64,000 bases of DNA from an uncultured Christensenella sp. (lineage in GTDB: Bacteria; Bacillota; Clostridia; Christensenellales; UBA1242): the NCBI GenBank assembly GCA_949292875.1, contig CASFBJ010000004.1, positions 15,903 through 79,902 of the forward strand, written 5' to 3'. The notes under the pieces are model-generated. The model made no database searches, was not told the DNA's origin, and saw only the letters and a list, made by a program, of their open reading frames with translations. A program made the translations under genes and the position numbers. Numbering within the stretch: position 1 is the first letter of the stretch; the number at the start of each line of letters is the position of its first letter. Shown here piece by piece: positions 1 to 64,000 of the stretch.

Positions 1-779
1 AATTTTAAATAAAATTTAAATATACACATCTTTATAAAATATCAATTTTTCAAGTAGAGAAGAAGTTGCAAATTTTCAGGTAGGAAAGAAATTTGATACA
101 AAACATTAAAGTAAATATACAATATATAAATATATTATAAAATAAATTAAAATACATTAAAAAACAAATATATAATTAATGTTTAAGATTTTAGCTAAAT
201 ACTTTCTACATTTTATTAATAATTATATTAAGAATTCAAGAATTTACTATATAATTGAGTACATTTTATTAATAAGGCATAATTTAATAGATAAATTAAT
301 AAAAAATAAACATTTTTTTAATTTTAAATAAGTTTAAGTTATTAAAATTAATTTAAAACACTATAAAATTAATTAAATTATATGAATGAATATTAAAATT
401 TTATTATAATATGATTATGACCCAATTTTTAACTAATAAAATAGCAATTTAAACCTATATCTATATCAAAAAATTACTAAATGCTATTTTTTTATAGATA
501 TTTTAATATTAAAACTATATATAGTTAAAAAATCATTAATATATTTTTAAATTTTACATATAATTAAGCATAATATATTATTTTAATTGCTTTTTAACAA
601 TATTTTAAGTACATTTATTTGAGATAATATTCATTTCTTATACAAACAATAAGACTAATCTATAGTACTACAATTATATACTATGTTAATTAGTATATTC
701 TTATTTTAGTTTTTATACAATTTTTAACATATAAATATAATAATATTATTTTAGTTTTACAACATATTTTAACATTAAA

Positions 780-795
780 AGTTTCATATGAAACT
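780..795. promoter_or_regulatory. parS: parS-like site (perfect 16-bp palindrome AGTTTCATATGAAACT)
   Basis: 12/16 match to canonical TGTTTCACGTGAAACA, fully palindromic, ~440 bp downstream of parB. Confidence 0.7.
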
Positions 796-882
796 GGTTA
801 GATATTTATAGTAGGGTATTATTAAAATCAAATCAAAAATATATTAAAATTAGCAAAAACTATTTAAAATTTAATTAAAACT

Positions 883-898
883 TGTTTCATGTGAAATG
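883..898. promoter_or_regulatory. parS: parS-like site TGTTTCATGTGAAATG
   Basis: 13/16 match to canonical parS, ~100 bp from the first site, near parB and oriC. Confidence 0.7.
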
Positions 899-1179
899 CT
901 TTATTAATATTTTTTTGATTTTGTGTTTAATATTCCTAAATATAATTGTTTTTTAACAAATACATAGTATTATAAAACAAAATTAATTCTATTATCTTTA
1001 TTTAATTTATTTATTATAAATTAAAATTATATATTACATGGTTAAAAGCGTTTTATTGTTATAAAATTAATTTATATTTTAATGATTATTAATTTTAATT
1101 TGTTATGAAAAAGTAAAATCAATTTAATTTTAATTTTTTATACATTTTAAAACAATTTTAAGTCTAATAAGTAGGGTAG

Positions 1180-1228
1180 TATTGAAATAAAAAATAGTAC
1201 TTAGTTAGTACTATTTTTTATTTCAATA
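1180..1228 (-). terminator. Intrinsic terminator of parAB
   Basis: 22-bp perfect inverted repeat with 5-nt loop, ending 5 bp after the parB stop. Confidence 0.75.
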
Positions 1229-1232
1229 TCTA

Positions 1233-2204
1233 TTACTTCTTGTTTATATTTTGCAAATCTTTTAATGTAAGTTTTTTATCTTGTATAAGTTTTAATAGGT
1301 CATGTATTCTATTTAAATCGTCTTTAGTGTAATAATCTATATATATTCTTCCTTTATTGTCGTTTCCTAATACGCTTACTTTAGTGCTAAATACTCTAGA
1401 CATTTCGGAAACCATTTCTTTTAGCTCTAAACTTTGTTGTGCTTTTTCATTTTTAGGTTTTGGATTAAGATAATCTCTTACCATTTTTTCAAGAACACGC
1501 ACAGTTATTTTATTGTTTCTTGCCATGTTGGCAAATTTTAATTGAGTTTGAGTATCATCTACAACAACTAAACATTTAGCATGTCCTACACTTAATTCAT
1601 TATTTTCAACCATTTTCATTACTTCTGGATACAGATTTAACAATCTCATTAAGTTAGCAACTACCGGTCTACTTTTACCAATTTTATCAGCTATTTGCTC
1701 TTGTGTAAAATGATATTCTTCCATAAGTTTTTTCATAGCTCTAGCTGCTTCAATAGGATTTAAATCTTCTCTTTGCAAGTTTTCAATTAATGAAACTTCT
1801 GCTATTTGCTTTTCTGTATAATCTTTAACTATTGCAGGTATTGTATTTTTTTGTGCAAGTATACTTGCTCTCCATCTTCTTTCACCTGCTATAATCATGT
1901 ATCTGCCGTCACCTTGTTTACTAACAATTATAGGTTGAATAACGCCGTGTGTTTTAATTGAATTTGCTAACTCTAGTAGTGGTGTTTCGTCAAACTTTTT
2001 TCTTGGTTGATTTTCATTTGGGAATATACAATTCAAATCTAGTTCTAAAACGCTTTCACCGTTTTCATTTAATCTTTCTACTACTTTTTCTTTTTGTGTA
2101 GTTGTAGTAGTTTGCTTTTCTACTGTTTGATTAGATGTTTCTATATCATTATCATCATCAAAGGAGAAAAGACTTTCTAAACCTCTACCTAAACCTTTTT
2201 TCAT
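1233..2204 (-). CDS. parB: ParB/Spo0J chromosome partitioning protein
   Basis: MKKGLGRGL N-terminal peptide, NQPRK, GVIQPI, IIAGERRWRA CTPase motif, ENLQREDL, HTH. Confidence 0.97.
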   Translation of the reverse strand: MKKGLGRGLESLFSFDDDNDIETSNQTVEKQTTTTTQKEKVVERLNENGESVLELDLNCIFPNENQPRKKFDETPLLELANSIKTHGVIQPIIVSKQGDGRYMIIAGERRWRASILAQKNTIPAIVKDYTEKQIAEVSLIENLQREDLNPIEAARAMKKLMEEYHFTQEQIADKIGKSRPVVANLMRLLNLYPEVMKMVENNELSVGHAKCLVVVDDTQTQLKFANMARNNKITVRVLEKMVRDYLNPKPKNEKAQQSLELKEMVSEMSRVFSTKVSVLGNDNKGRIYIDYYTKDDLNRIHDLLKLIQDKKLTLKDLQNINKK

Positions 2205-2229
2205 TTTAATATTTACTCCTTAATTAAAA

Positions 2230-3033
2230 TTATATAATTTTAGTTTTGTTAGTTATTTTTATATATGTATCTTTATTTCTTGTTAAAAACTCTTCTGTTA
2301 ATTCTTGATATGATATAGCTCCTTTACTTGTCCTATCGTATAGTATAATAGGTTCTCCATGACTTGGAGCTTCTGCAAGTTTTATATTTCTTGGTATAGT
2401 TGTTTGAAATACTTTTTTGCCAAAGAACTTGTGTATCTCCGCACTAACTTCATTTACTAAGTTACTTCTATTGTCCTTCATTGTAAGTACAACACCTTCA
2501 ATAGATATACTATTATTTAGATGTTTTTTTATTAGCTTTATTGTATTCATTAGTTGTGCTAAACCTTCTAAAGCATAGAACTCACATTGAATAGGTATAA
2601 CAACAGAATTACAAGCAGTTAAAGCATTGATAGTAAGTAAAGCTAATGATGGTGGACAATCTATACAAATATAATCATAATTATCGCTTAGTTTATCTAA
2701 TGATTTTTTAACGATTATCTCTCTATCATTTTTCTTTGCTAAAAGCATTTCTCCTCCGGCTAAATCTACAGTTGCAGGTATAATGTCTAAACCTGGTATC
2801 TTTGTTTTAAGTATTGCTTCTTCAACATTTATACTTTGGTCTATCACATCATATAGGGTATATATATCTTCTGTTTTATCTATACCTAATCCACTTGAAG
2901 CATTTCCTTGTGGGTCCATATCTACAAGTAGAACCTTCTTGCCCATGTATGCTAAGTAAGCAGACATATTTACACAAGTAGTAGTTTTACCTACACCGCC
3001 TTTTTGATTAGCAAATGCTACTATCTTTCCCAT
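2230..3033 (-). CDS. parA: ParA/Soj ATPase (start moved to MGKIVAF, RBS AAAGGAG)
   Basis: NQKGGVGKTTT deviant Walker A, DMDPQGNASSGLG, IDCPPSL, AEAPSHG. Confidence 0.97.
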   Translation of the reverse strand: MGKIVAFANQKGGVGKTTTCVNMSAYLAYMGKKVLLVDMDPQGNASSGLGIDKTEDIYTLYDVIDQSINVEEAILKTKIPGLDIIPATVDLAGGEMLLAKKNDREIIVKKSLDKLSDNYDYICIDCPPSLALLTINALTACNSVVIPIQCEFYALEGLAQLMNTIKLIKKHLNNSISIEGVVLTMKDNRSNLVNEVSAEIHKFFGKKVFQTTIPRNIKLAEAPSHGEPIILYDRTSKGAISYQELTEEFLTRNKDTYIKITNKTKII

Positions 3034-3102
3034 ATAAGCTTTCTCCTTTATAAATTTTGGCATTATTTAGTTACTTTGTTTCACTAATTGTTCCATACAA
3101 CT

Positions 3103-3131
3103 ATATTATATTACTATATCTAAAAAGTCAA
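3103..3131 (-). promoter_or_regulatory. Putative sigmaA promoter of parAB
   Basis: TTGACT-17-TAATAT (or TTGACT-15-TATAAT) on the minus strand. Confidence 0.5.
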
Positions 3132-3324
3132 GAAATAATTATACTATAATTAAAATTAGAAAACTTTTTATTTATTATATAAATAAATATAGGTTTTTAT
3201 TTATTAATCAGTTATTTTAGAATGTGGTAAATATATTTTATTATTTTATTTAGATTTAGTTTTAATTTTAGTTTTATGGTTTAAAATATTATTAGTTATT
3301 TTAATTTGGAGTAAATATTGTTTA

Positions 3325-3352
3325 AATGTATCTTTGCTCTTAAAGATACATT
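3325..3352. repeat. Perfect 11-bp inverted repeat in the dnaN-parA spacer
   Basis: AATGTATCTTT-gctctt-AAAGATACATT. Confidence 0.5.
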
Positions 3353-3566
3353 GTAAATGTAGCATATTTTTTTATAATATATTCATTACCTATGACAAAA
3401 ACTTTATTTTTATATTAAGAAATAAAATTAGATTACCACTAAAAGTAAAATTGTTAAATAAAACACTTTTTAAAAAGTTTTTTAAATTTGCTTAATGTAT
3501 ATTTATACAAAAAAATGCATAAAACTTTTATACGGTTTTATACATTTTATATTTTGTATTTTTTAC

Positions 3567-3597
3567 TTATACACATATTGGATATAATTGTGTAAAA
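3567..3597. promoter_or_regulatory. Inverted DnaA-box pair, 13-bp spacer
   Basis: TTATACACA (3567-3575) N13 TGTGTAAAA (3589-3597). Confidence 0.55.
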
Positions 3598-3765
3598 CTT
3601 TAATTATATCTATTTTAAAAAATTATATTATTTATTAATTTTATTGAAAATATTTAGTAAGTAAGTTTATTAATAGATAAAGTAACATAGAGTAGAATGG
3701 TATTAAAATCAATATAAAGTAGATTTTTGATTATATATTAAATTTTATATGTTTTTGCTTAAAAT

Positions 3766-3793
3766 AAAAAAAGGAACTTTTAGTTCCATTTTT
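3766..3793 (-). terminator. Terminator of dnaN
   Basis: GGAACT/AGTTCC stem followed by a T run on the minus strand, at the stop codon. Confidence 0.6.
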
Positions 3794-4896
3794 TAATAAT
3801 TTGCAATACGAACAGGTAATATTAAATAAATATATTCATCACCTTCTATTGGTTTAACTACGCAAGGAGAAAATGAAGTATTTAATTCTATTTGTACAAA
3901 TTCTTCTTGAGTTACTTTTAATATATCTGCAAAGTATCTTGAGTTAAATGCTATTACTAAATCGTTGCCTTTTAAATTTGCTGGTAAATTTTCTTTTATA
4001 TTTCCTATATCTCCATTTGATGTTATTAAAACATTGTTTTCTTTTATATCAAACTTTACAATGTTGTTTTTATCAAATCTTGCTATAAGTGATACTCTTT
4101 CAAGAGTTGATTCAAACTGTTCTTTATTAACTACACAGAAAGTACTAAATTCTGTAGGGATAATACTCTTGTAGTCGGCGAACTGACCGTCTAATAATCT
4201 GGATACAACTATTACACCATTTATATTTACAGTTAAGAAGTTGTCTGAAACATAAATTTTGATTTTATCTTCACTATCTTGTAATAGGTTAGTTATTTCT
4301 TTAAGTGTCTTTTGTGGTACAATTATAGATTTCTCTATATTTGAATTAGATATTTGCTTTTTTACTACTGCCATACGGTAACCATCTAAAGCTACTGCAT
4401 TTATCGTTGTTTTATTTACTTCTAATAGAACGCCCTTAAGTATTGGTCTGCTATCGTCTGTTGCTACTGCAAATGTTGATTTGTTTATTAATTGCTTAAA
4501 TAGGTTTTGTTGAATTTCAAAATAGTCTTGATTTTCTATTTGTGGTATCTTTGGAAATTCGTTTACATTGTATATTTGAATAAATCCTTCACTATCGTTA
4601 TAACTTACTTTTAGTTGATTATCTACAAGTGTTAGTTTTATTTGTTCATTTGTTAAGCGTTTTAAGTAATTACCAAAGAAGTTTCCTGGTACAACTACTT
4701 CGCCTTCTTTGTATACTTCTGCTTTAATAGTTGTTATTATACTTAATTCTGCATCAGTTGCTGACAATTCTAATTTGTCTTCCTTTGCTTTTATCTTTAT
4801 TCCTTCAAGAATAGAATTTGGTGTTTTTGAAGTGGTTGCTTTTGACACTATTAAGATAGCATTTGAAAGGTCTAAACCATCACATAAGATTTCCAC
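3793..4896 (-). CDS. dnaN: DNA polymerase III beta sliding clamp (GTG start, RBS GGAGG)
   Basis: SRPILKG, ALDGYRMA, SRLLDGQF, LILPVR C-terminus; follows dnaA. Confidence 0.97.
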   Translation of the reverse strand: MEILCDGLDLSNAILIVSKATTSKTPNSILEGIKIKAKEDKLELSATDAELSIITTIKAEVYKEGEVVVPGNFFGNYLKRLTNEQIKLTLVDNQLKVSYNDSEGFIQIYNVNEFPKIPQIENQDYFEIQQNLFKQLINKSTFAVATDDSRPILKGVLLEVNKTTINAVALDGYRMAVVKKQISNSNIEKSIIVPQKTLKEITNLLQDSEDKIKIYVSDNFLTVNINGVIVVSRLLDGQFADYKSIIPTEFSTFCVVNKEQFESTLERVSLIARFDKNNIVKFDIKENNVLITSNGDIGNIKENLPANLKGNDLVIAFNSRYFADILKVTQEEFVQIELNTSFSPCVVKPIEGDEYIYLILPVRIANY

Positions 4897-4899
4897 TTT

Positions 4900-5077
4900 T
4901 TTGCCCTCCTATATATTTATATATATTTTTTAAATAATAATCTTATATAATAAGCACAGTGAATTGTGTGGATAAGTTGAAAAGTTCCTTATTTTTCTAG
5001 TTAAAATTGTACTTTAAAATGTGGAAAACTTTTGCGCTGTTATCCACATTATTCACATGCGCCTATAGTTTTGCACA
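4900..5077. other. oriC: Replication origin oriC (dnaA-dnaN intergenic)
   Basis: DnaA boxes TGTGGATAA 4967-4975, TGTGGAAAA 5020-5028, TTATCCACA 5040-5048, TTATTCACA 5049-5057, TTTTGCACA 5069-5077; next to box 4967 a TAA/TAT trinucleotide tract and AT-rich run resembling DnaA-trios and a DUE. Confidence 0.9.
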
Positions 5078-6439
5078 TTACTTGTTTTGAATAAGTGATT
5101 TCAAATCGTTTACATCTCGTCTTACTTTATCGCTTGTTTTAAGACTATCTATTATCTTATTTCTTGCGTGCATTATTGATGTATGGTCTCTATTAAAGAT
5201 TTCTTTTCCTATTGTTGCCATTGGGATATTTAATAAATCACACATTAGATATATACATATGTGTCTTGCTTCTACAAATTCTTTATTTCTTTTATTTCCT
5301 AAAAGGTCTTTTCTTTCCATGCGGTAGTATTTGCATACTTGGTCTATTATAAAGTTAGGTGTAACAAACTCTGTTGTTTCTTCTTTTTTAACTTTTAGGG
5401 CTTCTTGAGCATCTTCTATAGTTGCTATCCTTTTGTCCTTTAATTGAGCCAAAAAAACTGTTTTAGATAAAGCTCCTTCAAGTTCTCTTATATTTGTTGT
5501 AATATTTTCTGCTAAAAATTCTAAAGCATCATTGTCTATGTGATTATTTTCTAACTGTGCTTTCTTTTGCAGAATAACATATCTTGTTTCAAAATCTGGT
5601 GATTGTATATCTTGTATTAGTCCCATACTAAAGCGTGATACCATTCTATCATTTAGCGTACTTATTTCACTAGGTGGTCTATCTGATGTAATAATGATTT
5701 GTTTATTTACTTGATGTAAGTCATTAAATGTATTGAAGAACTCTAACTGTGTTGCTTCTTTATTTGAAATAAACTGAACATCATCTATCATAAGTACATC
5801 TACGCTTCTATACTTTTCTCTAAACTTTGATATGTCTTTATTTTTGTTATGTATACATTCTAGGTAGTCGTTTGTAAAATTTTCACAAGTTTTATAAAGT
5901 ACTTTGATATTTGGGTTATTTTCAACTAGATAATTTCCTATGGCATGTAGTAGGTGAGTTTTACCTAATCCTACGCCACCGTATATAAATAGCGGATTAA
6001 ACTTTGTTCCTGGGCTTTCTGCAACCGCTTTACATGCACTATATACAAACTTGTTACTTGTACCAACAACAAAATTGTCAAAAGTAAAACGCGGATTAAG
6101 TGTGCTTGCTTCGTGAAATGTACTTGAGTCTGTAATTTCTAAACTTCTAAGCATAAACTCTTCGTATTCTTCTGGATTTAGAATTTCAAACTCATCTGTG
6201 CCGAAAGCTTTTTCTATTGCTTGAGAGAGTAGGAAATTGAAAGAATCGTTACAGATTTTTTTTGTCATATTGTTTGGTGCTTTTATGTATAGTTTATCTG
6301 CATATACTGTTATAGGTTCTAGTTTTTTTATCCACATATCAAAACTAATTACAGATGTTTGATTTACTAATTCGTGCAATACTTCTTTCCACTTTTCTTG
6401 AGTTTGTACAACTTCACTTTCTTCATTAAGTTCTTCCAT
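5078..6439 (-). CDS. dnaA: Chromosomal replication initiator DnaA
   Basis: TFDNFVVG, NPLFIYGGVGLGKTHL, DVLMIDDVQF, NIRELEGAL, RDHTSIMH. Confidence 0.98.
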   Translation of the reverse strand: MEELNEESEVVQTQEKWKEVLHELVNQTSVISFDMWIKKLEPITVYADKLYIKAPNNMTKKICNDSFNFLLSQAIEKAFGTDEFEILNPEEYEEFMLRSLEITDSSTFHEASTLNPRFTFDNFVVGTSNKFVYSACKAVAESPGTKFNPLFIYGGVGLGKTHLLHAIGNYLVENNPNIKVLYKTCENFTNDYLECIHNKNKDISKFREKYRSVDVLMIDDVQFISNKEATQLEFFNTFNDLHQVNKQIIITSDRPPSEISTLNDRMVSRFSMGLIQDIQSPDFETRYVILQKKAQLENNHIDNDALEFLAENITTNIRELEGALSKTVFLAQLKDKRIATIEDAQEALKVKKEETTEFVTPNFIIDQVCKYYRMERKDLLGNKRNKEFVEARHICIYLMCDLLNIPMATIGKEIFNRDHTSIMHARNKIIDSLKTSDKVRRDVNDLKSLIQNK

Positions 6440-6475
6440 GGTAGAAACTCTCCTTATTTGTATCTAGTTACTTAT

Positions 6476-6504
6476 ATTATATAATATATATGTGGAAAAG
6501 TCAA
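6476..6504 (-). promoter_or_regulatory. dnaA sigmaA promoter with an overlapping DnaA box (autoregulation)
   Basis: TTGACT-17-TATAAT; DnaA box TTTTCCACA (6491-6499) overlaps the -35 and spacer. Confidence 0.75.
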
Positions 6505-6578
6505 TGAAAAACTAAAATTTTATAGCGCATAAGAAATATTTGTTTTAGGTGCAAGAATTTTTTTTGCACTTAAACACT

Positions 6579-6609
6579 TTTTGCACAATTAAACACAAAA
6601 TGTGGACAA
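6579..6609. promoter_or_regulatory. Inverted DnaA-box pair upstream of dnaA, 13-bp spacer
   Basis: TTTTGCACA (6579-6587) N13 TGTGGACAA (6601-6609). Confidence 0.55.
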
Positions 6610-6833
6610 GTGAATTTGTTAAATATTTAAATAGTTGAAAAAGTATTTTGTGACTAAAAATGAAAAAGAAAATTATTTTATTTGATGATATGAAAACTTT
6701 TTTGTGATTGATTAAAATTTTTTCATAAAGACAAACTTTATTTGAAAAATTGTTTTTAAAAGCAAAAAATGAATAAAATATATTTTTTTTAACAAACTAT
6801 ACTAGTTACCAAATTTTAGCAAAGGTGAGTATT

Positions 6834-7943
6834 ATGAGTAGAGTTTTGATATATACATTAAGTACAGGTACAGGACACAATAAGATTGCAAATTACATAA
6901 AGAAAAAATATGAAAAACAAGGTCATGAAGTTACTGTTTTAGATTTTTTTAAAGACAACAATAAAAATATAAGGGATACTTTAATATGTAAAGGATATGA
7001 TTTTATACTAAAATACTTTAGAAATATATACAATTTTTTTTATAAAAGACTTAGCGATAAGTCTGTAAGTTACAAAGATAAAGAGCAGTCGTTATTTCTT
7101 GAATTTTTGCTTGCCTATATGAAAAAAAGCGTTATAAAAAATATATCTACTTTTGAGCCAGACTTAGTTGTTTGCACTCATGTATTTCCTGCATATGTCC
7201 TTAGTGAACTAAACAAAAATTATGATTTTAAGATAAGGACTTATGCTTTTATAACAGACTTGTATCCGCATCCATTTTGGCAATATGTGAAATATGTAGA
7301 TAGGTATTTTATTTTAACGCATACATCAAATAGGTTATTAGAGAATTTGGGCATAGATGCGAGTAAGATAAATAGGTACAGATTGTATGAAGATATGCAA
7401 AATAATGCAAAATTTGTGCCTAAAAACACTTGTGATGACTTATTGCTTGTTATTATGGCAAAAAACGCAAATAGGCGAGAATTTGAACGAAATTTGGCTT
7501 CACTTGCTTTTGTGGACAAAAAAGTAAATGCTATCGTGCTATGCGGTGGAGATATGAAGATAAAAAAAATATGTGATAGGGTAGTAAAAGGCATACAAAA
7601 TACTAAAGTAAATATTCATTCATTTTTATATATGGATAATGAACAAGTAAAAAATGTATTAGCAAAAGCTAATGTTGTTATAAGTAAAGTAGGGATAAAT
7701 GCTTTTTATGAAATCTTAAAAAATAGTTGTGTTCTTATTCCTTTTAATAAAATCGCTTATAACGAGAAACAAAATAGAGAGTATTTGAAACTATATAACA
7801 TGAGTCCAACGCTTAGCAAAAAAGACCTTATAGCAGGGTATATAAACAACAACTTTTTTGATAAGGACAATATGGAAATGTATAGGAAAAACATAGAAAA
7901 ATTTTTGTATAATAATTTTGAAAAAGAAAAAAAGAGTATGTAA
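6834..7943 (+). CDS. MGDG-synthase/UgtP-like glycosyltransferase (GT-B fold)
   Basis: STGTGH, PDLVVCTHVFP, FITDLYPHPFW, DRYF; divergent C-terminal domain; ATG 6834 after AAGGTGAG. Confidence 0.75.
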   Translation: MSRVLIYTLSTGTGHNKIANYIKKKYEKQGHEVTVLDFFKDNNKNIRDTLICKGYDFILKYFRNIYNFFYKRLSDKSVSYKDKEQSLFLEFLLAYMKKSVIKNISTFEPDLVVCTHVFPAYVLSELNKNYDFKIRTYAFITDLYPHPFWQYVKYVDRYFILTHTSNRLLENLGIDASKINRYRLYEDMQNNAKFVPKNTCDDLLLVIMAKNANRREFERNLASLAFVDKKVNAIVLCGGDMKIKKICDRVVKGIQNTKVNIHSFLYMDNEQVKNVLAKANVVISKVGINAFYEILKNSCVLIPFNKIAYNEKQNREYLKLYNMSPTLSKKDLIAGYINNNFFDKDNMEMYRKNIEKFLYNNFEKEKKSM

Positions 7944-7976
7944 AATTTACATACTTTTTGTTAAAATGATAAAAAG

Positions 7977-8004
7977 AAAAAGTTATAGGGGTCTATAACT
8001 TTTT
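7977..8004. terminator. Bidirectional terminator between the glycosyltransferase and spo0A
   Basis: AAAAAGTTATAG-gggt-CTATAACTTTTT. Confidence 0.7.
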
Positions 8005-8082
8005 TAGTTTATAATCTCATATTTTTTGTAAAGATAAATGCAAGAAAAATTAGTAAATAGATTATAGTATTTTATAAAACTT

Positions 8083-8817
8083 TTAAAACATTTCCATTAG
8101 CATTTTATCTGCAACTAACGCTATAAATTCGCCATTTGTTGGCTTTTCATTACTACTGTATACTGTTACACCAAAAAGTGTATTTATGTTTTCTATCTTG
8201 CCTCTATTCCATGCAACTTCAATAGCATGTCTTATTGCTCTCTCAACTTTACTTGCACTTGTTTCGTACTTTGTTGCTATACTAGGATAAAGTTTTTTAG
8301 TTATGCTATTTATTATGTTAGGTTCTGTTATGCTCATCTTTATTGCTTCTCTTAAAAACTTGTATCCTTTAATGTGAGCAGGTATGCCTACAGTCATGAA
8401 TATATAACTAATTTTTTCATCTATTTGTTTAAGTTTTGAATTTGTTGGCTTTATAACAATTTCTTCATTTAAGGCTTCATTTATTCGCTTTTCTATAATT
8501 TCGCTATTTGTTGGTTTGATAAGATAATAGCAAACTCCTAAAGACATAGCCTTTTGAACAAATTTGTCTTGATTAATATTTGATAGTACTAAAACTTTTA
8601 CAGTATTATTTAGATATTTATTAACCTTTTCTATAAGTTCAAAACCGTCCATTTTACTAAGTAGTATATCACATATAAGTACTTCAGGCGGATTTTTTAT
8701 TATATCTTCTAGTGCGTCTATACTATCGCAAAAATATCTTGTATTTTCGCCTAACTTTTCAGATAGTTCCTTGCATAATTCTTCATTTTCATCTACAATT
8801 ACAATTTTGTTTTGCAT
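8083..8817 (-). CDS. spo0A: Sporulation master regulator Spo0A (start MQNKIV, RBS AGGAG)
   Basis: Receiver domain with D in LICDILL..MDG; effector motifs GIPAHIKGY, LYPSIA, SKVERAIRHAIEVAWNRG, KPTNGEFIA. Confidence 0.97.
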   Translation of the reverse strand: MQNKIVIVDENEELCKELSEKLGENTRYFCDSIDALEDIIKNPPEVLICDILLSKMDGFELIEKVNKYLNNTVKVLVLSNINQDKFVQKAMSLGVCYYLIKPTNSEIIEKRINEALNEEIVIKPTNSKLKQIDEKISYIFMTVGIPAHIKGYKFLREAIKMSITEPNIINSITKKLYPSIATKYETSASKVERAIRHAIEVAWNRGKIENINTLFGVTVYSSNEKPTNGEFIALVADKMLMEMF

Positions 8818-9033
8818 TTTTTTAACTCCTAATTTTATTTTGCTAAAATCTAGCACGCATAGGCATATTATCACAAAAATATTTTGCTAGTAAAATGTTT
8901 CTCATGTGTTATTTTAGCACTAAAAAAAACATTTTGTTTACTTGTGTAATATTTTGTCCTTTTATAAAAAAACGACTAAATCAAAAAGATAAATTTGTTT
9001 TTTTTAAGATATAAAATGAAAAAAAGTAAAAAA

Positions 9034-9059
9034 TTAAGAGTAAGTATACTTACTCTTAA
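9034..9059. terminator. 26-bp perfect palindrome, probably the mnmG terminator
   Basis: TTAAGAGTAAGTATACTTACTCTTAA followed by a T run on the minus strand. Confidence 0.5.
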
Positions 9060-9197
9060 AAATTTTCTTTTATATATATAAGGAAATAATATGAAATTTT
9101 TTATAAAAAAATGCATTTCATATAAAAAGACATTTTTTAGATAAAAAACACATAAATTTTTGATTTTTTATTTATTCAAAAATATTGATTAATAATG

Positions 9198-11042
9198 TTA
9201 TTTTTTTGATTTCAAATAAACAAGTAACACTGCTATATCTGCCGGGTTTACACCGCTTATTCTGCTTGCTTGTGCAATATTAAGTGGTTTTATTTCATTT
9301 AATTTTTGTATTGCTTCAAGTCTTAGTCCCTTTATCTTATTGTAGTCAAAATCTGTGCTTAGTGCAATGTCTTCTTTTTCTTGCATTTGCTTTCTTAGCA
9401 TTTGTTCTTTCTCTATGTAACCCTCGTACTTTATCTCAGTAGTAATGTAGTCAAGAACTTTTTTGTCTATACCTACAAAACAACCTAATTCTTGTTGGCA
9501 ATCGTACGCAGTTATATTATTTCTCTTTATTATTTGTTTCAAATTCATACCACTCTTTGGCTCGTTTTCGCCTTTTTCTAAAAACAGACTTTTTATTTTT
9601 GCAGGACTAAAACCTTTGTCTAGTTCACTTTTTGCTTGTGCTATTTGTTTCATTTTTTTGTTGTACAATCTCTTTCTTTTACTATCTGCAAGTCCTATAT
9701 CTATTGCTTTTTGAGTAAGTCTTATATCTGCATTGTCTTGTCTAAGATTAAGTCTGTATTCAGCACGGCTTGTCATCATTCTATAAGGTTCATTTGTTCC
9801 TTTTGTAACTAAGTCGTCTATAAGTACGCCTATATAACTTTCGCTTCTATTTAGTATTAGTGGTTTTTCGCCTTTTAGTTTTAAGCCAGCATTTATTCCA
9901 GCAATTAAACCTTGCGCTCCTGCCTCTTCATAACCGCTTGAGCCATTTATTTGACCTGCACAATATAATCCGCTGATTAGTTTAGTTTCTAAAGTAGGGT
10001 AAAGTTGTGTACTATCTATGCAATCGTATTCTATAGCATAGGCATCTCGCATTATCTTACAATTTTCTAGCCCTATTATACTATGATACATTTGCTTCTG
10101 TACTTTTGTTCCCATGCTTGTACTCATGCCTTGAACATACACTTCTTTAGAATTTAGTGTTTCAGGTTCTAAGAAAACTTGATGCCTTTCTTTATCTGCA
10201 AAGCGCACTATTTTAGATTCTATACTTGGGCAATATCTAGGGCCTATTCCTTTTATTTCTCCGCTTATCATAGGGCAATCGTCTAGATTATCTAATATTA
10301 TCTGTTTTGTTTCGCTTGTTGTGTATGTAAGGTAGCAACACACCTTGTTTTTAAGTTTTTTTGTTGTGGTGAAGCTAAATGTTTGAATGTCTTCATCTCC
10401 GTATTGTATTTCTGTTTTGCTAAAGTCTATACTATCTCTATGTACTCTCGCTGGAGTTCCTGTTTTAAATCTTCTTATAGTGAGTCCTAAGTTTGCAAGA
10501 GAAGAAGTAAGATATGTAGCATTTGAAAAACCATTTGGACCACAATTTTTAATCCAATCACCAACTATAATTCTACTATTTAGATAAACGCCTGTACAAA
10601 CAACTACTGCATCACATTCAAAATATTCGCCTTGAGCGGTTTTAACGCCTACAACCTTATTGTCCTTTACAACTATCTCGCTTGCTTCTGCTTGTTTGAT
10701 ATCTAGATTTTTTTGATTTTCAAGCACAAGTTTCATATGTTCGTGATAATCTCTTTTATCCGCTTGTGCTCTTAAAGATTGTACAGCGGGACCTTTGCTC
10801 CTATTTAACATTCTAATCTGTATAAGTGTTGCATCTGTATTTTTACCCATTTCACCACCTAAGGCATCTATCTCGCATACAAGATGCCCTTTTGCTGTTC
10901 CGCCGATAGATGGGTTGCAAGCAAGGTGCGCTATACTATCTAGATTAAGTGTGAGTAAAGTAGTTTGTATTCCTAATCTCGCAAGTGCCAAACACGCCTC
11001 ACAACCTGCGTGTCCACTGCCTATAACTATTGCTTTTTTCAT
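9198..11042 (-). CDS. mnmG: tRNA uridine-5-carboxymethylaminomethyl modification enzyme MnmG/GidA (start MKKAIVIG)
   Basis: GSGHAGCEA, CNPSIGG.AKGHL, NRSKGPAV, RFKTGTP, GPRYCPSIE, GQINGSSGYEEA, EPYRMMTSRAEYRL. Confidence 0.98.
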   Translation of the reverse strand: MKKAIVIGSGHAGCEACLALARLGIQTTLLTLNLDSIAHLACNPSIGGTAKGHLVCEIDALGGEMGKNTDATLIQIRMLNRSKGPAVQSLRAQADKRDYHEHMKLVLENQKNLDIKQAEASEIVVKDNKVVGVKTAQGEYFECDAVVVCTGVYLNSRIIVGDWIKNCGPNGFSNATYLTSSLANLGLTIRRFKTGTPARVHRDSIDFSKTEIQYGDEDIQTFSFTTTKKLKNKVCCYLTYTTSETKQIILDNLDDCPMISGEIKGIGPRYCPSIESKIVRFADKERHQVFLEPETLNSKEVYVQGMSTSMGTKVQKQMYHSIIGLENCKIMRDAYAIEYDCIDSTQLYPTLETKLISGLYCAGQINGSSGYEEAGAQGLIAGINAGLKLKGEKPLILNRSESYIGVLIDDLVTKGTNEPYRMMTSRAEYRLNLRQDNADIRLTQKAIDIGLADSKRKRLYNKKMKQIAQAKSELDKGFSPAKIKSLFLEKGENEPKSGMNLKQIIKRNNITAYDCQQELGCFVGIDKKVLDYITTEIKYEGYIEKEQMLRKQMQEKEDIALSTDFDYNKIKGLRLEAIQKLNEIKPLNIAQASRISGVNPADIAVLLVYLKSKK

Positions 11043-11049
11043 GAAAAAT

Positions 11050-11078
11050 ATTATAGCAAAAATAAGCAAAAAGTGCAA
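11050..11078 (-). promoter_or_regulatory. mnmG promoter, leaderless geometry
   Basis: TTGCAC-17-TATAAT with TGn extension; ATG 7 nt after the -10; no SD. Confidence 0.65.
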
Positions 11079-11269
11079 GATGATATTTAAAAATTTTTCT
11101 AATTTATCTTTTCTTATGTGCGATAAAGCAATATTTTGTAGAATTATATGTTACTTTGTCAAAGGTACATAATTTTTTTTTAGTAGAATAACCTAAATCT
11201 AGAACAGAGAAAATCAAAAAAAAAGAACTTTTTAAACTAACATTTTAAGTCTAAATTCTTTAAAAACAT

Positions 11270-11298
11270 TTGACATAAAATCAAATATAATATACAAT
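11270..11298 (+). promoter_or_regulatory. sigmaA promoter of the 1057-aa surface protein
   Basis: TTGACA-17-TACAAT; RBS AGGAG before 11333. Confidence 0.75.
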
Positions 11299-11332
11299 AT
11301 CCCTGTTTAATATTAAAAATTAGGAGACTGTT

Positions 11333-14300
11333 ATGATAAAAGGTAAAAAACTTGGGACTTTGTCAATGTGTGCTTTAGTAAGCGTTTCCGCTTTGGTTTC
11401 TAGTCCTTTAGTTGTGGATAATGTTAGAGCAGATGAGATACAAGTAGAAAATTTGCAAACTACTTATAGCATAGATAATAATGGTATGGTTAGCATACCT
11501 GTAGGTAATAGCGGTACAACTATGGAAATAGTTCCTGTTGGAAGCAGTGATAAAGTTGAACCAGATACTAATCTTGAAGATGGTTTCTTTGATTTTAAGC
11601 CTACAGCAAAACAATACAAGGTAACTTATACAAACAATGGAACTGTTAAAACTTTTATAATCAACATTGATTATAATAATGCAAAAATGAAGTTAGATGA
11701 AAAAGAAGTTTGTTTGCCTAAAACATCAGCAAAAGATAGAGATATACTTTTGCCATATCCAAAGATTACAGATAAAGACGGCAATGATATAACTGACCTT
11801 AGTGCAGTAACTATATCTGTTTCAAATAAATCTTCTAATGAAATAGTTGTAGTAGATAGTGAAAAGCCATATACAGATAGTGTAATGTATAAGAAGTTTA
11901 AACCTGAAACTTATGGTACTTATACAGTAAATTATAAGTTTGAAAAACAAGGTTACGATATAATAAACTTACCTTTCACTATAGAAGTTAAGCCAAATTT
12001 CTCAACAGAAGGAGAAATTAGTTTTAGTCTTGATGAAAAGATAGGAACACCTGAGATAGGTAAAGAATTTAAGTTGCCTGAAATTACAGCAAATGACGAT
12101 GAAAATGAGGTAGAAGACATAAATGTAGTTGTAAACTTAAGTTATTATGTAATAAATGAAAAGGGTGAAAAATCTCAAGAAACTGCAATTACAGATTATA
12201 AGTTTACACCAAATCAAGAAGGATATTATGTATTTAAGTACCAAGTAAGCGACGCTTTTGGTAGAGTGGCTCCTACTGCGACATATAAGACTGCAAAAGT
12301 AAAAGATACTCAATCAGCGCAAAATATAATAATGGTAGAGAGTTATGCTATTGGTAAAGATGGTAAACCTTACGAAGTAAACGGCGAAGGTGCTATTACA
12401 ACTACTGAAGCAAAAGATAAGTCTTACAAAATAGCAACTAAGATGCTACAAGGTAAAAATCTTTTCATTCCTGCAATATTTGCTACAGATAATCTTTCTA
12501 AGAGTGCAAACCTTACTTACACAAGAACATTACAGAGATATAACGCAGGTATTTTGCAAGAAGAAATAGAATTAGATAAAGATTGCTATAAGTCTACAAG
12601 TGTACAATTAAGTGAAACTGGTAGTTATGTTTTAACTTATACTATAAAAGATGAAAAAGGCAATGAGATAAGTAGAGAATACAATATAGAAGTTTGCTCA
12701 AGCGATGTATTTAACGATACTACAAAACCAGCAATAACGTTTTCAGCAAATATAGATGAGTCTACAAAATGGGGTTCAAGTTTTACTATTACTAAGCCTA
12801 GCATAATAGACTATGATGATGAAAATAGAATATCTGATAGAAATCCAGAAAATCATGCTTATCTATATTATAAAGCAACAAATGGAAGCGATAAGACATA
12901 TACAACTAACGAAATTGAAATATTTACAAATTCTTCAAACAAATTTGAAATAAATGTATACAAGTCTATACAAGAACTAGAAGAAGAGTTAGAACTTAAG
13001 ACTGGTGAAGGCGAAATAGATTTAACAGATTTTGACATTACTTTATGCTTCAAGTACACTTCTACAGATGACTTTAATAATAAGGCTGAACAAGTAAAAG
13101 AGATTAAAGTAGTAGGAAATACAGAAATACCTACAGTAGTTTATACTAATCCTTCTGGTATAGAGTATAAGCAAGGTCAAGAAATAACTTTAGGCGATTT
13201 AACTATTAACTATGCTACAGGAAGCAGATTTAATGATTACTTGAAAGATATATCTGTTACTTATGAAATAAAAAATAGAGAAACAGGCGCTTCTTTAGGA
13301 TATTATGGAACAAAATACGATTTTAGCGAAACTGGTAAAGTAAAGGTTACTGGAACGAAGTTCTATGCTACTTATTCTGGAAACTATGATATCATTATCA
13401 CTGTTACAGATATTAATGGAAATACAGTTATACAAGATACTACTATTGAAGGAGTAAAGGTTGTATATAATCCTGAGATTGTACTTGATAAAGATACTAT
13501 GACTTTAGAGATAGGTTCTACAGATACTAGTGCTAAAATATATACAATGTACAACAATGGGCAAATTGTAGAGCAGACAGACAAAAACTTTAAAGTAGAG
13601 ATAGTTAGCGGTTCAAGCGTTGCTATAGATTCTAACATGTACTTTAAGGCAGTAAGTGTAGGTACTACAGTAGTTCGTTATACAATGATGAATGAAGATG
13701 GTACTGCAGAACTTGCAACGGCAGATTTAACTATAGAAGTAAGTGATACAAAAGACCCTATTATGAGTTTTGATACAGACCAAGTATTTAATAAAGTAAA
13801 TCATAAAAATGACAAGATTAATCTTCCTATGCCTCATGTAACCGATAATAGCGGTAATGCTACAATAGATATAAAAGTTACTAAGAATGGTAAAGATATT
13901 ACGGTTATAGAAGAAGAAGGTAAGAAACATTTTGTTGCAAGCGAAGAAGGTACTTATACAGTAGTTTACAAAGCTCAAGATAGTTCAGGTAATTCTACTT
14001 CACAAACATTTACAGTAAATGTTGGCGATGTAGATGGACCAATTATAGACATTAAGAATGTTCCTGTAACTAAGGAAGTAGGTAGTTACTATACTATAGA
14101 CTTAAAAGACCTATTTATATATGATGAATATGAAACTGATTTTGAGTATATATTAAGCGAAAATACAACTATAACTTTAAAAGACCCAGAAGGTAACGAA
14201 GTTAAGAGTGAAAAAGCGGGTGAATATACTTACAAGTTAGATAAGGAAGGAACATATACACTAACTATAACAGCAACAGATAGTTCAGAAAAGACAACAA

Positions 14301-14506
14301 CTATAGATAAGACTATAACAGTTTCTAAGGAATCTATAGACCCTGCAGAGCAATCTAGCGCAGGACTTGTTATTGCTATACTTGCATCACTTCTAATACT
14401 TGCATTTGTTATATACTATTTCTTTAAACCAGAAAAGGGCACAAATACAAATAGAAGAAAGAAAATAACAAGTAAAGAAGAAGATAAGAAAAATAATAAA
14501 AAATAG
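11333..14506 (+). CDS. Secreted multi-Ig-like (HYR/DUF5011-like) surface protein with C-terminal TM anchor
   Basis: Signal peptide ending VRA|D; repeats D-x-x-x-P-x-I ... G-x-Y-x-V-x-Y-x-A-x-D-x-x-G-N; TM GLVIAILASLLILAFVIYYFF plus basic tail. Confidence 0.8.
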   Translation: MIKGKKLGTLSMCALVSVSALVSSPLVVDNVRADEIQVENLQTTYSIDNNGMVSIPVGNSGTTMEIVPVGSSDKVEPDTNLEDGFFDFKPTAKQYKVTYTNNGTVKTFIINIDYNNAKMKLDEKEVCLPKTSAKDRDILLPYPKITDKDGNDITDLSAVTISVSNKSSNEIVVVDSEKPYTDSVMYKKFKPETYGTYTVNYKFEKQGYDIINLPFTIEVKPNFSTEGEISFSLDEKIGTPEIGKEFKLPEITANDDENEVEDINVVVNLSYYVINEKGEKSQETAITDYKFTPNQEGYYVFKYQVSDAFGRVAPTATYKTAKVKDTQSAQNIIMVESYAIGKDGKPYEVNGEGAITTTEAKDKSYKIATKMLQGKNLFIPAIFATDNLSKSANLTYTRTLQRYNAGILQEEIELDKDCYKSTSVQLSETGSYVLTYTIKDEKGNEISREYNIEVCSSDVFNDTTKPAITFSANIDESTKWGSSFTITKPSIIDYDDENRISDRNPENHAYLYYKATNGSDKTYTTNEIEIFTNSSNKFEINVYKSIQELEEELELKTGEGEIDLTDFDITLCFKYTSTDDFNNKAEQVKEIKVVGNTEIPTVVYTNPSGIEYKQGQEITLGDLTINYATGSRFNDYLKDISVTYEIKNRETGASLGYYGTKYDFSETGKVKVTGTKFYATYSGNYDIIITVTDINGNTVIQDTTIEGVKVVYNPEIVLDKDTMTLEIGSTDTSAKIYTMYNNGQIVEQTDKNFKVEIVSGSSVAIDSNMYFKAVSVGTTVVRYTMMNEDGTAELATADLTIEVSDTKDPIMSFDTDQVFNKVNHKNDKINLPMPHVTDNSGNATIDIKVTKNGKDITVIEEEGKKHFVASEEGTYTVVYKAQDSSGNSTSQTFTVNVGDVDGPIIDIKNVPVTKEVGSYYTIDLKDLFIYDEYETDFEYILSENTTITLKDPEGNEVKSEKAGEYTYKLDKEGTYTLTITATDSSEKTTTIDKTITVSKESIDPAEQSSAGLVIAILASLLILAFVIYYFFKPEKGTNTNRRKKITSKEEDKKNNKK

Positions 14507-14513
14507 TTAAAAT

Positions 14514-14563
14514 AAAAGGGTATACCAAATTATTGACAACAATAATTAAAGTATACCTTTTTT
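14514..14563 (+). terminator. Terminator hairpin
   Basis: AAAAGGGTATAC...AATTATTG-acaa-CAATAATT...GTATACCTTTTTTT. Confidence 0.65.
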
Positions 14564-14669
14564 ATATATGTCTTTTTAAATACCTTATTTATAGAAATAA
14601 AAAACTATAACGCTATAGCGTTTATAAATGTAAATATTATATATTACATGGATAAGTAATTAATAGTAA

Positions 14670-15002
14670 TTATATATTTTCTTCCTCTGTTTGCTCTTCA
14701 CTAATCATTTTGTGGTATTCTTCAAATACGGCATTTATAATATTTTCATCTTTTACATAGTCAAATGCTTGCTCGCAATCTTCTTCAAAATTTAAACGGC
14801 AAACTATACCGTCATTTTCTTCAAAATACCCATAAGAAAATATAGGTTGTAATATAATGTATACTTTTTTATCAAGTGGTACAATTGCCATTTGTCTAAA
14901 AGTAATATTAAAAGTTAAATCTTTGTTATTTTTATTAGTTATTATATCATATAAAAACCCCATTTTCTTTCTATACGCTCTTCTTTTTTTATTTCCAAAC
15001 AT
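14670..15002 (-). CDS. Hypothetical protein (110 aa, start MFGNKKRR)
   Basis: RBS AAGGAG; directly follows radC; no recognisable motif. Confidence 0.7.
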   Translation of the reverse strand: MFGNKKRRAYRKKMGFLYDIITNKNNKDLTFNITFRQMAIVPLDKKVYIILQPIFSYGYFEENDGIVCRLNFEEDCEQAFDYVKDENIINAVFEEYHKMISEEQTEEENI

Positions 15003-15031
15003 TTTATACTCCTTTTCTTTTGTTAAATTTA

Positions 15032-15700
15032 TTACATGCCTTTTAGCATACAAAAGTATTCATCATTTTGACAAATGATAAGATGCTCTACAAGTTGTAT
15101 TTGTAGTATATCTAAAACTTGCTTCAATTCTTTAGTAAAGATTAAATCAGCAGAAGATGGTTTACAACTATTTGTAAGATGATTGTGTCCTATTATTACT
15201 TTGTTTGGGTTATGTTTTAGTATCCCTTTTATAGTGGTTTTAGTTGTTACTGTTATTTCATCTTTTAAGCCTTCTGCTATCTTTTCTATAGCGATGATAT
15301 TATCAAATTTATCTATACAAATAGCATACAATTCTTCATGGTCTAATGGTCTAAGTAACATTTGAAAGACAATGGAAGCTTGTTCTATGTTTTCTATCTT
15401 ATTGAATTTTACAATTCTGCTTTGAGTATATCTAGATATAATCTTTGGGATAAGTGTAAGTAGGCAAGCCGATACATATCCAAGCCCTTTTTCATGGCAA
15501 AGAGTTTCGTAATCACAATCTAGTACATTTGATAATGTGCCGTATTTCTTTATTAGATTATGAGCTATTTCATTTGTATTTTGTCTAACTATGCCAAAGT
15601 TTAGTAAAAGTTCTAAAACTTCGTGGTCTGCAAGTGAATGAATATTTTTTAAAGCTTTCGCTCTAAGTCTTTCTTTATGTCCTGCATGAATGTTTGTCAT
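15032..15700 (-). CDS. radC: RadC-family JAB-domain protein
   Basis: HAGHKERLR, EVLELLL, HhH region GLGYVSA, JAB motif HNH...PSSAD. Confidence 0.9.
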   Translation of the reverse strand: MTNIHAGHKERLRAKALKNIHSLADHEVLELLLNFGIVRQNTNEIAHNLIKKYGTLSNVLDCDYETLCHEKGLGYVSACLLTLIPKIISRYTQSRIVKFNKIENIEQASIVFQMLLRPLDHEELYAICIDKFDNIIAIEKIAEGLKDEITVTTKTTIKGILKHNPNKVIIGHNHLTNSCKPSSADLIFTKELKQVLDILQIQLVEHLIICQNDEYFCMLKGM

Positions 15701-15850
15701 ATATAATTCCTATTTTTTTCTTTTGTTTATTCTTTCTTATTATTGCAAAAATTTTTTAGTTTCGCAAGTATTTTTTTAGTAAGTTATTTTTTAAAAAAGG
15801 ATATAGTCTCATGCTATATCCTTATATATATTTATGCTATATCCTTATAT

Positions 15851-18800
15851 TTATTTATGCTTTATTATAGTGTACTCATAATCATTTCTTGTTTTACTTC
15901 TCTTTTTCTTTCTTATAACCAATATTACTATAAGTATAATTACTAGCAAAACAAGCACGCCTATACCTATTAAAGTATACATCATTACATTTTTATCCAT
16001 TAGTACAAAAACTTCAGTAAATTTGTAGTTTGCACTAAACATATTATTTACATTATTTCTTTCAAAACTTTCTTTCGTTTGGTCTATGTATACTTCTATG
16101 AGGTGAGTTCCAGAACCTTCCACATAAAGTGTTGTTTCTGTTTTAAAGTTTGTTTCATCACTAAGTTCAGGAACTTTTTTACTTGTTTTTACAAATACTC
16201 CATCTACATACCAGTAGAATGTAGGGTCATCATTTTTTAGTGTATCATCTTTATTTTTGTATACAGTCGCACTAACATATGTTTCACCAGCAGAGAACTG
16301 AGAAGATGAACTGCTTATTTTTATCCAACCAAATTGTTGATAGTATATTTCTACAGTTCTAACAAAAGGTTGAGATACATTTCCACTTGCATCTTTTGCT
16401 GTATATATAATTTCATAAACACCAGGAATGTAGGTATTTATACTGTAGTCACTAACTTCTGCACTCCAATCTCCTTGAACAGTAGATTGAACTACACCAT
16501 CTTTCTTTATAACTACTGTTACTATTGTATCTATATCTTTTGATGTATTGTAATCATCATATGCAATTAGGTCTGCATCTATAAATCCTGAGTTATAGTA
16601 AGGATAATTCATTCCCTTTGTAATTACATACCTGTCTTGACTATCTTCTTGTGTCATGCGTATTTCTGGTGCGGTAGTGTCTATAATGTATATCTCTTTA
16701 TAGAATGTTGTATCGGACATATTTGTATGCGTATGATACATGACGTACTGTTGAATGTAATAGTTAGAACTTGTTGTTAATTCGTTAATTTTAAGTTCTA
16801 CATCAGTTTCAAGCATTGTTCTAAGAGAATCTGTGTAAGTAAAGTCGTTTGCACTACAATTTTCATAAGTAAATATATCTTTAAGCAAAACTTCTTGTTT
16901 TGTTTGAGCGTTATCTGTTGAGTCAAATTCGCAATATACTTTGTGGTCATCTATGTTTTCTGCTTCATTTTGATTTATGTAAATTTTTTGATGTTTTATT
17001 CTACAAGTGAAATTTATGTTATAAGCGTTTATTTTGCAATTAATATTGTAGTCTTTTGCATCTGTAAGGTAATATATAGTCCACAATGTTTCACCTGTGT
17101 CGCCTGTATATGTTTCATATTTTATGCCATCGTAAGTAAAGTCAATAACAAGGTCAATGTTTCCACTTAGTATATAGAATTTTGCCAAAGTATCCTCGCT
17201 AGTTTTTATGTCTTTTTTGAAACTAACTAGCGTTTCGTTTGTTGAGTTTAACCCTTGTATACCTAAAATAATGCGCGCTTCATAATTTTTAAATACTGAA
17301 CTTTTTATAAGCGTTCTATTGTAATTTTCGCCTAAATCTAATTCGTTTGCAAAAAGTATAAGTTCAATGTCTTTATTAAATACATTACTTTGTTCAAATG
17401 GCCTTAGGTATGTAATGCTATTGTATGATAAATCTAATCTTTGTAAATTAGTGAAGAGAGTAGGGTTTATAAGCAAATTTCTCATAGGGTCTGAAATAGT
17501 TATACTACTTCCATCACCTAATTCTTGATTGTTCTCAATCTTGTTATTAGAAAGATTAAGTACAGCAAGATTATTAAAAATCATTTTGTCAAAACCATTT
17601 CCACCATCTGTAGTTTCAAAGTTACTAATATTTGAATTAGAAAGATTTAGTTCTACAGCAGAGTAAAAGTCGTATGCATATATTTTATCACTATCAAAGC
17701 CTTTTGCTTTTAGTAGTGCACTTTCTAAGTTTTTGTCTTTAAAACTTATTTCATGGTTCATCTCTATATGACTAAAGATCTTAAATTGGTAACAATCTAT
17801 AAGTTTCTTTTGACCAACCATTGTTCCTGTATCTCTATCAAAGGCATAGAACTTAATGTTGTACTCAAATGTAATTAGTCCATTAGTTATAGTGCCGTAA
17901 GTTACTGAAGCTACTGCTATATACTCATCTTTTACTGTTTGATTAGGGAAAGAAATACTTAAGTCATCATTTGAAGCTCTTAATGGTGCACCATTATCAC
18001 TTTCCATTTTTTGCCATTCAGTAGAAAGGAAATAATAGTCTGATGTTGTTTGGCCGATTGAATTTTTATCTTTTAATACAGGGTTTGTAGGATAAATATT
18101 TTTATATATTATATCCAGTGCAGGTTTAGTAACCTGTGATACAGTATAATACATATTTTGTTCTATGTTTTTAAAAGGTATTCCACTAGATATTGCTCTA
18201 GAATTAAGTTCCATTGTAATTACAAAATATCCTGAATTTGGTCTAGAATTTGTATTTGTCCAATTAGTATAAGTGTCCTTACTGCTAAAGTCTACTGTGG
18301 AACTATTTATTTTAACTGTATACAACTTTTGAGTAGAACTTAGATTTAAAGCATTTGTATAATAATACTCCCATTTACTTGAGTTAGCATAATGGTCATA
18401 ATTTTGTAAAAATTGAACAAGTACAATGTATGTATCATATGCGCTTTTAAAATTTACATTGTCTGTAGGTGTAGTTTTATCTATAAGGAAATTATTATTA
18501 GCATTTCCGCCTTTGTATGGCGTTGTGCCGTCTTCGTTTTGTCTATCATTTCCTTTAATAGATATTTGGTTAAAAGCAAGGTTTACAAGTTGTAAGGTTT
18601 GTTTTGTAAGCCCTCTACCTTTTAGGATATTTTCATCAGTTAAGTCTTTAAGTGGTGTAGGGTCTGTAATTTGATTGTATGATAAATCTACATATTCTAA
18701 AGTTATAAGACTTTCTATGTTTTGAATGTTTGAGATTTTGTTTCCGCCAGCATTTAAGACTTTAATATTAGGTAATAAATCTGCATTAAATAGCATAGAA

Positions 18801-21787
18801 ATATTATCTAATCCTAATTTATTTATAGTTAAATTATTTATTCCTTTAAGATTTAAATATTCTATACCGCTTAAAGTAGAAATAATAGCATTTTTGCCAA
18901 GTCTAGATAAAGTATATGTTATGTCTAAATCTTTTAGTTGTCCAAGAGAAGAAGAAACAACTGGTACATTTTTCTCAGTAACACCATAGAAATATATGTC
19001 TTGAGAATATAGAGTATAGTTTCCTGTGCCTAACTCTCCTTCCGGTATAACTGTACTATAATCAATCTTGCCAGCAAGTATTAATAAAGACTTGTATAAG
19101 TTGCTATCTTTTATACAATTAGGATTAATAGGTGATTCGCTATCATCAAAAGGTATAAGGTCATAAGGATACACTATTAGATTTTTGATAATAGTAAGCG
19201 TATTAGTTGGGATTTGATAAGTGTCTATCATGTCTTGACTGAAATTGAAGTTGTATATAATCTCATATTCGCCATCATTTTTCAAGTCAATGCTATCACT
19301 AGGAAGTTCAGGCTTATCTTTACAAGTAATAACAATATTTGGCTCTCCAACAAAATCACTTGATACATAGTTTAGCATTGGGTTAAGATTATCATATGCG
19401 CCTATACTTAAGTCATACGCAAGACTATGATGTTCACCGCCCGCATCTAAAGGAGTTTGACAAACTTCTTCAGTTTTGTACGTGAAGTCCATGTAATAAC
19501 AATAGAAACTTCTTCCTGTTAGAGTTCTAAGTTCATTAGTAGAAAGTAGTGTGTTGTAAGAAATCTCTGTAACTTCGTATACACCATGTTCAAAATCTTT
19601 TAGTTGAATATTTGGTTCATTTATGCTACTAGGCAATATTTCAAGTCCATTTAGTTTGAAGATTTGTGTATAGTCTTCTACAATGTTTGAACCGGATATT
19701 TTACCTTTGAAATAATAAGAACCTTTACTTGTTGTAAAAGTTTCTGTAGGTAAGCATTGTAAACCTACATCAACTACACTACTTGCATATATACTTGATG
19801 AGCCACTTGCTTCTGCAAGATGACTTGCAGGTGCTTGGTTAAGCATAATGTTTGCATAAGAAAGTAGTGTTAATTGCTTTAGCACTGAAAAGTCCGAAAT
19901 TTTGTTACTCATTAAGTTTAGTTTAGTTAGATGATTAGAAAGAAAAGAGAGTTCTGCAATGTCTGTAAGATTACAGTTTACAAGTTCAAGGACAGATAAT
20001 TTTAACAAACTACCTAAATGGTTTAACTGACTTCCATTTTCAGATAAGTTTGTGTTTGATATACTTAACTCAAATAGGTTTTCAAACCATACATTTGAAA
20101 AGACACTTAAATCAGTAATAGGGTAGCCTGTTAAATCCATTATAGTTAGTTCTCTAAAACTACTGTCTGTTGAAAAGATTGCATTATAAGTTTGTTCTCT
20201 TGTAGGTAGAGAAACAAAAGTATTCCAGTTTTCATCAGGTGTTTTTTCAACTTCATAGTTAAATGGGTCTAAACTATTTTTTGTTGCGTAGACATTGTAA
20301 AGATATATGCGCATTGCTTTGTCTTTAAGGTCAAGTTCTTCTAATGTTTGTTTTATAGGAGCATTTTCTTGTGCAAGTATGTCTTCGTTTGCACAATCAA
20401 TATTAAATGATATAGAAGAAGAATCTTCACTTGTAACATTTATAGTTAAAGTAGTGTTTTCAAAAAGCCCTTCACTATTTTTTAATGATATGAAGTTTGT
20501 AAAAATGGAACTAATGCTTTGAGTAGTGTTACTTCCTATACTTTCGCCTTGTTGTAATGATGCAGTAAGTAGTTTGTCATCATTTATTCTATTATTGCCT
20601 GTATCTTGTGGAGAAAATATGTATACAGGCGCATAAGTTTCATTTGCTTGAGTATAAGGTAAATCTTCACCAATCTTTTCTAAACTAACTCTACTAACTA
20701 TGAGTCCACTTTCTGCATTTAACCCTAAATCTTTCATTTCAGGAGTTACTTCTTGATAATATATAACTATTACTTGATTAGGGAAACTTTTTGACTCTAT
20801 CACATATGTAGTATTAAAAGATTTATCAATAGTATAAGAGCCTGTATGAGTTAAAGTTTGTATATTTTCTGCTGGTAGCCAGCCTAATTTATAAAGTAGA
20901 TATGGACTAGGTGCTGTAAGATATGAGCCTGCAGACATTATATCCCATGCTCCAGTGTAATTTGTTGCAGAAGTTCCAGTTTTGTTATACTTCACATCAC
21001 TTATGCCAAACATATTTAAAACTTTTGTTGCATACATAGTTTTTGCAATGTTAGAAAGTGATTGCTCAGAATGTCTTGAAAGAGTGTAGATGTCGCTATG
21101 TAATATTATATACTCATCTATAGAGCCACCTATTGAAGCTGTTGTCCCCGTTTTGTATGTGTACGCTTTAGGTGTAGAAACTCCGCCAGATTGTAAAAAG
21201 TTGTAACTAGGATTAGTTGTTCCACTATTTGCTTTGAGTCTTGTGTTAAAGGTATTTAATAGTTGACTTAAGTCTGCTTCTCCTTGATTCGTATAATTCA
21301 TATAGTTTAGGTATACAAAGGTAATTTGGTCGCCACCATTAGAAAGTTCTTTGGCAAGAGTAGCGTTACTTAGTGCTGTAATTAAAGAATTAAATAAATC
21401 ATCTCGACTAGTAGTAGAAGCAACTTTTAAAAGCAAAGGGCTATCATCACTTGAAAGTACTACTTCTTCATTATAGTTAATAGCACCATTAGAAACTCTA
21501 TTTATGTATTCGTTTGTAATAAGGTTATAACTATTGTCTTGGTATTCTTGATAAAAACTACTTACATCAGGATTTTCTGAGGTGAAAGAGAAAAATATAA
21601 TGTCCGCAGTATAATCTTGTGCAGGATTTGCTACAACCTTATCTGTTTCATGCTCATTCTTTTCAAAAGCATTTGTATTTGCCCTAAAAAGTTGCTCAGG
21701 AAAAGATATAGGCAACGCACAAACAAATATAGCGATACTTCCTATAAGAACTATAAGCAAACTTGTAAAACTATATACCTTTTTCAT
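15851..21787 (-). CDS. 1978-aa surface protein: degenerate M6-metalloprotease-like domain, three LRR modules, Ig-like domain, C-terminal TM
   Basis: Signal peptide; GAWDIMSAGS...LGWL; LRR strings (LNLMSNKISD, VDLSYNQITD, LDLSYNSIT); DTTAPEI...GVYEIIYTAKDASGN; TM plus RKKKRSK; RBS AGGAGAG. Confidence 0.85.
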   Translation of the reverse strand: MKKVYSFTSLLIVLIGSIAIFVCALPISFPEQLFRANTNAFEKNEHETDKVVANPAQDYTADIIFFSFTSENPDVSSFYQEYQDNSYNLITNEYINRVSNGAINYNEEVVLSSDDSPLLLKVASTTSRDDLFNSLITALSNATLAKELSNGGDQITFVYLNYMNYTNQGEADLSQLLNTFNTRLKANSGTTNPSYNFLQSGGVSTPKAYTYKTGTTASIGGSIDEYIILHSDIYTLSRHSEQSLSNIAKTMYATKVLNMFGISDVKYNKTGTSATNYTGAWDIMSAGSYLTAPSPYLLYKLGWLPAENIQTLTHTGSYTIDKSFNTTYVIESKSFPNQVIVIYYQEVTPEMKDLGLNAESGLIVSRVSLEKIGEDLPYTQANETYAPVYIFSPQDTGNNRINDDKLLTASLQQGESIGSNTTQSISSIFTNFISLKNSEGLFENTTLTINVTSEDSSSISFNIDCANEDILAQENAPIKQTLEELDLKDKAMRIYLYNVYATKNSLDPFNYEVEKTPDENWNTFVSLPTREQTYNAIFSTDSSFRELTIMDLTGYPITDLSVFSNVWFENLFELSISNTNLSENGSQLNHLGSLLKLSVLELVNCNLTDIAELSFLSNHLTKLNLMSNKISDFSVLKQLTLLSYANIMLNQAPASHLAEASGSSSIYASSVVDVGLQCLPTETFTTSKGSYYFKGKISGSNIVEDYTQIFKLNGLEILPSSINEPNIQLKDFEHGVYEVTEISYNTLLSTNELRTLTGRSFYCYYMDFTYKTEEVCQTPLDAGGEHHSLAYDLSIGAYDNLNPMLNYVSSDFVGEPNIVITCKDKPELPSDSIDLKNDGEYEIIYNFNFSQDMIDTYQIPTNTLTIIKNLIVYPYDLIPFDDSESPINPNCIKDSNLYKSLLILAGKIDYSTVIPEGELGTGNYTLYSQDIYFYGVTEKNVPVVSSSLGQLKDLDITYTLSRLGKNAIISTLSGIEYLNLKGINNLTINKLGLDNISMLFNADLLPNIKVLNAGGNKISNIQNIESLITLEYVDLSYNQITDPTPLKDLTDENILKGRGLTKQTLQLVNLAFNQISIKGNDRQNEDGTTPYKGGNANNNFLIDKTTPTDNVNFKSAYDTYIVLVQFLQNYDHYANSSKWEYYYTNALNLSSTQKLYTVKINSSTVDFSSKDTYTNWTNTNSRPNSGYFVITMELNSRAISSGIPFKNIEQNMYYTVSQVTKPALDIIYKNIYPTNPVLKDKNSIGQTTSDYYFLSTEWQKMESDNGAPLRASNDDLSISFPNQTVKDEYIAVASVTYGTITNGLITFEYNIKFYAFDRDTGTMVGQKKLIDCYQFKIFSHIEMNHEISFKDKNLESALLKAKGFDSDKIYAYDFYSAVELNLSNSNISNFETTDGGNGFDKMIFNNLAVLNLSNNKIENNQELGDGSSITISDPMRNLLINPTLFTNLQRLDLSYNSITYLRPFEQSNVFNKDIELILFANELDLGENYNRTLIKSSVFKNYEARIILGIQGLNSTNETLVSFKKDIKTSEDTLAKFYILSGNIDLVIDFTYDGIKYETYTGDTGETLWTIYYLTDAKDYNINCKINAYNINFTCRIKHQKIYINQNEAENIDDHKVYCEFDSTDNAQTKQEVLLKDIFTYENCSANDFTYTDSLRTMLETDVELKINELTTSSNYYIQQYVMYHTHTNMSDTTFYKEIYIIDTTAPEIRMTQEDSQDRYVITKGMNYPYYNSGFIDADLIAYDDYNTSKDIDTIVTVVIKKDGVVQSTVQGDWSAEVSDYSINTYIPGVYEIIYTAKDASGNVSQPFVRTVEIYYQQFGWIKISSSSSQFSAGETYVSATVYKNKDDTLKNDDPTFYWYVDGVFVKTSKKVPELSDETNFKTETTLYVEGSGTHLIEVYIDQTKESFERNNVNNMFSANYKFTEVFVLMDKNVMMYTLIGIGVLVLLVIILIVILVIRKKKRSKTRNDYEYTIIKHK

Positions 21788-21989
21788 ACACTCTCCTAAA
21801 ACCTTTATAATTATTTATAATTATAACATTATTATTTTCAATTTGTAAACAAATATAAGCAATTTTTGACAAAGTTACCTTTTTTATTATAAAAAAAGTA
21901 TACATACAATTTCAAACAATGCTTTATAGTGAGAAGTAAGTGTATTTTTGCATTTTTTTGTGCTTTTTACCGCGTGTTTTGGAGGTGTT

Positions 21990-24275
21990 ATGCGTACTTT
22001 TTTATTTTTATTAAAATACATAGTTAGTGTAGGTATACTTGTTGCGCTTAGTGCATTATGTGGTTTGCAAATGGTTGTTTTTCCATTTGCCATTGCTCTT
22101 GCTTGCGCTCTTATTAGCGCCGGACACAAGTTTTACATAATTGCACCGTTATCATTTGCTATTATTATCATTTGTTTTAGTCCAACTATTTACAACATAT
22201 CTTCTTTACTATTCGCTTTAGCAGTATTTGGAGTTTTGCAAATATTAATAAAGCGTGGAGTGCAAATAAAAGTATGGGTTCAGTGTCTATGCTTTGTTTT
22301 ATCACAAGCATTATTTATGTATTTCCAAATATTCACTTTCCACACTTATATGCAAGCAGTGCTTTACATAGTTTGCTCTACCGCAAGTTTCTATATATTT
22401 AGAAGATTTTTCATTGCATTTGCAAGTCAATCTTTTTTATACAGATTTAAAGCCATTGACTTAGCGTGTTTGTGTTTTTTAATCATTATTCTTGCAGGTG
22501 GTGTATCAACTATAAGTGTACCATATGTTTCTATATATCATTTAATTGGTGTTTTTTCAGTTATATTACTTACAAGATTATGTAATGCAGGTGGTGTAGT
22601 TATTTTTGGTATTTTGTATGGACTAGGTAATGTAATTACTTTTGCCGATTTAAGTTATGTCGCCGTCTTTGCTTTGCTTGCACTTGTTGCATACTATCTT
22701 AAAACAAACTTTGGTGTATATTCTGTGCTGGGTATGATAATTACGGAAAGTATGTTAGGTTTGTATTTTGGTTGTATGTCAAACTTTAGTTATATAACTG
22801 TACTTGAAACTTTAGTTGCAGGAATAGTATTTTTCTGTATTCCTAAATCTTATTTGCAATCTTTAAGAGTGTATATTGTTGATGAAAATAAAGAATATGG
22901 AATAAGAGATATAGCAAATAGAAATAGGAGTTTGCTAAAAAATAAACTTTTAGACTTGTCAAATGTTTTTTTTGAAATGGATATTGTCTTTAAAAAAATG
23001 CTAAAAGGTGTACTTCCTGTAGAAGAAGCAAAAAAACTTCTTGTAGATGAAACTATAGATAAGGTTTGTTCATCTTGTAAAGAGCGTTTGCGTTGTTCTA
23101 GGCAAAATAATGGCATACAAAAAGAAGTGGAAAACCTTATGAATATGGCATTTGAGAAAGGAAAAGTAAATCTTTTAGATATTCCTTCTGTAATGGCAAA
23201 TAATTGTACAAAGACTTCGCAAATGCTTATTATGATTAATAAACTCATTAGTCAGTACAAGCAGTATACGGGAATGATTAAAAACTTAGATAATAGTAGA
23301 TTACTTATAGCGGAGCAACTACATGGCGTTGCAAAAATCATGAAAAATTTGTCATTAGATTTTGATGACAAAATGAGTTTTGATAATGAAATGGAAGCAA
23401 AAATTTTAGATGAATTAGAAAGAGAAGATGTTTCTTGTTGTGAAGCAATAGTATATAGCAAAGATAAAACAATCACATCGGTTGTTGTGGTTGCTAAAAC
23501 TAATTCTATAGATAAAAAAACTATTGAAGATGCAGTTAGTAATGTGCTCAATATTAAAATGGATATAGCAGAAGTGAAGCCTAGTGAAACTAGTGGCTGG
23601 AGTATGGTTAGATTGCAAGCAACACCTGTGTATAAAGTTATGTATGGGTTTGCAAGTGCTTGTAAAAACGGAAATGAAATAAGTGGCGATTGTCATAGTA
23701 TGTTACAATTAAATGATGAAAAATTCTTGCTTGCTATAAGTGATGGTATGGGACACGGGGAGAAGGCAAGAAAAAATAGCGAACTTACAATAAGCGTGAT
23801 AGAAAACTTTTATAAGGCGGGTTTTGATAACGATATTGTATTAAGTAGTGTAAATAAACTAATAAATATTAATCAAATGGAAGATTTTGCAACATTAGAT
23901 GTGTGTGTTATAGACTTAAAATCATGCTTTGTAGATTTTATAAAACTAGGTGCGAGTGAAACATATCTTCGCCACGAATATAGTACAGATGTAATAGAAG
24001 GAAAATCTTTGCCTCTTGGAGTAGTAGATGAAATAAATACAAGTGTGCAAAAAAGTGCATTAGAAGATGGTGATATTATAATTATGTGCTCAGATGGTGT
24101 GAGCGAAGCATTTGGTGGCTCTCAAGAACTATATAATTTCATTAATCATATGGAGATATCAAGTCCACAAGAAATGGCAAATACTATAAGCAAATGTGCG
24201 CAAAATGTGGCAAAAGGTTTGCTTAATGATGATGTTACCATAGTTGTTGCTAGAGTTTATAGGGCGTTTAGGTAA
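21990..24275 (+). CDS. spoIIE: Stage II sporulation protein E (membrane PP2C phosphatase), start after GGAGGT
   Basis: Multi-TM N-terminus, CxxC/Cx region, SGD, ISDGMGHG, FATLD, LPLG, SDGV. Confidence 0.92.
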   Translation: MRTFLFLLKYIVSVGILVALSALCGLQMVVFPFAIALACALISAGHKFYIIAPLSFAIIIICFSPTIYNISSLLFALAVFGVLQILIKRGVQIKVWVQCLCFVLSQALFMYFQIFTFHTYMQAVLYIVCSTASFYIFRRFFIAFASQSFLYRFKAIDLACLCFLIIILAGGVSTISVPYVSIYHLIGVFSVILLTRLCNAGGVVIFGILYGLGNVITFADLSYVAVFALLALVAYYLKTNFGVYSVLGMIITESMLGLYFGCMSNFSYITVLETLVAGIVFFCIPKSYLQSLRVYIVDENKEYGIRDIANRNRSLLKNKLLDLSNVFFEMDIVFKKMLKGVLPVEEAKKLLVDETIDKVCSSCKERLRCSRQNNGIQKEVENLMNMAFEKGKVNLLDIPSVMANNCTKTSQMLIMINKLISQYKQYTGMIKNLDNSRLLIAEQLHGVAKIMKNLSLDFDDKMSFDNEMEAKILDELEREDVSCCEAIVYSKDKTITSVVVVAKTNSIDKKTIEDAVSNVLNIKMDIAEVKPSETSGWSMVRLQATPVYKVMYGFASACKNGNEISGDCHSMLQLNDEKFLLAISDGMGHGEKARKNSELTISVIENFYKAGFDNDIVLSSVNKLININQMEDFATLDVCVIDLKSCFVDFIKLGASETYLRHEYSTDVIEGKSLPLGVVDEINTSVQKSALEDGDIIIMCSDGVSEAFGGSQELYNFINHMEISSPQEMANTISKCAQNVAKGLLNDDVTIVVARVYRAFR

Positions 24276-24413
24276 TAGTAACCATTTTTAATAATTTGTT
24301 ACACGTTATATATTTGAAATTAAAAGCAAAAAACATTTGCGCTTTTTGTAATTTTCTTTTATAATTGTATATATTTACACAATAAAATTTTGTTTACGAA
24401 TTAGGAGAAATAA

Positions 24414-27083
24414 ATGGGACTTTTTAAGTATTTGATAGAAAGAGATAATAAAAAAGCTTTAAAGAAAATAGATAAAATTGTTCAACAAATAGAAGCTTTA
24501 GAAGATAAGTATAAGTCTATGACCGATGATGAACTAAGAAATACTACTAGCGTGCTTAAGGAAAGATTACAAAATGGCGAAACATTAGACGATATTTTAC
24601 CAGACGCTTATGCTTTAGTTAGAGAAGCAAGCGATAGAGTGCTTCATATGCGTCATTTTAGAGTACAACTTATAGGCGGGGTTGCTCTTCATCAAGGAAG
24701 AATAGCAGAAATGAAAACAGGTGAAGGTAAAACATTAGTTGCAACACTACCTGCTTATCTAAATGCGCTAACAGGACAAGGAGTGCATATAGTAACTGTA
24801 AACGATTATCTTGCTAAAACACAAGCAGAGATAATGAGTAAATTGTACACTTTCTTAGGACTAACTGTAGGTATACTTTTAAGTCAAATGCATCCAGATG
24901 CTAGAAAAAAAGTATATAATTGCGATATTGTTTATGGTGTAAATCATGAATTTGGTTTTGACTATCTTAGAGATAATATGGTTAAAAGCAAACTTCATAG
25001 AGTTCAGCGTGAACATAATTTTGTTATAGTAGACGAGATAGATAGCGTACTTATAGATGAAGCGAGAATGCCTCTTATCATTTCAGGTAAAGGTATAAAA
25101 AGTAGTGAAACCTATGTTACTGCAGATAAATTTGCAAAAAGTCTTAAAGAAGAAGATTTCGTTTTAAATGAAAAAGAAAAAACCATAATTCTAACTGAAA
25201 CGGGTATAGCAAAAGCGGAAAGATTTTTTAAGATAGATGATATATCAGACATTAAGTATATAGAACTAAACCACCATATTAACAATGCTTTAAGAGCAAA
25301 CTATATAATGAAAAAAGATAGAGTATATATGGTAGAGAATGGCGAAATACTTATTGTAGATGAGTTTACTGGTAGAGCAATGCCAGGAAGAAGATTTTCA
25401 GAAGGCTTGCATCAGGCAATTGAAGCCAAAGAAGGCTTAGAGATAAAAAATGAAAGTAAAACGCAAGCAATTACAACGCAACAAAATTATTTTAAAATTT
25501 ACAAAAAGATGTCAGGTATGACAGGTACTGCAAAAACAGAAGAAGAAGAATTTATAAAGATTTATGGACTAGATGTTGTTTGTGTGCCTACAAATAAGCC
25601 AGTGATTAGAAAAGATAGGCCCGATATATTATACAAACTTAAAGATGCAAAACTAGAAGCAATAGCAGAAGAAGTAGAAAAACAACATGAAAAAGGTAGA
25701 CCTATACTTATAGGTACTATTACCATAGAAAAGAGTGAAGAACTTTCAAATCTTTTGAAAAAGAAAAAAATAAAACATACTGTGCTAAATGCGAAAAATC
25801 ACGCACTAGAAGCAGATATCATTGCACAGGCTGGAAGATTAGGCGCAGTAACTATTGCGACAAACATGGCTGGTCGTGGTACAGATATTATGCTTGGTGG
25901 AAACCCAGACTACTTGGCAACTCAAATACTTAAACAAAGAGGTTATACATTTGAAGAGATAAACCTTGCAAATACTTATAATGTAGAAAAAGATGAAAGA
26001 ATACAAAATCTAGAAAAAGAATATAAGAAATTGTATGAAACAAATAAGGTTACTTGCGAACTTGAAAAAGAAAAAGTAGTATCTTTAGGCGGACTACTAA
26101 TTATAGGTACAGAAAGACATGAAAGCAGAAGAATAGATAATCAGTTAAGAGGCCGTGCAGGAAGACAAGGAGACCCAGGCGAATCTGTATTCTATATTAG
26201 TTTTGAAGATGATTTGCTTAAACATATAGGGAAAGAAGATGATACTCTTGGAAGTAGATTGATGAGAATGTCTAATTTTATAGGAATGCCTAACGATTTA
26301 CCTATTCAAAATAAAGCAATTTCAAACTTGGTAGAAAGGGCACAAAAAAGTGTAGAAGCAGATCACTTTGGTGAAAGAAGATATCTTCTTCAATATGACA
26401 ATGTTATGAGTGCGCAAAGAACAAATATATATAGTCAAAGAAATGAAGTTTTAGAGGGAACAGATATACACGAACAAGTAATAGAAATGGTTGCAGGAAC
26501 TACCGAGTCTGTAGTCTACTCACATATTAGCGATGATGAACCATACTTTAAGTGGGACTTAGAAGAACTTAATACCGCTTTAGAAGATTTTATATTGCCT
26601 AAAGGAACAAATCTTGTTACAAGTGAATATGTAGACGACTTGAATGCAGAAGAACTAAAAGACAAGATTGTAGAATATGTACTTCAAAACTTAGAGCAAA
26701 GAAAACAAGAAGCAACAGAGATTGGAGTAAAATACGAAGAATTTGAAAGAATGGTAATGCTTATAGTTGTAGATAAGATGTGGATGGACCATATAGATGC
26801 TATGGATATATTAAAGCGTGAAGTAGGCATAAAGAGATATAGTCAGCAAGACCCTATACAATTTTATAAAAAGCAAGGAAGTTTTATGTTTGACTTAATG
26901 ATAGAAAATATATGGAACGATGTTACAAAGTATATCTTAAATACAAAGATAGAAGTTGCTAAGCCAAAACAAATGGAAGCAAAACATATACCAGTATCTA
27001 ATCCTAAAGAAGTTTCAAGAAATGCACTTTGTCCTTGCGGAAGTGGCAAAAAGTATAAAAATTGTTGTGGCAGAGTTTGCTAA
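24414..27083 (+). CDS. secA: Preprotein translocase ATPase SecA
   Basis: AEMKTGEGKT, VTVNDYLA, DEIDSVLIDEAR, GMTGTA, TNMAGRGTDI, RRIDNQLRGRAGRQGDPG, SEC-C motif CPCGSGKKYKNCC. Confidence 0.98.
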   Translation: MGLFKYLIERDNKKALKKIDKIVQQIEALEDKYKSMTDDELRNTTSVLKERLQNGETLDDILPDAYALVREASDRVLHMRHFRVQLIGGVALHQGRIAEMKTGEGKTLVATLPAYLNALTGQGVHIVTVNDYLAKTQAEIMSKLYTFLGLTVGILLSQMHPDARKKVYNCDIVYGVNHEFGFDYLRDNMVKSKLHRVQREHNFVIVDEIDSVLIDEARMPLIISGKGIKSSETYVTADKFAKSLKEEDFVLNEKEKTIILTETGIAKAERFFKIDDISDIKYIELNHHINNALRANYIMKKDRVYMVENGEILIVDEFTGRAMPGRRFSEGLHQAIEAKEGLEIKNESKTQAITTQQNYFKIYKKMSGMTGTAKTEEEEFIKIYGLDVVCVPTNKPVIRKDRPDILYKLKDAKLEAIAEEVEKQHEKGRPILIGTITIEKSEELSNLLKKKKIKHTVLNAKNHALEADIIAQAGRLGAVTIATNMAGRGTDIMLGGNPDYLATQILKQRGYTFEEINLANTYNVEKDERIQNLEKEYKKLYETNKVTCELEKEKVVSLGGLLIIGTERHESRRIDNQLRGRAGRQGDPGESVFYISFEDDLLKHIGKEDDTLGSRLMRMSNFIGMPNDLPIQNKAISNLVERAQKSVEADHFGERRYLLQYDNVMSAQRTNIYSQRNEVLEGTDIHEQVIEMVAGTTESVVYSHISDDEPYFKWDLEELNTALEDFILPKGTNLVTSEYVDDLNAEELKDKIVEYVLQNLEQRKQEATEIGVKYEEFERMVMLIVVDKMWMDHIDAMDILKREVGIKRYSQQDPIQFYKKQGSFMFDLMIENIWNDVTKYILNTKIEVAKPKQMEAKHIPVSNPKEVSRNALCPCGSGKKYKNCCGRVC

Positions 27084-27092
27084 AATAAAATT

Positions 27093-27118
27093 AGTGTCTA
27101 AAAGTTAGACACTTTTTT
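27093..27118 (+). terminator. secA terminator
   Basis: AGTGTCTA-aaagt-TAGACACT followed by a T run. Confidence 0.75.
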
Positions 27119-27239
27119 ATTTTAAAAAATAAACAAAAATTAAAATTAAATATAAAACACTACCACAAAACAATAAATTTAACAAAAATAAACATAAACA
27201 ATTTTTTTATAAATTTGACTAAAAAAAATATAGATAAAG

Positions 27240-27270
27240 TTTTACACAAATTAAAATTTTTTGTGGATAA
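27240..27270. promoter_or_regulatory. Inverted DnaA-box pair, 13-bp spacer, ~22 kb from oriC
   Basis: TTTTACACA (27240-27248) N13 TGTGGATAA (27262-27270, perfect box). Confidence 0.5.
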
Positions 27271-27419
27271 ATTGTCTATTTATTTTTTAAACTTTACAAT
27301 AGTTATATAATTTATAAAAAATGCAAGACTTGCAATTTTTAAAATTTTAAAGGATTGCGTTTTACTATTATATAGTTTAGAAAGTTTGATTTAATTTAAC
27401 AAATAAAAAAACTAGTACG

Positions 27420-28118
27420 CTAAAGTATTTGTACTAGTTTATTTTGTACTTGGTCGCAACTTGTCAAGTAATATTTTATTCCGTTTCTTTCTTCATATAG
27501 TGTAGCACGAATATTTTTGCCGTGCAAATGTCCGTATACTACTATATCTACATTGTATCTTTCTAGTAAATCAAGAAAGGCATTTTGTTGCCTTGTAGAG
27601 TTAAAAGGCGGATAATGTATCATATATATAACTTTGTCATTTTCTTTTCTTATTTTTTGCATACTACTTAGTGATAGTTCCATTCTTGAAAGTTCTCTAG
27701 AAAGCATTTTTTCTGTTTGCTTATCTATTTCCTCATTTCTTTCAGGAATGTCCCAGCCTCTTGTGCCACATATTATTACATCATCAAATCTAATGCAATC
27801 ATTTTGTATAGCGTACATATTTTTAGGTAAAGCATTTCTTATTTGCGTTATACTACTCCACCAATAGTCGTGGTTACCTCTATTTAAAACTATATTACCT
27901 TTTAGTTTGTAAAAAAATTCTAAATCTTTTTTAAAGTCCTGCATATCCATGGCCCAACTTATATCGCCAGAAATAAGCACTATGTCATCTTCTTTCACTT
28001 TACTATTCCAATCTTGCACTATTTCATCTATATAGTTGTCCCATGAAGAACCAAATATATCCATAGGTTTACTTCCTGTTAAGTCAAGATGCAAGTCTGA
28101 TATACTATATATATTCAT
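27420..28118 (-). CDS. Calcineurin-like metallophosphoesterase
   Basis: SDLHL, GDISW, GNHDYWW, HYPP, YGHLH. Confidence 0.9.
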   Translation of the reverse strand: MNIYSISDLHLDLTGSKPMDIFGSSWDNYIDEIVQDWNSKVKEDDIVLISGDISWAMDMQDFKKDLEFFYKLKGNIVLNRGNHDYWWSSITQIRNALPKNMYAIQNDCIRFDDVIICGTRGWDIPERNEEIDKQTEKMLSRELSRMELSLSSMQKIRKENDKVIYMIHYPPFNSTRQQNAFLDLLERYNVDIVVYGHLHGKNIRATLYEERNGIKYYLTSCDQVQNKLVQIL

Positions 28119-28136
28119 ATATTGTCCTTTTTATTT

Positions 28137-29591
28137 TTATAATATTGCACTAAATAAACGGAAAATGTTTATTTGAAACTTTTTCATAAGAGATAGATTT
28201 TTAAACCATATTTTATCTACATATACACTATTTTCTATATCTTTGTTACATATGTCTAAAACTTGTTTTCCTATCTTTTCATCATATATAAAACTATTTA
28301 TTTCAAAATTTAGTTTAAATGAACGGTTGTCGGCATTGCAAGAACCAATGCTTACAGTTTTTCCATCTATGAGTAGGCATTTACTATGAATGAAACCTTC
28401 ACGCAAATATACTTTTGCGCCAAACTTTGTTGCTTCTTGTGCATATGATAGAGTCGTATAATAAACAATCTTTCTATCTGGTATAGAAGGCAAAACTATG
28501 CTTATATCTACACCACTATTACTTGCTATTTTCAAGGCTTCTAGGAAACTATCGTCAGGCACAAAGTATGGAGATTGCAAAATTATGGAAGATTTTGCGG
28601 ACATTATCATTTTTATTAGTCCTTGCTTTATTTGATGTTCGTCATCATCTGGACCAGAGCATACTATTTGCATACCTGAAGTTCCTACTACTTCAGGTTT
28701 TTCAAAAAATCTATTTAGATAATTGTCATTAAAATCTGTTCCTTTGTATGAAAAGCGCCAATCTCTTAAAAATGTTTTTTGCAAATCTATAACTGCACTT
28801 CCTTGTACCTTTATGTGCATATCTATCCATGGGGAAATGTGTTTGTCTAGACTCATATGGTCATCTCTAATATTCATACCGCCTGTGTAACCTATTTGAT
28901 TATCTATGACAACTATTTTTCTATGGTTTCTGTAATTTATTTTCAGATTAAAAAGCCTAAAACCAAAAGCAGGGGGGAAGAATTCTGCGTATCTACCGCC
29001 AGCTCGTACAAGGTTTAAAAATTGTTTTCTTTTTGAGTGCAAACTTCCTACTGCATCAATAAGAAGATTAACTTCTACGCCTTCACTTGCTTTTTGTATT
29101 AGTTTCTTTATGAGTAGACTTCCTGTCTTATCGGTAGCTAGTATATAATAGCACATATTTATGCTTTTTTTAGCGTTTTCTATATCTTTTATTAGCGACT
29201 TAAACATATCTTGTCCACGAGTAAATATTTCTATTTTATTGTTTTGTGAAAGTACTGCATTATCAACAAGTAAATTGTGTCTTATTAGTTGTTTGTTTTC
29301 TTGTTCTATATCTCTTAAACTAATATTTCCCGTATCTATTAGTAGTTTTTGTTTTGTTATAATGTCTTGAAATTCACTACTTTGTAGTCTTTTTTGCTTA
29401 AGCATTTTTCTTGTCTTAAAAGATAAGCTTCCGCCTAATACGGCATAAAACAAGAAGCCGACAAGTGGAAAAATAGTAAGAATGAGTACCCAACTAAGTA
29501 TACTTTGTGGAGATTTTCTTTCTAAGAAAACCATAGTGATAACTAAAAGTACATTTAAAAAAAGTATTACGCCTATAGCTATCCAGTACAT
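28137..29591 (-). CDS. cls: Cardiolipin synthase
   Basis: N-terminal TM/PLDc_N, two HKD motifs (NHRKIVVID, IHSKCLLID), GGMNI, GSCNAD.RSF..NFE. Confidence 0.93.
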   Translation of the reverse strand: MYWIAIGVILFLNVLLVITMVFLERKSPQSILSWVLILTIFPLVGFLFYAVLGGSLSFKTRKMLKQKRLQSSEFQDIITKQKLLIDTGNISLRDIEQENKQLIRHNLLVDNAVLSQNNKIEIFTRGQDMFKSLIKDIENAKKSINMCYYILATDKTGSLLIKKLIQKASEGVEVNLLIDAVGSLHSKRKQFLNLVRAGGRYAEFFPPAFGFRLFNLKINYRNHRKIVVIDNQIGYTGGMNIRDDHMSLDKHISPWIDMHIKVQGSAVIDLQKTFLRDWRFSYKGTDFNDNYLNRFFEKPEVVGTSGMQIVCSGPDDDEHQIKQGLIKMIMSAKSSIILQSPYFVPDDSFLEALKIASNSGVDISIVLPSIPDRKIVYYTTLSYAQEATKFGAKVYLREGFIHSKCLLIDGKTVSIGSCNADNRSFKLNFEINSFIYDEKIGKQVLDICNKDIENSVYVDKIWFKNLSLMKKFQINIFRLFSAIL

Positions 29592-29597
29592 AAAATT

Positions 29598-30356
29598 TTA
29601 CCCCCTTAGTTGTTTACCGTACATTTGTTTATTACCTACATTGCAAAGTGTTAAAACATATACTTTATTTGCTCTATAATCAAGTAAAGTTTTTGCAATT
29701 GCGTTACTCGTTGCACCTGTAGTAAAAATATCGTCAATAATAAGTATGTTCTTTTTCAAAATAACTTTTTTATCTACTACTTGTAGACTATTTTGAACAT
29801 TTTTAAATCTATCGCTTCTACTTAGTTTAGTTTGTGTTTCTGTCTCAGTTCTTATCATACAAGAACTTATGTTCTCTAGTTTTGTGTATTTGCAAAACTC
29901 ATTTGCAAGTAGTGCTGAATGATTATGTATTTGCTTCTTTAGTTTTTCTTTACTCATTGGTACGCTTAATACACAATCTATTTTCCAATTTAGACTTACC
30001 CACCTTAAGTACATATAGTACGCAAAAGTTTGAGCAAGATAAAACTCTTGTTTATATTTCATTCTATATACTAAAGCGTTTACAGGGTAGGTATAATCAA
30101 ACACAGATACTGCTTTATTAAAATAATGAAAAGTAGATGAGCATAGTATACATTTATTATCTAGGCATTGTTTTCCACACTTTGAACAAGGATTATCTAT
30201 GAAAGGTAACTTTAACTTACATTTGTCGCATAAGCAAACTCTACTTTCTTTGAATAAATCTTGTCTGCACATTGCACAAGTAATATTTTTAGGAAAAACT
30301 AAATCATCTACAAAGTTTGTAAACTTTTTAAAAGCGTATTTTATCTTTTGTAACAT
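29598..30356 (-). CDS. comF: ComF-family protein (double Zn ribbon plus PRTase domain)
   Basis: CAMC, CDKC, CSKC, CILC; ILIIDDIFTTGAT. Confidence 0.88.
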   Translation of the reverse strand: MLQKIKYAFKKFTNFVDDLVFPKNITCAMCRQDLFKESRVCLCDKCKLKLPFIDNPCSKCGKQCLDNKCILCSSTFHYFNKAVSVFDYTYPVNALVYRMKYKQEFYLAQTFAYYMYLRWVSLNWKIDCVLSVPMSKEKLKKQIHNHSALLANEFCKYTKLENISSCMIRTETETQTKLSRSDRFKNVQNSLQVVDKKVILKKNILIIDDIFTTGATSNAIAKTLLDYRANKVYVLTLCNVGNKQMYGKQLRG

Positions 30357-30361
30357 ATGGC

Positions 30362-30790
30362 TTAGTTATATGATTTTGCAATAGCGCTAACTTTTGACAT
30401 ATCACACATACCAGCATAGTTTTGTTGAAAATATTTCATAACAGAACCTATTTTTTTATCTTCTAATTTTTCAACTATTGCTCTTATCTCATCATCGCTT
30501 AGTTGTTTTGGTAAAAAACTTTCAACTAAAGATTTTTGACATTTTAGGTTTTCTACCTGTTCACTTCTATTTGCTTTTTCAAAAGCTTGTATTTCATCAT
30601 CTAGTTCTTTTGCAGTTTTTTGCAAAATAGAGCAAATATCTTTGTCTTCAACTGCATCTTTTCCTATTTGCTTTTCTATACTTAAAAGTAGTGCCTTATT
30701 TTTTACAATGCTTAGTATGGCTTTAGCGTTATCATCTTTTTCTTTCATTGCTACTATATGTCTTTTATTAATTTCTTGTATCAAACTCAT
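30362..30790 (-). CDS. GatB/YqeY domain protein
   Basis: AMKEKD, FEKANR, FLPKQLS.DEI, GSVMK. Confidence 0.88.
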   Translation of the reverse strand: MSLIQEINKRHIVAMKEKDDNAKAILSIVKNKALLLSIEKQIGKDAVEDKDICSILQKTAKELDDEIQAFEKANRSEQVENLKCQKSLVESFLPKQLSDDEIRAIVEKLEDKKIGSVMKYFQQNYAGMCDMSKVSAIAKSYN

Positions 30791-30909
30791 AATATATACT
30801 TCCTTTTTGTAATTACATTTATAATGCTTTTATTATTTTATAATAAAATTATAATAATTGCAAGGAAATACTATACATAAAAGATTAAAAGTGTTATAGG
30901 ATAGGCGTT

Positions 30910-30937
30910 AAAAAAAATTATAGCAACGCTATAATTG
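30910..30937 (-). terminator. rsmA terminator
   Basis: AATTATAGC-aac-GCTATAATT with a long T run on the minus strand. Confidence 0.6.
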
Positions 30938-31009
30938 TATTTTGTATTTAATAATCTATCTATTCATTATAATTTGCCTACAATAAAAGTTATATTTTTT
31001 AGCCTTAAT

Positions 31010-31828
31010 CTATTTAACAAATTCCATATACTTTTTCGTAAGGTTTACAAAATCTTGTGTGCTTAACTCTTCCGCTCTAATGTTTGGATTAAGCGGACTT
31101 ATTAGTTCTTGTGCTTGCTCTCTACTTATTTTTAGTGCATTCATTAAGTTGTTTGCAAGTGTTTTTCGTCGCATACTAAATGCACTATGTACAATGAGTG
31201 AAAAGGCATTATAATCACAATCATAACCCTTGTTTTTCATTTCTATTTTAATTATTGCGCTATCTACATTTGGCGTAGGTGTAAACATATTTCTATTTAC
31301 TATTCTAGTTATACTTGCATCACTTACAAAGTCTATCATAACTGAAAGTATTCCATAATTTTTTCCGCTTTTCGCACATATTCTTTCTGCAACTTCTTTT
31401 TGTACCATTATAAACATTTTTTTAAGTTCTGTTAACTCTATTGCTTTGAAAATGATAGGAGTAGTTATATAGTAGGGTAAGTTTGCTATAAGTATGAAAT
31501 TTTGTCCTAATTTTTCTACTATTTCTTCTTTACTAACTTTCATAAAGTCTTTGTAAATAACTTCTACATTTTTGCAATCAAGTAGTGTTTGTTCAAGTAC
31601 TGATTTAAGGTTTGTATCTATTTCATAGCATAACACTTTTTTTGCTCTTTTACTTATCTCTTGTGTTAGTGTTCCAGCGCCCGGGCCTATTTCAAGCACA
31701 CAATCTTCTTTAGTTATTTTGCAGTCTTCTACAATAGCAGAAAGTAGATTTTTATCTGTTATAAAGTTTTGACCATATTTTTTCTCAAACTTAAAATTTT
31801 TTTCTTTAAGTATCTCTTTTATATTCAT
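31010..31828 (-). CDS. rsmA: 16S rRNA dimethyladenosine transferase KsgA/RsmA
   Basis: KKYGQNF, EIGPGAG, ANLPYYITTPI, MVQKEVAERI, F.P.PNVDSA, RRKTL. Confidence 0.97.
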   Translation of the reverse strand: MNIKEILKEKNFKFEKKYGQNFITDKNLLSAIVEDCKITKEDCVLEIGPGAGTLTQEISKRAKKVLCYEIDTNLKSVLEQTLLDCKNVEVIYKDFMKVSKEEIVEKLGQNFILIANLPYYITTPIIFKAIELTELKKMFIMVQKEVAERICAKSGKNYGILSVMIDFVSDASITRIVNRNMFTPTPNVDSAIIKIEMKNKGYDCDYNAFSLIVHSAFSMRRKTLANNLMNALKISREQAQELISPLNPNIRAEELSTQDFVNLTKKYMEFVK

Positions 31829-31888
31829 AGTTGCTCCATATTTAATTTTAAAAAATTAATTAAAAATAAAATTAATAATTAATTTGCT

Positions 31889-32650
31889 TTACAATTTGTA
31901 TATTTTGCACGCATTGTCTTGTGTTATCTTTAAAACTTCTTCTACTTCCATATCTAGCAAATCTGCAACTTTTTCAGCGACATATTTTACATACATTGGC
32001 TTATTTGTTTTGCCTCTGTAAGGCTTAGGTGTGAGATACGGACTGTCTGTTTCAAGTACAATATTTTCTATGCCTACTTCTTTTACGCTTTCCACTAACT
32101 TTACATTATTTTTAAAAGTAATAATACCGCCTACGCCTATCATGTAACCCATAGAAACGAGTTCTCTAGCACTTTCTTTACTTCCGCCATAACAATGCAT
32201 TACACCGTGGACATTAGGATATTTTTTCAGTATGTCTATAGTTTTTTGTATTGCATCTCTACAATGTATACATACAGGTTTTTTGTATTTATTTGCAATC
32301 TCCATTTGCTTTTCAAATATTTCTAACTGCTCTTTTTCATCGTTTTTTGTATAATAGAAGTCTAAGCCTATTTCGCCTATTGCGACTGCATCTTTTGCTA
32401 ATTCTTCTATTGTTTGCAAATCTTGCAATGTAGAAGATAGTGCATACTGTGGGTGTATACCTACTATGCTATATACATTAGGAAATTTTTTTGCTATTTC
32501 ACTATTTTGTACGCTATCTTCGGCGTGTGTACCTACAATAAAAAGCATGCCACCATTATTTTCTTTCCACTCTTTTACAAGTTCTTCTGGAGATTGAGTA
32601 TATTTTTCACTATCATCTATTATGTGGCAGTGAGTATCTGTTAGTTTCAT
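31889..32650 (-). CDS. tatD: TatD-family nuclease (start MKLTDTHCH)
   Basis: DTHCH, GIHP, GEIGLD, IHCRDA, HCY, ETDSPYL. Confidence 0.95.
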   Translation of the reverse strand: MKLTDTHCHIIDDSEKYTQSPEELVKEWKENNGGMLFIVGTHAEDSVQNSEIAKKFPNVYSIVGIHPQYALSSTLQDLQTIEELAKDAVAIGEIGLDFYYTKNDEKEQLEIFEKQMEIANKYKKPVCIHCRDAIQKTIDILKKYPNVHGVMHCYGGSKESARELVSMGYMIGVGGIITFKNNVKLVESVKEVGIENIVLETDSPYLTPKPYRGKTNKPMYVKYVAEKVADLLDMEVEEVLKITQDNACKIYKL

Positions 32651-32669
32651 ATTTTCACCTTCTTTTTTT

Positions 32670-32698
32670 ATTATAACAAATAAAATAATAAAGTGCAA
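32670..32698 (-). promoter_or_regulatory. tatD-rsmA promoter
   Basis: TTGCAC-17-TATAAT. Confidence 0.65.
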
Positions 32699-32755
32699 TG
32701 CAAATACTTTATATTTTTCATGTTATATAGAATATGAAAGTTTATTTTAGAACAT

Positions 32756-32828
32756 AAAAAGCCCCCACTTTATGCGGGGGAAAATAAGTAAGGCAAAGAT
32801 ACCATATAAGTTTAAAAATTTGCCTTAC
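32756..32828 (-). ncRNA. Candidate ~73-nt small RNA divergent from the ger operon
   Basis: 10-bp 5' stem, C-rich linker, GC-rich terminator with a G.U pair only on the minus strand; sporulation-sigma-like promoter ending 5 nt upstream. Confidence 0.45.
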
Positions 32829-32918
32829 ATTTTATATTATGTTCATTTTTTGTAAAAAGTGTATTTTTTTTGATTATTTACTAAAAATATGTAGTGAAAT
32901 AATTTTAGTAGGTGATGT

Positions 32919-34493
32919 ATGACAAAAGGACTTCCAACGACTAAAAAAATATTAGACAAATTACACAATAGTGCAGATGTTGTGTGTAGAGAGATTAAAA
33001 TAGTAGATATAAATGCAAATGTTGTATTTGTTCAAGATATTACAGATTTTGCAATAATAAATGAATTTATTTTAGAACCACTTTTAAAAGTACGAAAGGT
33101 AGAAAAAGGTGTTTTTTTACCTGAGTTTTTAATGAAAGAAGTTTTATTAGGTAGAGAAGTAAAGATGGCAGAAGACATTACTGATGCTATAGATGAACTT
33201 TTAAAAGGAAAGGTAATGCTTATAATTGAAAATGTACCACAAATAATACTCATAGATGCTGCAAAATTTGTAGTTAGAGCGATAACTGAACCGCCTACAA
33301 GTACAGTTTTACAAGGACCTAGAGAAGGTTTTAATGAATCTATTAAAAATAATATAAGTCTTATTAGAAGAAGATTAAGTACGCCCGATTTAGTGATTAA
33401 GAATAAGAAACTAGGTAGAAGAACAAAAACGCTAGTTAGCATAGTGTATCTTGAAAGTATAGTTAAAAAAGATACTATAAAGGCAATAGAAAAGAAATTA
33501 GATAGTATAGACATTGATGGAGTACTAGATAGTAATTACATAGCACAGTTTTTGCAATTAAATCCTAATTCTATATTTAAGCAAGTGGGCACAACAGAAA
33601 AGCCTGATGTTGCAGTTGCTAAAATGCTTGAAGGGAGAGTTGCTATACTTGTAGATGGCTCACCGCTTGTACTCACGCTACCATTTTTAGTATTTGAAAA
33701 TTTTCAAAGCAGTGAAGATTATTATACTAATCATCATCATGGTACATTTGTTAGATGGATAAGGCTTATAGGTGTCGCTTTTGCTATATTTTTACCCGGC
33801 ACATTTGTAGCTTTACAACTTTTCCATTATGGAATAGTGCCTATAAAATTTTTGGTAACTATAGCAAATACTACGCAAGGTTTGCCTTTTACACCGCTTA
33901 TAGAAATGCTTTTCATTATTTTGCTATTTGAACTTTTAAATGAAGCAAGTTTGCGTATGCCTAAGTACTTAGGTATGGCGATGAGTATAGTAGGCGCATT
34001 GATATTAGGCGATACCGCCGTTAGTGCAGGGCTTATAAGTCCACCAGCGGTTATGATAGTTGCACTATCTAGTATGACATCTTTTACAGTTGCGGACTTA
34101 TCTAATCAAATATCTCTTTTAAGGCTTGCAAATATTGTGCTAGGTGCTGTTTTTGGACTTTTTGGTATACTCTTAGGAATAGTTTGGCTTATAAGTTATA
34201 TGGCAAGTTTAGACAGTTATGGTACTCCATTTTTAGCACCTATGGTACCTTATATAAAATCAGATATGCAAGATTTTCTTAATGTTCGTCCACGAGTAGA
34301 AATGGTTCATAATCCTATAAGTATACCGAACAAAAATAAAATAAGAAATGCAGGTAGTGAAAGCGTAAACAATGGAAAACTAGACGAAAATGAAAATGAA
34401 AAAATTGGGCAAAGAGTAAAAGGTAAAAAAGTGAAAAGTGAAAAAGTAAATTATGTAAAAAATAAAAAAGAAAATGAAAAAGGAGGTAAATAA
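32919..34493 (+). CDS. Spore germination receptor subunit A (GerA/GerKA family)
   Basis: EPPTSTVLQGPREGF, IRRRL, GTTEKPD, EGRVAILVDGSP, ELLNEA.LRMP, ILGDTAV.AG. Confidence 0.95.
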   Translation: MTKGLPTTKKILDKLHNSADVVCREIKIVDINANVVFVQDITDFAIINEFILEPLLKVRKVEKGVFLPEFLMKEVLLGREVKMAEDITDAIDELLKGKVMLIIENVPQIILIDAAKFVVRAITEPPTSTVLQGPREGFNESIKNNISLIRRRLSTPDLVIKNKKLGRRTKTLVSIVYLESIVKKDTIKAIEKKLDSIDIDGVLDSNYIAQFLQLNPNSIFKQVGTTEKPDVAVAKMLEGRVAILVDGSPLVLTLPFLVFENFQSSEDYYTNHHHGTFVRWIRLIGVAFAIFLPGTFVALQLFHYGIVPIKFLVTIANTTQGLPFTPLIEMLFIILLFELLNEASLRMPKYLGMAMSIVGALILGDTAVSAGLISPPAVMIVALSSMTSFTVADLSNQISLLRLANIVLGAVFGLFGILLGIVWLISYMASLDSYGTPFLAPMVPYIKSDMQDFLNVRPRVEMVHNPISIPNKNKIRNAGSESVNNGKLDENENEKIGQRVKGKKVKSEKVNYVKNKKENEKGGK

Positions 34494-35647
34494 TGAAAAG
34501 TATAAATACAAATCAAATTTGTGCCATAATTTTTATTTTACTAATAAGCAATAAACTATTAGTTTTGCCTAGCATACTTTATGATAGCACTAGAAATGAT
34601 TCTATACTTTTTATTATAGGTATACTCCTTATAGACCTTGCTATAATTATGCTTTTTGCTTATACAAATAAAAAGTTTGGCAATACAACATTTGTTCAAA
34701 AATCTTATCAGGTTTTTGGTAAAATAATTACTAAAATTTTGCTAGCAATAATTCTAATCTATTTTTTACTAAAGATATACATAACATTAAAAGAAACGGA
34801 AAATTTTTTAAATACAACTATATATATAGACTTAAGTTCAGTTATATTTATTTTGCCTTGTATAGTGGTGCTATTTTATGTAGTTAGTAAAGGATTAAAC
34901 AATGTCGCTAGAGTAACTGAAATCTTTTCCATTCTTATACTAATAGGGATAGTGGCTTCTCTTATTCTTGCTGTTCCAAATGTGCAACTAGATGGAGTTC
35001 TTCCTCTTTTTACTTCAAGTGCAGGTGATGTGTGGGAGTCTTTAACAAAGGCTAGTATGTGGTTTGGTAACTACATCATACTTTTTATGTTTGTGGGTCA
35101 TGTGAAAGTAGAGAAGCACTACTATAAAAAAATGCTTGTATCTTTCTTTGTTGGATTTGCAATAATTGTACTTTTGTTTACTTTCTTTTACTGCATTTTT
35201 GGTAGCAGTTCGGTAATACATCATTTTGCTATATCTGATATAACATCATTCACGCCTTCGCTTTCCAGCCATACAAAAATAGATTGGTTTACAGTACTTT
35301 TTTATAGTTTTGCAGACATCATTCAACTAATATTGCAGTTATTTGTAATAGTGTATATTTGTAAAGAAATTTTTCAAAAGTCTTTCGGTTTTTGGTTCTA
35401 CGCTATATGTTCAATAGTAAGTATATTGTTTTACACTTATGCTCCTTTCGGATTTGATTTTATTGTTCAACTTGGTTCTGTAACATTAGGGTTTGCTAGT
35501 TTAATAATAAATGTAAGTACCGTGCTATGGTTTTATATTGTTTTTACTATAAAGAAAAAGAAAGCTCAACTTGATGATAGTAAAAAGTCGCAACTTCTAA
35601 AAAATAAAAATCTATTTGTAAAAAAAGTGGATAGGAGGGTTGTATGA
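34493..35647 (+). CDS. Spore germination receptor subunit B (GerAB/APC-like membrane protein)
   Basis: About 10 TM segments, FGKII.KI, ARVTE; position between the A and C subunits. Confidence 0.85.
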   Translation: MKSINTNQICAIIFILLISNKLLVLPSILYDSTRNDSILFIIGILLIDLAIIMLFAYTNKKFGNTTFVQKSYQVFGKIITKILLAIILIYFLLKIYITLKETENFLNTTIYIDLSSVIFILPCIVVLFYVVSKGLNNVARVTEIFSILILIGIVASLILAVPNVQLDGVLPLFTSSAGDVWESLTKASMWFGNYIILFMFVGHVKVEKHYYKKMLVSFFVGFAIIVLLFTFFYCIFGSSSVIHHFAISDITSFTPSLSSHTKIDWFTVLFYSFADIIQLILQLFVIVYICKEIFQKSFGFWFYAICSIVSILFYTYAPFGFDFIVQLGSVTLGFASLIINVSTVLWFYIVFTIKKKKAQLDDSKKSQLLKNKNLFVKKVDRRVV

Positions 35648-36897
35648 TAAAACTTTGGCAAAAAAACAAAATATTTTTGATTTTTCTTCTTATTGTCATC
35701 TTTATACTTCCTACTGCACTTGCAAATGATTCATTGTCTTCTAGTCATCTTATTTGTATAGGGATAGCAGTAGATAAAAACGAAGATGGATATGAGCTTA
35801 GTACACAGGTCGTGATACCCGAACAAACTACTACTTTTAAACAAAAACTACAAGTTTTTTCTTCTACCGGTCAATCTTTGAAATTGTGTGTAGATAACCT
35901 AAATATGCACTTAGGGAAAGTAACGGCGTTAGTGCATTGTTCATATATGGTAGTAAATGAAGCATTATTAGAAGAAGATTTAATGAGCGTTTTAGATTAT
36001 CTTGTTAGAGAGTTTAATATAGACTTTAATTGTGTTGTTGTAGCAACGGATAAAAAAGCAAAAGATATTTTAGTGCTAAGTGGAGAACTTAATAATACGC
36101 AAGGTATGGATTTGCCTACTATCCTAGACTATAACAATACATATCTATTTTCTAGAAGTCCAAATATAGATATGGTTTATAGTTCGTTTTTAGGCGGTTC
36201 ACCAAATTATATACTAAGCGTTTTCACTACAGCAAAAGAACCGAATGAAGGGATAGACACTAAAGGTCAAGTGCAAAGCGCAAGTAGTGGCGGAGGTTCG
36301 CAAGGTTCAGGTGGGGGTTCATCTGGTTCGGAGGAAGAAAAAGATACTGTGCTTGTAAATAATGGCGATATTATTCTTATGGAAAAGGGAAAGAAGATTG
36401 GAAAACTAAATATAAATGAAGCATATGGTTTAAGATACATTAATCCAGATAACAAAAAGTTTAAAATAAGTGTAGAAGATTTTACCGATGACTTTTATAC
36501 AAATGCAGATATAGAACTATCATCAAATGATAAATTGCAATACAATAGATATTATATAAAAGATGGCGTGCCTGTTTTAGAGTTAAATATATTGCAATAT
36601 ATGGAGATATGCGGGATAAAACAAGAAGAAATTAAACCCGATTTATATACAGCAAATAAAGAACGATTTACAAAAGATTTGGCAAACAAAGTGCAAGAAC
36701 AAATAACTAATGAAATAATATCTAGCGTAGCAATGCTACAAAATGCTAATTGTGATGCTATATACGCATATGATGGCTTTGAAAAATATGCTTATAGAGA
36801 TTTTCATAAATTTTTAGATTCATTAGAAAACAAAAAAGAATATTTCAAATATGTGCAAATAAAAGTAAATATAAAAGTAGAGCATTATAAGGAATAG
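35644..36897 (+). CDS. Spore germination receptor subunit C (GerAC/GerKC-like)
   Basis: GIAVDK..GYELS.QV, HLGK...L.HC...V; third gene of the operon; no lipobox. Confidence 0.8.
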   Translation: MIKLWQKNKIFLIFLLIVIFILPTALANDSLSSSHLICIGIAVDKNEDGYELSTQVVIPEQTTTFKQKLQVFSSTGQSLKLCVDNLNMHLGKVTALVHCSYMVVNEALLEEDLMSVLDYLVREFNIDFNCVVVATDKKAKDILVLSGELNNTQGMDLPTILDYNNTYLFSRSPNIDMVYSSFLGGSPNYILSVFTTAKEPNEGIDTKGQVQSASSGGGSQGSGGGSSGSEEEKDTVLVNNGDIILMEKGKKIGKLNINEAYGLRYINPDNKKFKISVEDFTDDFYTNADIELSSNDKLQYNRYYIKDGVPVLELNILQYMEICGIKQEEIKPDLYTANKERFTKDLANKVQEQITNEIISSVAMLQNANCDAIYAYDGFEKYAYRDFHKFLDSLENKKEYFKYVQIKVNIKVEHYKE

Positions 36898-37122
36898 TAG
36901 AAATATAAAAAAAATAGAACATGACAAGACTTTCAAAATAATTAAAATAGGCTAATATGAGAAGCACTAGAGTTTGAAAAATATTACTTAAAAAATATTA
37001 TTGAAATGCAGTTATTTAAAATCATATATATTGTATTATAAATTTGAAACGATAACCTTTAAATGAATATGTTCTTCTATAGTACTAAAAAAACATTATT
37101 TAAGAAGATTTACAACGAATAT

Positions 37123-37157
37123 AAAAAGGAACTTTACTATATTATAAAGTTCCTTTT
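37123..37157. terminator. Bidirectional terminator
   Basis: AAAAAGGAACTTTA...TAAAGTTCCTTTT. Confidence 0.7.
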
Positions 37158-37171
37158 GTTGTTTATTATAT

Positions 37172-37414
37172 TTAATCTACATCTAAATTTTCTCTTTTAA
37201 ATATATCGTCATTGAAAAAGTCTTGAATAGTTATGTTAAAACCATCACATATTAAAATTATAGTATCAAGTTTTACCGTTTTATATCTTTCATTAATTAT
37301 AGAACGGAGTGTTTCTTCTGGCATCGCAATTTTTTGGCATAAAGCGTATTGTGTCAAATTATTTTTTGCAAGTAAATTTGAAATTCTTAAAGCAACTGCT
37401 TTTTGTGTTGTCAT
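37172..37414 (-). CDS. XRE-family HTH transcriptional regulator (80 aa)
   Basis: RI..LL....LTQYAL......ETL.SI......T....I..ICDGF.I....FF; RBS AAGGAG. Confidence 0.88.
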   Translation of the reverse strand: MTTQKAVALRISNLLAKNNLTQYALCQKIAMPEETLRSIINERYKTVKLDTIILICDGFNITIQDFFNDDIFKRENLDVD

Positions 37415-37544
37415 ATTGTACTCCTTCGCCTAATTTTATCAAAAAAATTTTTTAAAATTAGCGTGCGTACACACGGTAAATGTTTGATTTTTATGTTTGT
37501 TTTTGATAATATATACTTAGTAATTATTGACATTTTATTTATAG

Positions 37545-38051
37545 TTATAATGTGTGCAAACACTCCGTAAATTCTTCGTATAGATTTATAATATTTAATC
37601 CTTTTTTTAAAGCATACTTCATTGCGATTTTTGCTCCACTTACATGTCTGTTAGTATCAACATAGCATATTAGTGTATCGCAAGTGTCTATCATTTGTTG
37701 GTTGCTTACTATAATTTGTTTTTTAAAATGTACTTCTTCAATTTCATACATAATAGTTTGCACATCATTATATGGTATAAATTTTTCGTCTCCAAAAATT
37801 TCGTCATGTTCTATTATTGGCTCTATTGTTTTAAAACTTGTAATTACAACTTCTATTTCAATATCTTTATAAATGTTTCTTAATTGTCTACAAACACTTA
37901 AAGCTAATTTGTCAAATTCTCCATGTGTTCCCATTGTAAAACATTTATAGCCGTTTTTAATTTTTTCTTCAATAAGATTATAAAGTTTTTTTTCTATTTC
38001 ATTATATTTGTAAACATTTTTATGTCCTATAAAACAAAGTTTTTTATTCAT
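37545..38051 (-). CDS. SLOG-superfamily (DUF1273/YpsA-like) protein, start MNKKLCFIGHK
   Basis: CFIGH, MG..GEFD, N..MID..D.LICYV, SGA..AM.YA.KK. Confidence 0.7.
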   Translation of the reverse strand: MNKKLCFIGHKNVYKYNEIEKKLYNLIEEKIKNGYKCFTMGTHGEFDKLALSVCRQLRNIYKDIEIEVVITSFKTIEPIIEHDEIFGDEKFIPYNDVQTIMYEIEEVHFKKQIIVSNQQMIDTCDTLICYVDTNRHVSGAKIAMKYALKKGLNIINLYEEFTECLHTL

Positions 38052-38094
38052 ATTTTCTCCAGTATAAAAATTAAATATTTTCAAAATATATTTA

Positions 38095-38142
38095 TGTAAC
38101 ATTATTTACTAGGCATATCTGTTACATAACAATATTGTAACA
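38095..38142. promoter_or_regulatory. Candidate operator: TGTTACA-N9-TGTAACA plus a third TGTAACA half-site
   Basis: Half-sites at 38095-38101, 38120-38126 and 38136-38142 between divergent genes. Confidence 0.45.
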
Positions 38143-38208
38143 CATTTTCCTATAAAATGTTTAAAGAAAAAGCATATTTATTTGCTTTTAATAAACATTG
38201 GAGAATAA

Positions 38209-38643
38209 ATGGAAATTTTTATAGACAATTTAAAAGAATTAATTTTCGAAACAAATAAATCGTTAAGGCAATTAGCAGAAGAAAGTGGCGTATCTGCTAT
38301 GCAATTTAGTAGATACTTAAAAGGTTCTATACCGACAATTGATGTAACATTAAAAATTGCAAAATATTTTAATTGTTCATTAGATTATTTATTTGGGTTA
38401 AGTGAAGATAAAAAGACAAAGAAATACAAAACATTTGATTATGATATAAGTAAATTTATTGAAAAATACAATAAGTTATTAGAAGATAATAATATTACTC
38501 ATTTTAAATTTATAAAAAATAGTGAATATGATGAAAGTATTATTAGACATTGGAAGTCAGGTTCAATTCCTAGACTAGATATTGTTTATTACATAGCAAA
38601 AAATTTAAATGGTTCAATAGATGATTTAATAGGTCGTTATTAA
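38209..38643 (+). CDS. Tandem double-HTH XRE-family regulator
   Basis: Two HTH_3-like units (SLRQLAEESGVS...SIP...LKIAKYFNCSLDYL; SIIRHWKSGSIP...IAK.LNGSIDDL). Confidence 0.85.
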   Translation: MEIFIDNLKELIFETNKSLRQLAEESGVSAMQFSRYLKGSIPTIDVTLKIAKYFNCSLDYLFGLSEDKKTKKYKTFDYDISKFIEKYNKLLEDNNITHFKFIKNSEYDESIIRHWKSGSIPRLDIVYYIAKNLNGSIDDLIGRY

Positions 38644-38835
38644 TGTAATAATTAAAATAAAAATAGCCGAGTTTTTCTCGGCTTAATTTATAATAAAAAA
38701 TGTTTTTGCAAATAAAAGATGTTATTAATTTAAATTCACATTTTTAAATATAAAAAAAAGAAGTTCTACTATTTTGTAGAACTCCGCGTGTTTTAAAATT
38801 TCTAAAAAAGACATCGTAAATGTCTTTTTTATTTG

Positions 38836-39030
38836 TTAATCTTGTTTGTTGTCATTTGTTTTATTTTCTACTTGTGCAGTTGTTTCGGTTTTTTTCTTTC
38901 TAGGTTTTCTAGGTTTGTTCGTTTTTTCTTCTTCTTCTGCCTTTTCTTGTTCTTTAGTTTGCTTTTTTACTTTTTTAGTAGTTGCTTCTTTTTTTGTGTC
39001 TGTATTATCTTCTACTACTATTTCAGTCAC
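38836..39030 (-). CDS. 64-aa Lys/Glu/Thr-rich ORF, probably the frameshifted C-terminal tail of the upstream protein
   Basis: GTG overlaps the upstream TGA (GTGA), no SD; one extra A in the A7 run would fuse the frames. Confidence 0.5.
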   Translation of the reverse strand: MTEIVVEDNTDTKKEATTKKVKKQTKEQEKAEEEEKTNKPRKPRKKKTETTAQVENKTNDNKQD

Positions 39031-42000
39031 TTGAGTATTTTTTTATCTTTTTCATGTCTTGCTATAACTTCATCTAAGGCAACTTTTGTGTATTCATCAC
39101 TTTTTAGATATTCTATTTGTTGTTTTAAATCTTGTTCTTTTATCGCATGACGCTTTCTATTTCTAACAAATTTCTTATATTCTGCTTCAATATTTGCACC
39201 TTCTTTAGAACTATCTTCTTTGTATTTGTCTTCTAAAGATTGTAATTTTTCTTGTACTTGAGTAAGCTCAGTTTGAACAGCATTTATTTTTTCTTGTCTT
39301 AAATCTTCTACTTCTTTATCAAGTATTTCTTTGTGTATAGTTGTTTCTCTATCATATATATTGGTATATTTTTTGCCTTTTCTGTATAATTTTTTCTTAA
39401 CTTTCTTTAATATCATACCTATAACGGCAAGCACAAGCGCAAGGCAAGTAATAAGAGTAGGGATAATCCATGTTAAAGCGCTAGGGTCAAGTGGAGTAGT
39501 GCTTCCTGTATTGTCATCTGAACTATCGTCAGCCTTTACTTCTCCTATGAGAATAATATTAGGAAATTCGTCTTCTTTATCCTTTATCTCATTTTGTTTT
39601 ACTGTAAATTCTGCTTCAGTTAGTTTGTCTATAGCAAAATTTGTAAGTTCTACAAATTGTTGAGTGCCATTATTATTTTCATATTTTATTCCAATATATG
39701 GTGTAATCTCTTTAAAGTCTGCACCTTTGATATAATATTCGTATACAGTTTCTTCATCTTTACTAATTACATTTGCAAATAACATTTCCTCATCGGTATT
39801 TTGATTAAAGCCAAAATATGCACCGCTATTTGCCAAATCTTTAAATTCACTAGTTTTTAAAGTGAATGAAATTTTATAGTAATCTGTTTCACTTAAAGTA
39901 TAGGTAAACTTAGATTCAATCTTAGTATCCAAATTTTGTTTTTCAGATGCTATAAGTAAACTTTGAGTTTCATCTACAACTCTTATTCCTGCGTTTACTC
40001 CATCTTGTTTCTCTATCTTCCAAGAAGTAGAAGCGTATAGACCTTTAGAATCTATGCTAGACTCATCATAGTTGAAATAATTTGTAAGCATATCTACATA
40101 TCGTATTGTAGGGTCTTCTTCTATAAGTTCATCTAGTTTTTCTGCAGGTTTGTATTCTGTATTGTCTGTTTCTGTTAAATCGGTTAGCATTATATTGTCA
40201 AAGAATGCGTAACCATATGCAAGATTTGTACTATTTCCTAAACCTAATTCAATAGTAATAGATGAAGTAGTCATAGGTGTAAGAATGTATAAATCTTGTA
40301 AAGCAAATTCGCTACTTACAACAATATCTTTATAGTTTATAAGATTTTCACCAAACATTACTTTGATGTAAGCGCCATCAACAAGAGATTTTGCATCAAT
40401 AGAAAGCTTGTAAAGAGTTGATGCGCTAAGTTCTACTTCTGTACTAGTATAACTTTGATACCCAGATGTAGAAGTATTTACCATAAGTAAATTTTGATTA
40501 GCAATCTTTAACTCTTCTTCATTGTCTTTATCTATAAAACTTTGATTAGATGTTAAGCCTACAGCATCCCATGAAATAGAGCCGTATTCACCATTTGCAT
40601 TAAAGCCAATGTATCTATTATTTATTATACCGCTTGTAGTATTTTTTTCATTTCCAACTTTCCACTCAGCAGGAGCATAAGGAGCAGATATTCCTGCAGT
40701 GTCTGCAACTAAATCAAAGTTGCTATTTGCTATTTTGCTTGAAGATGAACTTTCGCTTGTAAATGCACCTTTTTGACTATTTTTTTCAGTGCTGGCGTTT
40801 TTATAATCTTCATAACTTACTTCGTAAACCTTTAAGTCATCAAAAAATACACTTCCGCTTGCGTTAAGTTTTTCTTTTACAGAACCTAAGCCAAGTTCTA
40901 AAGTCGCTTTTACATCTTCATAAGCATTTCCTTGAACATAGATACTGCACAAAGACCAGTCGTTATTTATAGGGTTTGTAGAAGATGAAATAGTAGTCAA
41001 TTTTATAGTAGAGTAGTCTTCATTTGTAGGAATAATGCTAGCATGAACTCCGTCACCTGCAATGTCCTTAGTCTTCACATAAAATTGGAAAAGATAATTT
41101 TTATACCTTTCTATAGTAAATTCTTCGCTAGTATATGTTATACTTGCCCCTCTCTTGTCATCTTCGCTAAAAGGTTGATTGTTAATGAATAAAACGCTTG
41201 TATCGTTGGCAATATTATTAGTTTCTGGAGAAGTGGGTACTAATGTAATAGATGGATTGTACTCGCTAGAAGAAACATCTACAATTCCGTTTTTGCTTCT
41301 AGAAACATCTCCTTGTGTTTTTACTGTCCAATTTGTTAATGTTTCAAATGTACTATTTGCAAAGAAATTAGAAGTAACATCTATTTTAGACTTGTATTCA
41401 GGATTTTCTAGGCTTTCATCACAAACATACTTTTCACACCTAAGTGCAGAAGTTTTGGCAACTACATTGTTAAACATTTCTTTAGTATATTTTGTGCAAG
41501 TAAGCGTATCAAACATTACTGCACCAGTAGAAGGATACTCTTTAGAACCTAGATATAGTTGTACTTTTGCTTCGCTAGATTTTTTGAAATCTGTTGAAAC
41601 AAAGAAATAGTAACTAGACCATTGATTAGTCGTACGAATATTTAACTTACTAGACACAATTTCATCGCCTAACTTTAGGTACATACTAGCAAAACTTTCT
41701 ATTTGATTTTCCTTATCTTTGTCTAGTATCTTTAAATCTGTACGAACATCTACTCTAATAGCATAGTAACTATTTGCATCAAGCGTAAAACTTGGGCTTT
41801 CTATACCATAACTACCAGATTTCATTTCTGCATTGATTAAGAAAGCGTTAGGAGAGTCTTCATTATGAGAAAGGGCATCTGTAGAGTAAAATAGGCCATA
41901 AGATTCATAATAGTTTTTGAAGTCTTCATCTTTAGTAGATATTACTCCTGCCTTTAAACCGCTATTTTTAGAAAGCACAGTCCAATCTGAAGCCGTTTTA

Positions 42001-42197
42001 GGGAAAGATGAAGTGCTTGTTGAATCAAAACCTCCATTTGTAACGCTGGTTTCTACAAAGCTACTTGCATAAACATTTACAGGTAGAGCATTTGAAACAA
42101 TGCCAGCAGAAAGCATAGATAAAGCAAATATGCCTGTAGCGCAAGTAGTTAATATATTTGATTTTGTTGAATTCTTCTTTTTGTCTTTATATTTCAT
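39027..42197 (-). CDS. Secreted protein with ~4 CBM-like (galactose-binding jelly-roll) repeats, TM anchor and cytoplasmic coiled coil
   Basis: Signal peptide; repeats N-x-x-F-[DE]...W and G-x-x-x-F-D-x-[LI]; TM LTWIIPTLITCLALVLAVIGMIL; start uncertain (42197 or 42230). Confidence 0.75.
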   Translation of the reverse strand: MKYKDKKKNSTKSNILTTCATGIFALSMLSAGIVSNALPVNVYASSFVETSVTNGGFDSTSTSSFPKTASDWTVLSKNSGLKAGVISTKDEDFKNYYESYGLFYSTDALSHNEDSPNAFLINAEMKSGSYGIESPSFTLDANSYYAIRVDVRTDLKILDKDKENQIESFASMYLKLGDEIVSSKLNIRTTNQWSSYYFFVSTDFKKSSEAKVQLYLGSKEYPSTGAVMFDTLTCTKYTKEMFNNVVAKTSALRCEKYVCDESLENPEYKSKIDVTSNFFANSTFETLTNWTVKTQGDVSRSKNGIVDVSSSEYNPSITLVPTSPETNNIANDTSVLFINNQPFSEDDKRGASITYTSEEFTIERYKNYLFQFYVKTKDIAGDGVHASIIPTNEDYSTIKLTTISSSTNPINNDWSLCSIYVQGNAYEDVKATLELGLGSVKEKLNASGSVFFDDLKVYEVSYEDYKNASTEKNSQKGAFTSESSSSSKIANSNFDLVADTAGISAPYAPAEWKVGNEKNTTSGIINNRYIGFNANGEYGSISWDAVGLTSNQSFIDKDNEEELKIANQNLLMVNTSTSGYQSYTSTEVELSASTLYKLSIDAKSLVDGAYIKVMFGENLINYKDIVVSSEFALQDLYILTPMTTSSITIELGLGNSTNLAYGYAFFDNIMLTDLTETDNTEYKPAEKLDELIEEDPTIRYVDMLTNYFNYDESSIDSKGLYASTSWKIEKQDGVNAGIRVVDETQSLLIASEKQNLDTKIESKFTYTLSETDYYKISFTLKTSEFKDLANSGAYFGFNQNTDEEMLFANVISKDEETVYEYYIKGADFKEITPYIGIKYENNNGTQQFVELTNFAIDKLTEAEFTVKQNEIKDKEDEFPNIILIGEVKADDSSDDNTGSTTPLDPSALTWIIPTLITCLALVLAVIGMILKKVKKKLYRKGKKYTNIYDRETTIHKEILDKEVEDLRQEKINAVQTELTQVQEKLQSLEDKYKEDSSKEGANIEAEYKKFVRNRKRHAIKEQDLKQQIEYLKSDEYTKVALDEVIARHEKDKKILK

Positions 42198-42653
42198 AGT
42201 GTCTATATGACTCCTTAATATATATTTCATGGTTAAAATACTTTTCTAGTATACATTACTTATAGCCAAAACGCAAACATTTTATAAATAAAATTTATAT
42301 ATTATACAATATATTTCTTAATTTAATTAGTGAAAGCAAATCAGGTAGTCAAAAGTAGAGTGAGAAAAGAGGATTAGTGAAAGATTAAAAAAAAGAAAGG
42401 AAAATGAGTAAACTTAAACTTTTTAAACATGAAAGAAATTTTTAATATTGCAAATACTAAATGTATGAATGATTTTTTTAATAATAAATTTTCCATAAAT
42501 AATAAAAAAAAGTGGATAAGTAGTAATCAAAAATATTTTGAAAACTTAACTAATTTATTGCCTAAACGAATGTATAGTAAAGTATATATGTCTACATTGC
42601 AAACAAAAAATGAAATTGCATTAAAACAAGATTTAGGTAAAGTAGATACAAAA

Positions 42654-43034
42654 ATGAGTGTAGGTAGAAAAATACTGTCAAGCGTTTTAAGTTTTTGCGC
42701 TGGTGTAATAAATGGCTTTTTTGGTGGTGGTGCAGGAATGCTTATAGTTCCTATACTTGAAAAAGTGAATAAATTAGAAACTAAAAAGGCTCATGCTACG
42801 GCTGTATTTGTTGTCTTGCCACTTTGTATTTTTAGCGTTATTTCATATCTAATTATAGATAAGTTTTCTTTTGAAAATGGCTGGTGGGTAACTCTAGGTG
42901 TTGTAATTGGAGGTGTAATAGGTGCTTTTCTTTTAAAAAAATTGAACGCAAAATATATACGATTTATATTTGCACTACTTGTGCTTGGTAGTGGAGTGAA
43001 ATTATTTATAGATAGCATTGGTTTTATTATTTAA
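42654..43034 (+). CDS. Half-size TauE/SafE (TSUP) sulfite exporter family protein; ORF open from 42429
   Basis: AGVINGFFGGGAGMLIVP, AHATAVFV.LPL, GGVIGAFLL. Confidence 0.8.
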   Translation: MSVGRKILSSVLSFCAGVINGFFGGGAGMLIVPILEKVNKLETKKAHATAVFVVLPLCIFSVISYLIIDKFSFENGWWVTLGVVIGGVIGAFLLKKLNAKYIRFIFALLVLGSGVKLFIDSIGFII

Positions 43035-43076
43035 TTTTAAAAATCATAACAAAATTAAAATAAAGGTTGTTAATAT

Positions 43077-43457
43077 ATGGAAAATGTAATAATTTTTATA
43101 GTTTTAGGCATTTTTGCGGGTGTTTTTGCAGGAATGGGAATGGGCGGCGGTACTTTCCTTATCCCGTTACTTATTTTGTTTTGTTCTTTTTCTCAACTTC
43201 AGGCACAAAGCATAAATCTCATAGCGTTCATACCTATGTCGCTTATTGCACTTATTATACACATGAAAAACAAATTAGTATGTTACAAGCAGTCGATAGG
43301 TGTTATAGTTTTTGCGCTAGCGGGTTGCATCTTAGGTGCTGTGCTTTTAAGTGTAATAGAACTAAAGTTTTTAAGAGTTCTTTATGCAGTATTTTTAGTT
43401 TTTGTAGGTATTTGGCTCTTTTATGATGCAATAAAGAAAAAAGATGAAAAGAATTAG
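43077..43457 (+). CDS. Half-size TauE/SafE family protein
   Basis: AGMGMGGGTFLIP, QAQSINL..FIP. Confidence 0.82.
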   Translation: MENVIIFIVLGIFAGVFAGMGMGGGTFLIPLLILFCSFSQLQAQSINLIAFIPMSLIALIIHMKNKLVCYKQSIGVIVFALAGCILGAVLLSVIELKFLRVLYAVFLVFVGIWLFYDAIKKKDEKN

Positions 43458-43493
43458 ATTGTGTAAAGAAAAAGAATTAGTTATGTTCATTAT

Positions 43494-43525
43494 AAAACTT
43501 GCTTAAGGGTGGAAGCAAGTTTTTT
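43494..43525 (+). terminator. Terminator after the tauE pair
   Basis: AAAACTTGCTT-aagggtgg-AAGCAAGTTTT. Confidence 0.75.
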
Positions 43526-43673
43526 ATGTGTAAAATGTGTAGGTTTTCATAGATTTTTGTGTTTTTATACATTTTTATTTGCTTATTTAGTATTTTATAT
43601 ATTATATTAATATATAATGCACAAACTAATAACGACGTATTACATCAAAAAATGTAAAAGCGAGTGGGGATAT

Positions 43674-44588
43674 ATGAGATATATAAGAACATGGAAAATG
43701 CAAAATTATAAATTACAAGACATTTTAGAACTTGCAAGTAGAGATAAAAATAAGCTGGTTAAAAGAACGGAGAATAGGTACAAGGACAGTGTAATAAGAG
43801 TTGCAAAATATATAGCAAAAAATAATTATAGCATTGTATGTGTATCTGGACCATCAAGTTCTGGTAAAACTACGACTTCAAATATAATCACTAAAAAACT
43901 TGAAGAGTTTGGAAAATCTGCCTTAGTTGTTTCTATGGATAATTTTTTTATAAATAGGTTAGATACTCCACTTCTTCCTGATGGTACAAGAGATTATGAC
44001 AATATAAATGCCGTTAATATTGAACTTTTTAAAAAATGTATGGATGAACTTATAGATACTGGTTCAACAAATATGCCTATCTACGATTTTATTAGCGGGG
44101 TAAGACTAGATGATGCCTGTTGCGTAAAGATAAAAAGTAATACGGTAATTATAGTAGAGGGGTTGCACGCTCTTAATCCTATGTGTATAAGTGAAAAGAT
44201 GAAAACAAGAACTTTAAAAATGTATGTTTGTCCTCAAAGCGGATTTATACAACCTAATGCAAATATAACTCCGGAAACTTTAAGACTTACAAGGCGTATG
44301 GTTAGAGATTTTTATCACAGAGGACATAGTGTGAAGGATACTGAAGCTATGTGGAAGAATGTTAGAGAAAAAGAAGATGTATTTGTAGTGCCATATAAAG
44401 CAGATGCAGATTTTATTATAGATACTACGCATATGTATGAGCCACTTCTTTACGAACACGAACTTTTAAATATTTCGCAAAAAGATGCTGATGCGTTGAA
44501 GTATTTGAACTATTATCTGTTAAATTCTAACTTTTCTAAAAATTACATTTCAAAAGATTCTCTCATATGGGAATTTTTGGGAATATAG
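43674..44588 (+). CDS. Uridine kinase / nucleoside kinase family P-loop protein (start uncertain, 43617-43698)
   Basis: GPSSSGKTT, SMDNFF, IIVEGLHALNP, RL.RRMVRD...RG, E...V.PY. Confidence 0.85.
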   Translation: MRYIRTWKMQNYKLQDILELASRDKNKLVKRTENRYKDSVIRVAKYIAKNNYSIVCVSGPSSSGKTTTSNIITKKLEEFGKSALVVSMDNFFINRLDTPLLPDGTRDYDNINAVNIELFKKCMDELIDTGSTNMPIYDFISGVRLDDACCVKIKSNTVIIVEGLHALNPMCISEKMKTRTLKMYVCPQSGFIQPNANITPETLRLTRRMVRDFYHRGHSVKDTEAMWKNVREKEDVFVVPYKADADFIIDTTHMYEPLLYEHELLNISQKDADALKYLNYYLLNSNFSKNYISKDSLIWEFLGI

Positions 44589-44641
44589 TTACCAACTAAA
44601 GTAAAAAGCAATTAAAGCACTTTATTAAACGAGGTATAGAT

Positions 44642-47600
44642 ATGAGTAAGTATGATTATTATAATAAAAATAAAAAAGAGAAACTATTTTCATGGTCATA
44701 TTTCGGCAAAATGGTTGCTGTAATATTTGCGTGTTTTATAGGCGTTTTCGGGTTAACTATTTTTGTAATGTGGCTTGCAGGTTCTTTTGATGAAAAGCAT
44801 ATACCGCCTGATGGTATAAAGATAGAACTTGAAAATCAAGAGTTAGAAAAAATAAATGGAAAAGACTATCTCATTCCTAAGATTGAAGTAAATGAGGACG
44901 GAGTGAGTACTTTTTCTATTACGGTTAAAGATGCTATGCTTAGTCTAGAAGAAGGGAAAGACCCTTCAACTAGGCCGTCAGTTAATGAACTAGCACTTTC
45001 AGTAGATGTAGATAATGAAAGGGTTATAAAACTTTTAAGTAAAGAATGTAAAATAGGCGAACCTATAGTTTTTGAGATTGTAAAAAATAGTGATGGATTT
45101 TTCAATGGTGGGTTTGCTGGTATTACTGTAAGAAGTTTTGACGGCGTTTACGGTACAGACAATATAAATGTTTTTGTAGATGTGCCTGTAGATAAAGTGG
45201 AAAACAACTTAAAATCTCCAAATACTGCTCAAGAAAGCATAGATGATATAGTTTACAATATTTTGTCTGTTGGGGATATTTTGCAAGTTTTTAAACCTAA
45301 GTATACACCTACTCGTTCAAGCAATCCTACAATACTTGCAAATGGTACTGCTCTTAAAGCAGATAAAAAGTACATATACAAAATAGAATATCAAAGAAAG
45401 TTACCTAATGGTGATACTATATGGGAAGATATAGATAGTACAGGTACTAGCGAAGTAAATAAGATAGTTAAGTGGAAAGAAAGTGCGAAGAAAGATGCTT
45501 TAGTTGCTGTAAAGACAGGTATATTTAGAACTTCATGCATGACATATTCTACATATAAAGAACAAGAAAATGATGATGGAAGTGTAGTACAAGTTCAAAG
45601 TGATTATACATATTTTAAGATAAATGAAGTAAATTATGAATCTATACAATCTGAAGTTACAAGACATATTTTTGAATATGTATTACAAGGAGTATCTAGT
45701 GAAGCAGATTTGAAACCTTTTAGAATTTATTTAAATTCTGCAAAATCTGCACAAGAACTTTCAAGTCTAAATGCTATCAATTTGGGTTTAAATATTACAT
45801 TGCCAAGTGGATACAATCAAGATAAAAATGCATTACTTAATGCTCTTAAAGATGTGTATTTGACTTATGAAAATGAAGTTGAAGTTTCAAAGTATTATAA
45901 AGTTGTAGGTGAAAAGAATGTAGATAATGGCAACTTGTATCCTATAAAGGATATTACAACAGAATACAACGAGTTTACAGAGTATTACTATGAAGTTTAT
46001 CTTATTTCTAAGCAAATAGGAGAACTTGCATTCAAGTTTAATATAAAAAATACTGAAAAAAATTCTACACTTACTCACATAGTAAATTTTTCTATGAAAG
46101 AAAATCATAGTTCTATATCTTTCATTCCTACACAAGATGGTCAAACTTATGGTAAATACGATAGTTTAGTTGTAAAGCCTAGTGTAGATGAACTAGGAAA
46201 AGATATAATGCTTATGGATGTAAGCGTAGATACTTCACTAGATGGTGATAATGCTCATTATGTAGACTTAAATAAGTTAGTAAAAAATACTCCAGAAGAA
46301 ACTGGTAAAGTGCCTTCATATTGGCTTGTAAGGTATTTTGTATACCTTGGTAGAACGCAAGAAGAAGCTTATAATCAACTAATGTTTGTTCAAAATGGAA
46401 TAATGGGCCTAGATGATGATATATTTGAGATTAAGACAGGCGAAGTATATGGCGTAGAAATATTAGATGGAATATTTAGTCCAAAAGCGTACGAATCTTA
46501 TAAGATTTATGCTGTTCTAATGCAAACAGATATTAATGGCGAGCCTGTAATTTATCCTGTTACTGGTACATACACATACAAATCTTGCGAGATGAATGTA
46601 AATGTAAAAGTGCAGGTAAATAGTGTTCAAACAACTATTTTAGATGATAAATTTTCAGAATTATATGTAAATGAATTAAAAGAAAATTATAGTTACTATT
46701 TGCATATACAAGCACTAATCAATGGTGGAGTTGTTAGTGATGAAGTACTAGCAAATTATGTAAAAGATATGTTTGTAACTGCTATAGATACAAATACAGG
46801 AACTGCTCAAAACATACCTGTAAGTATAGGTGATATAACATATCTAAATACAGAAGGAAATGAAGGATATTATGCAAAAATAGATGTAACTACTATGAGT
46901 GCGGAGTCTAGTAGGAATATAAAGTTTGTAGTAAATTATCAAGCATCTTCAACTAAAGTAGAAGAGTTTGGTGCTACAGATTCTTACATTGTTAAGGAAA
47001 CTGCAGTTCGTGGAGTAGAGATTACTAGTCCTAGTATAGATAATATTGTATTAAAAGCAAGTTGGGAAGCAGGTAAAGTTATATGGAGTTATACAGTTGG
47101 TGATAATGAAGTAAAACTAGTAAATGGTAATGAACTTATACTAACTGTATTTGTGAATGGTGAAAACAAACTATATACTGTTACTTCTTCAAATAGTACA
47201 AGTGTGAAAGTGCAACCTTATGGCTCAGACTACAAACTAGTTATAGGTAGTGTAATAGACGGAAATAGTCAAGTAACTATTAGAGCAGAGTCTATAGAAA
47301 ACCCTAATTTCTATGATGAAGTTGTCATTTCTTTTGAAGTTCCAAAACTAGAGTTTGGGTTAGGAGCAACTTTTGCTAACGAAAATGGTATATATGTAGA
47401 TAACGCTTCAGGCGAGATAAAGAAACAGGACGGAAGCGGAATATACAATCATGTAGTATATAAAGGTCAAGAGATAGATTTATTATCATATAATGATGAA
47501 GATAGAATAACAGCAACATTAAACATTCCTAATGACTGCAAAGATTTACTACAATTTTCATTTGAAGTCGTTACTGATTATGCGACAATAGAAGGAAGTA

Positions 47601-50600
47601 AAATAACATTTACGAAAAATCCTGCAACTAGTCAAACTATAACAGTTCTTATACAAGGATTTGCTAGTACGCTTAAGTATGTCTTTAGACTAGATAACAA
47701 CATAAAGATTAGTTACAAAGATGTACCATCTATGTTTAATACAAGCATAAATGAGAATGGACAAAGCATTCAGAATAGAGTAGTAATGACTCTATACAAT
47801 GGTGTATATTATCCAACAATTGTTTACACTAGTAGAACTAGTAACCAAAATACCATTAACTTGAATGACATTATAGATGTTTCTTGCTTAGGTGGAGAAG
47901 CAGACTTATCTAAAATGGTATACAAGATAATAAGCGGAATGGACATAGTTAGCATTTCACAAACAGGTAGTGAAGCAAAACTTTTGACAATTGGGGGCAG
48001 GTATGTAGCAAGGCCTACAATCATAAGCATACAAGTGTATGAAGAAGGTGGGCAAGGTTCATCTATTACATTTAGTTTTTTGGCAGTACCTGATATAATG
48101 CTAAATAGTCAAGTTTTGCAAAGTACGCATAAGTTAAAATTGACCGCAGACAACAAAATTATGGACGGCGGAAATGATGGGTTTGAGATTGGCAAGACTG
48201 ATGCAACTGTATTTATTGCTGAAAGTTATGTAGTTTCAAATGCGGGCGAGCATATATATGACTTAAATAGTGCGGGCGATATAAATGTAAATCTACTTTT
48301 GAAAAATGATGGAAATTCAACTACTACGTTCTATCTAAGAGATTTTGCCAAAATAGCAATAATGTCAGAGCAAGAAGATTTTGCATCATTTATAAATGGT
48401 ATAAGTTCTTCACATGGAATAAGAAATATAGAATTTAGTTGGAAAAAGTATGCAGACACTTCTAATGTTAGTTATGTAGGTCTTACAATCAATAATAATA
48501 TTTTGCAAATATCAACGGCTTCACTTTTAACAAATAAATATTTGCCTATATATATTAGACTAATATTTATTGAGGGCGTGTATATAGAAGTACAAGCAAA
48601 TATAACGATAAATCCTTATTATAGCATTGAATTTAATCTAGAAAATCCTGCAGTAAAACAAGCAGTTGATTGGGCAAATCAAAACAAGTACGCAAGTGTA
48701 ACTGAAGGTAAAAACGCTATAGTTATGTATAATACTCAAACTCTTCAGTTTAAAGATATGCTAAAAGTAAAGAATGATGATACATATAGTTACATAAATA
48801 GTTTCAATTATAACTTGCAAGAAAATCCAAACAACATGATTAAATTGCAAAATGCAACAGTTCCGACTTCAGCACAAGTGCTTGCACAAGTTTTCAATGA
48901 ATTGAAATATGCAAAAGTTGGAGTTTCATACAAGGGTGTTGCTACAGGTTTTGAAATTATAATCATAGTTATAGATAATGTGGATGTGGAAAAAGGTTTA
49001 GAAGAAAACAATATTGAAGGCGTAGTAAATAAGGGAAGCGTAGATGCAAAAGATGCGCCAAAAATAAAATCTAATGTTGTATTTAGTCTAAACGATATGT
49101 ACAAACTTTACAATCTAAGCAGTGGTACAAATATATCATTACAATTTAGTGTAGGAAATGCGGAAGCGGTTAGATATGTAAGCATAAATAACGGAACTAT
49201 TTCATTCAAAGACACAGCAGAAGATATATTAGTTCAAATAGATATAAGCACAAACTTGAAGTATCTAGATGATGAGGGAAATGTTCAAGAGTTAAAATGG
49301 ACTAGATACTTTATGCTACAAAAGACGCAACAAGTTACAGTAACATATCCTTTTGAAAACAATGCAAGTATTTTCACAGAGATATATCCAGATAATGAAA
49401 AATATGTAAATAATAATCCAGATAATTACAAAACTGGTGTAAATGGATATATAAGAGTTAAAGCAAATGATGTACTTAAGTTAAGTGAAATGATATCTGC
49501 AATAGACACAAATACGAATCAAGATATATGGAATAGACTTCTATTTACCGTACAAGAATATGACATTGTTACTCAAAATTGGAAAAATAGTTCATTATAC
49601 AGTGTTACAGGTAGAGATTTTAGCATTCCTTCTACGTTTAACAAAGAAACATATACTCGTATACATATAACAAGTACGGGCGGTGTAGATGCTTATGTAA
49701 ATGTATTGCTAAGTACTCAAGATAATGCAATGCCAAACTTAAGCATGGGGTATCCTAGCGATAAAACTCATATAAGCACAGGTGATGGAAAGCAATATGA
49801 ATATAGAGATAAGGCATTTGCAGGAACAGATGAGATTTCACTTATGTCTTATGATAGCAATGTAAAAGTAACAAGACTAAGTATAGGTAATGAAAGCCTA
49901 ACAAGAGAAAGATTGTATTTGTCTTGCAAAATTACAGGCATGAATAGTATGCAAGAAATAACCGTTCCAGGAATAACTGCAATAATAGAAAATGGTAAAC
50001 TTAAAGTTACGAAAGATGAAAACTATACGGGTGTAGATTTTGTTGTTCGTGTATATGTGAGAACAGATTATGGTTTCTATATGGAGCACAATGATTACAG
50101 GACATACAATATCTATTATGGAAATAATATAAGCATATTACCTACAAGTGAAATGCAAGATGGCGTGCATATGGAACTACAACTAAATGAGGAAGATACA
50201 TCAAAAAATATAATTGACTTAGATTCACTTTTTGATGTAATAGTAGTTGACGGCACACCTATAAATGTAACTATAGATAATTATGGAATCAAAGCAGAAG
50301 GTGGAACTTTTATATACAATGCGTATGTAGACTCGTTAGGTAAAGTGCTTTTAGACTTAAATAACAATAAGACTGAAATACCTGTAGAAGGTATAAAAAT
50401 AATTATAACGCTAACTTTACAAGGTGTTTCTTGCGACTTTGTAATAAAGGTGTTACCCAGTAGCGCAACCATAGACAATGCTGACGGAAGCGTAAATAGC
50501 GCAGAAAATCCCGCAAGCCTTGCTTGTGATGATGCTGGAAATATTACAAAAACAAATTCAATTAGCACATTTTCATTAGATGGCACTACAAAAGATGGTA

Positions 50601-53600
50601 CAGATTCTATAACAGTTACAAAAGAAGATGTAACTTATAAAGGATTAGATGATGTTGTATTATCTTATGAATGGTTACAAGAAACAGGGTTTACTATCAC
50701 TCCAGATAATGAGTTAGACCCTACTTCTTGGACTATAACTACAAACATTAAAGTGTATGAGCCAACTTTAAAAACATTGTATCTTGTACTCAAAAATAGC
50801 GAAACTATTGTTAGAAAAGTTGCATTTTATGTAATGATTTATCCTACATACAAGATAGAAGTACAAGAAAATGCAAATGTACAAGTTTCTGGTGATGTGC
50901 GTTTTGCAGAAGCGTACTCTGGTGCTATATACAATACTAATCATAACTCTAGTCCGTTGCAGTTTAACTTTTTCAAGACTTCTAGCGGAAATAACTATGC
51001 ATCAACTTTAGAAAATGCTTTTGTATTTTCATTTGACTTACTAGACATAAATGGCAACTTTGTTAGAGCGTTGTATTTAGAAAATGGTGTAGTGTATTTT
51101 GACAATACTAAAGCAAAAATATTTGGCGAAATAAAAGGCAATGTTTTTCACTCATATATAAGTGCAGAAGATTACATTTTGCGTATTAATGTAAAAGTAA
51201 GTGGTAGCAATTCTACAAAATTAGGTTATAGTTTTCAACAAATTATAGTAAAGTTTGATGCAAATCTAACACCGTCAAATGTAATAGTTAAGAGTGAAAA
51301 TAATCAAGCAAATACCCCAACTAATCCTATTATGCTAAAAGGTTCTGGTGTAGATATCCTTAACTACATAACATTTAATCTATTTTCATCATCTAGTTTA
51401 AGTGATGTTTATTTGCAAAATGGTGCTTTTGTTAGCAAAAATCTTTTTGATTTCTTTACTCATACAAGTAATACTGTGCAAAGTGAAGATATACTTCTTC
51501 TTAATGAAGTGGATAATAAATGGATACTTACAAAAAATACAAAATATGTTACTTCTGAAAATGTAGTTCAAGAAATGACACTTTATCTATTTGGCGCAAA
51601 AATGACAGTTATATATGTATCTATTCCAAGAGATTTTGCATACACTTTTGATAGTACATTTACCACTATGTATGCAAGCGACAGCCTAGATTTAAAAAAT
51701 CTTGCAAATTCATTTGTAGGTGAAAGCGGAAGTGAATTGCATGGTGGTACTATATCATATAGCGTTATAGCAAGGTCCGTAGGTGAAGTTAGCGGTATAA
51801 GCATAGCAAATAACATACTTACAATAAGCGACAATAAAGACAAGAGCCAAGAATTAGTTTTACTTGCTAAATATGTATTAGAAAATAAAGTGCATACAGC
51901 AAAAACAGTTATAAATGTTTTGCCTGAGTACACGCTTACATCAAATCAAGATATTTATTATATGGAAAAAGATGCACTAGATGCCGATTTTGTAAAAGAA
52001 AATTTTACATTCACTTATGGCGGACAATCTTTAAACTTAGCAAACTATAATATAGAGATAATAAAATCTGGAAAAGATTTATCTATAGAAAGTGGAGTAG
52101 CGTTTGCAAACTATGCAACTATAAATGTGAAAGACAAAACTGCAAATAATGTACTCGCTTCTAGCAGTGTATTTGTGGTGTTTAATGAAAATAATGTGGA
52201 ATATAAGGAAAAAATTATTCAAGATAACCTAACTGCTGGAACAGGCTTCACTTTACAAAGTTACATAGGCGAGTTCTTTATAGGTGAAGAAAAGTTAAAC
52301 TTTACTTCTTTTGAAACTTATTCAATAAGTCTTGGTAAAGCAGACCCAGAACTAATTCCTTGCGAAGGAAACATACTTAAGACTGAAAAATCTTATGAAG
52401 AAGTTATGCAATATGTAGTTGTAAAAGCAGAATTAAATGTAAATGGCGAAGTTGCACCATATTATGGCATTATTTCTATAAGACTTTATCCTACTGTAAA
52501 CCTAAATGCTATGTACACATACAATGCACAACAAGTTTCAGTATTTAAGGCATATCAGTCTTATAACCTAAATTCGTATATTATTCCTACATCAAATAGT
52601 ACATCTACAAACGAAGATGTAGTGAGTGGTAAGACTGACTATACTTTCCACCTTTACGATTTGAATGGTAACCCTGTAACAGAAAATATGAATTCATACT
52701 TTACAACCGAGAGAAAAGTAAGTATTGCAGGACAGGAAAAATATGTATTGTTTGACAATAGCAAATGGTATGTAAGTGATAATAAGACTATAGATGAAAA
52801 CGACAAAGAAGTTACCGATTACAATGGAGAAAATAGACTATGGTTTGATGGTCAATATTATGACATTATATACAATATTGCATTTGACATATCTGCTTTA
52901 GGCTACTCTATGCTTATAGATGCAAAGTATTCGTTTAAAGGCGACACAGAAAATCATATAAGCACATACTATTTCCTTAAAGTAGATAATATGGACTTAA
53001 ATATTACGCCAACTAGTGAAAAACAAGTTTTAAGCGAAGGCGATACTTTAAACTGGAAAAACTTTATTAGCGATTCAGACGGCACTATTCAAAGCCTTTT
53101 AAGTTCAGGTAAAATAACAAGTGTTACTTATGAGGCAATAGGTTCTTATTATGATATAAATGAAGAAAATAATACAATCATAAATACTTGCAACCTTTAC
53201 TCTGCAAATGTTAGCGTTATTATTAGTTTCCTTTTTGCAAATGGTAGTACATTCTTATACGCTGCAGACTTTGAACTCTCTAGCGTCTTGCAAGTATCTG
53301 CTATCAAAAATAGCGTTACTAACGAATACATTACAGAGTACACATTTTCATCTACAAATATAGACAATATTTTAGATTATATCAATTATCAAGTGCCTAC
53401 AAATAATGTATTTAAAGACTTTGCATTGCTAGATAGTTTGTCTATATCCGTAGGCAATGGTACAAGCATAGAACAAACTTTTGAGTATAAGATTGCATTA
53501 AATGAAGAAAATAATTATACATTTGTTACATATAACAATGATGAACCTGTATATGGCACTGAAAGTGACAATGATTATTATACGGTGACTATTTCTGGAA

Positions 53601-56600
53601 ATAAGGATAGCGGAATTTCAAGAATAAGCATATCTACTAAAGAAAGAGTGGTAGTTGGTACATTCTTTAATCTTACTTACTCATTTAAGGGTGGTAATCA
53701 AGAAAAAAATGTTCAAATAAAAACTACTAAGGTTACCACAACGGACAACTTTAGCGCAGAGATTATAAATGGCGATGCTTATCTTAAAAAAGGCGAGAAA
53801 TTAAATCTACTAAAAGATATTTCTTACAACAATGGTTCAATAAATGCAGAAAGTGAAAAAGACAACTTTACTTTCTATGTTGCAGATGATACGCTATTTT
53901 CTATAGATGAAGATTATAATTTAATAGCAAATGTAGATAGCATTGACGACATTAAATCATATCTTTTCATAAACTATCACAATACATCTGCAGGCACTTA
54001 TCATACGGCAACTATTGCTATCACTCTACAAAAAACTATAGATTTAGGAAAGGTTCAATCATCTAATGAAACAGGTTTCCCTACTTTAAATGATGATAGA
54101 GTAGAACCTGTAGATGGTGGACTTACAGGCTATAACCTTATTGTTAAGTCTGGAAGTGGAGATACGCAAAAAGAAAGTAAAAGAGGCGGTAAAGTTTTTG
54201 GTACACTATTTGATAAATATGCTTCTTACGATAGTGACACAAAAAAGATAACATTAAAACAAAATTTTACTACAAGTGTATACTTACAAGTTTATCAAGA
54301 GTTTATATTTACAAGTAGCGGACAAAAGTTTGTTTTAGCAAATAATTTCTCATCAAGTTCTACCAGTGCGCCTACACTAACTTGCGATAAGTCTCTAACT
54401 TCTGAAAATGGCATATATGTCCTTGCACTAAGCGCTGGTGAAAGTGCTACATTTAGCGTTACTGGTGCTACAAGTATAAGTACTGCATATCATAGTGCAT
54501 ATGATAGTGAGGATAATGGAGAAACTTTAACTTTTAGTGGTGCTAAAGTTGCTGTAAAAAGTGGTGTGCAAAATGTAGATATCCCTATCGTAGTTACAGC
54601 AACAAGCGAAACAGGCGATGTATACCATTTCTTAGTGTATGTGTATGTTGCTCCTACTATAAGTTATGGACAAGCAAATGTAGATAATATTGCTGGCGTT
54701 TTACAAGCAGGTGGTAATTTTGCTAGTGGTTATGATTATTGGATAAAGGCAAACGGAGAAACTTTAGTAAAGGAAGAAGCAAGCAAAGTAGATAAAAATG
54801 CAAAATTTTATATAGGAGTGAAGTTACAAGGCACAAGCGGAAATGTAGATGTAGACTTTGACCTATATTCTGTATCACATTCTTATGATATAAAAATAGG
54901 TGGTGTTATAGGTACAAACGATACATTACAATTCTATAACAATGTATCTATAAACGAGGCAATTACGCTTATACTAGACGGAGAGAATGCAAGCGGTTAT
55001 ACTTTTAGTTTATCATACAACGACTTATCAAGTGACAAAGGAACAATACAAATAGCAGAAAATATATTAACTATTACTCCTAATCAAAAAGCAACAGGAA
55101 CATACAATTTTACAATTAAAGCGAAAAAAGGTGATGTTACATACGAAAAACCTTACACTATTACTTTCAAAGATGCTTATGCAGTAGAAAATATAACACA
55201 TACTATAAACATGGAGTACAACAATGGCGTAATATATGAAGGTAACTATACATTGTTAGACTTAAACAATTTCTCATATACAACCGCCGGCGGAGTAGAG
55301 TATACATACGATTCTTCAAGAAGCAATGAATTTTCTAATAATGATATTACAAAAATTGTTTCTTTAGATACAATAAATAACTCAGTCAAGACTAATCAAT
55401 ACCCTACAGCAAAATGGACTTACACAAATGGATATATTACCGGCATTAGTTATACACAGCAAGTTTTTACTATAACTATACCAGTTAAGACAGAAAGCGG
55501 AGTAACAAATACTATAAAAGTAGAAGTAACCGTGAGTAGAGGTGGTATTAGTTATAGCGATTCAACAGGTATATACACAAATGCACTTGAATATGAAACG
55601 AGTACTCCTGATAGTAAAGAAGTGAGTGAAGGGGATATAAAGAAAATTTACAGTTTTCCATTCTGTGAAACTTATAAAGTAAATAACGCTTGGGGAATGT
55701 ATAATTTTCAAGGTTTTTATATAAATAATTCTAAATTAGATTACAAACCAAGCGCTTGGAACTCAGGAACAACAACATTTGCCATAGACATTGAAAATGC
55801 ACAAGATTACAATATTACTGTAACAAGTTTAGGCGATAAATCTTTTGAACCAGAATTAGATTTTACAGTTAATTATAATGGAATAAAGATTTCAAACAAT
55901 CTAGATAAGCCAAGAGAAATTATTATAAAAGTAAAGATAACAAGAATTTGCAAACCTTCAATTGGTGAAACAAATACACAGAATTTTTATTATCTTATAC
56001 CTATTAAATTTACTAGTGGAACAAAAATCGCATATAAAAATAGTTCTACAACTTGTAAACAAGGTAAAACAGTAACTTTATCTCATGAAGATAAAAATGA
56101 CTATAACCATATAGAAGTATACATTCCTAGTGGTAAGGATACTGAAACTTATCTTAAAGATATGTTTGATGTTGATACATTAAAAAATACAGAAAGTGGA
56201 TATGTAGTAACAAAAGAAGTTGATGGTAAGACAATAACATATTATATTACTGTAAAAAATGTAACTATAAGGTCATCTAGTAATAAGCCTACTAGTGGAA
56301 GTGAAATTGCATTAGTTAACGAAAATGGAGATTGGGCTATCAAAGATAACTATGTAGGTGTAAGTTACTCTTATAGTAGTGAAAGTGGTTTTACGATAAA
56401 TGCAATATCATATAGTAAAGATAAAGAAAGAGAAGACTTAAGTGTAACAAATGATAGTTTTGCTGGTAATATATCAAACCCATATACTTTAGAAAATAGT
56501 ATCATATATGAAGATAAATATAGCGAAAATGTAGAGAACAAGCAAATAGATAATGGAACACAAATAGGTTACAAAAATGTATATGGAAACTACATCTTAC

Positions 56601-58396
56601 ACAAAGGTTACATTCTTGTATATGCAAACCAGCAAGTAAACCTAGTATTTACAAGAGAAGAAAAGAAACCTGTCAGTGCAAATCTTGGACTTACTTCAAG
56701 TAATGATTACCCAGGACTAATCACTATAAATAGCGATAATACTACATTAAGCATAAGTGGGACTGCAAATGAAAATTTCCCATATGGAATAAAGTTAGGT
56801 AAAAATGATATATATGTGATTATGCAAAACATAGCAAATACTAAGTTTGAACATGTGTTACCTACACAAGAGATTGCTATATTTTCAAACGAAAGTAGGA
56901 TACTAAACTTTAATGAATTAGGAGAGTTTTACATAGTAAATAGTGATGGAAGCAAAACGCAAATAGTAGAATATAGACAATTAGAATTTGCTTCTGGAAA
57001 TGATAGCGTACTTAAAGTGGTTGGGCAAAATTTAGAAGCAGGCTTTGTACTAGAAGATACAAGCGTTACATTGCAAATAACCATATCAACAGGTGTAGGC
57101 GTTTCTTATGTTGCGTACTTAGATGTACTTATTAAATCTTCTATCCAGATAGAAACAGAGAAACTAGTAGATGTTCCGCTTGGAAATACTGTAGACTTAA
57201 ATGCACTATATACTATAACGCAAGATGGTCAAGAAATAGATTTAAGTGATTTAAGCGAAAATGCAAGTGTATCATTTAGTATAGAAGGCGACGATACTTT
57301 CACAGGAGATTTACTAGATGTCGCATACATTATGAGTAATGCAGGTAAACTTCTTAGAGTAAATATTACATTTACAGTTGGAGAAATACAAGTAGAAAAA
57401 GCAGTAATGCTTAGTATAGCAAATGAACTTTACGAACTTAACGAGATAGAAGATGTATTTACTCTATATGCAGGTCAAACTGTAGACTTAGAGTATATAA
57501 ATCTTAAATTGCAAGATGCATTAGGCTATAGTCTAGGAAAAGGTTATATATCTTCTATAACATATGAAAGTGGAGATAGTAAGTCAAATGCTTATGTCAT
57601 AGATAGTACAAATAAAACTATTACAGCGAAAAATGTTTTTGCAGATGTTTCTACAAGTGTGGTTATATATTATACATTAGGAGAAGGCGAGAGTGCTATA
57701 ACATATACATGTCCTATAGACCTATATCTTTTACCTAGTTTTACACTAAAAGATACTTTAGGTAAAGACTTAAAGAATATAGTGTATAGTTCTTTAGTAG
57801 TAAATACTCCACTAACTATAGGAGATATACAAAACAATTTCCATATTAAAGATAGATTTAATAATGATGTAGACTTATCTTTATTTGGTTTTGAGTTTAG
57901 TAAAGAGAATGGGTACACTAGCATTGTAAACGCTGATGGTGGTGAAATACAGCCTACTTATACAGAGTACACTATGAAAGATATTACGGTATATCTAGAT
58001 GTGTATCATATGCAAAATGGTGAGAAAGATTACAAAGTTGCATCTATACCAGTAGTTATACAAAGAGTGGATAAAGATAGGACACTAGTAAAACTAACAA
58101 GCGATATAATATATGCAAATGCAACGAGCATTTCGCTTGAAACTATCTTTGAAAATTATGTAAATTACATTAATGCAAACGGTGATAGAGTTACTACTGT
58201 AAGGCGTGAGTGGTTTGATGTAATCATAAACTATGCTGGCGTAGCATTAGATGAACAAAGCGAGCTAGATGCAAGTATAGTAAACAACAATACTGTATCT
58301 GGTATACAAAATACCGACTTAGTAGAGGTAACTATAAAGGATAAAGATACTAAAGAAGAAATAACTATAAGCATACTACTACAAAGGCAACCTTAA
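44642..58396 (+). CDS. Giant 4584-aa extracellular protein with N-terminal signal anchor and tandem beta-rich (Ig-like) units
   Basis: Uninterrupted 13.75-kb ORF, RBS GAGGT; single TM at residues ~23-46; recurring beta-strand motifs; no LPXTG, SLH or C-terminal TM. Confidence 0.85.
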   Translation: MSKYDYYNKNKKEKLFSWSYFGKMVAVIFACFIGVFGLTIFVMWLAGSFDEKHIPPDGIKIELENQELEKINGKDYLIPKIEVNEDGVSTFSITVKDAMLSLEEGKDPSTRPSVNELALSVDVDNERVIKLLSKECKIGEPIVFEIVKNSDGFFNGGFAGITVRSFDGVYGTDNINVFVDVPVDKVENNLKSPNTAQESIDDIVYNILSVGDILQVFKPKYTPTRSSNPTILANGTALKADKKYIYKIEYQRKLPNGDTIWEDIDSTGTSEVNKIVKWKESAKKDALVAVKTGIFRTSCMTYSTYKEQENDDGSVVQVQSDYTYFKINEVNYESIQSEVTRHIFEYVLQGVSSEADLKPFRIYLNSAKSAQELSSLNAINLGLNITLPSGYNQDKNALLNALKDVYLTYENEVEVSKYYKVVGEKNVDNGNLYPIKDITTEYNEFTEYYYEVYLISKQIGELAFKFNIKNTEKNSTLTHIVNFSMKENHSSISFIPTQDGQTYGKYDSLVVKPSVDELGKDIMLMDVSVDTSLDGDNAHYVDLNKLVKNTPEETGKVPSYWLVRYFVYLGRTQEEAYNQLMFVQNGIMGLDDDIFEIKTGEVYGVEILDGIFSPKAYESYKIYAVLMQTDINGEPVIYPVTGTYTYKSCEMNVNVKVQVNSVQTTILDDKFSELYVNELKENYSYYLHIQALINGGVVSDEVLANYVKDMFVTAIDTNTGTAQNIPVSIGDITYLNTEGNEGYYAKIDVTTMSAESSRNIKFVVNYQASSTKVEEFGATDSYIVKETAVRGVEITSPSIDNIVLKASWEAGKVIWSYTVGDNEVKLVNGNELILTVFVNGENKLYTVTSSNSTSVKVQPYGSDYKLVIGSVIDGNSQVTIRAESIENPNFYDEVVISFEVPKLEFGLGATFANENGIYVDNASGEIKKQDGSGIYNHVVYKGQEIDLLSYNDEDRITATLNIPNDCKDLLQFSFEVVTDYATIEGSKITFTKNPATSQTITVLIQGFASTLKYVFRLDNNIKISYKDVPSMFNTSINENGQSIQNRVVMTLYNGVYYPTIVYTSRTSNQNTINLNDIIDVSCLGGEADLSKMVYKIISGMDIVSISQTGSEAKLLTIGGRYVARPTIISIQVYEEGGQGSSITFSFLAVPDIMLNSQVLQSTHKLKLTADNKIMDGGNDGFEIGKTDATVFIAESYVVSNAGEHIYDLNSAGDINVNLLLKNDGNSTTTFYLRDFAKIAIMSEQEDFASFINGISSSHGIRNIEFSWKKYADTSNVSYVGLTINNNILQISTASLLTNKYLPIYIRLIFIEGVYIEVQANITINPYYSIEFNLENPAVKQAVDWANQNKYASVTEGKNAIVMYNTQTLQFKDMLKVKNDDTYSYINSFNYNLQENPNNMIKLQNATVPTSAQVLAQVFNELKYAKVGVSYKGVATGFEIIIIVIDNVDVEKGLEENNIEGVVNKGSVDAKDAPKIKSNVVFSLNDMYKLYNLSSGTNISLQFSVGNAEAVRYVSINNGTISFKDTAEDILVQIDISTNLKYLDDEGNVQELKWTRYFMLQKTQQVTVTYPFENNASIFTEIYPDNEKYVNNNPDNYKTGVNGYIRVKANDVLKLSEMISAIDTNTNQDIWNRLLFTVQEYDIVTQNWKNSSLYSVTGRDFSIPSTFNKETYTRIHITSTGGVDAYVNVLLSTQDNAMPNLSMGYPSDKTHISTGDGKQYEYRDKAFAGTDEISLMSYDSNVKVTRLSIGNESLTRERLYLSCKITGMNSMQEITVPGITAIIENGKLKVTKDENYTGVDFVVRVYVRTDYGFYMEHNDYRTYNIYYGNNISILPTSEMQDGVHMELQLNEEDTSKNIIDLDSLFDVIVVDGTPINVTIDNYGIKAEGGTFIYNAYVDSLGKVLLDLNNNKTEIPVEGIKIIITLTLQGVSCDFVIKVLPSSATIDNADGSVNSAENPASLACDDAGNITKTNSISTFSLDGTTKDGTDSITVTKEDVTYKGLDDVVLSYEWLQETGFTITPDNELDPTSWTITTNIKVYEPTLKTLYLVLKNSETIVRKVAFYVMIYPTYKIEVQENANVQVSGDVRFAEAYSGAIYNTNHNSSPLQFNFFKTSSGNNYASTLENAFVFSFDLLDINGNFVRALYLENGVVYFDNTKAKIFGEIKGNVFHSYISAEDYILRINVKVSGSNSTKLGYSFQQIIVKFDANLTPSNVIVKSENNQANTPTNPIMLKGSGVDILNYITFNLFSSSSLSDVYLQNGAFVSKNLFDFFTHTSNTVQSEDILLLNEVDNKWILTKNTKYVTSENVVQEMTLYLFGAKMTVIYVSIPRDFAYTFDSTFTTMYASDSLDLKNLANSFVGESGSELHGGTISYSVIARSVGEVSGISIANNILTISDNKDKSQELVLLAKYVLENKVHTAKTVINVLPEYTLTSNQDIYYMEKDALDADFVKENFTFTYGGQSLNLANYNIEIIKSGKDLSIESGVAFANYATINVKDKTANNVLASSSVFVVFNENNVEYKEKIIQDNLTAGTGFTLQSYIGEFFIGEEKLNFTSFETYSISLGKADPELIPCEGNILKTEKSYEEVMQYVVVKAELNVNGEVAPYYGIISIRLYPTVNLNAMYTYNAQQVSVFKAYQSYNLNSYIIPTSNSTSTNEDVVSGKTDYTFHLYDLNGNPVTENMNSYFTTERKVSIAGQEKYVLFDNSKWYVSDNKTIDENDKEVTDYNGENRLWFDGQYYDIIYNIAFDISALGYSMLIDAKYSFKGDTENHISTYYFLKVDNMDLNITPTSEKQVLSEGDTLNWKNFISDSDGTIQSLLSSGKITSVTYEAIGSYYDINEENNTIINTCNLYSANVSVIISFLFANGSTFLYAADFELSSVLQVSAIKNSVTNEYITEYTFSSTNIDNILDYINYQVPTNNVFKDFALLDSLSISVGNGTSIEQTFEYKIALNEENNYTFVTYNNDEPVYGTESDNDYYTVTISGNKDSGISRISISTKERVVVGTFFNLTYSFKGGNQEKNVQIKTTKVTTTDNFSAEIINGDAYLKKGEKLNLLKDISYNNGSINAESEKDNFTFYVADDTLFSIDEDYNLIANVDSIDDIKSYLFINYHNTSAGTYHTATIAITLQKTIDLGKVQSSNETGFPTLNDDRVEPVDGGLTGYNLIVKSGSGDTQKESKRGGKVFGTLFDKYASYDSDTKKITLKQNFTTSVYLQVYQEFIFTSSGQKFVLANNFSSSSTSAPTLTCDKSLTSENGIYVLALSAGESATFSVTGATSISTAYHSAYDSEDNGETLTFSGAKVAVKSGVQNVDIPIVVTATSETGDVYHFLVYVYVAPTISYGQANVDNIAGVLQAGGNFASGYDYWIKANGETLVKEEASKVDKNAKFYIGVKLQGTSGNVDVDFDLYSVSHSYDIKIGGVIGTNDTLQFYNNVSINEAITLILDGENASGYTFSLSYNDLSSDKGTIQIAENILTITPNQKATGTYNFTIKAKKGDVTYEKPYTITFKDAYAVENITHTINMEYNNGVIYEGNYTLLDLNNFSYTTAGGVEYTYDSSRSNEFSNNDITKIVSLDTINNSVKTNQYPTAKWTYTNGYITGISYTQQVFTITIPVKTESGVTNTIKVEVTVSRGGISYSDSTGIYTNALEYETSTPDSKEVSEGDIKKIYSFPFCETYKVNNAWGMYNFQGFYINNSKLDYKPSAWNSGTTTFAIDIENAQDYNITVTSLGDKSFEPELDFTVNYNGIKISNNLDKPREIIIKVKITRICKPSIGETNTQNFYYLIPIKFTSGTKIAYKNSSTTCKQGKTVTLSHEDKNDYNHIEVYIPSGKDTETYLKDMFDVDTLKNTESGYVVTKEVDGKTITYYITVKNVTIRSSSNKPTSGSEIALVNENGDWAIKDNYVGVSYSYSSESGFTINAISYSKDKEREDLSVTNDSFAGNISNPYTLENSIIYEDKYSENVENKQIDNGTQIGYKNVYGNYILHKGYILVYANQQVNLVFTREEKKPVSANLGLTSSNDYPGLITINSDNTTLSISGTANENFPYGIKLGKNDIYVIMQNIANTKFEHVLPTQEIAIFSNESRILNFNELGEFYIVNSDGSKTQIVEYRQLEFASGNDSVLKVVGQNLEAGFVLEDTSVTLQITISTGVGVSYVAYLDVLIKSSIQIETEKLVDVPLGNTVDLNALYTITQDGQEIDLSDLSENASVSFSIEGDDTFTGDLLDVAYIMSNAGKLLRVNITFTVGEIQVEKAVMLSIANELYELNEIEDVFTLYAGQTVDLEYINLKLQDALGYSLGKGYISSITYESGDSKSNAYVIDSTNKTITAKNVFADVSTSVVIYYTLGEGESAITYTCPIDLYLLPSFTLKDTLGKDLKNIVYSSLVVNTPLTIGDIQNNFHIKDRFNNDVDLSLFGFEFSKENGYTSIVNADGGEIQPTYTEYTMKDITVYLDVYHMQNGEKDYKVASIPVVIQRVDKDRTLVKLTSDIIYANATSISLETIFENYVNYINANGDRVTTVRREWFDVIINYAGVALDEQSELDASIVNNNTVSGIQNTDLVEVTIKDKDTKEEITISILLQRQP

Positions 58397-58422
58397 CATA
58401 ATAAATATTTTAAAATATGGTA

Positions 58423-58450
58423 TTGACAACGAAAAAAAATGTGCTATACT
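58423..58450 (+). promoter_or_regulatory. Strong sigmaA promoter
   Basis: TTGACA-16-TGc-extended TATACT; followed by the inverted repeat AAAAGTAC-acga-GTACTTTT (58460-58479). Confidence 0.7.
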
Positions 58451-58501
58451 TATTATAGTAAAAGTACACGAGTACTTTTCTACATAAAGGAGAAAATAAA
58501 A

Positions 58502-58900
58502 ATGAAAAATAAAGGTATAATTGCTGGTGCTATCGCTAGTATAGGAGCAACTGTTGCTACATATCTAGGACTTGCAGAAGTTCAAAAAGAAGGCTTAAAG
58601 CAAGAAGCTATGTTAAATTATATACAAGAGATAAATCCTAATCCAAACTATACAGCACAAGAAAAGTTTGATAGTTTATTAGAATCAGTTGCAAATGGTG
58701 GTTCATCTTGGGCAAAAGAAATTTTAGATGATGTTTATCAAGCAGGTGCAGAAGGAGTAAACGCTGCATATACAGCAGCACCTACACTAGTAGGAACTTG
58801 CGCAGTTGCTGCAGCTTGTATAGGGGCACTTTTATATTACAGACATAGACAAAAAGCAAAAGAAGCAGTTGCTCAAAACGCAGAAAGTCTTGATATGTAA
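58502..58900 (+). CDS. Small Ala/Gly-rich protein with two hydrophobic segments (132 aa, start MKNKGII)
   Basis: RBS AAGGAG; N-terminal hydrophobic helix and C-terminal TM plus RHRQK. Confidence 0.8.
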   Translation: MKNKGIIAGAIASIGATVATYLGLAEVQKEGLKQEAMLNYIQEINPNPNYTAQEKFDSLLESVANGGSSWAKEILDDVYQAGAEGVNAAYTAAPTLVGTCAVAAACIGALLYYRHRQKAKEAVAQNAESLDM

Positions 58901-58967
58901 TAAACAAAAAGTATAGATTTTATATAGTAATAAGTAATTATATAAAAGTTTCATTATTTTGAAATAT

Positions 58968-58998
58968 AAAAAAAGAGAGATAGTTTTCTCTCTTTTTT
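58968..58998 (+). terminator. Terminator
   Basis: AAAAGAGAGA-tagttt-TCTCTCTTTTTT. Confidence 0.75.
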
Positions 58999-59185
58999 GT
59001 ATATTAAAGTTTAATGCTACATATAATAAAGGTATTTTAATTAAGATAACAAATGAGTGATATATAAAATGTTTGTTATGTGCTATATTACTTTAAGTAA
59101 TGTACATAACTTTGTATACGGTAAGCAATGTATATAACATTTTAAAAAGCGTATTTTTATTACGAGTTAGCAGATTTTTATTTTT

Positions 59186-59214
59186 AAAAAAGAGAGATAG
59201 TTATATCTCTCTTT
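59186..59214 (-). terminator. thyX terminator
   Basis: AAAGAGAGATA-gtta-TATCTCTCTTT overlapping the stop codon. Confidence 0.7.
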
Positions 59215-60376
59215 CTTCGTTTATGCCTAACTTAAAACCGCAAGGGGAAGCGCATTTGTAATTAGGGAAAGTGCATCTTGCACCATTTCTGTAAGGTTCT
59301 AAGTCTTTTGCAAGTTCGCTATCTCTTGCTTTTAATGAAAAGTAGTATTTGTCTAATGTTTTATTTACTTGTTGTGCGCTTTCTAGTTGTGTATGAGTAC
59401 ATTTTCTTTTTTTGAGTTTGTCTACAAAAGTTTGTAAATTTCCGCTTTCATTTATTTGTACCATGGTTGCTTGTGGAATGCGTGAAGAAACTTGCTCGCA
59501 GTCTTGTATCCATTCGTTATATAAGGTTGTATCATTTGCTATGATAGGCGGTACATAAAAAGTATTGTTATCTAGTAAAGTAATGCTATAGTCTATACTT
59601 CTATGTCTTTGTATCTGTGCAAACTGTGCATAAGAACCCTTGTAAGTTGTAAAGTATGAGTATCCAAAATGTTCTTCACGGCTTAAGTCCCTATCTTCAA
59701 AAAGGCTAAAAGTCCTATTTTCAGGGTTTGTCATAAGCGTTTGGTCTATAAGGTTGCACGCCTTATTTATACTAGAGCAAAAATCTTGCATAGCAGGTTT
59801 AAGCATGTCATATATCTTGTTATTTTGCTCATTTTGTATTGCTTTTTGCATAAATCCATATATGTAGTTAAGTTGTCTATAAGATAAAGTATGTACCATA
59901 GCGGTAGGAGTGAAAATAGAAGTAAGATACCTTGCATTTTCTTGTGCTAACTTTGCTATCTTATTATCCGTAAAGAAATTAGGGTATTTTTCTTTGTACT
60001 TATCACTTATTTTTTTCTCAAAAATCTCTTTCCACTTGTCATATAGTTCTTGCTCGCTGTTTGTTAGTTTCATTTTAGTATAACGAGCAGATTTTTCACT
60101 TGTAGAATAATCTTTTTCATTATTTAGTATCATAGCAAGTGCTTTAGGCATATCTTCTATGTAAAAGTTTATTCTAGCATGGTCATATACGCTATGGTGT
60201 CCATTTGTTTTAGTAAGATTTATCCTTTTTAGCGTTTTTTCTCTATCTTCGTTTTCTATCTTTTCATAAGTGGACGGCATATAACATATACCAGCAGATT
60301 TTCCGCAAAAAATCTCTATTTCATCTTTATTTGGCGTATAATTGTTATTTGTACAACCTATAACTTTTATTTTCAT
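59201..60376 (-). CDS. thyX: Flavin-dependent thymidylate synthase (ThyX/Thy1), two-domain form
   Basis: GHHSVYDH, EKSARY, AQE.ARYL, QIQRHR, QLE, C-terminal Cys cluster. Confidence 0.75.
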   Translation of the reverse strand: MKIKVIGCTNNNYTPNKDEIEIFCGKSAGICYMPSTYEKIENEDREKTLKRINLTKTNGHHSVYDHARINFYIEDMPKALAMILNNEKDYSTSEKSARYTKMKLTNSEQELYDKWKEIFEKKISDKYKEKYPNFFTDNKIAKLAQENARYLTSIFTPTAMVHTLSYRQLNYIYGFMQKAIQNEQNNKIYDMLKPAMQDFCSSINKACNLIDQTLMTNPENRTFSLFEDRDLSREEHFGYSYFTTYKGSYAQFAQIQRHRSIDYSITLLDNNTFYVPPIIANDTTLYNEWIQDCEQVSSRIPQATMVQINESGNLQTFVDKLKKRKCTHTQLESAQQVNKTLDKYYFSLKARDSELAKDLEPYRNGARCTFPNYKCASPCGFKLGINEEREI

Positions 60377-60410
60377 AAATCACCTTTTGCATTAGTATAT
60401 TAATACTAAA

Positions 60411-60439
60411 ATTTTATCATAAAATGCTTAAAAAGTCAA
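60411..60439 (-). promoter_or_regulatory. thyX promoter
   Basis: TTGACT-17-TAAAAT with TGn extension. Confidence 0.7.
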
Positions 60440-60729
60440 TATAACTATGAAAATAGGGTGCGCAAAAACTTTACTTATAATATAAAAAAATTTGTAATGT
60501 TTTTAGTCTAAATTTTCCTATAATAAGGCATATATGTGTGACAAAATACAAGAAAAGGAATGTATATAATGAAATAGATAGATATATAGTTATAAATATT
60601 TTAATTAACTAAAATCATTATTTATATTTCTTACATTGTACTATGTATGTATATGTAGATAAAAGTTTTTAGAAAAAATAATTATTGTAAATAGTTGACT
60701 AATGCAAAATATTTGTAGTATTATAAAGT

Positions 60730-61050
60730 TGAGTTTAAGAATAAGGTTTGTATAGCCATAATATTCTTATACTCATATAATCTATGCAATAGACTTCAAA
60801 GTAGGTCAAGCGTAGATTGTGGCGGAAAGTCTTTTTTGATATGCTTTGTAAACTATTTTTTTGTGTTTTATATAGTGCATAGTGCACAACAAATAAAGTA
60901 AAAAATTTTTTAGATATATGGTGCAGAAATCATAACTAAAAATAAAAAAACTTTTTTAAAAATAAAACACACAAGTAAAAAATATACAAACGATGAAATA
61001 AGGTTTTCCGCAAAGTAAGGTGCTTAAAGCATGACTTTAAGTGCCTTTTC
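60730..61050 (+). ncRNA. Candidate ~320-nt structured non-coding RNA
   Basis: Promoter TTGACT-18-TATTAT (60695-60724); two 5' hairpins, a ~190-nt rod closed by a 12-bp helix, and a terminator; G.U pairs consistently favour the + strand. Confidence 0.6.
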
Positions 61051-61350
61051 TAATCAATGAAATAACATAATATAAAACTTTTTTATGCCAAATATATTTT
61101 CTTGATAATACTTTATTGAATTTTCTTAAGTATTAAACGGTAATTATTTAAAAGTTTTAAACTATTTTAGGTAACAAAGAAAATGATAAAATCATATATG
61201 TAACTACTTGTATAAGTAATAATTTTTTAAGTATATGCTAAAAGCATATCAAAAGTAGTTAAAATGATGTATTTATGCCGTTAAAATACTAAAAAATTAA
61301 TTTAATTTTAAAAAAATGATAAAAATTAAAATAAAAAAGGAGTTGCAAAA

Positions 61351-63150
61351 ATGGGAATATTTAAAGAGTTTAAGGTAAAAGATTACATATTTCTTTTCAT
61401 AATAGTTGCGCTAGTTGTGGGGCAAGTATGGTTAGATTTGAAGATTCCTAATTATATGAGTGAGATTACAGTTCTTGTGCAATCTGGAGTGCAAGATACA
61501 ACTGACATTTGGATAGCAGGTGGTAAAATGCTTGCGTGTGCATTAGGTTCTGCAATATTTGCTATAATTGTTGGCTACTTTTGTGCAGTTATATCTGGTA
61601 GAATAGGAAAGAGAATGAGAGATGAGATATATAGTAAAGTTCAATCTTTTGGAATGAATGAGATACACAAGTTTAGTATACCGAGTTTAATCACAAGAAG
61701 TACAAACGATATATCTCAAGTGCAATTTGCAACTGCTGTTGGTATGCAAGTTATAATTAAAGCGCCTATTATGTCTGTTTGGGCAATATGCACAATATTA
61801 GGTAAAAGTTGGGCTTGGTCGCTTGCAACCGCTTGTGCTGTTATTATTTTACTTCTTGTTATTGCAATAATAGTGGTATTTGCTTTACCTAAGTTTAAAA
61901 AAATACAGACATTGACAGACAATCTAAATCGTGTTACTAGAGAAAACATAACAGGTTTAAGAGTTGTAAGGGCCTATAATGCTGAAGATTTTGAAGCGAA
62001 CAAATTTGAAAAAGCAAACGAAGAACTAAATCATACGAACTTAGTAGTAAATAGGCTAATGGCACTACTTTCACCTGTAATGATGTTTATGATTAGTGCT
62101 TTATCGCTCGCTATATATTGGATAGGTGCTTATCTTATAAATAGTGTAGGTATGGCGGAAAGACTCACTGTATTTGGAGATATGGTTGTATTTATGAGTT
62201 ATGCAATGCTCATAGTTATGTCATTTGTCATGCTAACAATGGTATTTATCATTTTACCTAGAGCAATGGTTGCTTTTAGAAGAGTAAAAGAAGTATGTAA
62301 TACAGAACTTAGTATACATGAAATAAGTGAGAGTAAAAAAGCACAAAGTAGTGAGCAAGGTGTAGTAGAATTTAGAAATGTAAGTTTCAAGTATCCTAAT
62401 GCAGAAAAATACATACTTAGAAATGTAAGTTTTAAAGTAAACAAAGGCGAAACTATAGCGTTTATTGGTTCTACAGGAAGTGGAAAATCTACGCTTATTA
62501 ATCTTGTACCTAGGTTTTACGATTGTACAGAAGGAGAAGTGCTTGTTGATGGTGTAAATGTAAAAGATTACACGCATTTTGACTTAATGAACAAGATAGC
62601 GTATGTTTCTCAAAAAGCGGTACTTTTTTCAGGGACTATAAAATCTAACATTACTTATGGTGAAAATGACAAAGAAGAAGTAAGTGATGAACTTATGGAA
62701 AAGGTTTTACGCATTAGTCAAGCAGATGAGTTTGTGTACTCAAAAGAGAAAGGTGTAGATAGTGAGATTAGTCAAGGTGGAGCAAATGTAAGCGGTGGTC
62801 AAAAGCAAAGGCTTTCTATTGCAAGGGCTCTTGCAAGAGATGCTGAGATATGTATATTTGATGATAGTTTTTCCGCATTAGATTATAGGACGGATAAAAA
62901 TCTTAGAAAAGCGCTAAAAGAGCAAATGCCTAATCTTACAAAATTAATAGTTGCGCAAAGAATAGCGACAATACAAGATGCAGATAAAATAGTTGTTTTA
63001 GATAGTGGCGATTTGGTGGGTTATGGAACTCATGATGAACTTATGCAAAGTTGTGATGTATATAAAGAGATAGCGTTGTCACAATTTTCTCAAAGCGAGT
63101 TAGGGTTAGATGATAAAAAAGCGAAGAAGGAGGCAAAAGGCAATGAGTAA
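61351..63150 (+). CDS. Heterodimeric multidrug-type ABC exporter, degenerate-site subunit (TM287/EfrA/LmrC-like)
   Basis: TMD plus NBD: GSTGSGKST, VSGGQKQR, Walker B ICIFDD (E replaced by D), switch Q in IVAQR. Confidence 0.93.
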   Translation: MGIFKEFKVKDYIFLFIIVALVVGQVWLDLKIPNYMSEITVLVQSGVQDTTDIWIAGGKMLACALGSAIFAIIVGYFCAVISGRIGKRMRDEIYSKVQSFGMNEIHKFSIPSLITRSTNDISQVQFATAVGMQVIIKAPIMSVWAICTILGKSWAWSLATACAVIILLLVIAIIVVFALPKFKKIQTLTDNLNRVTRENITGLRVVRAYNAEDFEANKFEKANEELNHTNLVVNRLMALLSPVMMFMISALSLAIYWIGAYLINSVGMAERLTVFGDMVVFMSYAMLIVMSFVMLTMVFIILPRAMVAFRRVKEVCNTELSIHEISESKKAQSSEQGVVEFRNVSFKYPNAEKYILRNVSFKVNKGETIAFIGSTGSGKSTLINLVPRFYDCTEGEVLVDGVNVKDYTHFDLMNKIAYVSQKAVLFSGTIKSNITYGENDKEEVSDELMEKVLRISQADEFVYSKEKGVDSEISQGGANVSGGQKQRLSIARALARDAEICIFDDSFSALDYRTDKNLRKALKEQMPNLTKLIVAQRIATIQDADKIVVLDSGDLVGYGTHDELMQSCDVYKEIALSQFSQSELGLDDKKAKKEAKGNE

Positions 63151-64000
63151 CAAGGTAAAAGAGCAGGCGCGTTCTAATCATATGGCTGGTGGGAAAAGAA
63201 TGAAAGTCATAGAAAAGCCAAAAAGTATGAAAAGTGCATTAAGGAAGTTGTTAGGATTTTGCAAACCTTATTCATTTTGGATAATAGTAGCAATAGTATT
63301 TGCTGTTGGTGGTTCCATTTGTTCGCTAATAGGACCAAACAAGTTAAAAGAGATAACAGACATAATATCTAATGGTATATTTTTACCAAGTGGGGTAGAT
63401 ATACCGGCAGTTACACACATTGCGATAATACTTGTAGCAATATATGGCATAGGTTTATTAGTTAATTATGTGCAAGGTTATGTCATGGCAACAGTAACGC
63501 AAAAAATTACCAAAAATATGCGTACAAAGATGAGTGATAAAATCAATAAAATTCCGCTTAGTTATTTTGATAAGACTACATACGGAGATGTGCTTAGTCG
63601 TGTAACGAATGATGTGGACTTAATAGGGCAGACATTAAATAATAGTATATCTTCATTAGTTGGTGCGGTTGCATTGTTTTTAGGTTCGCTTATAATGATG
63701 TTTGTTACAAACTGGATAATGGCGCTTGCTGGTATATGTGCGACGCTATTAGGATTTATATTAATGAGTGTGATTATTGCTCGTTCACAAAAGTATTTTG
63801 TAATGCAACAAGAAAGTCTAGGTGAACTCAACGGGCATGTGGAAGAAGTGTATACAGGTCATGTAGTAGTGAAAGCATACAACGCAGAAAAGCAAGAAAA
63901 AAGGGTTTTTGACAACATAAATAATAAACTATACACAAGTGCTTGGAAATCTCAATTTCTGTCAGGGCTTATGATGCCACTTATGTCATTTGTAGGAAAC
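63143..64000 (+). CDS. Heterodimeric ABC exporter, second subunit (truncated by the window end)
   Basis: ATG overlapping the upstream stop; translates as MSNKVKEQ... with PLSYFD....GDVLSRVTNDVD and LNGHVEE.Y.GH; open to the window end. Confidence 0.9.
   Translation, partial: MSNKVKEQARSNHMAGGKRMKVIEKPKSMKSALRKLLGFCKPYSFWIIVAIVFAVGGSICSLIGPNKLKEITDIISNGIFLPSGVDIPAVTHIAIILVAIYGIGLLVNYVQGYVMATVTQKITKNMRTKMSDKINKIPLSYFDKTTYGDVLSRVTNDVDLIGQTLNNSISSLVGAVALFLGSLIMMFVTNWIMALAGICATLLGFILMSVIIARSQKYFVMQQESLGELNGHVEEVYTGHVVVKAYNAEKQEKRVFDNINNKLYTSAWKSQFLSGLMMPLMSFVGN

Follow-up and report, generated by a model that had tools for sequence, protein, structure and literature searches.

The window analysed here is a stretch of 64,000 nt from an uncultured Christensenella sp. 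(assembly GCA_949292875.1, contig CASFBJ010000004.1, positions 15,903 to 79,902, forward strand), and it contains an open reading frame for a protein of 4,584 aa that takes up 1.32% of the 1.04-Mb genome. The host of this frame is a chicken-gut bacterium with a tiny genome. The genes and signals around the giant ORF are as follows.

43494..43523, + strand: hairpin resembling an intrinsic terminator at the end of the TauE genes (stem of 11 bp, then a T-run)
43617..44588, + strand: gene of the PRK/uridine-kinase family, 323 aa (Pfam PF00485, E 2e-19), ending 53 nt 5' of the giant gene
44631..44634, + strand: Shine-Dalgarno sequence GAGG, 7 nt 5' of the giant-gene ATG (direct sequence reading)
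44642..58396, + strand: giant ORF, 4,584 aa in one open frame; 13.8-kb gene, product of 511 kDa and pI 4.6
58423..58450, + strand: sigma-70-type promoter of the small gene, near-consensus with an extended -10 (TTGACA-16-TG-n-TATACT, 11/12)
58503..58900, + strand: small membrane protein of ~132 aa, ATG behind AAGGAG, with a C-terminal hydrophobic segment
58969..58998, unstranded: bidirectional terminator at the end of the transcription unit, a palindromic hairpin flanked on either side by T-runs

Integrity of the giant gene and its transcription unit

An earlier sequence-only reading of this DNA had described a giant membrane protein of 4,584 aa at 44642..58396; its gene is a single intact frame with a Shine-Dalgarno sequence. 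The source genome is a metagenome-assembled genome (MAG) in 23 contigs, which leaves room for the suspicion that the frame is chimeric or falsely fused by assembly or annotation; however, independent assemblies contain the same full-length frame at 99% and 93% identity, seven more collinear relatives, of which one lies on a contig of 99 kb, span 4,543-5,076 aa, and residues 501-1200 show a low dN/dS between strains (0.14). The collinear orthologues (G001, G070, P0008-P0012 and P0021) thus rule out such an artefact for all practical purposes.

Co-transcription of the giant gene with the upstream nucleoside kinase gene and the downstream small gene had been proposed, and indeed no terminator was found between the three genes. 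For the kinase and the giant gene co-transcription is plausible from the arrangement of the locus, because the two genes are 53 nt apart, the kinase is preceded by a terminator, and five other loci (L008, L013, L014, L015 and L032) show the same adjacency with gaps of 41-57 nt; the hairpin at 43494..43523 is the likely upstream boundary of this unit. The small gene, in contrast, has a strong promoter of its own, and judging from its ribosome-binding site it probably starts at 58503 and not at the mechanical ORF call at 58439. The kinase is 52% identical to its same-genus orthologue, and the small membrane protein is 26% identical to its same-genus counterpart; at the corresponding position of G070 the ORF listing, which was read without a homology search, shows no ORF for the small gene.

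Membrane anchor, fold and internal repeats

Within the giant protein the following segments can be distinguished.

44669..45331, + strand: residues ~10-230, family-wide membrane-proximal module (profile search, alignment A10)
44696..44776, + strand: residues 19-45, predicted single transmembrane helix with hydrophobic core at 25-43 (hydropathy, AF2, charge)
44816..48241, + strand: residues 59-1200, predicted Ig-like beta-rich array of ~10 domains, under purifying selection (AF2, Foldseek, dN/dS)
53339..55540, + strand: residues ~2900-3633, distal fast-evolving zone, with a strain identity of 68-96% per 50-residue window
55541..56074, + strand: residues ~3634-3811, allelic cassette of 534 nt (~178 residues), replaced outright between strains
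56075..56845, + strand: residues 3812-4068, kept between strains and poorly conserved family-wide, AF2 pLDDT<30
56846..58393, + strand: residues 4069-4584, predicted C-terminal array of ~5 Ig-like domains of ~97 aa (AF2, Foldseek, hhalign)

The sole strongly hydrophobic segment of the protein is formed by residues 25-43 (Kyte-Doolittle 2.73, the runner-up reaching 1.78); it is preceded by a Lys-rich cytoplasmic N-terminus and lies within a helix at residues 19-45 of the AF2 model. The net charge is +3 ahead of this helix and -3 behind it, a pattern that fits an N-in/C-out topology, and the proposed type II arrangement, with one transmembrane segment and no C-terminal anchor, was thereby corroborated. 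Besides, neither an LPXTG motif nor a lipobox, RTX repeats or a second transmembrane segment was detected in the giant protein. The pattern LP.[TSA]G is absent from its entire length and the C-terminus is hydrophilic (...ITISILLQRQP), which sets it apart from LPXTG adhesins; it lacks the GG.G.D motif and the HemolysinCabind matches expected of T1SS RTX adhesins; and a lipobox is missing from the first 60 residues and GLUG (PF07581) has no match in the ORF, so that it does not belong to the GLUG lipoproteins.

Alternatively, the N-terminal segment could be a long signal peptide. Cleavage, perhaps near LAG/S (residues 45-48), would then release a 500-kDa protein, soluble or loosely associated with the wall. 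Signal peptides of Gram-positive bacteria can indeed be long, a conserved G-S-F-D-E-K motif follows immediately after the hydrophobic stretch, and the lack of a C-terminal anchor would suit secretion. Yet the hydrophobic helix is long for this purpose (~25 residues; helix 19-45 in AF2), positions -3/-1 are non-canonical (L/W and G/A), and a 511-kDa protein without any other anchor would escape from a cell that invests 1.3% of its genome in it. Moreover, across 32 genera the best-conserved parts are the transmembrane helix and the first domains, as for a retained anchor, and we consider cleavage and release improbable.

At the level of sequence the protein stands apart from described families. 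Pfam, NCBIfam and PDB sequence searches returned no match for the giant protein, for family members or for the N-terminal profile (Pfam thresholds: E<=1 for the giant protein and E<=0.01 for seven other family members), and matches to NDUFA10, PTS-EI and YtmK were discarded as noise (E>0.005). Big_2 (PF02368) and related Big HMMs gave no significant match in the giant protein or in seven relatives, the lone signal being sub-threshold in P0005, a relative of 1,047 aa (18.3 bits, the cut-off being 22.8). Pfam and NCBIfam detect none of the wall-binding modules of S-layer proteins, such as SLH or CWB2, in the giant protein; a recognisable lectin or binding domain was not found in it either; and with no Pfam cadherin match and no D.ND[NG] motif, its likeness to cadherins lies at the level of the fold. 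No characterised adhesin or S-layer homologue was found, and the giant protein is an undescribed family of an already known sort of protein.

In order to examine the fold, AF2 models were obtained for residues 1-1200 and 3400-4584. Residues 1-1200 were modelled with a mean pLDDT of 79.5 as the transmembrane helix followed by ~10 beta-rich domains, and residues 4069-4584 as ~5 Ig-like domains with pLDDT 70-85. Confidence was low to moderate for residues 3400-3630, and residues 3631-4068 gave no usable model (pLDDT<30). With both modelled regions as queries Foldseek retrieved multi-Ig and cadherin arrays (E 1e-11 to 3e-22, identity 7-12%), among them titin I65-70, DSCAM, protocadherins, contactin and the S-layer proteins Sap, SbsB and SbsC. 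Taken together, models and structural matches show residues 59-1200 and 4069-4584 as predicted tandem, diverged Ig/cadherin-like beta-sandwiches; thus, the idea of a giant type II protein built from diverged Ig-like units held for the modelled parts, while its Big2-like label found no counterpart in Pfam. The overall shape is not fixed by the models, the pTM being low (0.27-0.40). Extrapolating from the modelled regions, the whole protein would comprise ~40 domains and measure perhaps 150 nm if extended, and we infer an Ig-like fold for residues 1201-4068, an extended fibre shape, exposure at the surface and a binding function. An earlier estimate had put the number of domains at ~35.

The array contains no DNA-level repeat, as had been noted: TRF yields trivial items of 9-15 nt alone, and direct repeats in the gene do not exceed 53 nt at 72% identity; in the C-terminal array a direct DNA repeat has a spacing of 291 nt. 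Protein motifs reported to recur every ~100-130 aa were weakly borne out. The protein has 20 irregularly spaced copies of [DN]L..[YFLI], where 300 shuffles lead one to expect 12.6 +/- 3.5; I.N..L.I is present twice (expected 0.2) and V.V.P twice (expected 0.7); examples of I-x-N-x-x-L-x-I do fall within units linked by hhalign, but the counts are barely above chance. Self-BLASTP gave no off-diagonal HSP at E<=10, hhalign in its single-file self mode yielded nothing, and a 3-sequence profile gave marginal links at most. A 9-sequence family profile, compared with itself by hhalign, was needed to reveal a signal, the strongest link being 4053-4173 with 4248-4372 (probability 84%, E 8e-6), followed by 2342-2439 with 4274-4382 (73%) and 3006-3127 with 4235-4359 (41%); weaker links involve 1249-1334, 2529-2621, 2779-2890, 1912-2017 with 2172-2263, and 916-1012 with 1452-1543. 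The internal repeat signal is real but very weak. Its clearest part lies in the C-terminal array.

Family conservation and strain variation

Collinear relatives of similar length, together with a profile of the N-terminal module, place the giant protein in a widespread family. The module consists of the transmembrane helix, a juxtamembrane G-x-FD, a first Ig-like domain marked by GG...I...VFVDVPV, and the beginning of a second domain (P-x-F-x-P-x-x-S). Its profile matches 88 of 201 genomes and 32 of 58 genera in a family of ~1-Mb genomes that is most likely UBA1242 (Christensenellales), and the open frames that it heads usually measure 3,000-5,000 aa (for 38 matches the frame has 3,000 aa or more). 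In alignment A10, which covers seven genera, G47, F91, G156, G157, D180, P182, V183, P223 and S226 are invariant, and the giant protein itself carries the family signature of helix, G-x-FD and first Ig-like domain. A set of 1.84 billion representative proteins contained only 14 hits; word-seeded protein searches contributed one extra relative (P0021), and a scan of genome contigs with a narrower alignment gave one named relative, Ca. Caccovivens. This relative, the genome size and the sporulation genes point to UBA1242 as the lineage. Two other ORFs of ~1,060 aa in the window (11333-14506 and 39027-42230) showed no paralogy to the module.

Conservation falls and rises again along the protein. 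Family-wide identity is 40% at the N-terminus, 10% at residues 3700-3800 and again 25-27% at 4100-4300, so that the C-terminal array is better conserved than the region preceding it. Between strains, dN/dS is 0.14 for residues 501-1200, 1.35 for residues 3201-3633 (a value above 1 that comes from 74 differences between two strains and that relaxed constraint could also explain) and 0.58 for the C-terminal flank. The low proximal ratio indicates that the proximal part of the protein is under purifying selection.

The cassette, which is also the least conserved stretch of the protein family-wide, has sharp edges, its flanks being 98-99% identical at the DNA level between strains while the cassette itself is ~45% identical with indels. 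Edges of this kind point to recombination as their origin. Programmed gene conversion from a pilS-like archive was rejected as the mechanism because both cassette alleles match the expressed locus alone in this genome, with no silent copy in its 95%-complete assembly; further cassette alleles were not recovered from the JGI metagenomes searched with a 24-nt flank.

Downstream of the cassette the last ~730 residues are 90-100% identical between strains, and the extreme C-terminus 96-100%. This bears on the idea that the protein is of the contact-dependent polymorphic-toxin type, in which the cassette would act as payload or bind the receptor and the small gene would encode an immunity protein. 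A large filamentous protein with a variable segment and a fast-evolving small gene downstream would be in keeping with it. Polymorphic toxins, however, carry their variable toxin domain at the extreme C-terminus, and here the cassette is internal (3634-3811); we reject the idea as very improbable because the C-terminus is conserved between strains. In addition, Pfam, NCBIfam and PDB hold no toxin, pre-toxin or secretion-system match, and the small gene encodes a membrane protein from its own promoter and is missing from the G070 ORF listing.

A candidate contact fibre and its relation to known systems

We infer, with a probability of roughly 0.55, that the giant protein is a 511-kDa type II surface protein in which a string of non-identical Ig-like domains forms a long fibre for attachment or contact. 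The conserved membrane-proximal module would tether the protein and probably also lead it across the cell wall. Further out, the last third of the protein is fast-evolving and includes the ~178-residue cassette that is exchanged between strains; this variable distal part may recognise the surface of a partner cell, a host or a particle, or may instead be the portion on which phages and immunity exert pressure. A cap or presenting role would fall to the conserved five-domain array at the C-terminus.

A different role could be that of an envelope scaffold or coat, a membrane-tethered spacer, S-layer substitute or protective 'fur' by which a genome-reduced Firmicute would organise or shield its surface, with distal variability driven solely by phage or immune evasion. 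The matches to B. anthracis Sap, SbsB and SbsC are consistent with a coat, as are the single large copy conserved family-wide, which suggests a structural housekeeping role, and the want of a recognisable lectin or binding domain. Against this stand the absence of SLH, CWB2 and other wall-binding modules and the fact that S-layer proteins are far shorter and build their lattices through conserved assembly domains; the S-layer likeness in Foldseek is a generic Ig-array similarity at 9-14% identity, and the sharp-edged cassette together with the distal dN/dS above 1 fits an interaction surface at least equally well. We regard the coat as a doubtful alternative that deserves to be kept in mind.

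Farm-animal guts commonly harbour UBA1242-like Clostridia, which have genomes of ~1 Mb or less and have never been cultured; they are metabolically dependent, since they lack most biosynthetic pathways, part of glycolysis and the standard transporters, and they encode many hypothetical membrane proteins that possibly mediate cell contact (PMC12306168). In a genome of ~1 Mb, an intact 13.8-kb gene under purifying selection must have an important role, and more than half of the genera sampled have its anchor module. The fast-evolving, recombining outer segment is the prime candidate for an interface with partners, host or phages. From a practical viewpoint, the conserved N-terminal signature can serve family surveys, the proximal conserved domains could be a defined antigen for FISH, immuno-EM and cell sorting, and the variable cassette is usable for strain typing and specificity tests. 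Contig C9 of the same genome also carries two GLUG ORFs, with 5,075 and 3,973 aa, GLUG matches lying on other contigs than the giant ORF. As a speculation that we hold to be rather unlikely, the giant Ig-array and these GLUG giant lipoproteins might form a contact organelle with which obligately partner-dependent, genome-reduced UBA1242 cells grip another cell, partner or host specificity being set by the cassette and the preceding, positively selected zone; if true, Gram-positive bacteria would have a counterpart to the devices that episymbiotic CPR and DPANN organisms use for attachment.

Among known systems, the Omnitrophota giants (bioRxiv 10.1101/2023.11.21.568195) are likewise very large surface-associated proteins of small-celled, probably partner-dependent bacteria, although they belong to another phylum, differ in size range and domain content, and show no detected homology. 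Cadherin and protocadherin, titin and DSCAM arrays (Foldseek 5dzv, 6vg1, 3b43 and 3dmk) share the predicted beads-on-a-string arrangement of ~100-aa beta-sandwiches, and titin also the strong mutual divergence of its domains; at 7-12% identity, and with the calcium motif DxNDN of cadherins absent, the analogy is confined to structure, and a different inter-domain geometry keeps the TM-scores low. The giant repeat adhesins secreted by T1SS in Gram-negatives, such as SiiE, LapA, MpIBP and FrhA (PMC10523503), offer a parallel in that they build an extender from tens of Ig-like domains and bind their ligand through a separate region towards the distal tip. Here, in contrast, RTX repeats and a C-terminal secretion signal are missing, and a monoderm Firmicute makes a protein with non-repetitive domains and a transmembrane helix as its anchor.

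Close parallels are also found in Gram-positive bacteria, where Ebh of S. aureus is a giant Ig-like fibrillar adhesin. The adhesin of Mobiluncus mulieris has 7,651 aa and 51 Ig domains (PMC10619420). Like these two, the giant protein is by far among the largest of its proteome, consists of a long Ig-like chain and has a presumed surface-fibre role; unlike them, it has no sequence relationship to the group (no Pfam, NCBIfam or PDB match) and contains no detected domain families that form cross-links. Their anchors are LPXTG/sortase signals or C-terminal transmembrane segments, whereas the anchor here is an N-terminal transmembrane helix, and their near-identical tandem repeats contrast with domains that are all unique (self-BLAST nil, best hhalign E 8e-6). 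Altogether, this is an unusual giant Ig-array, in which each domain is unique and orthologous across species and does not stem from recent tandem duplication.

The giant gene and its locus

The giant gene lies in a window of ~30% GC, among the following features:

39027-42230 (-): 1,067-aa ORF, N-terminus resembling a signal peptide, no Pfam match
42429-43034 (+): first TauE/SafE exporter half-gene, 201 aa
43077-43457 (+): second TauE/SafE half-gene, 126 aa
43494-43523: terminator-like hairpin, after the second TauE half-gene and before the kinase
43617-44588 (+): PRK/uridine-kinase-family gene (the kinase)
44642-58396 (+): giant gene, a single uninterrupted frame of 4,584 codons, Shine-Dalgarno GAGG 7 nt before its ATG
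58423-58450 (+): promoter of the small gene, TTGACA-16-TGcTATACT, 11 of 12 matches plus an extended -10 TG
58423-58900 (+): small gene together with this promoter, Shine-Dalgarno AAGGAG 8 nt ahead of the ATG at 58503, product with a C-terminal hydrophobic segment
58969-58998: palindromic hairpin with T-runs, 3' of the small ORF
59189-59214: second hairpin

N, S, T, I, V and Y abound in the encoded protein (511 kDa, pI 4.6), and its cysteines number only 16. In a Kyte-Doolittle scan, residues 25-43 form the sole segment to reach membrane grade (score 2.73, against 1.78 for the runner-up), and an AlphaFold2 (AF2) model places residues 19-45 in one helix. The net charge is +3 over the 21 residues before this segment and -3 over the 20 residues after it, a pattern that fits an N-in/C-out (type II) orientation. 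The C-terminus is hydrophilic, and a motif check of the protein detected no LPXTG, lipobox, RTX or cadherin calcium motif. These results bear out the sequence-only reading in its view of a single transmembrane segment and no C-terminal anchor, as do a TRF and a direct-repeat search for the absence of DNA-level repeats from the gene. That the protein is cleaved and released is improbable.

Word-seeded searches of 5.8 billion proteins recovered two variants, one at 99% and one at 93% (P0003, 4,563 aa), and then the relatives P0009 and P0021. Residues 1-1200, run with HMMER against the whole of a set of 1.84 billion representative proteins, gave only 14 matches, six of them full-length at 4,549-5,076 aa (the strain variant P0003, at 93%, and P0008-P0012), and orthologues of 4,967 and 4,543 aa are encoded by the same-genus genome G001 and by the related genome G070. 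Nine of these sequences are collinear over their entire length, with 22-39% identity to the giant protein except for the strain variant at 94%. The gene is real and no chimera, a concern that the collinear full-length relatives in separate genomes and protein sets dispel; an artefactual ORF is thus extremely improbable. NCBIfam and PDB sequence searches with the family were empty or noise, and the giant protein represents an undescribed, lineage-restricted protein family.

The local gene order runs from an opposite-strand ~1,100-aa ORF through both TauE half-genes and a PRK/uridine-kinase-like gene to the giant gene; it is conserved in G001, in G070 and on three metagenomic contigs, and more distant relatives occur in other contexts. 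In one such distant relative (L033, G015:C9), a PLD-type (cardiolipin-synthase-like) gene at 17232-18665 replaces the small membrane protein 6 nt after a 4,618-aa giant, which has no kinase upstream. Since the TauE/SafE split recurs in loci L013 and L014 and in G070, it looks like a conserved two-gene arrangement and not a recent pseudogene. The 1,067-aa ORF lies upstream of the TauE-kinase-giant block and points away from it; it may encode a further surface protein specific to the lineage. Large opposite-strand ORFs occupy the matching position in L013 (1,098 aa), L014 and G070.

The sequence-only reading had the giant gene co-transcribed with both the kinase and the small gene. Co-transcription with the kinase is plausible because a hairpin precedes the pair, no terminator hairpin was seen between kinase, giant gene and small ORF, and the short gap (53 nt) is kept in five other loci (41-57 nt). 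Judging from its near-consensus promoter and AAGGAG, the small gene is most likely transcribed on its own, with its start at 58503 rather than 58439. Its product, which would be a membrane protein of tail-anchored-like type, shares only 26% identity with the counterpart in the same genus. In G070, no ORF of such size follows the giant gene on the same strand. The two hairpins 3' of the small gene share a nearly identical core (AAAGAGAGATAGTT...TCTCTCTTT), lie ~200 nt apart and flank an AT-rich spacer before a thyX-like gene, and could represent one terminator element that was duplicated.

Predicted domain chain

AF2 modelling of residues 1-1200 from a 12-row alignment (mean pLDDT 79.5) gave a transmembrane helix followed by ~10 mostly-beta domains of 100-145 residues, whose boundaries, read from the DSSP string, are 59-180, 185-330, 334-445 (which includes helices), 448-545, 547-657, 661-785, 789-900, 903-1017, 1021-1150 and 1156 onward. 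In the PDB, Foldseek matched this model to multi-Ig arrays only, at 7-12% identity: a nuclear-pore Ig-repeat chain (E 3e-22), ciliary central-pair repeat proteins, titin I65-70, DSCAM Ig1-8, protocadherins, the SbsB S-layer protein and alpha-2-macroglobulins. For residues 3400-4584 (5-row alignment, mean pLDDT 50), confidence was low to moderate over 3400-3630, below 30 over 3631-4068 and 70-85 over 4069-4584, where ~5 beta-sandwiches of ~97 aa are predicted; the matches were protocadherin, desmocollin, titin, contactin and the S-layer proteins Sap and SbsC (E ~1e-11). The proposal of a diverged Ig/Big2-like chain is thereby upheld by the models of 1-1200 and 4069-4584, but not by Pfam, which none of the eight family members tested matched. 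By extrapolation, the ectodomain would comprise ~40 domains of ~115 residues. An Ig-like domain is ~4 nm long, so the chain would reach ~150 nm if extended, pTM values of 0.27-0.40 being silent on overall shape.

The motifs said to recur every ~100-130 aa are present, but statistically weak against shuffled sequences: [DN]L..[YFLI] occurs 20 times (expected 12.6 +/- 3.5) at irregular spacing, I.N..L.I twice (0.2) and V.V.P twice (0.7). Self-BLASTP found no internal similarity at all, while hhalign with the nine-sequence profile detected weak homology among units of ~95-110 residues, namely 4053-4173 with 4248-4372 (probability 84%, E 8e-6), 2342-2439 with 4274-4382 (73%), 3006-3127 with 4235-4359 (41%) and further weaker links, some of the units bearing the I-x-N-x-x-L-x-I motif.

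Variation along the protein and the N-terminal module

Mean pairwise identity across the family is ~40% in the first 200 residues, 15-20% over 2900-4100 with a minimum of 10% (29% gaps) at 3700-3800, and 25-27% over 4100-4300. Compared window by window with strain L015, protein identity is 92-100% over residues 1-2900, 68-96% over 2900-3633, 22-28% over 3651-3800 and 80-100% from 3800 to the end. Toxin delivery is very unlikely as a role, the conserved C-terminus speaking against it. At the DNA level, identity is 98-99% up to ~55540, ~45% with indels over 55541-56074 and ~99% thereafter, an abrupt divergence that bears the signature of an allelic cassette acquired through recombination. A search with both alleles found no second copy of either in the source genome, and a silent-cassette archive is therefore ruled out as far as the 95%-complete assembly reaches. 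Nei-Gojobori estimates from our own scripts rest on small counts (27 and 74 differences): dN/dS is 0.14 for residues 501-1200 (dS 0.039, dN 0.0057), 1.35 for 3201-3633 (dS 0.046, dN 0.061) and 0.58 for 3812-4196 (dS ~0.034, dN ~0.020). The proximal part is thus under clear purifying selection; in the distal third, selection is either diversifying or strongly relaxed.

A profile of residues 1-1200 (E<=1e-5) matched 88 of 201 family genomes and 32 of 58 genera, and outside the close clade the match was nearly always limited to the membrane-proximal ~residues 10-230. An alignment of seven genera shares one layout: the transmembrane helix, a juxtamembrane G-x-F-D, a first domain with GG...I...VF[VI]D[VI]PV and a second domain beginning P-x-F-x-P-x-x-S. 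The tether is thus kept family-wide, with most of the ectodomain diverged beyond recognition. In our tally of the 88 genomes, the module sits in open frames of >=3,000 aa (up to 4,979) in 38, of 2,000-2,999 aa in 10, of 1,000-1,999 aa in 32, and in eight in shorter frames, probably cut by contig ends. Module-bearing proteins fall into two size classes, ~1,000-1,500 aa (e.g. P0005, 1,047 aa, genus g21) and ~3,000-5,000 aa, which suggests repeated ectodomain shortening or extension, or else two paralogous lineages.

Proposed function and comparison with known giant proteins

The source genome is a MAG of 1.04 Mb (23 contigs, 95% complete) in a family whose genomes span 0.7-1.6 Mb. The only named relative recovered through the module is a Candidatus Caccovivens sp., a genus placed in GTDB family UBA1242, order Christensenellales (PMC8035907); the source genome is likely a member of UBA1242 as well. 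UBA1242 has been described as having no biosynthesis of amino acids, nucleotides or lipids and as missing standard transporters and parts of glycolysis, as retaining sporulation genes and as probably an obligate symbiont or parasite (PMC12306168).

We propose that the giant protein would form a long surface fibre, its outer part in contact with another surface, because a single N-terminal anchor precedes a very long chain of predicted Ig-like domains, and because the base is conserved, the distal segment evolves fast and recombines, and the terminal array is better conserved again. It may be the conserved proximal domains that cross the wall. Since the lineage is predicted to depend on other cells, the most economical function would be to attach the bacterium to a partner cell or to the surface of the host or of a particle (probability about 0.55); a non-adhesive envelope scaffold or coat is rather unlikely. 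The protein is of interest chiefly as a way into the biology of gut Firmicutes that are uncultured and have reduced genomes.

The source genome also carries two adjacent GLUG-motif ORFs of 5,075 and 3,973 aa (contig C9, about 11600-26800), so that ~4% of it encodes three giant surface proteins; a further GLUG-motif ORF of 1,944 aa lies on contig C20. The giant protein is distinct from such GLUG beta-helix giant lipoproteins. It is alike in kind to giant Ig-array adhesins such as the 7,651-aa Mobiluncus protein (PMC10619420), Ebh, SiiE and MpIBP, but no sequence-level comparison places it among them, and it differs from them in anchor type, lack of repetitiveness and host lineage.

Follow-up and report, generated by a model that had tools for sequence, protein, structure and literature searches.

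An abundant, strongly folded RNA encoded upstream of an ABC exporter in one species of reduced-genome gut Clostridia, probably the product of an independent non-coding RNA gene

The locus and its host

The window, which is the whole 64,000-nt stretch of DNA analyzed here, belongs to a genome whose DnaA relatives carry the labels Christensenella sp. UBA1242, UBA6406 and Candidatus Onthoplasma, which assigns the organism to the family UBA1242 of Christensenellales; DnaA identity to the nearest two genomes is 78% and 71%. This family comprises reduced-genome gut Clostridia, uncultured bacteria with genomes of ~1 Mb that are believed to rely on partner cells (PMC12306168). The host of the window is itself an inhabitant of the bird (chicken) gut with a tiny genome. 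The candidate RNA lies within a 975-nt spacer in a region of 29% G+C, upstream of the genes for a heterodimeric ABC exporter and on the same strand, with the following arrangement.

59201–60376, minus strand: thyX-like gene (Pfam Thy1), on one side of the spacer
60695–60724, + strand: predicted sigma-A-type promoter (–35 TTGACT at 60695–60700, 18-nt spacer, –10 TATTAT at 60719–60724)
60728–61056, + strand: region folded as the candidate RNA
61351–63150 and 63110 onwards, + strand: genes of the heterodimeric ABC exporter, the first of which bounds the other side of the spacer

Besides these neighbours, no ORF of at least 100 amino acids was found in 58900–61350, and the genes adjoining the candidate RNA do not include one for a reverse transcriptase, a toxin or a transposase. 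A BLAST comparison with the organism's own genome gave a copy number of one.

Predicted fold of the RNA

We computed the minimum free energy (MFE) structure of positions 60728–61056 on the + strand and compared it with those of dinucleotide-shuffled sequences. The MFE was –91.8 kcal/mol, against –54.9 ± 4.6 kcal/mol for the shuffles (z = –7.96; 0 of 100 shuffles folded as well). The MFE structure coincided with the centroid (ensemble diversity 17.5), and the mean pair probability was at least 0.78 in all helices (range 0.78–0.99) and above 0.93 in most. For comparison, the organism's own SRP RNA folds with z = –1.9. The elements of the predicted structure are as follows.

60730–60743 with 60762–60775, + strand: helix P1, 13 pairs with one U.U mismatch (pair probability 0.96–0.97)
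60745–60748 with 60754–60757, + strand: apical helix of P1, GGUU/AGCC, loop UGUAU
60776–60787 with 60810–60821, + strand: outer helix of P2, 12 bp with three U.G pairs (pair probability 0.93–0.98)
60792–60796 with 60803–60807, + strand: inner helix of P2, GACUU/AGGUC, 5 bp, loop CAAAGU
60822–61011, + strand: rod of 190 nt (alone –44.5 kcal/mol, z = –5.2)
60822–60871 with 60962–61011, + strand: lower stem of the rod, 43 pairs, closed by the 12-bp helix GCGGAAAGUCUU/AAGGUUUUCCGC
60872–60961, + strand: rod apex, an AU-rich three-way junction with hairpins at 60875–60887 and 60895–60954
60869–60960, + strand: two tandem 46-nt units, 72% alike, forming the apical part of the rod
61017–61029 with 61035–61047, + strand: 3΄ hairpin, 13 bp with two G.U pairs, loop CAUGA (pair probability 0.98)

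P1, P2 and the rod together contain about 100 bp and abut without linkers, the junction strands of the rod apex are AUA, AACAAAU and UUUAAAA, and 29% of the positions are unpaired. The 3΄ hairpin contributes –15 kcal/mol, and without it the fold still reaches –76.8 kcal/mol (z = –7.83). An earlier reading, made from the sequence only (hereafter the sequence-only reading), had drawn P1, P2, the 190-nt rod and the 13-bp 3΄ hairpin; all of these recurred in both the MFE and the centroid structure, together with the inner rod helices and the two apical hairpins that it had listed.

The same reading had noted that the G.U pairs work on one strand only. Among the 115 pairs computed here, 11 are G.U; the 1 × 1 mismatches comprise U.U, U.U and G.G and include no A.C, and the minus strand folds to –65.5 kcal/mol, 26 kcal/mol worse than the + strand. 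The structure is therefore restricted to the + strand, as had been proposed.

Transcription and the ends of the RNA

Two metatranscriptomes from separate studies each yielded one stand-alone contig that covers the candidate RNA alone (together 60746–61016): a 265-nt contig in run X7 (60752–61016, depth 8) and a 269-nt contig in run X10 (60746–61013, depth 7.7). The transcript that the sequence-only reading had postulated was thus recovered, in both cases as a discrete contig, and neither run contained a contig on either flank. Across the 20 kb from 44001 to 64000, no contig of the organism besides the candidate RNA was present in X10, and X7 otherwise held only pieces of a giant ORF (depth 2–3.5) and one piece of a 153-aa ORF (24.9). 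The organism's own SRP RNA had a depth of 9.8 in X7 and no specific contig in X10, and its own tmRNA had depths of 35.5 and 5.0, respectively. The candidate RNA is a real, stable, abundant and discrete molecule, and its abundance is in the class of the organism's own SRP RNA and tmRNA. In a third run, X17, the tmRNA of the organism was present and no contig of the candidate RNA was found, so that the expression or the presence of the candidate varies.

Since metatranscriptome contigs are strandless and inexact at their ends, we infer the promoter, the start and the 3΄ end from the sequence. The sequence-only reading had assigned the RNA a sigma-A-like promoter of its own, and TTGACT-18-TATTAT is indeed the top + strand site, matching 10 of 12 consensus positions, although matches of this grade are common in shuffles: in this AT-rich region 8 were found against 10.2 expected, so they are not rarer than by chance. 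Both hexamers are invariant across the strains compared, and 60639–60701, just upstream, is full of SNPs. Transcription from this promoter would start at ~60730–60732. The 5΄ ends of the RNA contigs lie 16–22 nt past the predicted start; because the contig of the organism's own SRP RNA likewise falls 11 and 22 nt short of the two ends of that RNA, a 5΄ end of the candidate near 60730 fits. A second promoter-like sequence, TTGTAA-17-TATATA in the 5΄ arm of the rod, matches 8 of 12 positions, which is below the scan threshold, and was set aside as a chance occurrence. The 5΄ domain (P1 and P2) is retained on the accumulated RNA, as the contigs begin at 60746 and 60752, and the suggestion that this domain is a precursor leader removed on maturation was abandoned for that reason.

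At the other end, the element spans 61017–61053 and the 61017–61047 hairpin is probably an intrinsic terminator. The 13-bp hairpin that had been proposed in this role stands; the U run that had been described with it is its weak spot, since the U tract 3΄ of the hairpin is short (UUCU; UUCUAAUC following the stem) and no terminator was called by the scan. The hairpin may be trimmed off the mature RNA, given that both RNA contigs stop at its foot (61013 and 61016); the 3΄ end falls between 61013 and ~61050.

Variation among strains

We compared the RNA with DNA contigs of other strains and with the RNA contigs, and found six differences inside it.

60744, A>C: bulge
60749, T>G: P1 loop
60758, A>T: internal loop
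60793, A>G: P2, A-U to G.U, tolerated on the + strand only; in both RNA runs
After 60957, extra A: junction strand
61015, G>A: linker

The extra A is the sole strain difference within 60797–61013. We treated 60793 A>G as a strain allele; RNA editing is the alternative where matched DNA is lacking. The probability that the variants would spare the fold in this way is about 0.01–0.03 by our own estimate, and since only 29% of the positions are unpaired, the pattern is mildly supportive of the fold, with no covariation among the variants. The SNP density within the RNA (~0.016 per nt) is not below that of the 180 nt downstream; as this flank is equally conserved, the low density in the RNA proves nothing by itself. 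Evidence for selection on the fold, in one species and with no covariation, comes from the asymmetry of the G.U pairs and from five of the strain variants.

Known RNA families and coding potential

A search of the Rfam library returned no relevant family, either for the window at the gathering threshold or for 60380–61360 at E ≤ 10. The only matches were that of a miRNA model, a chance match at the 3΄ hairpin, and that of a CRISPR repeat (E = 8.5). No riboswitch or T-box was matched in the window or the spacer. The Rfam comparison agreed with the sequence-only reading, which had recognized no known riboswitch or family. The housekeeping RNAs with which the candidate could be confused have their genes elsewhere: the SRP RNA at C14:49237–49505 (145 bits, with no SRP match in the window), the tmRNA at C20:24264–24634 and the RNase P RNA on C1 near 40510. 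The sequence GGAAAGUC in the closing helix of the rod resembles the CR-I motif of RNase P by chance only. Judged by these searches, the candidate RNA is unannotated and in no described family.

There is no ORF with an ATG or a properly spaced Shine-Dalgarno sequence within the RNA, in line with the earlier statement that it holds no convincing ORF; none of its frames has a ribosome-binding site. The rod contains 21-aa hydrophobic frames that start with TTG, but their Shine-Dalgarno spacing is unusable and they lie inside the 43-pair duplex. We rejected a type I toxin mRNA on these grounds, and a retron ncRNA (msr-msd) because no reverse-transcriptase gene adjoins it, the neighbours being the thyX-like gene and the ABC exporter.

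The bacterial large SRP RNA (RF01854) resembles the candidate in its outline, with a pair of hairpins on the 5΄ side of a long rod, in its length of ~270–290 nt and in a similar abundance. The candidate differs from it in that the helix-8 motifs are missing and the 5΄ end is not paired with the 3΄ end.

Search for relatives

BLAST searches of 60 relatives gave AT-rich chance matches only, and no homolog was present in the two genomes nearest by DnaA (78% and 71%) or in the phage and plasmid collections. Exact 20–22-mers had no match in species-representative genomes and one in JGI metagenomes, a chance match within a GC-rich coding region. We further built two covariance models, R1 for the whole RNA (289 positions, 100 pairs) and R2 for the 5΄ domain only. 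R1 found no match in 40 family genomes or, with laxer filters, in the two nearest genomes, and its top score with filters off at 19 exporter-ortholog loci with their flanks was 13.8 bits, in a coding sequence and not credible. The top match of R2 in 39 family genomes (22 bits) was a palindromic terminator between two genes. These genome searches passed a first-look filter under which 45–150 candidates were scored per AT-rich genome, and the nearest genome consists of 140 contigs.

The flanking genes were also followed. Orthologs of the thyX-like gene occur in 28 of 61 genomes and those of the exporter in 39 of 41, and a long spacer adjoined them in none of the three loci examined for each; at the same-genus locus the upstream ORFs are unrelated. 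A decayed second copy was sought in the flanks, where local alignments were no better than those of shuffles. The collection of homologs envisaged in the sequence-only reading could thus not be gathered by BLAST or by R1 and R2 across 40–60 family genomes, and in the public data the candidate RNA occurs in one species only.

Comparison with 6S RNA

The sequence-only reading had likened the rod to 6S RNA and suggested that the transcript is a 6S-like precursor. We therefore surveyed 6S RNA with model RF00013 (gathering score 46.4 bits), which does not reach this score in the window and has no match at E ≤ 10 on 60380–61360 or in the whole genome. Within the order, the model detects 6S RNA in 15 of 16 sister families and in 0 of 25 genomes of the UBA1242-like family, and a lax repeat (E ≤ 10) on six genomes of the latter again found none. 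AT-richness is not the cause of the missing 6S, because the SRP RNA model succeeds in 9 of 9 family genomes tested. In the sister families, 6S is mostly linked to tRNA genes (12 loci examined), in the order tRNA-Val(GAC), 6S, tRNA-Gln(CUG), tRNA-Glu(CUC). In the organism's own genome, tRNA-Val(GAC) is gone, tRNA-Gln(CUG) and tRNA-Glu(CUC) lie elsewhere and have no 6S-sized partner, and tRNA-Glu(CUC) has its own promoter. A 187-nt gap between tRNA-Gly and tRNA-Cys was considered as the site of a hidden 6S and rejected, as it contains a terminator and a promoter (z = –1.9).

Motifs were then taken from an alignment of 12 order-level 6S RNAs. None of CCUG..GUGU.CG, AAACC.ACA, CGGGAG, CACCCACCUGC and ACGGCAC..GGG occurs in 60728–61056, and in the intergenic DNA of the organism the pattern CC[ACT][CG]CCTG was found only within tRNA genes and the tmRNA. 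An intergenic fold scan of the same genome otherwise returned only terminators and gene-end hairpins. Canonical 6S has thus been lost: RF00013 has no match in the family genomes sampled, and in the organism's own genome the tRNA array is broken up and the 6S motifs are absent from intergenic DNA. This loss makes a substitute an attractive idea, and the candidate was the single abundant, rod-like RNA to emerge. Sister species, however, have neither 6S nor the candidate RNA, which speaks against a decoy of housekeeping type, since this should occur in them as well.

The candidate shares with 6S RNA (RF00013) its abundance, its stability, its stand-alone position, a ~190-nt rod whose two ends pair to close it and an AU-rich opened region toward the rod apex, and 6S is the sole housekeeping RNA that its genome otherwise lacks. 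The gross shape is similar, but the topology differs: in the candidate, a 43-pair lower stem leads into an apical three-way junction, whereas 6S has its two-strand bubble in the centre, between G-C clamps. In a true 6S of low GC content from the order, the bubble is large and asymmetric and the fold has z = –1.4, against –5.2 for the candidate rod. In addition, the 5΄ side of the candidate bears 92 nt folded into two hairpins, and the conservation of the RNA, unlike that of 6S, does not extend to other species of its genus. By sequence and predicted fold, the candidate RNA fails membership of the 6S family, and the notion of a 6S-like precursor is not supported, there being no RF00013 match at E ≤ 10, no order motif, a tighter pairing and no homolog in sister species.

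The Ms1 RNA of mycobacteria is a 6S-like RNA of ~300 nt that binds the RNA polymerase core. It resembles the candidate in its length of ~300 nt, its rod-like form, its abundance and its restriction to a lineage, in a group that has no canonical 6S. The candidate has no match in the whole Rfam library, however, and is found in one species, whereas Ms1 is conserved across its genus or family.

Alternative explanations

Since the RNA lies upstream of the exporter and shares its strand, we considered whether it is a cis-acting 5΄ leader, of which most transcripts would stop at the 61017–61047 hairpin and a drug-like signal would allow read-through, as the sequence-only reading had also suggested. 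The promoter of the RNA is the only strong one on the + strand of the spacer (the best site in 61050–61350 matches 9 of 12 positions), so that read-through from it may matter to the exporter; the weak U tract would permit leakage, and terminated leaders may in general resemble abundant small RNAs. There is also a 14-nt perfect complement between 60834–60847 and 61241–61254, the latter ~100 nt before the exporter start codon, which is matched by 2.3% of shuffles. In Bacillus subtilis, bmrB-bmrCD is a drug-exporter operon with a ribosome-mediated attenuator, and leaders of this type likewise lie upstream of a heterodimeric ABC exporter on its strand and end in a hairpin. The candidate differs from them in having no leader ORF and no alternative fold, in its distance of 300 nt and in its lack of conservation at orthologous loci. 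Specifically, the hairpin is 300 nt from the exporter start codon, the RNA encodes no leader peptide preceded by a ribosome-binding site, no riboswitch or T-box was matched, and no antiterminator fold appears, the MFE and centroid structures being the same (ensemble diversity 17.5) and the hairpin forming with P = 0.98. The downstream region 61010–61360, of which the 3΄ hairpin forms the beginning, has no significant structure (z = –1.7), and no RNA contig covers 61017–62850 in X7 or X10. Among 19 exporter orthologs (45–58% identity), none has a match to R1, the upstream regions of the three examined are 0–185 nt long, and the ortholog of the same genus has its own TTGACA-17-TATAAT promoter. 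With no match to R1 at the 19 ortholog loci, no leader peptide and no antiterminator, we consider an attenuator of the downstream exporter unlikely.

The two other alternatives concern the origin of the RNA. A vertically inherited 6S RNA (ssrS) that was relocated, extended at its 5΄ end and changed beyond recognition would account for the absence of canonical 6S from 25 of 25 family genomes as against its presence in 15 of 16 sister families, and it would agree with the 190-nt rod, the abundance and the placement of the other housekeeping RNAs elsewhere in the genome. Nevertheless, the sequence does not score with RF00013 at E ≤ 10, lacks the order-wide motifs, lies outside the tRNA-Val/6S/tRNA-Gln array and has a three-way junction with far tighter pairing than true 6S, and the two nearest genomes contain no homolog, which is unexpected of an inherited housekeeping RNA; this descent is very improbable. 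More weight, though still doubtful, goes to a young, species-specific transcribed hairpin without cellular function, built by local duplications and stable merely because it is double-stranded, or to a selfish or defence element, of the type I toxin-antitoxin, retron-like or a similar kind, of which the RNA would be a relic or a component. Such an origin would suit the occurrence in one species, the 46-nt tandem duplication at the rod apex, the lack of synteny with relatives on both sides, the hydrophobic 21-aa TTG-started frames and a z-score as extreme as that of long inverted repeats and unlike those of SRP RNA or true 6S. On the other hand, the sequence is single-copy and matches no phage or plasmid, genes for a reverse transcriptase, a toxin or a transposase are missing next to it, and the small frames have neither an ATG nor a usable Shine-Dalgarno sequence and are buried in the 43-bp duplex. 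The 11 G.U pairs against no A.C mismatch, together with the structure-neutral variants, speak for selection acting on the RNA, and the abundance equals that of SRP RNA and tmRNA; a transcript at this level is unlikely to be noise.

Proposed role and significance

The reading that we prefer is that the candidate is probably an independent gene on the + strand for a stable, stand-alone ncRNA of ~290–320 nt. Its transcription would proceed from ~60730 under the TTGACT-18-TATTAT promoter and would end at the 61017–61047 hairpin or be trimmed back from it. A nearly fully double-stranded RNA of this kind would act in trans, as a protein-binding scaffold or as a decoy. Because hardly any single-stranded seed is accessible in the predicted fold, a protein-binding role in trans is favoured over that of a base-pairing sRNA or a cis leader, and the candidate is most plausibly a trans-acting protein-binding RNA. 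The bound protein might be RNA polymerase, with the candidate as an independently evolved decoy of the 6S/Ms1 type in a family devoid of canonical 6S, a proposal that we hold to be tentative and rather unlikely. It is likewise improbable, although conceivable, that after the loss of the tRNA-linked 6S from the UBA1242-like family an unrelated rod RNA of 300 nt arose in this species from local duplications in an intergenic region and took over the binding and buffering of RNA polymerase, as a 6S/Ms1-type regulator of independent origin. As the RNA is known from one species and has neither covariation nor a partner, we do not yet regard it as a new class of ncRNA.

In a genome of ~1 Mb there is little room for dispensable genes, yet a 975-nt spacer and an abundant transcript have been kept. 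The absence of 6S from all 25 family genomes sampled represents a clean ncRNA loss under genome reduction in a gut-dwelling bacterium, apart from the intracellular endosymbionts for which such losses are on record (PMC4779614). If the candidate does bind the polymerase, it would be the second independently arisen 6S substitute after Ms1 and would explain the survival of the family without 6S. If its partner is something other than the polymerase, the RNA would offer an entry to an undescribed ribonucleoprotein of a bacterium that has so far escaped cultivation.

Strain variation around the promoter

Sequence variation among strains was concentrated directly 5΄ of the –35 hexamer (TTGACT, 60695–60700) of the candidate RNA, where positions 60639–60701 formed a hypervariable patch with 8–10 SNP or indel sites per 63 nt in strains from four other studies. 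In contrast to this patch, the –35 and –10 hexamers and the body of the candidate RNA were nearly unchanged across the same strains.

Within the RNA, an A>G difference at position 60793 was found in both metatranscriptome contigs (runs X7 and X10), and was listed in none of the DNA runs. Several strains' DNA contigs end close to this position, and the difference is probably a strain allele. It may alternatively reflect RNA editing, the DNA compared with the RNA contigs being unmatched.

Complementarity and other structured intergenic regions

A perfect 14-nt complement was observed between the 5΄ arm of the rod (60834–60847) and a spacer site (61241–61254) located approximately 100 nt ahead of the start codon of the ABC exporter. 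A complement of at least this length occurred in only 2.3% of dinucleotide shuffles. The match could be due to chance, or it could represent a cis contact in read-through transcripts.

Elsewhere in the same genome, one strand folded much better than the other in four further intergenic stretches (contigs C5, C16 and C3):

C5:18440–18800, +, strand-biased fold
C16:7600–7950, –, strand-biased fold
C16:55840–56180, –, strand-biased fold
C3:23900–24252, –, strand-biased fold

Judged by eye, these stretches consist of stacked terminators and gene-end hairpins.

Neighboring protein genes

The following two protein genes lie upstream of the candidate RNA:

58439–58900, 153-aa ORF, after the 4584-aa giant ORF
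59201–60376, thyX-like protein of 391 aa, Thy1 domain at residues 23–184

Neither the 153-aa ORF nor the C-terminal extension of the thyX-like protein (~200 aa) had a Pfam match. Among the mRNA fragments from the 20 kb, the 153-aa ORF had the highest abundance in X7 (depth 24.9); the strain in that run carries 96 unrelated letters in place of 58613–58711. The thyX-like protein was identified in 28 of the 61 family genomes, with identities of 31–54%.

6S RNA and expression

In the sister families of the order, Rfam 6S mostly adjoins tRNA genes (loci L046–L057), with the order tRNA-Val(GAC), 6S, tRNA-Gln(CUG) and tRNA-Glu(CUC). Within the reduced-genome family, 6S was detected in none of 25 genomes, and in none of six at E ≤ 10; tRNA-Val(GAC) is also missing from the organism's own genome (tRNA context on contigs C14, C17 and C21).

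In a third metatranscriptome run, X17, 87% of the sampled words from the organism's tmRNA were present, but the candidate RNA was represented by no contig, indicating that its expression, or its presence in that strain, varies.
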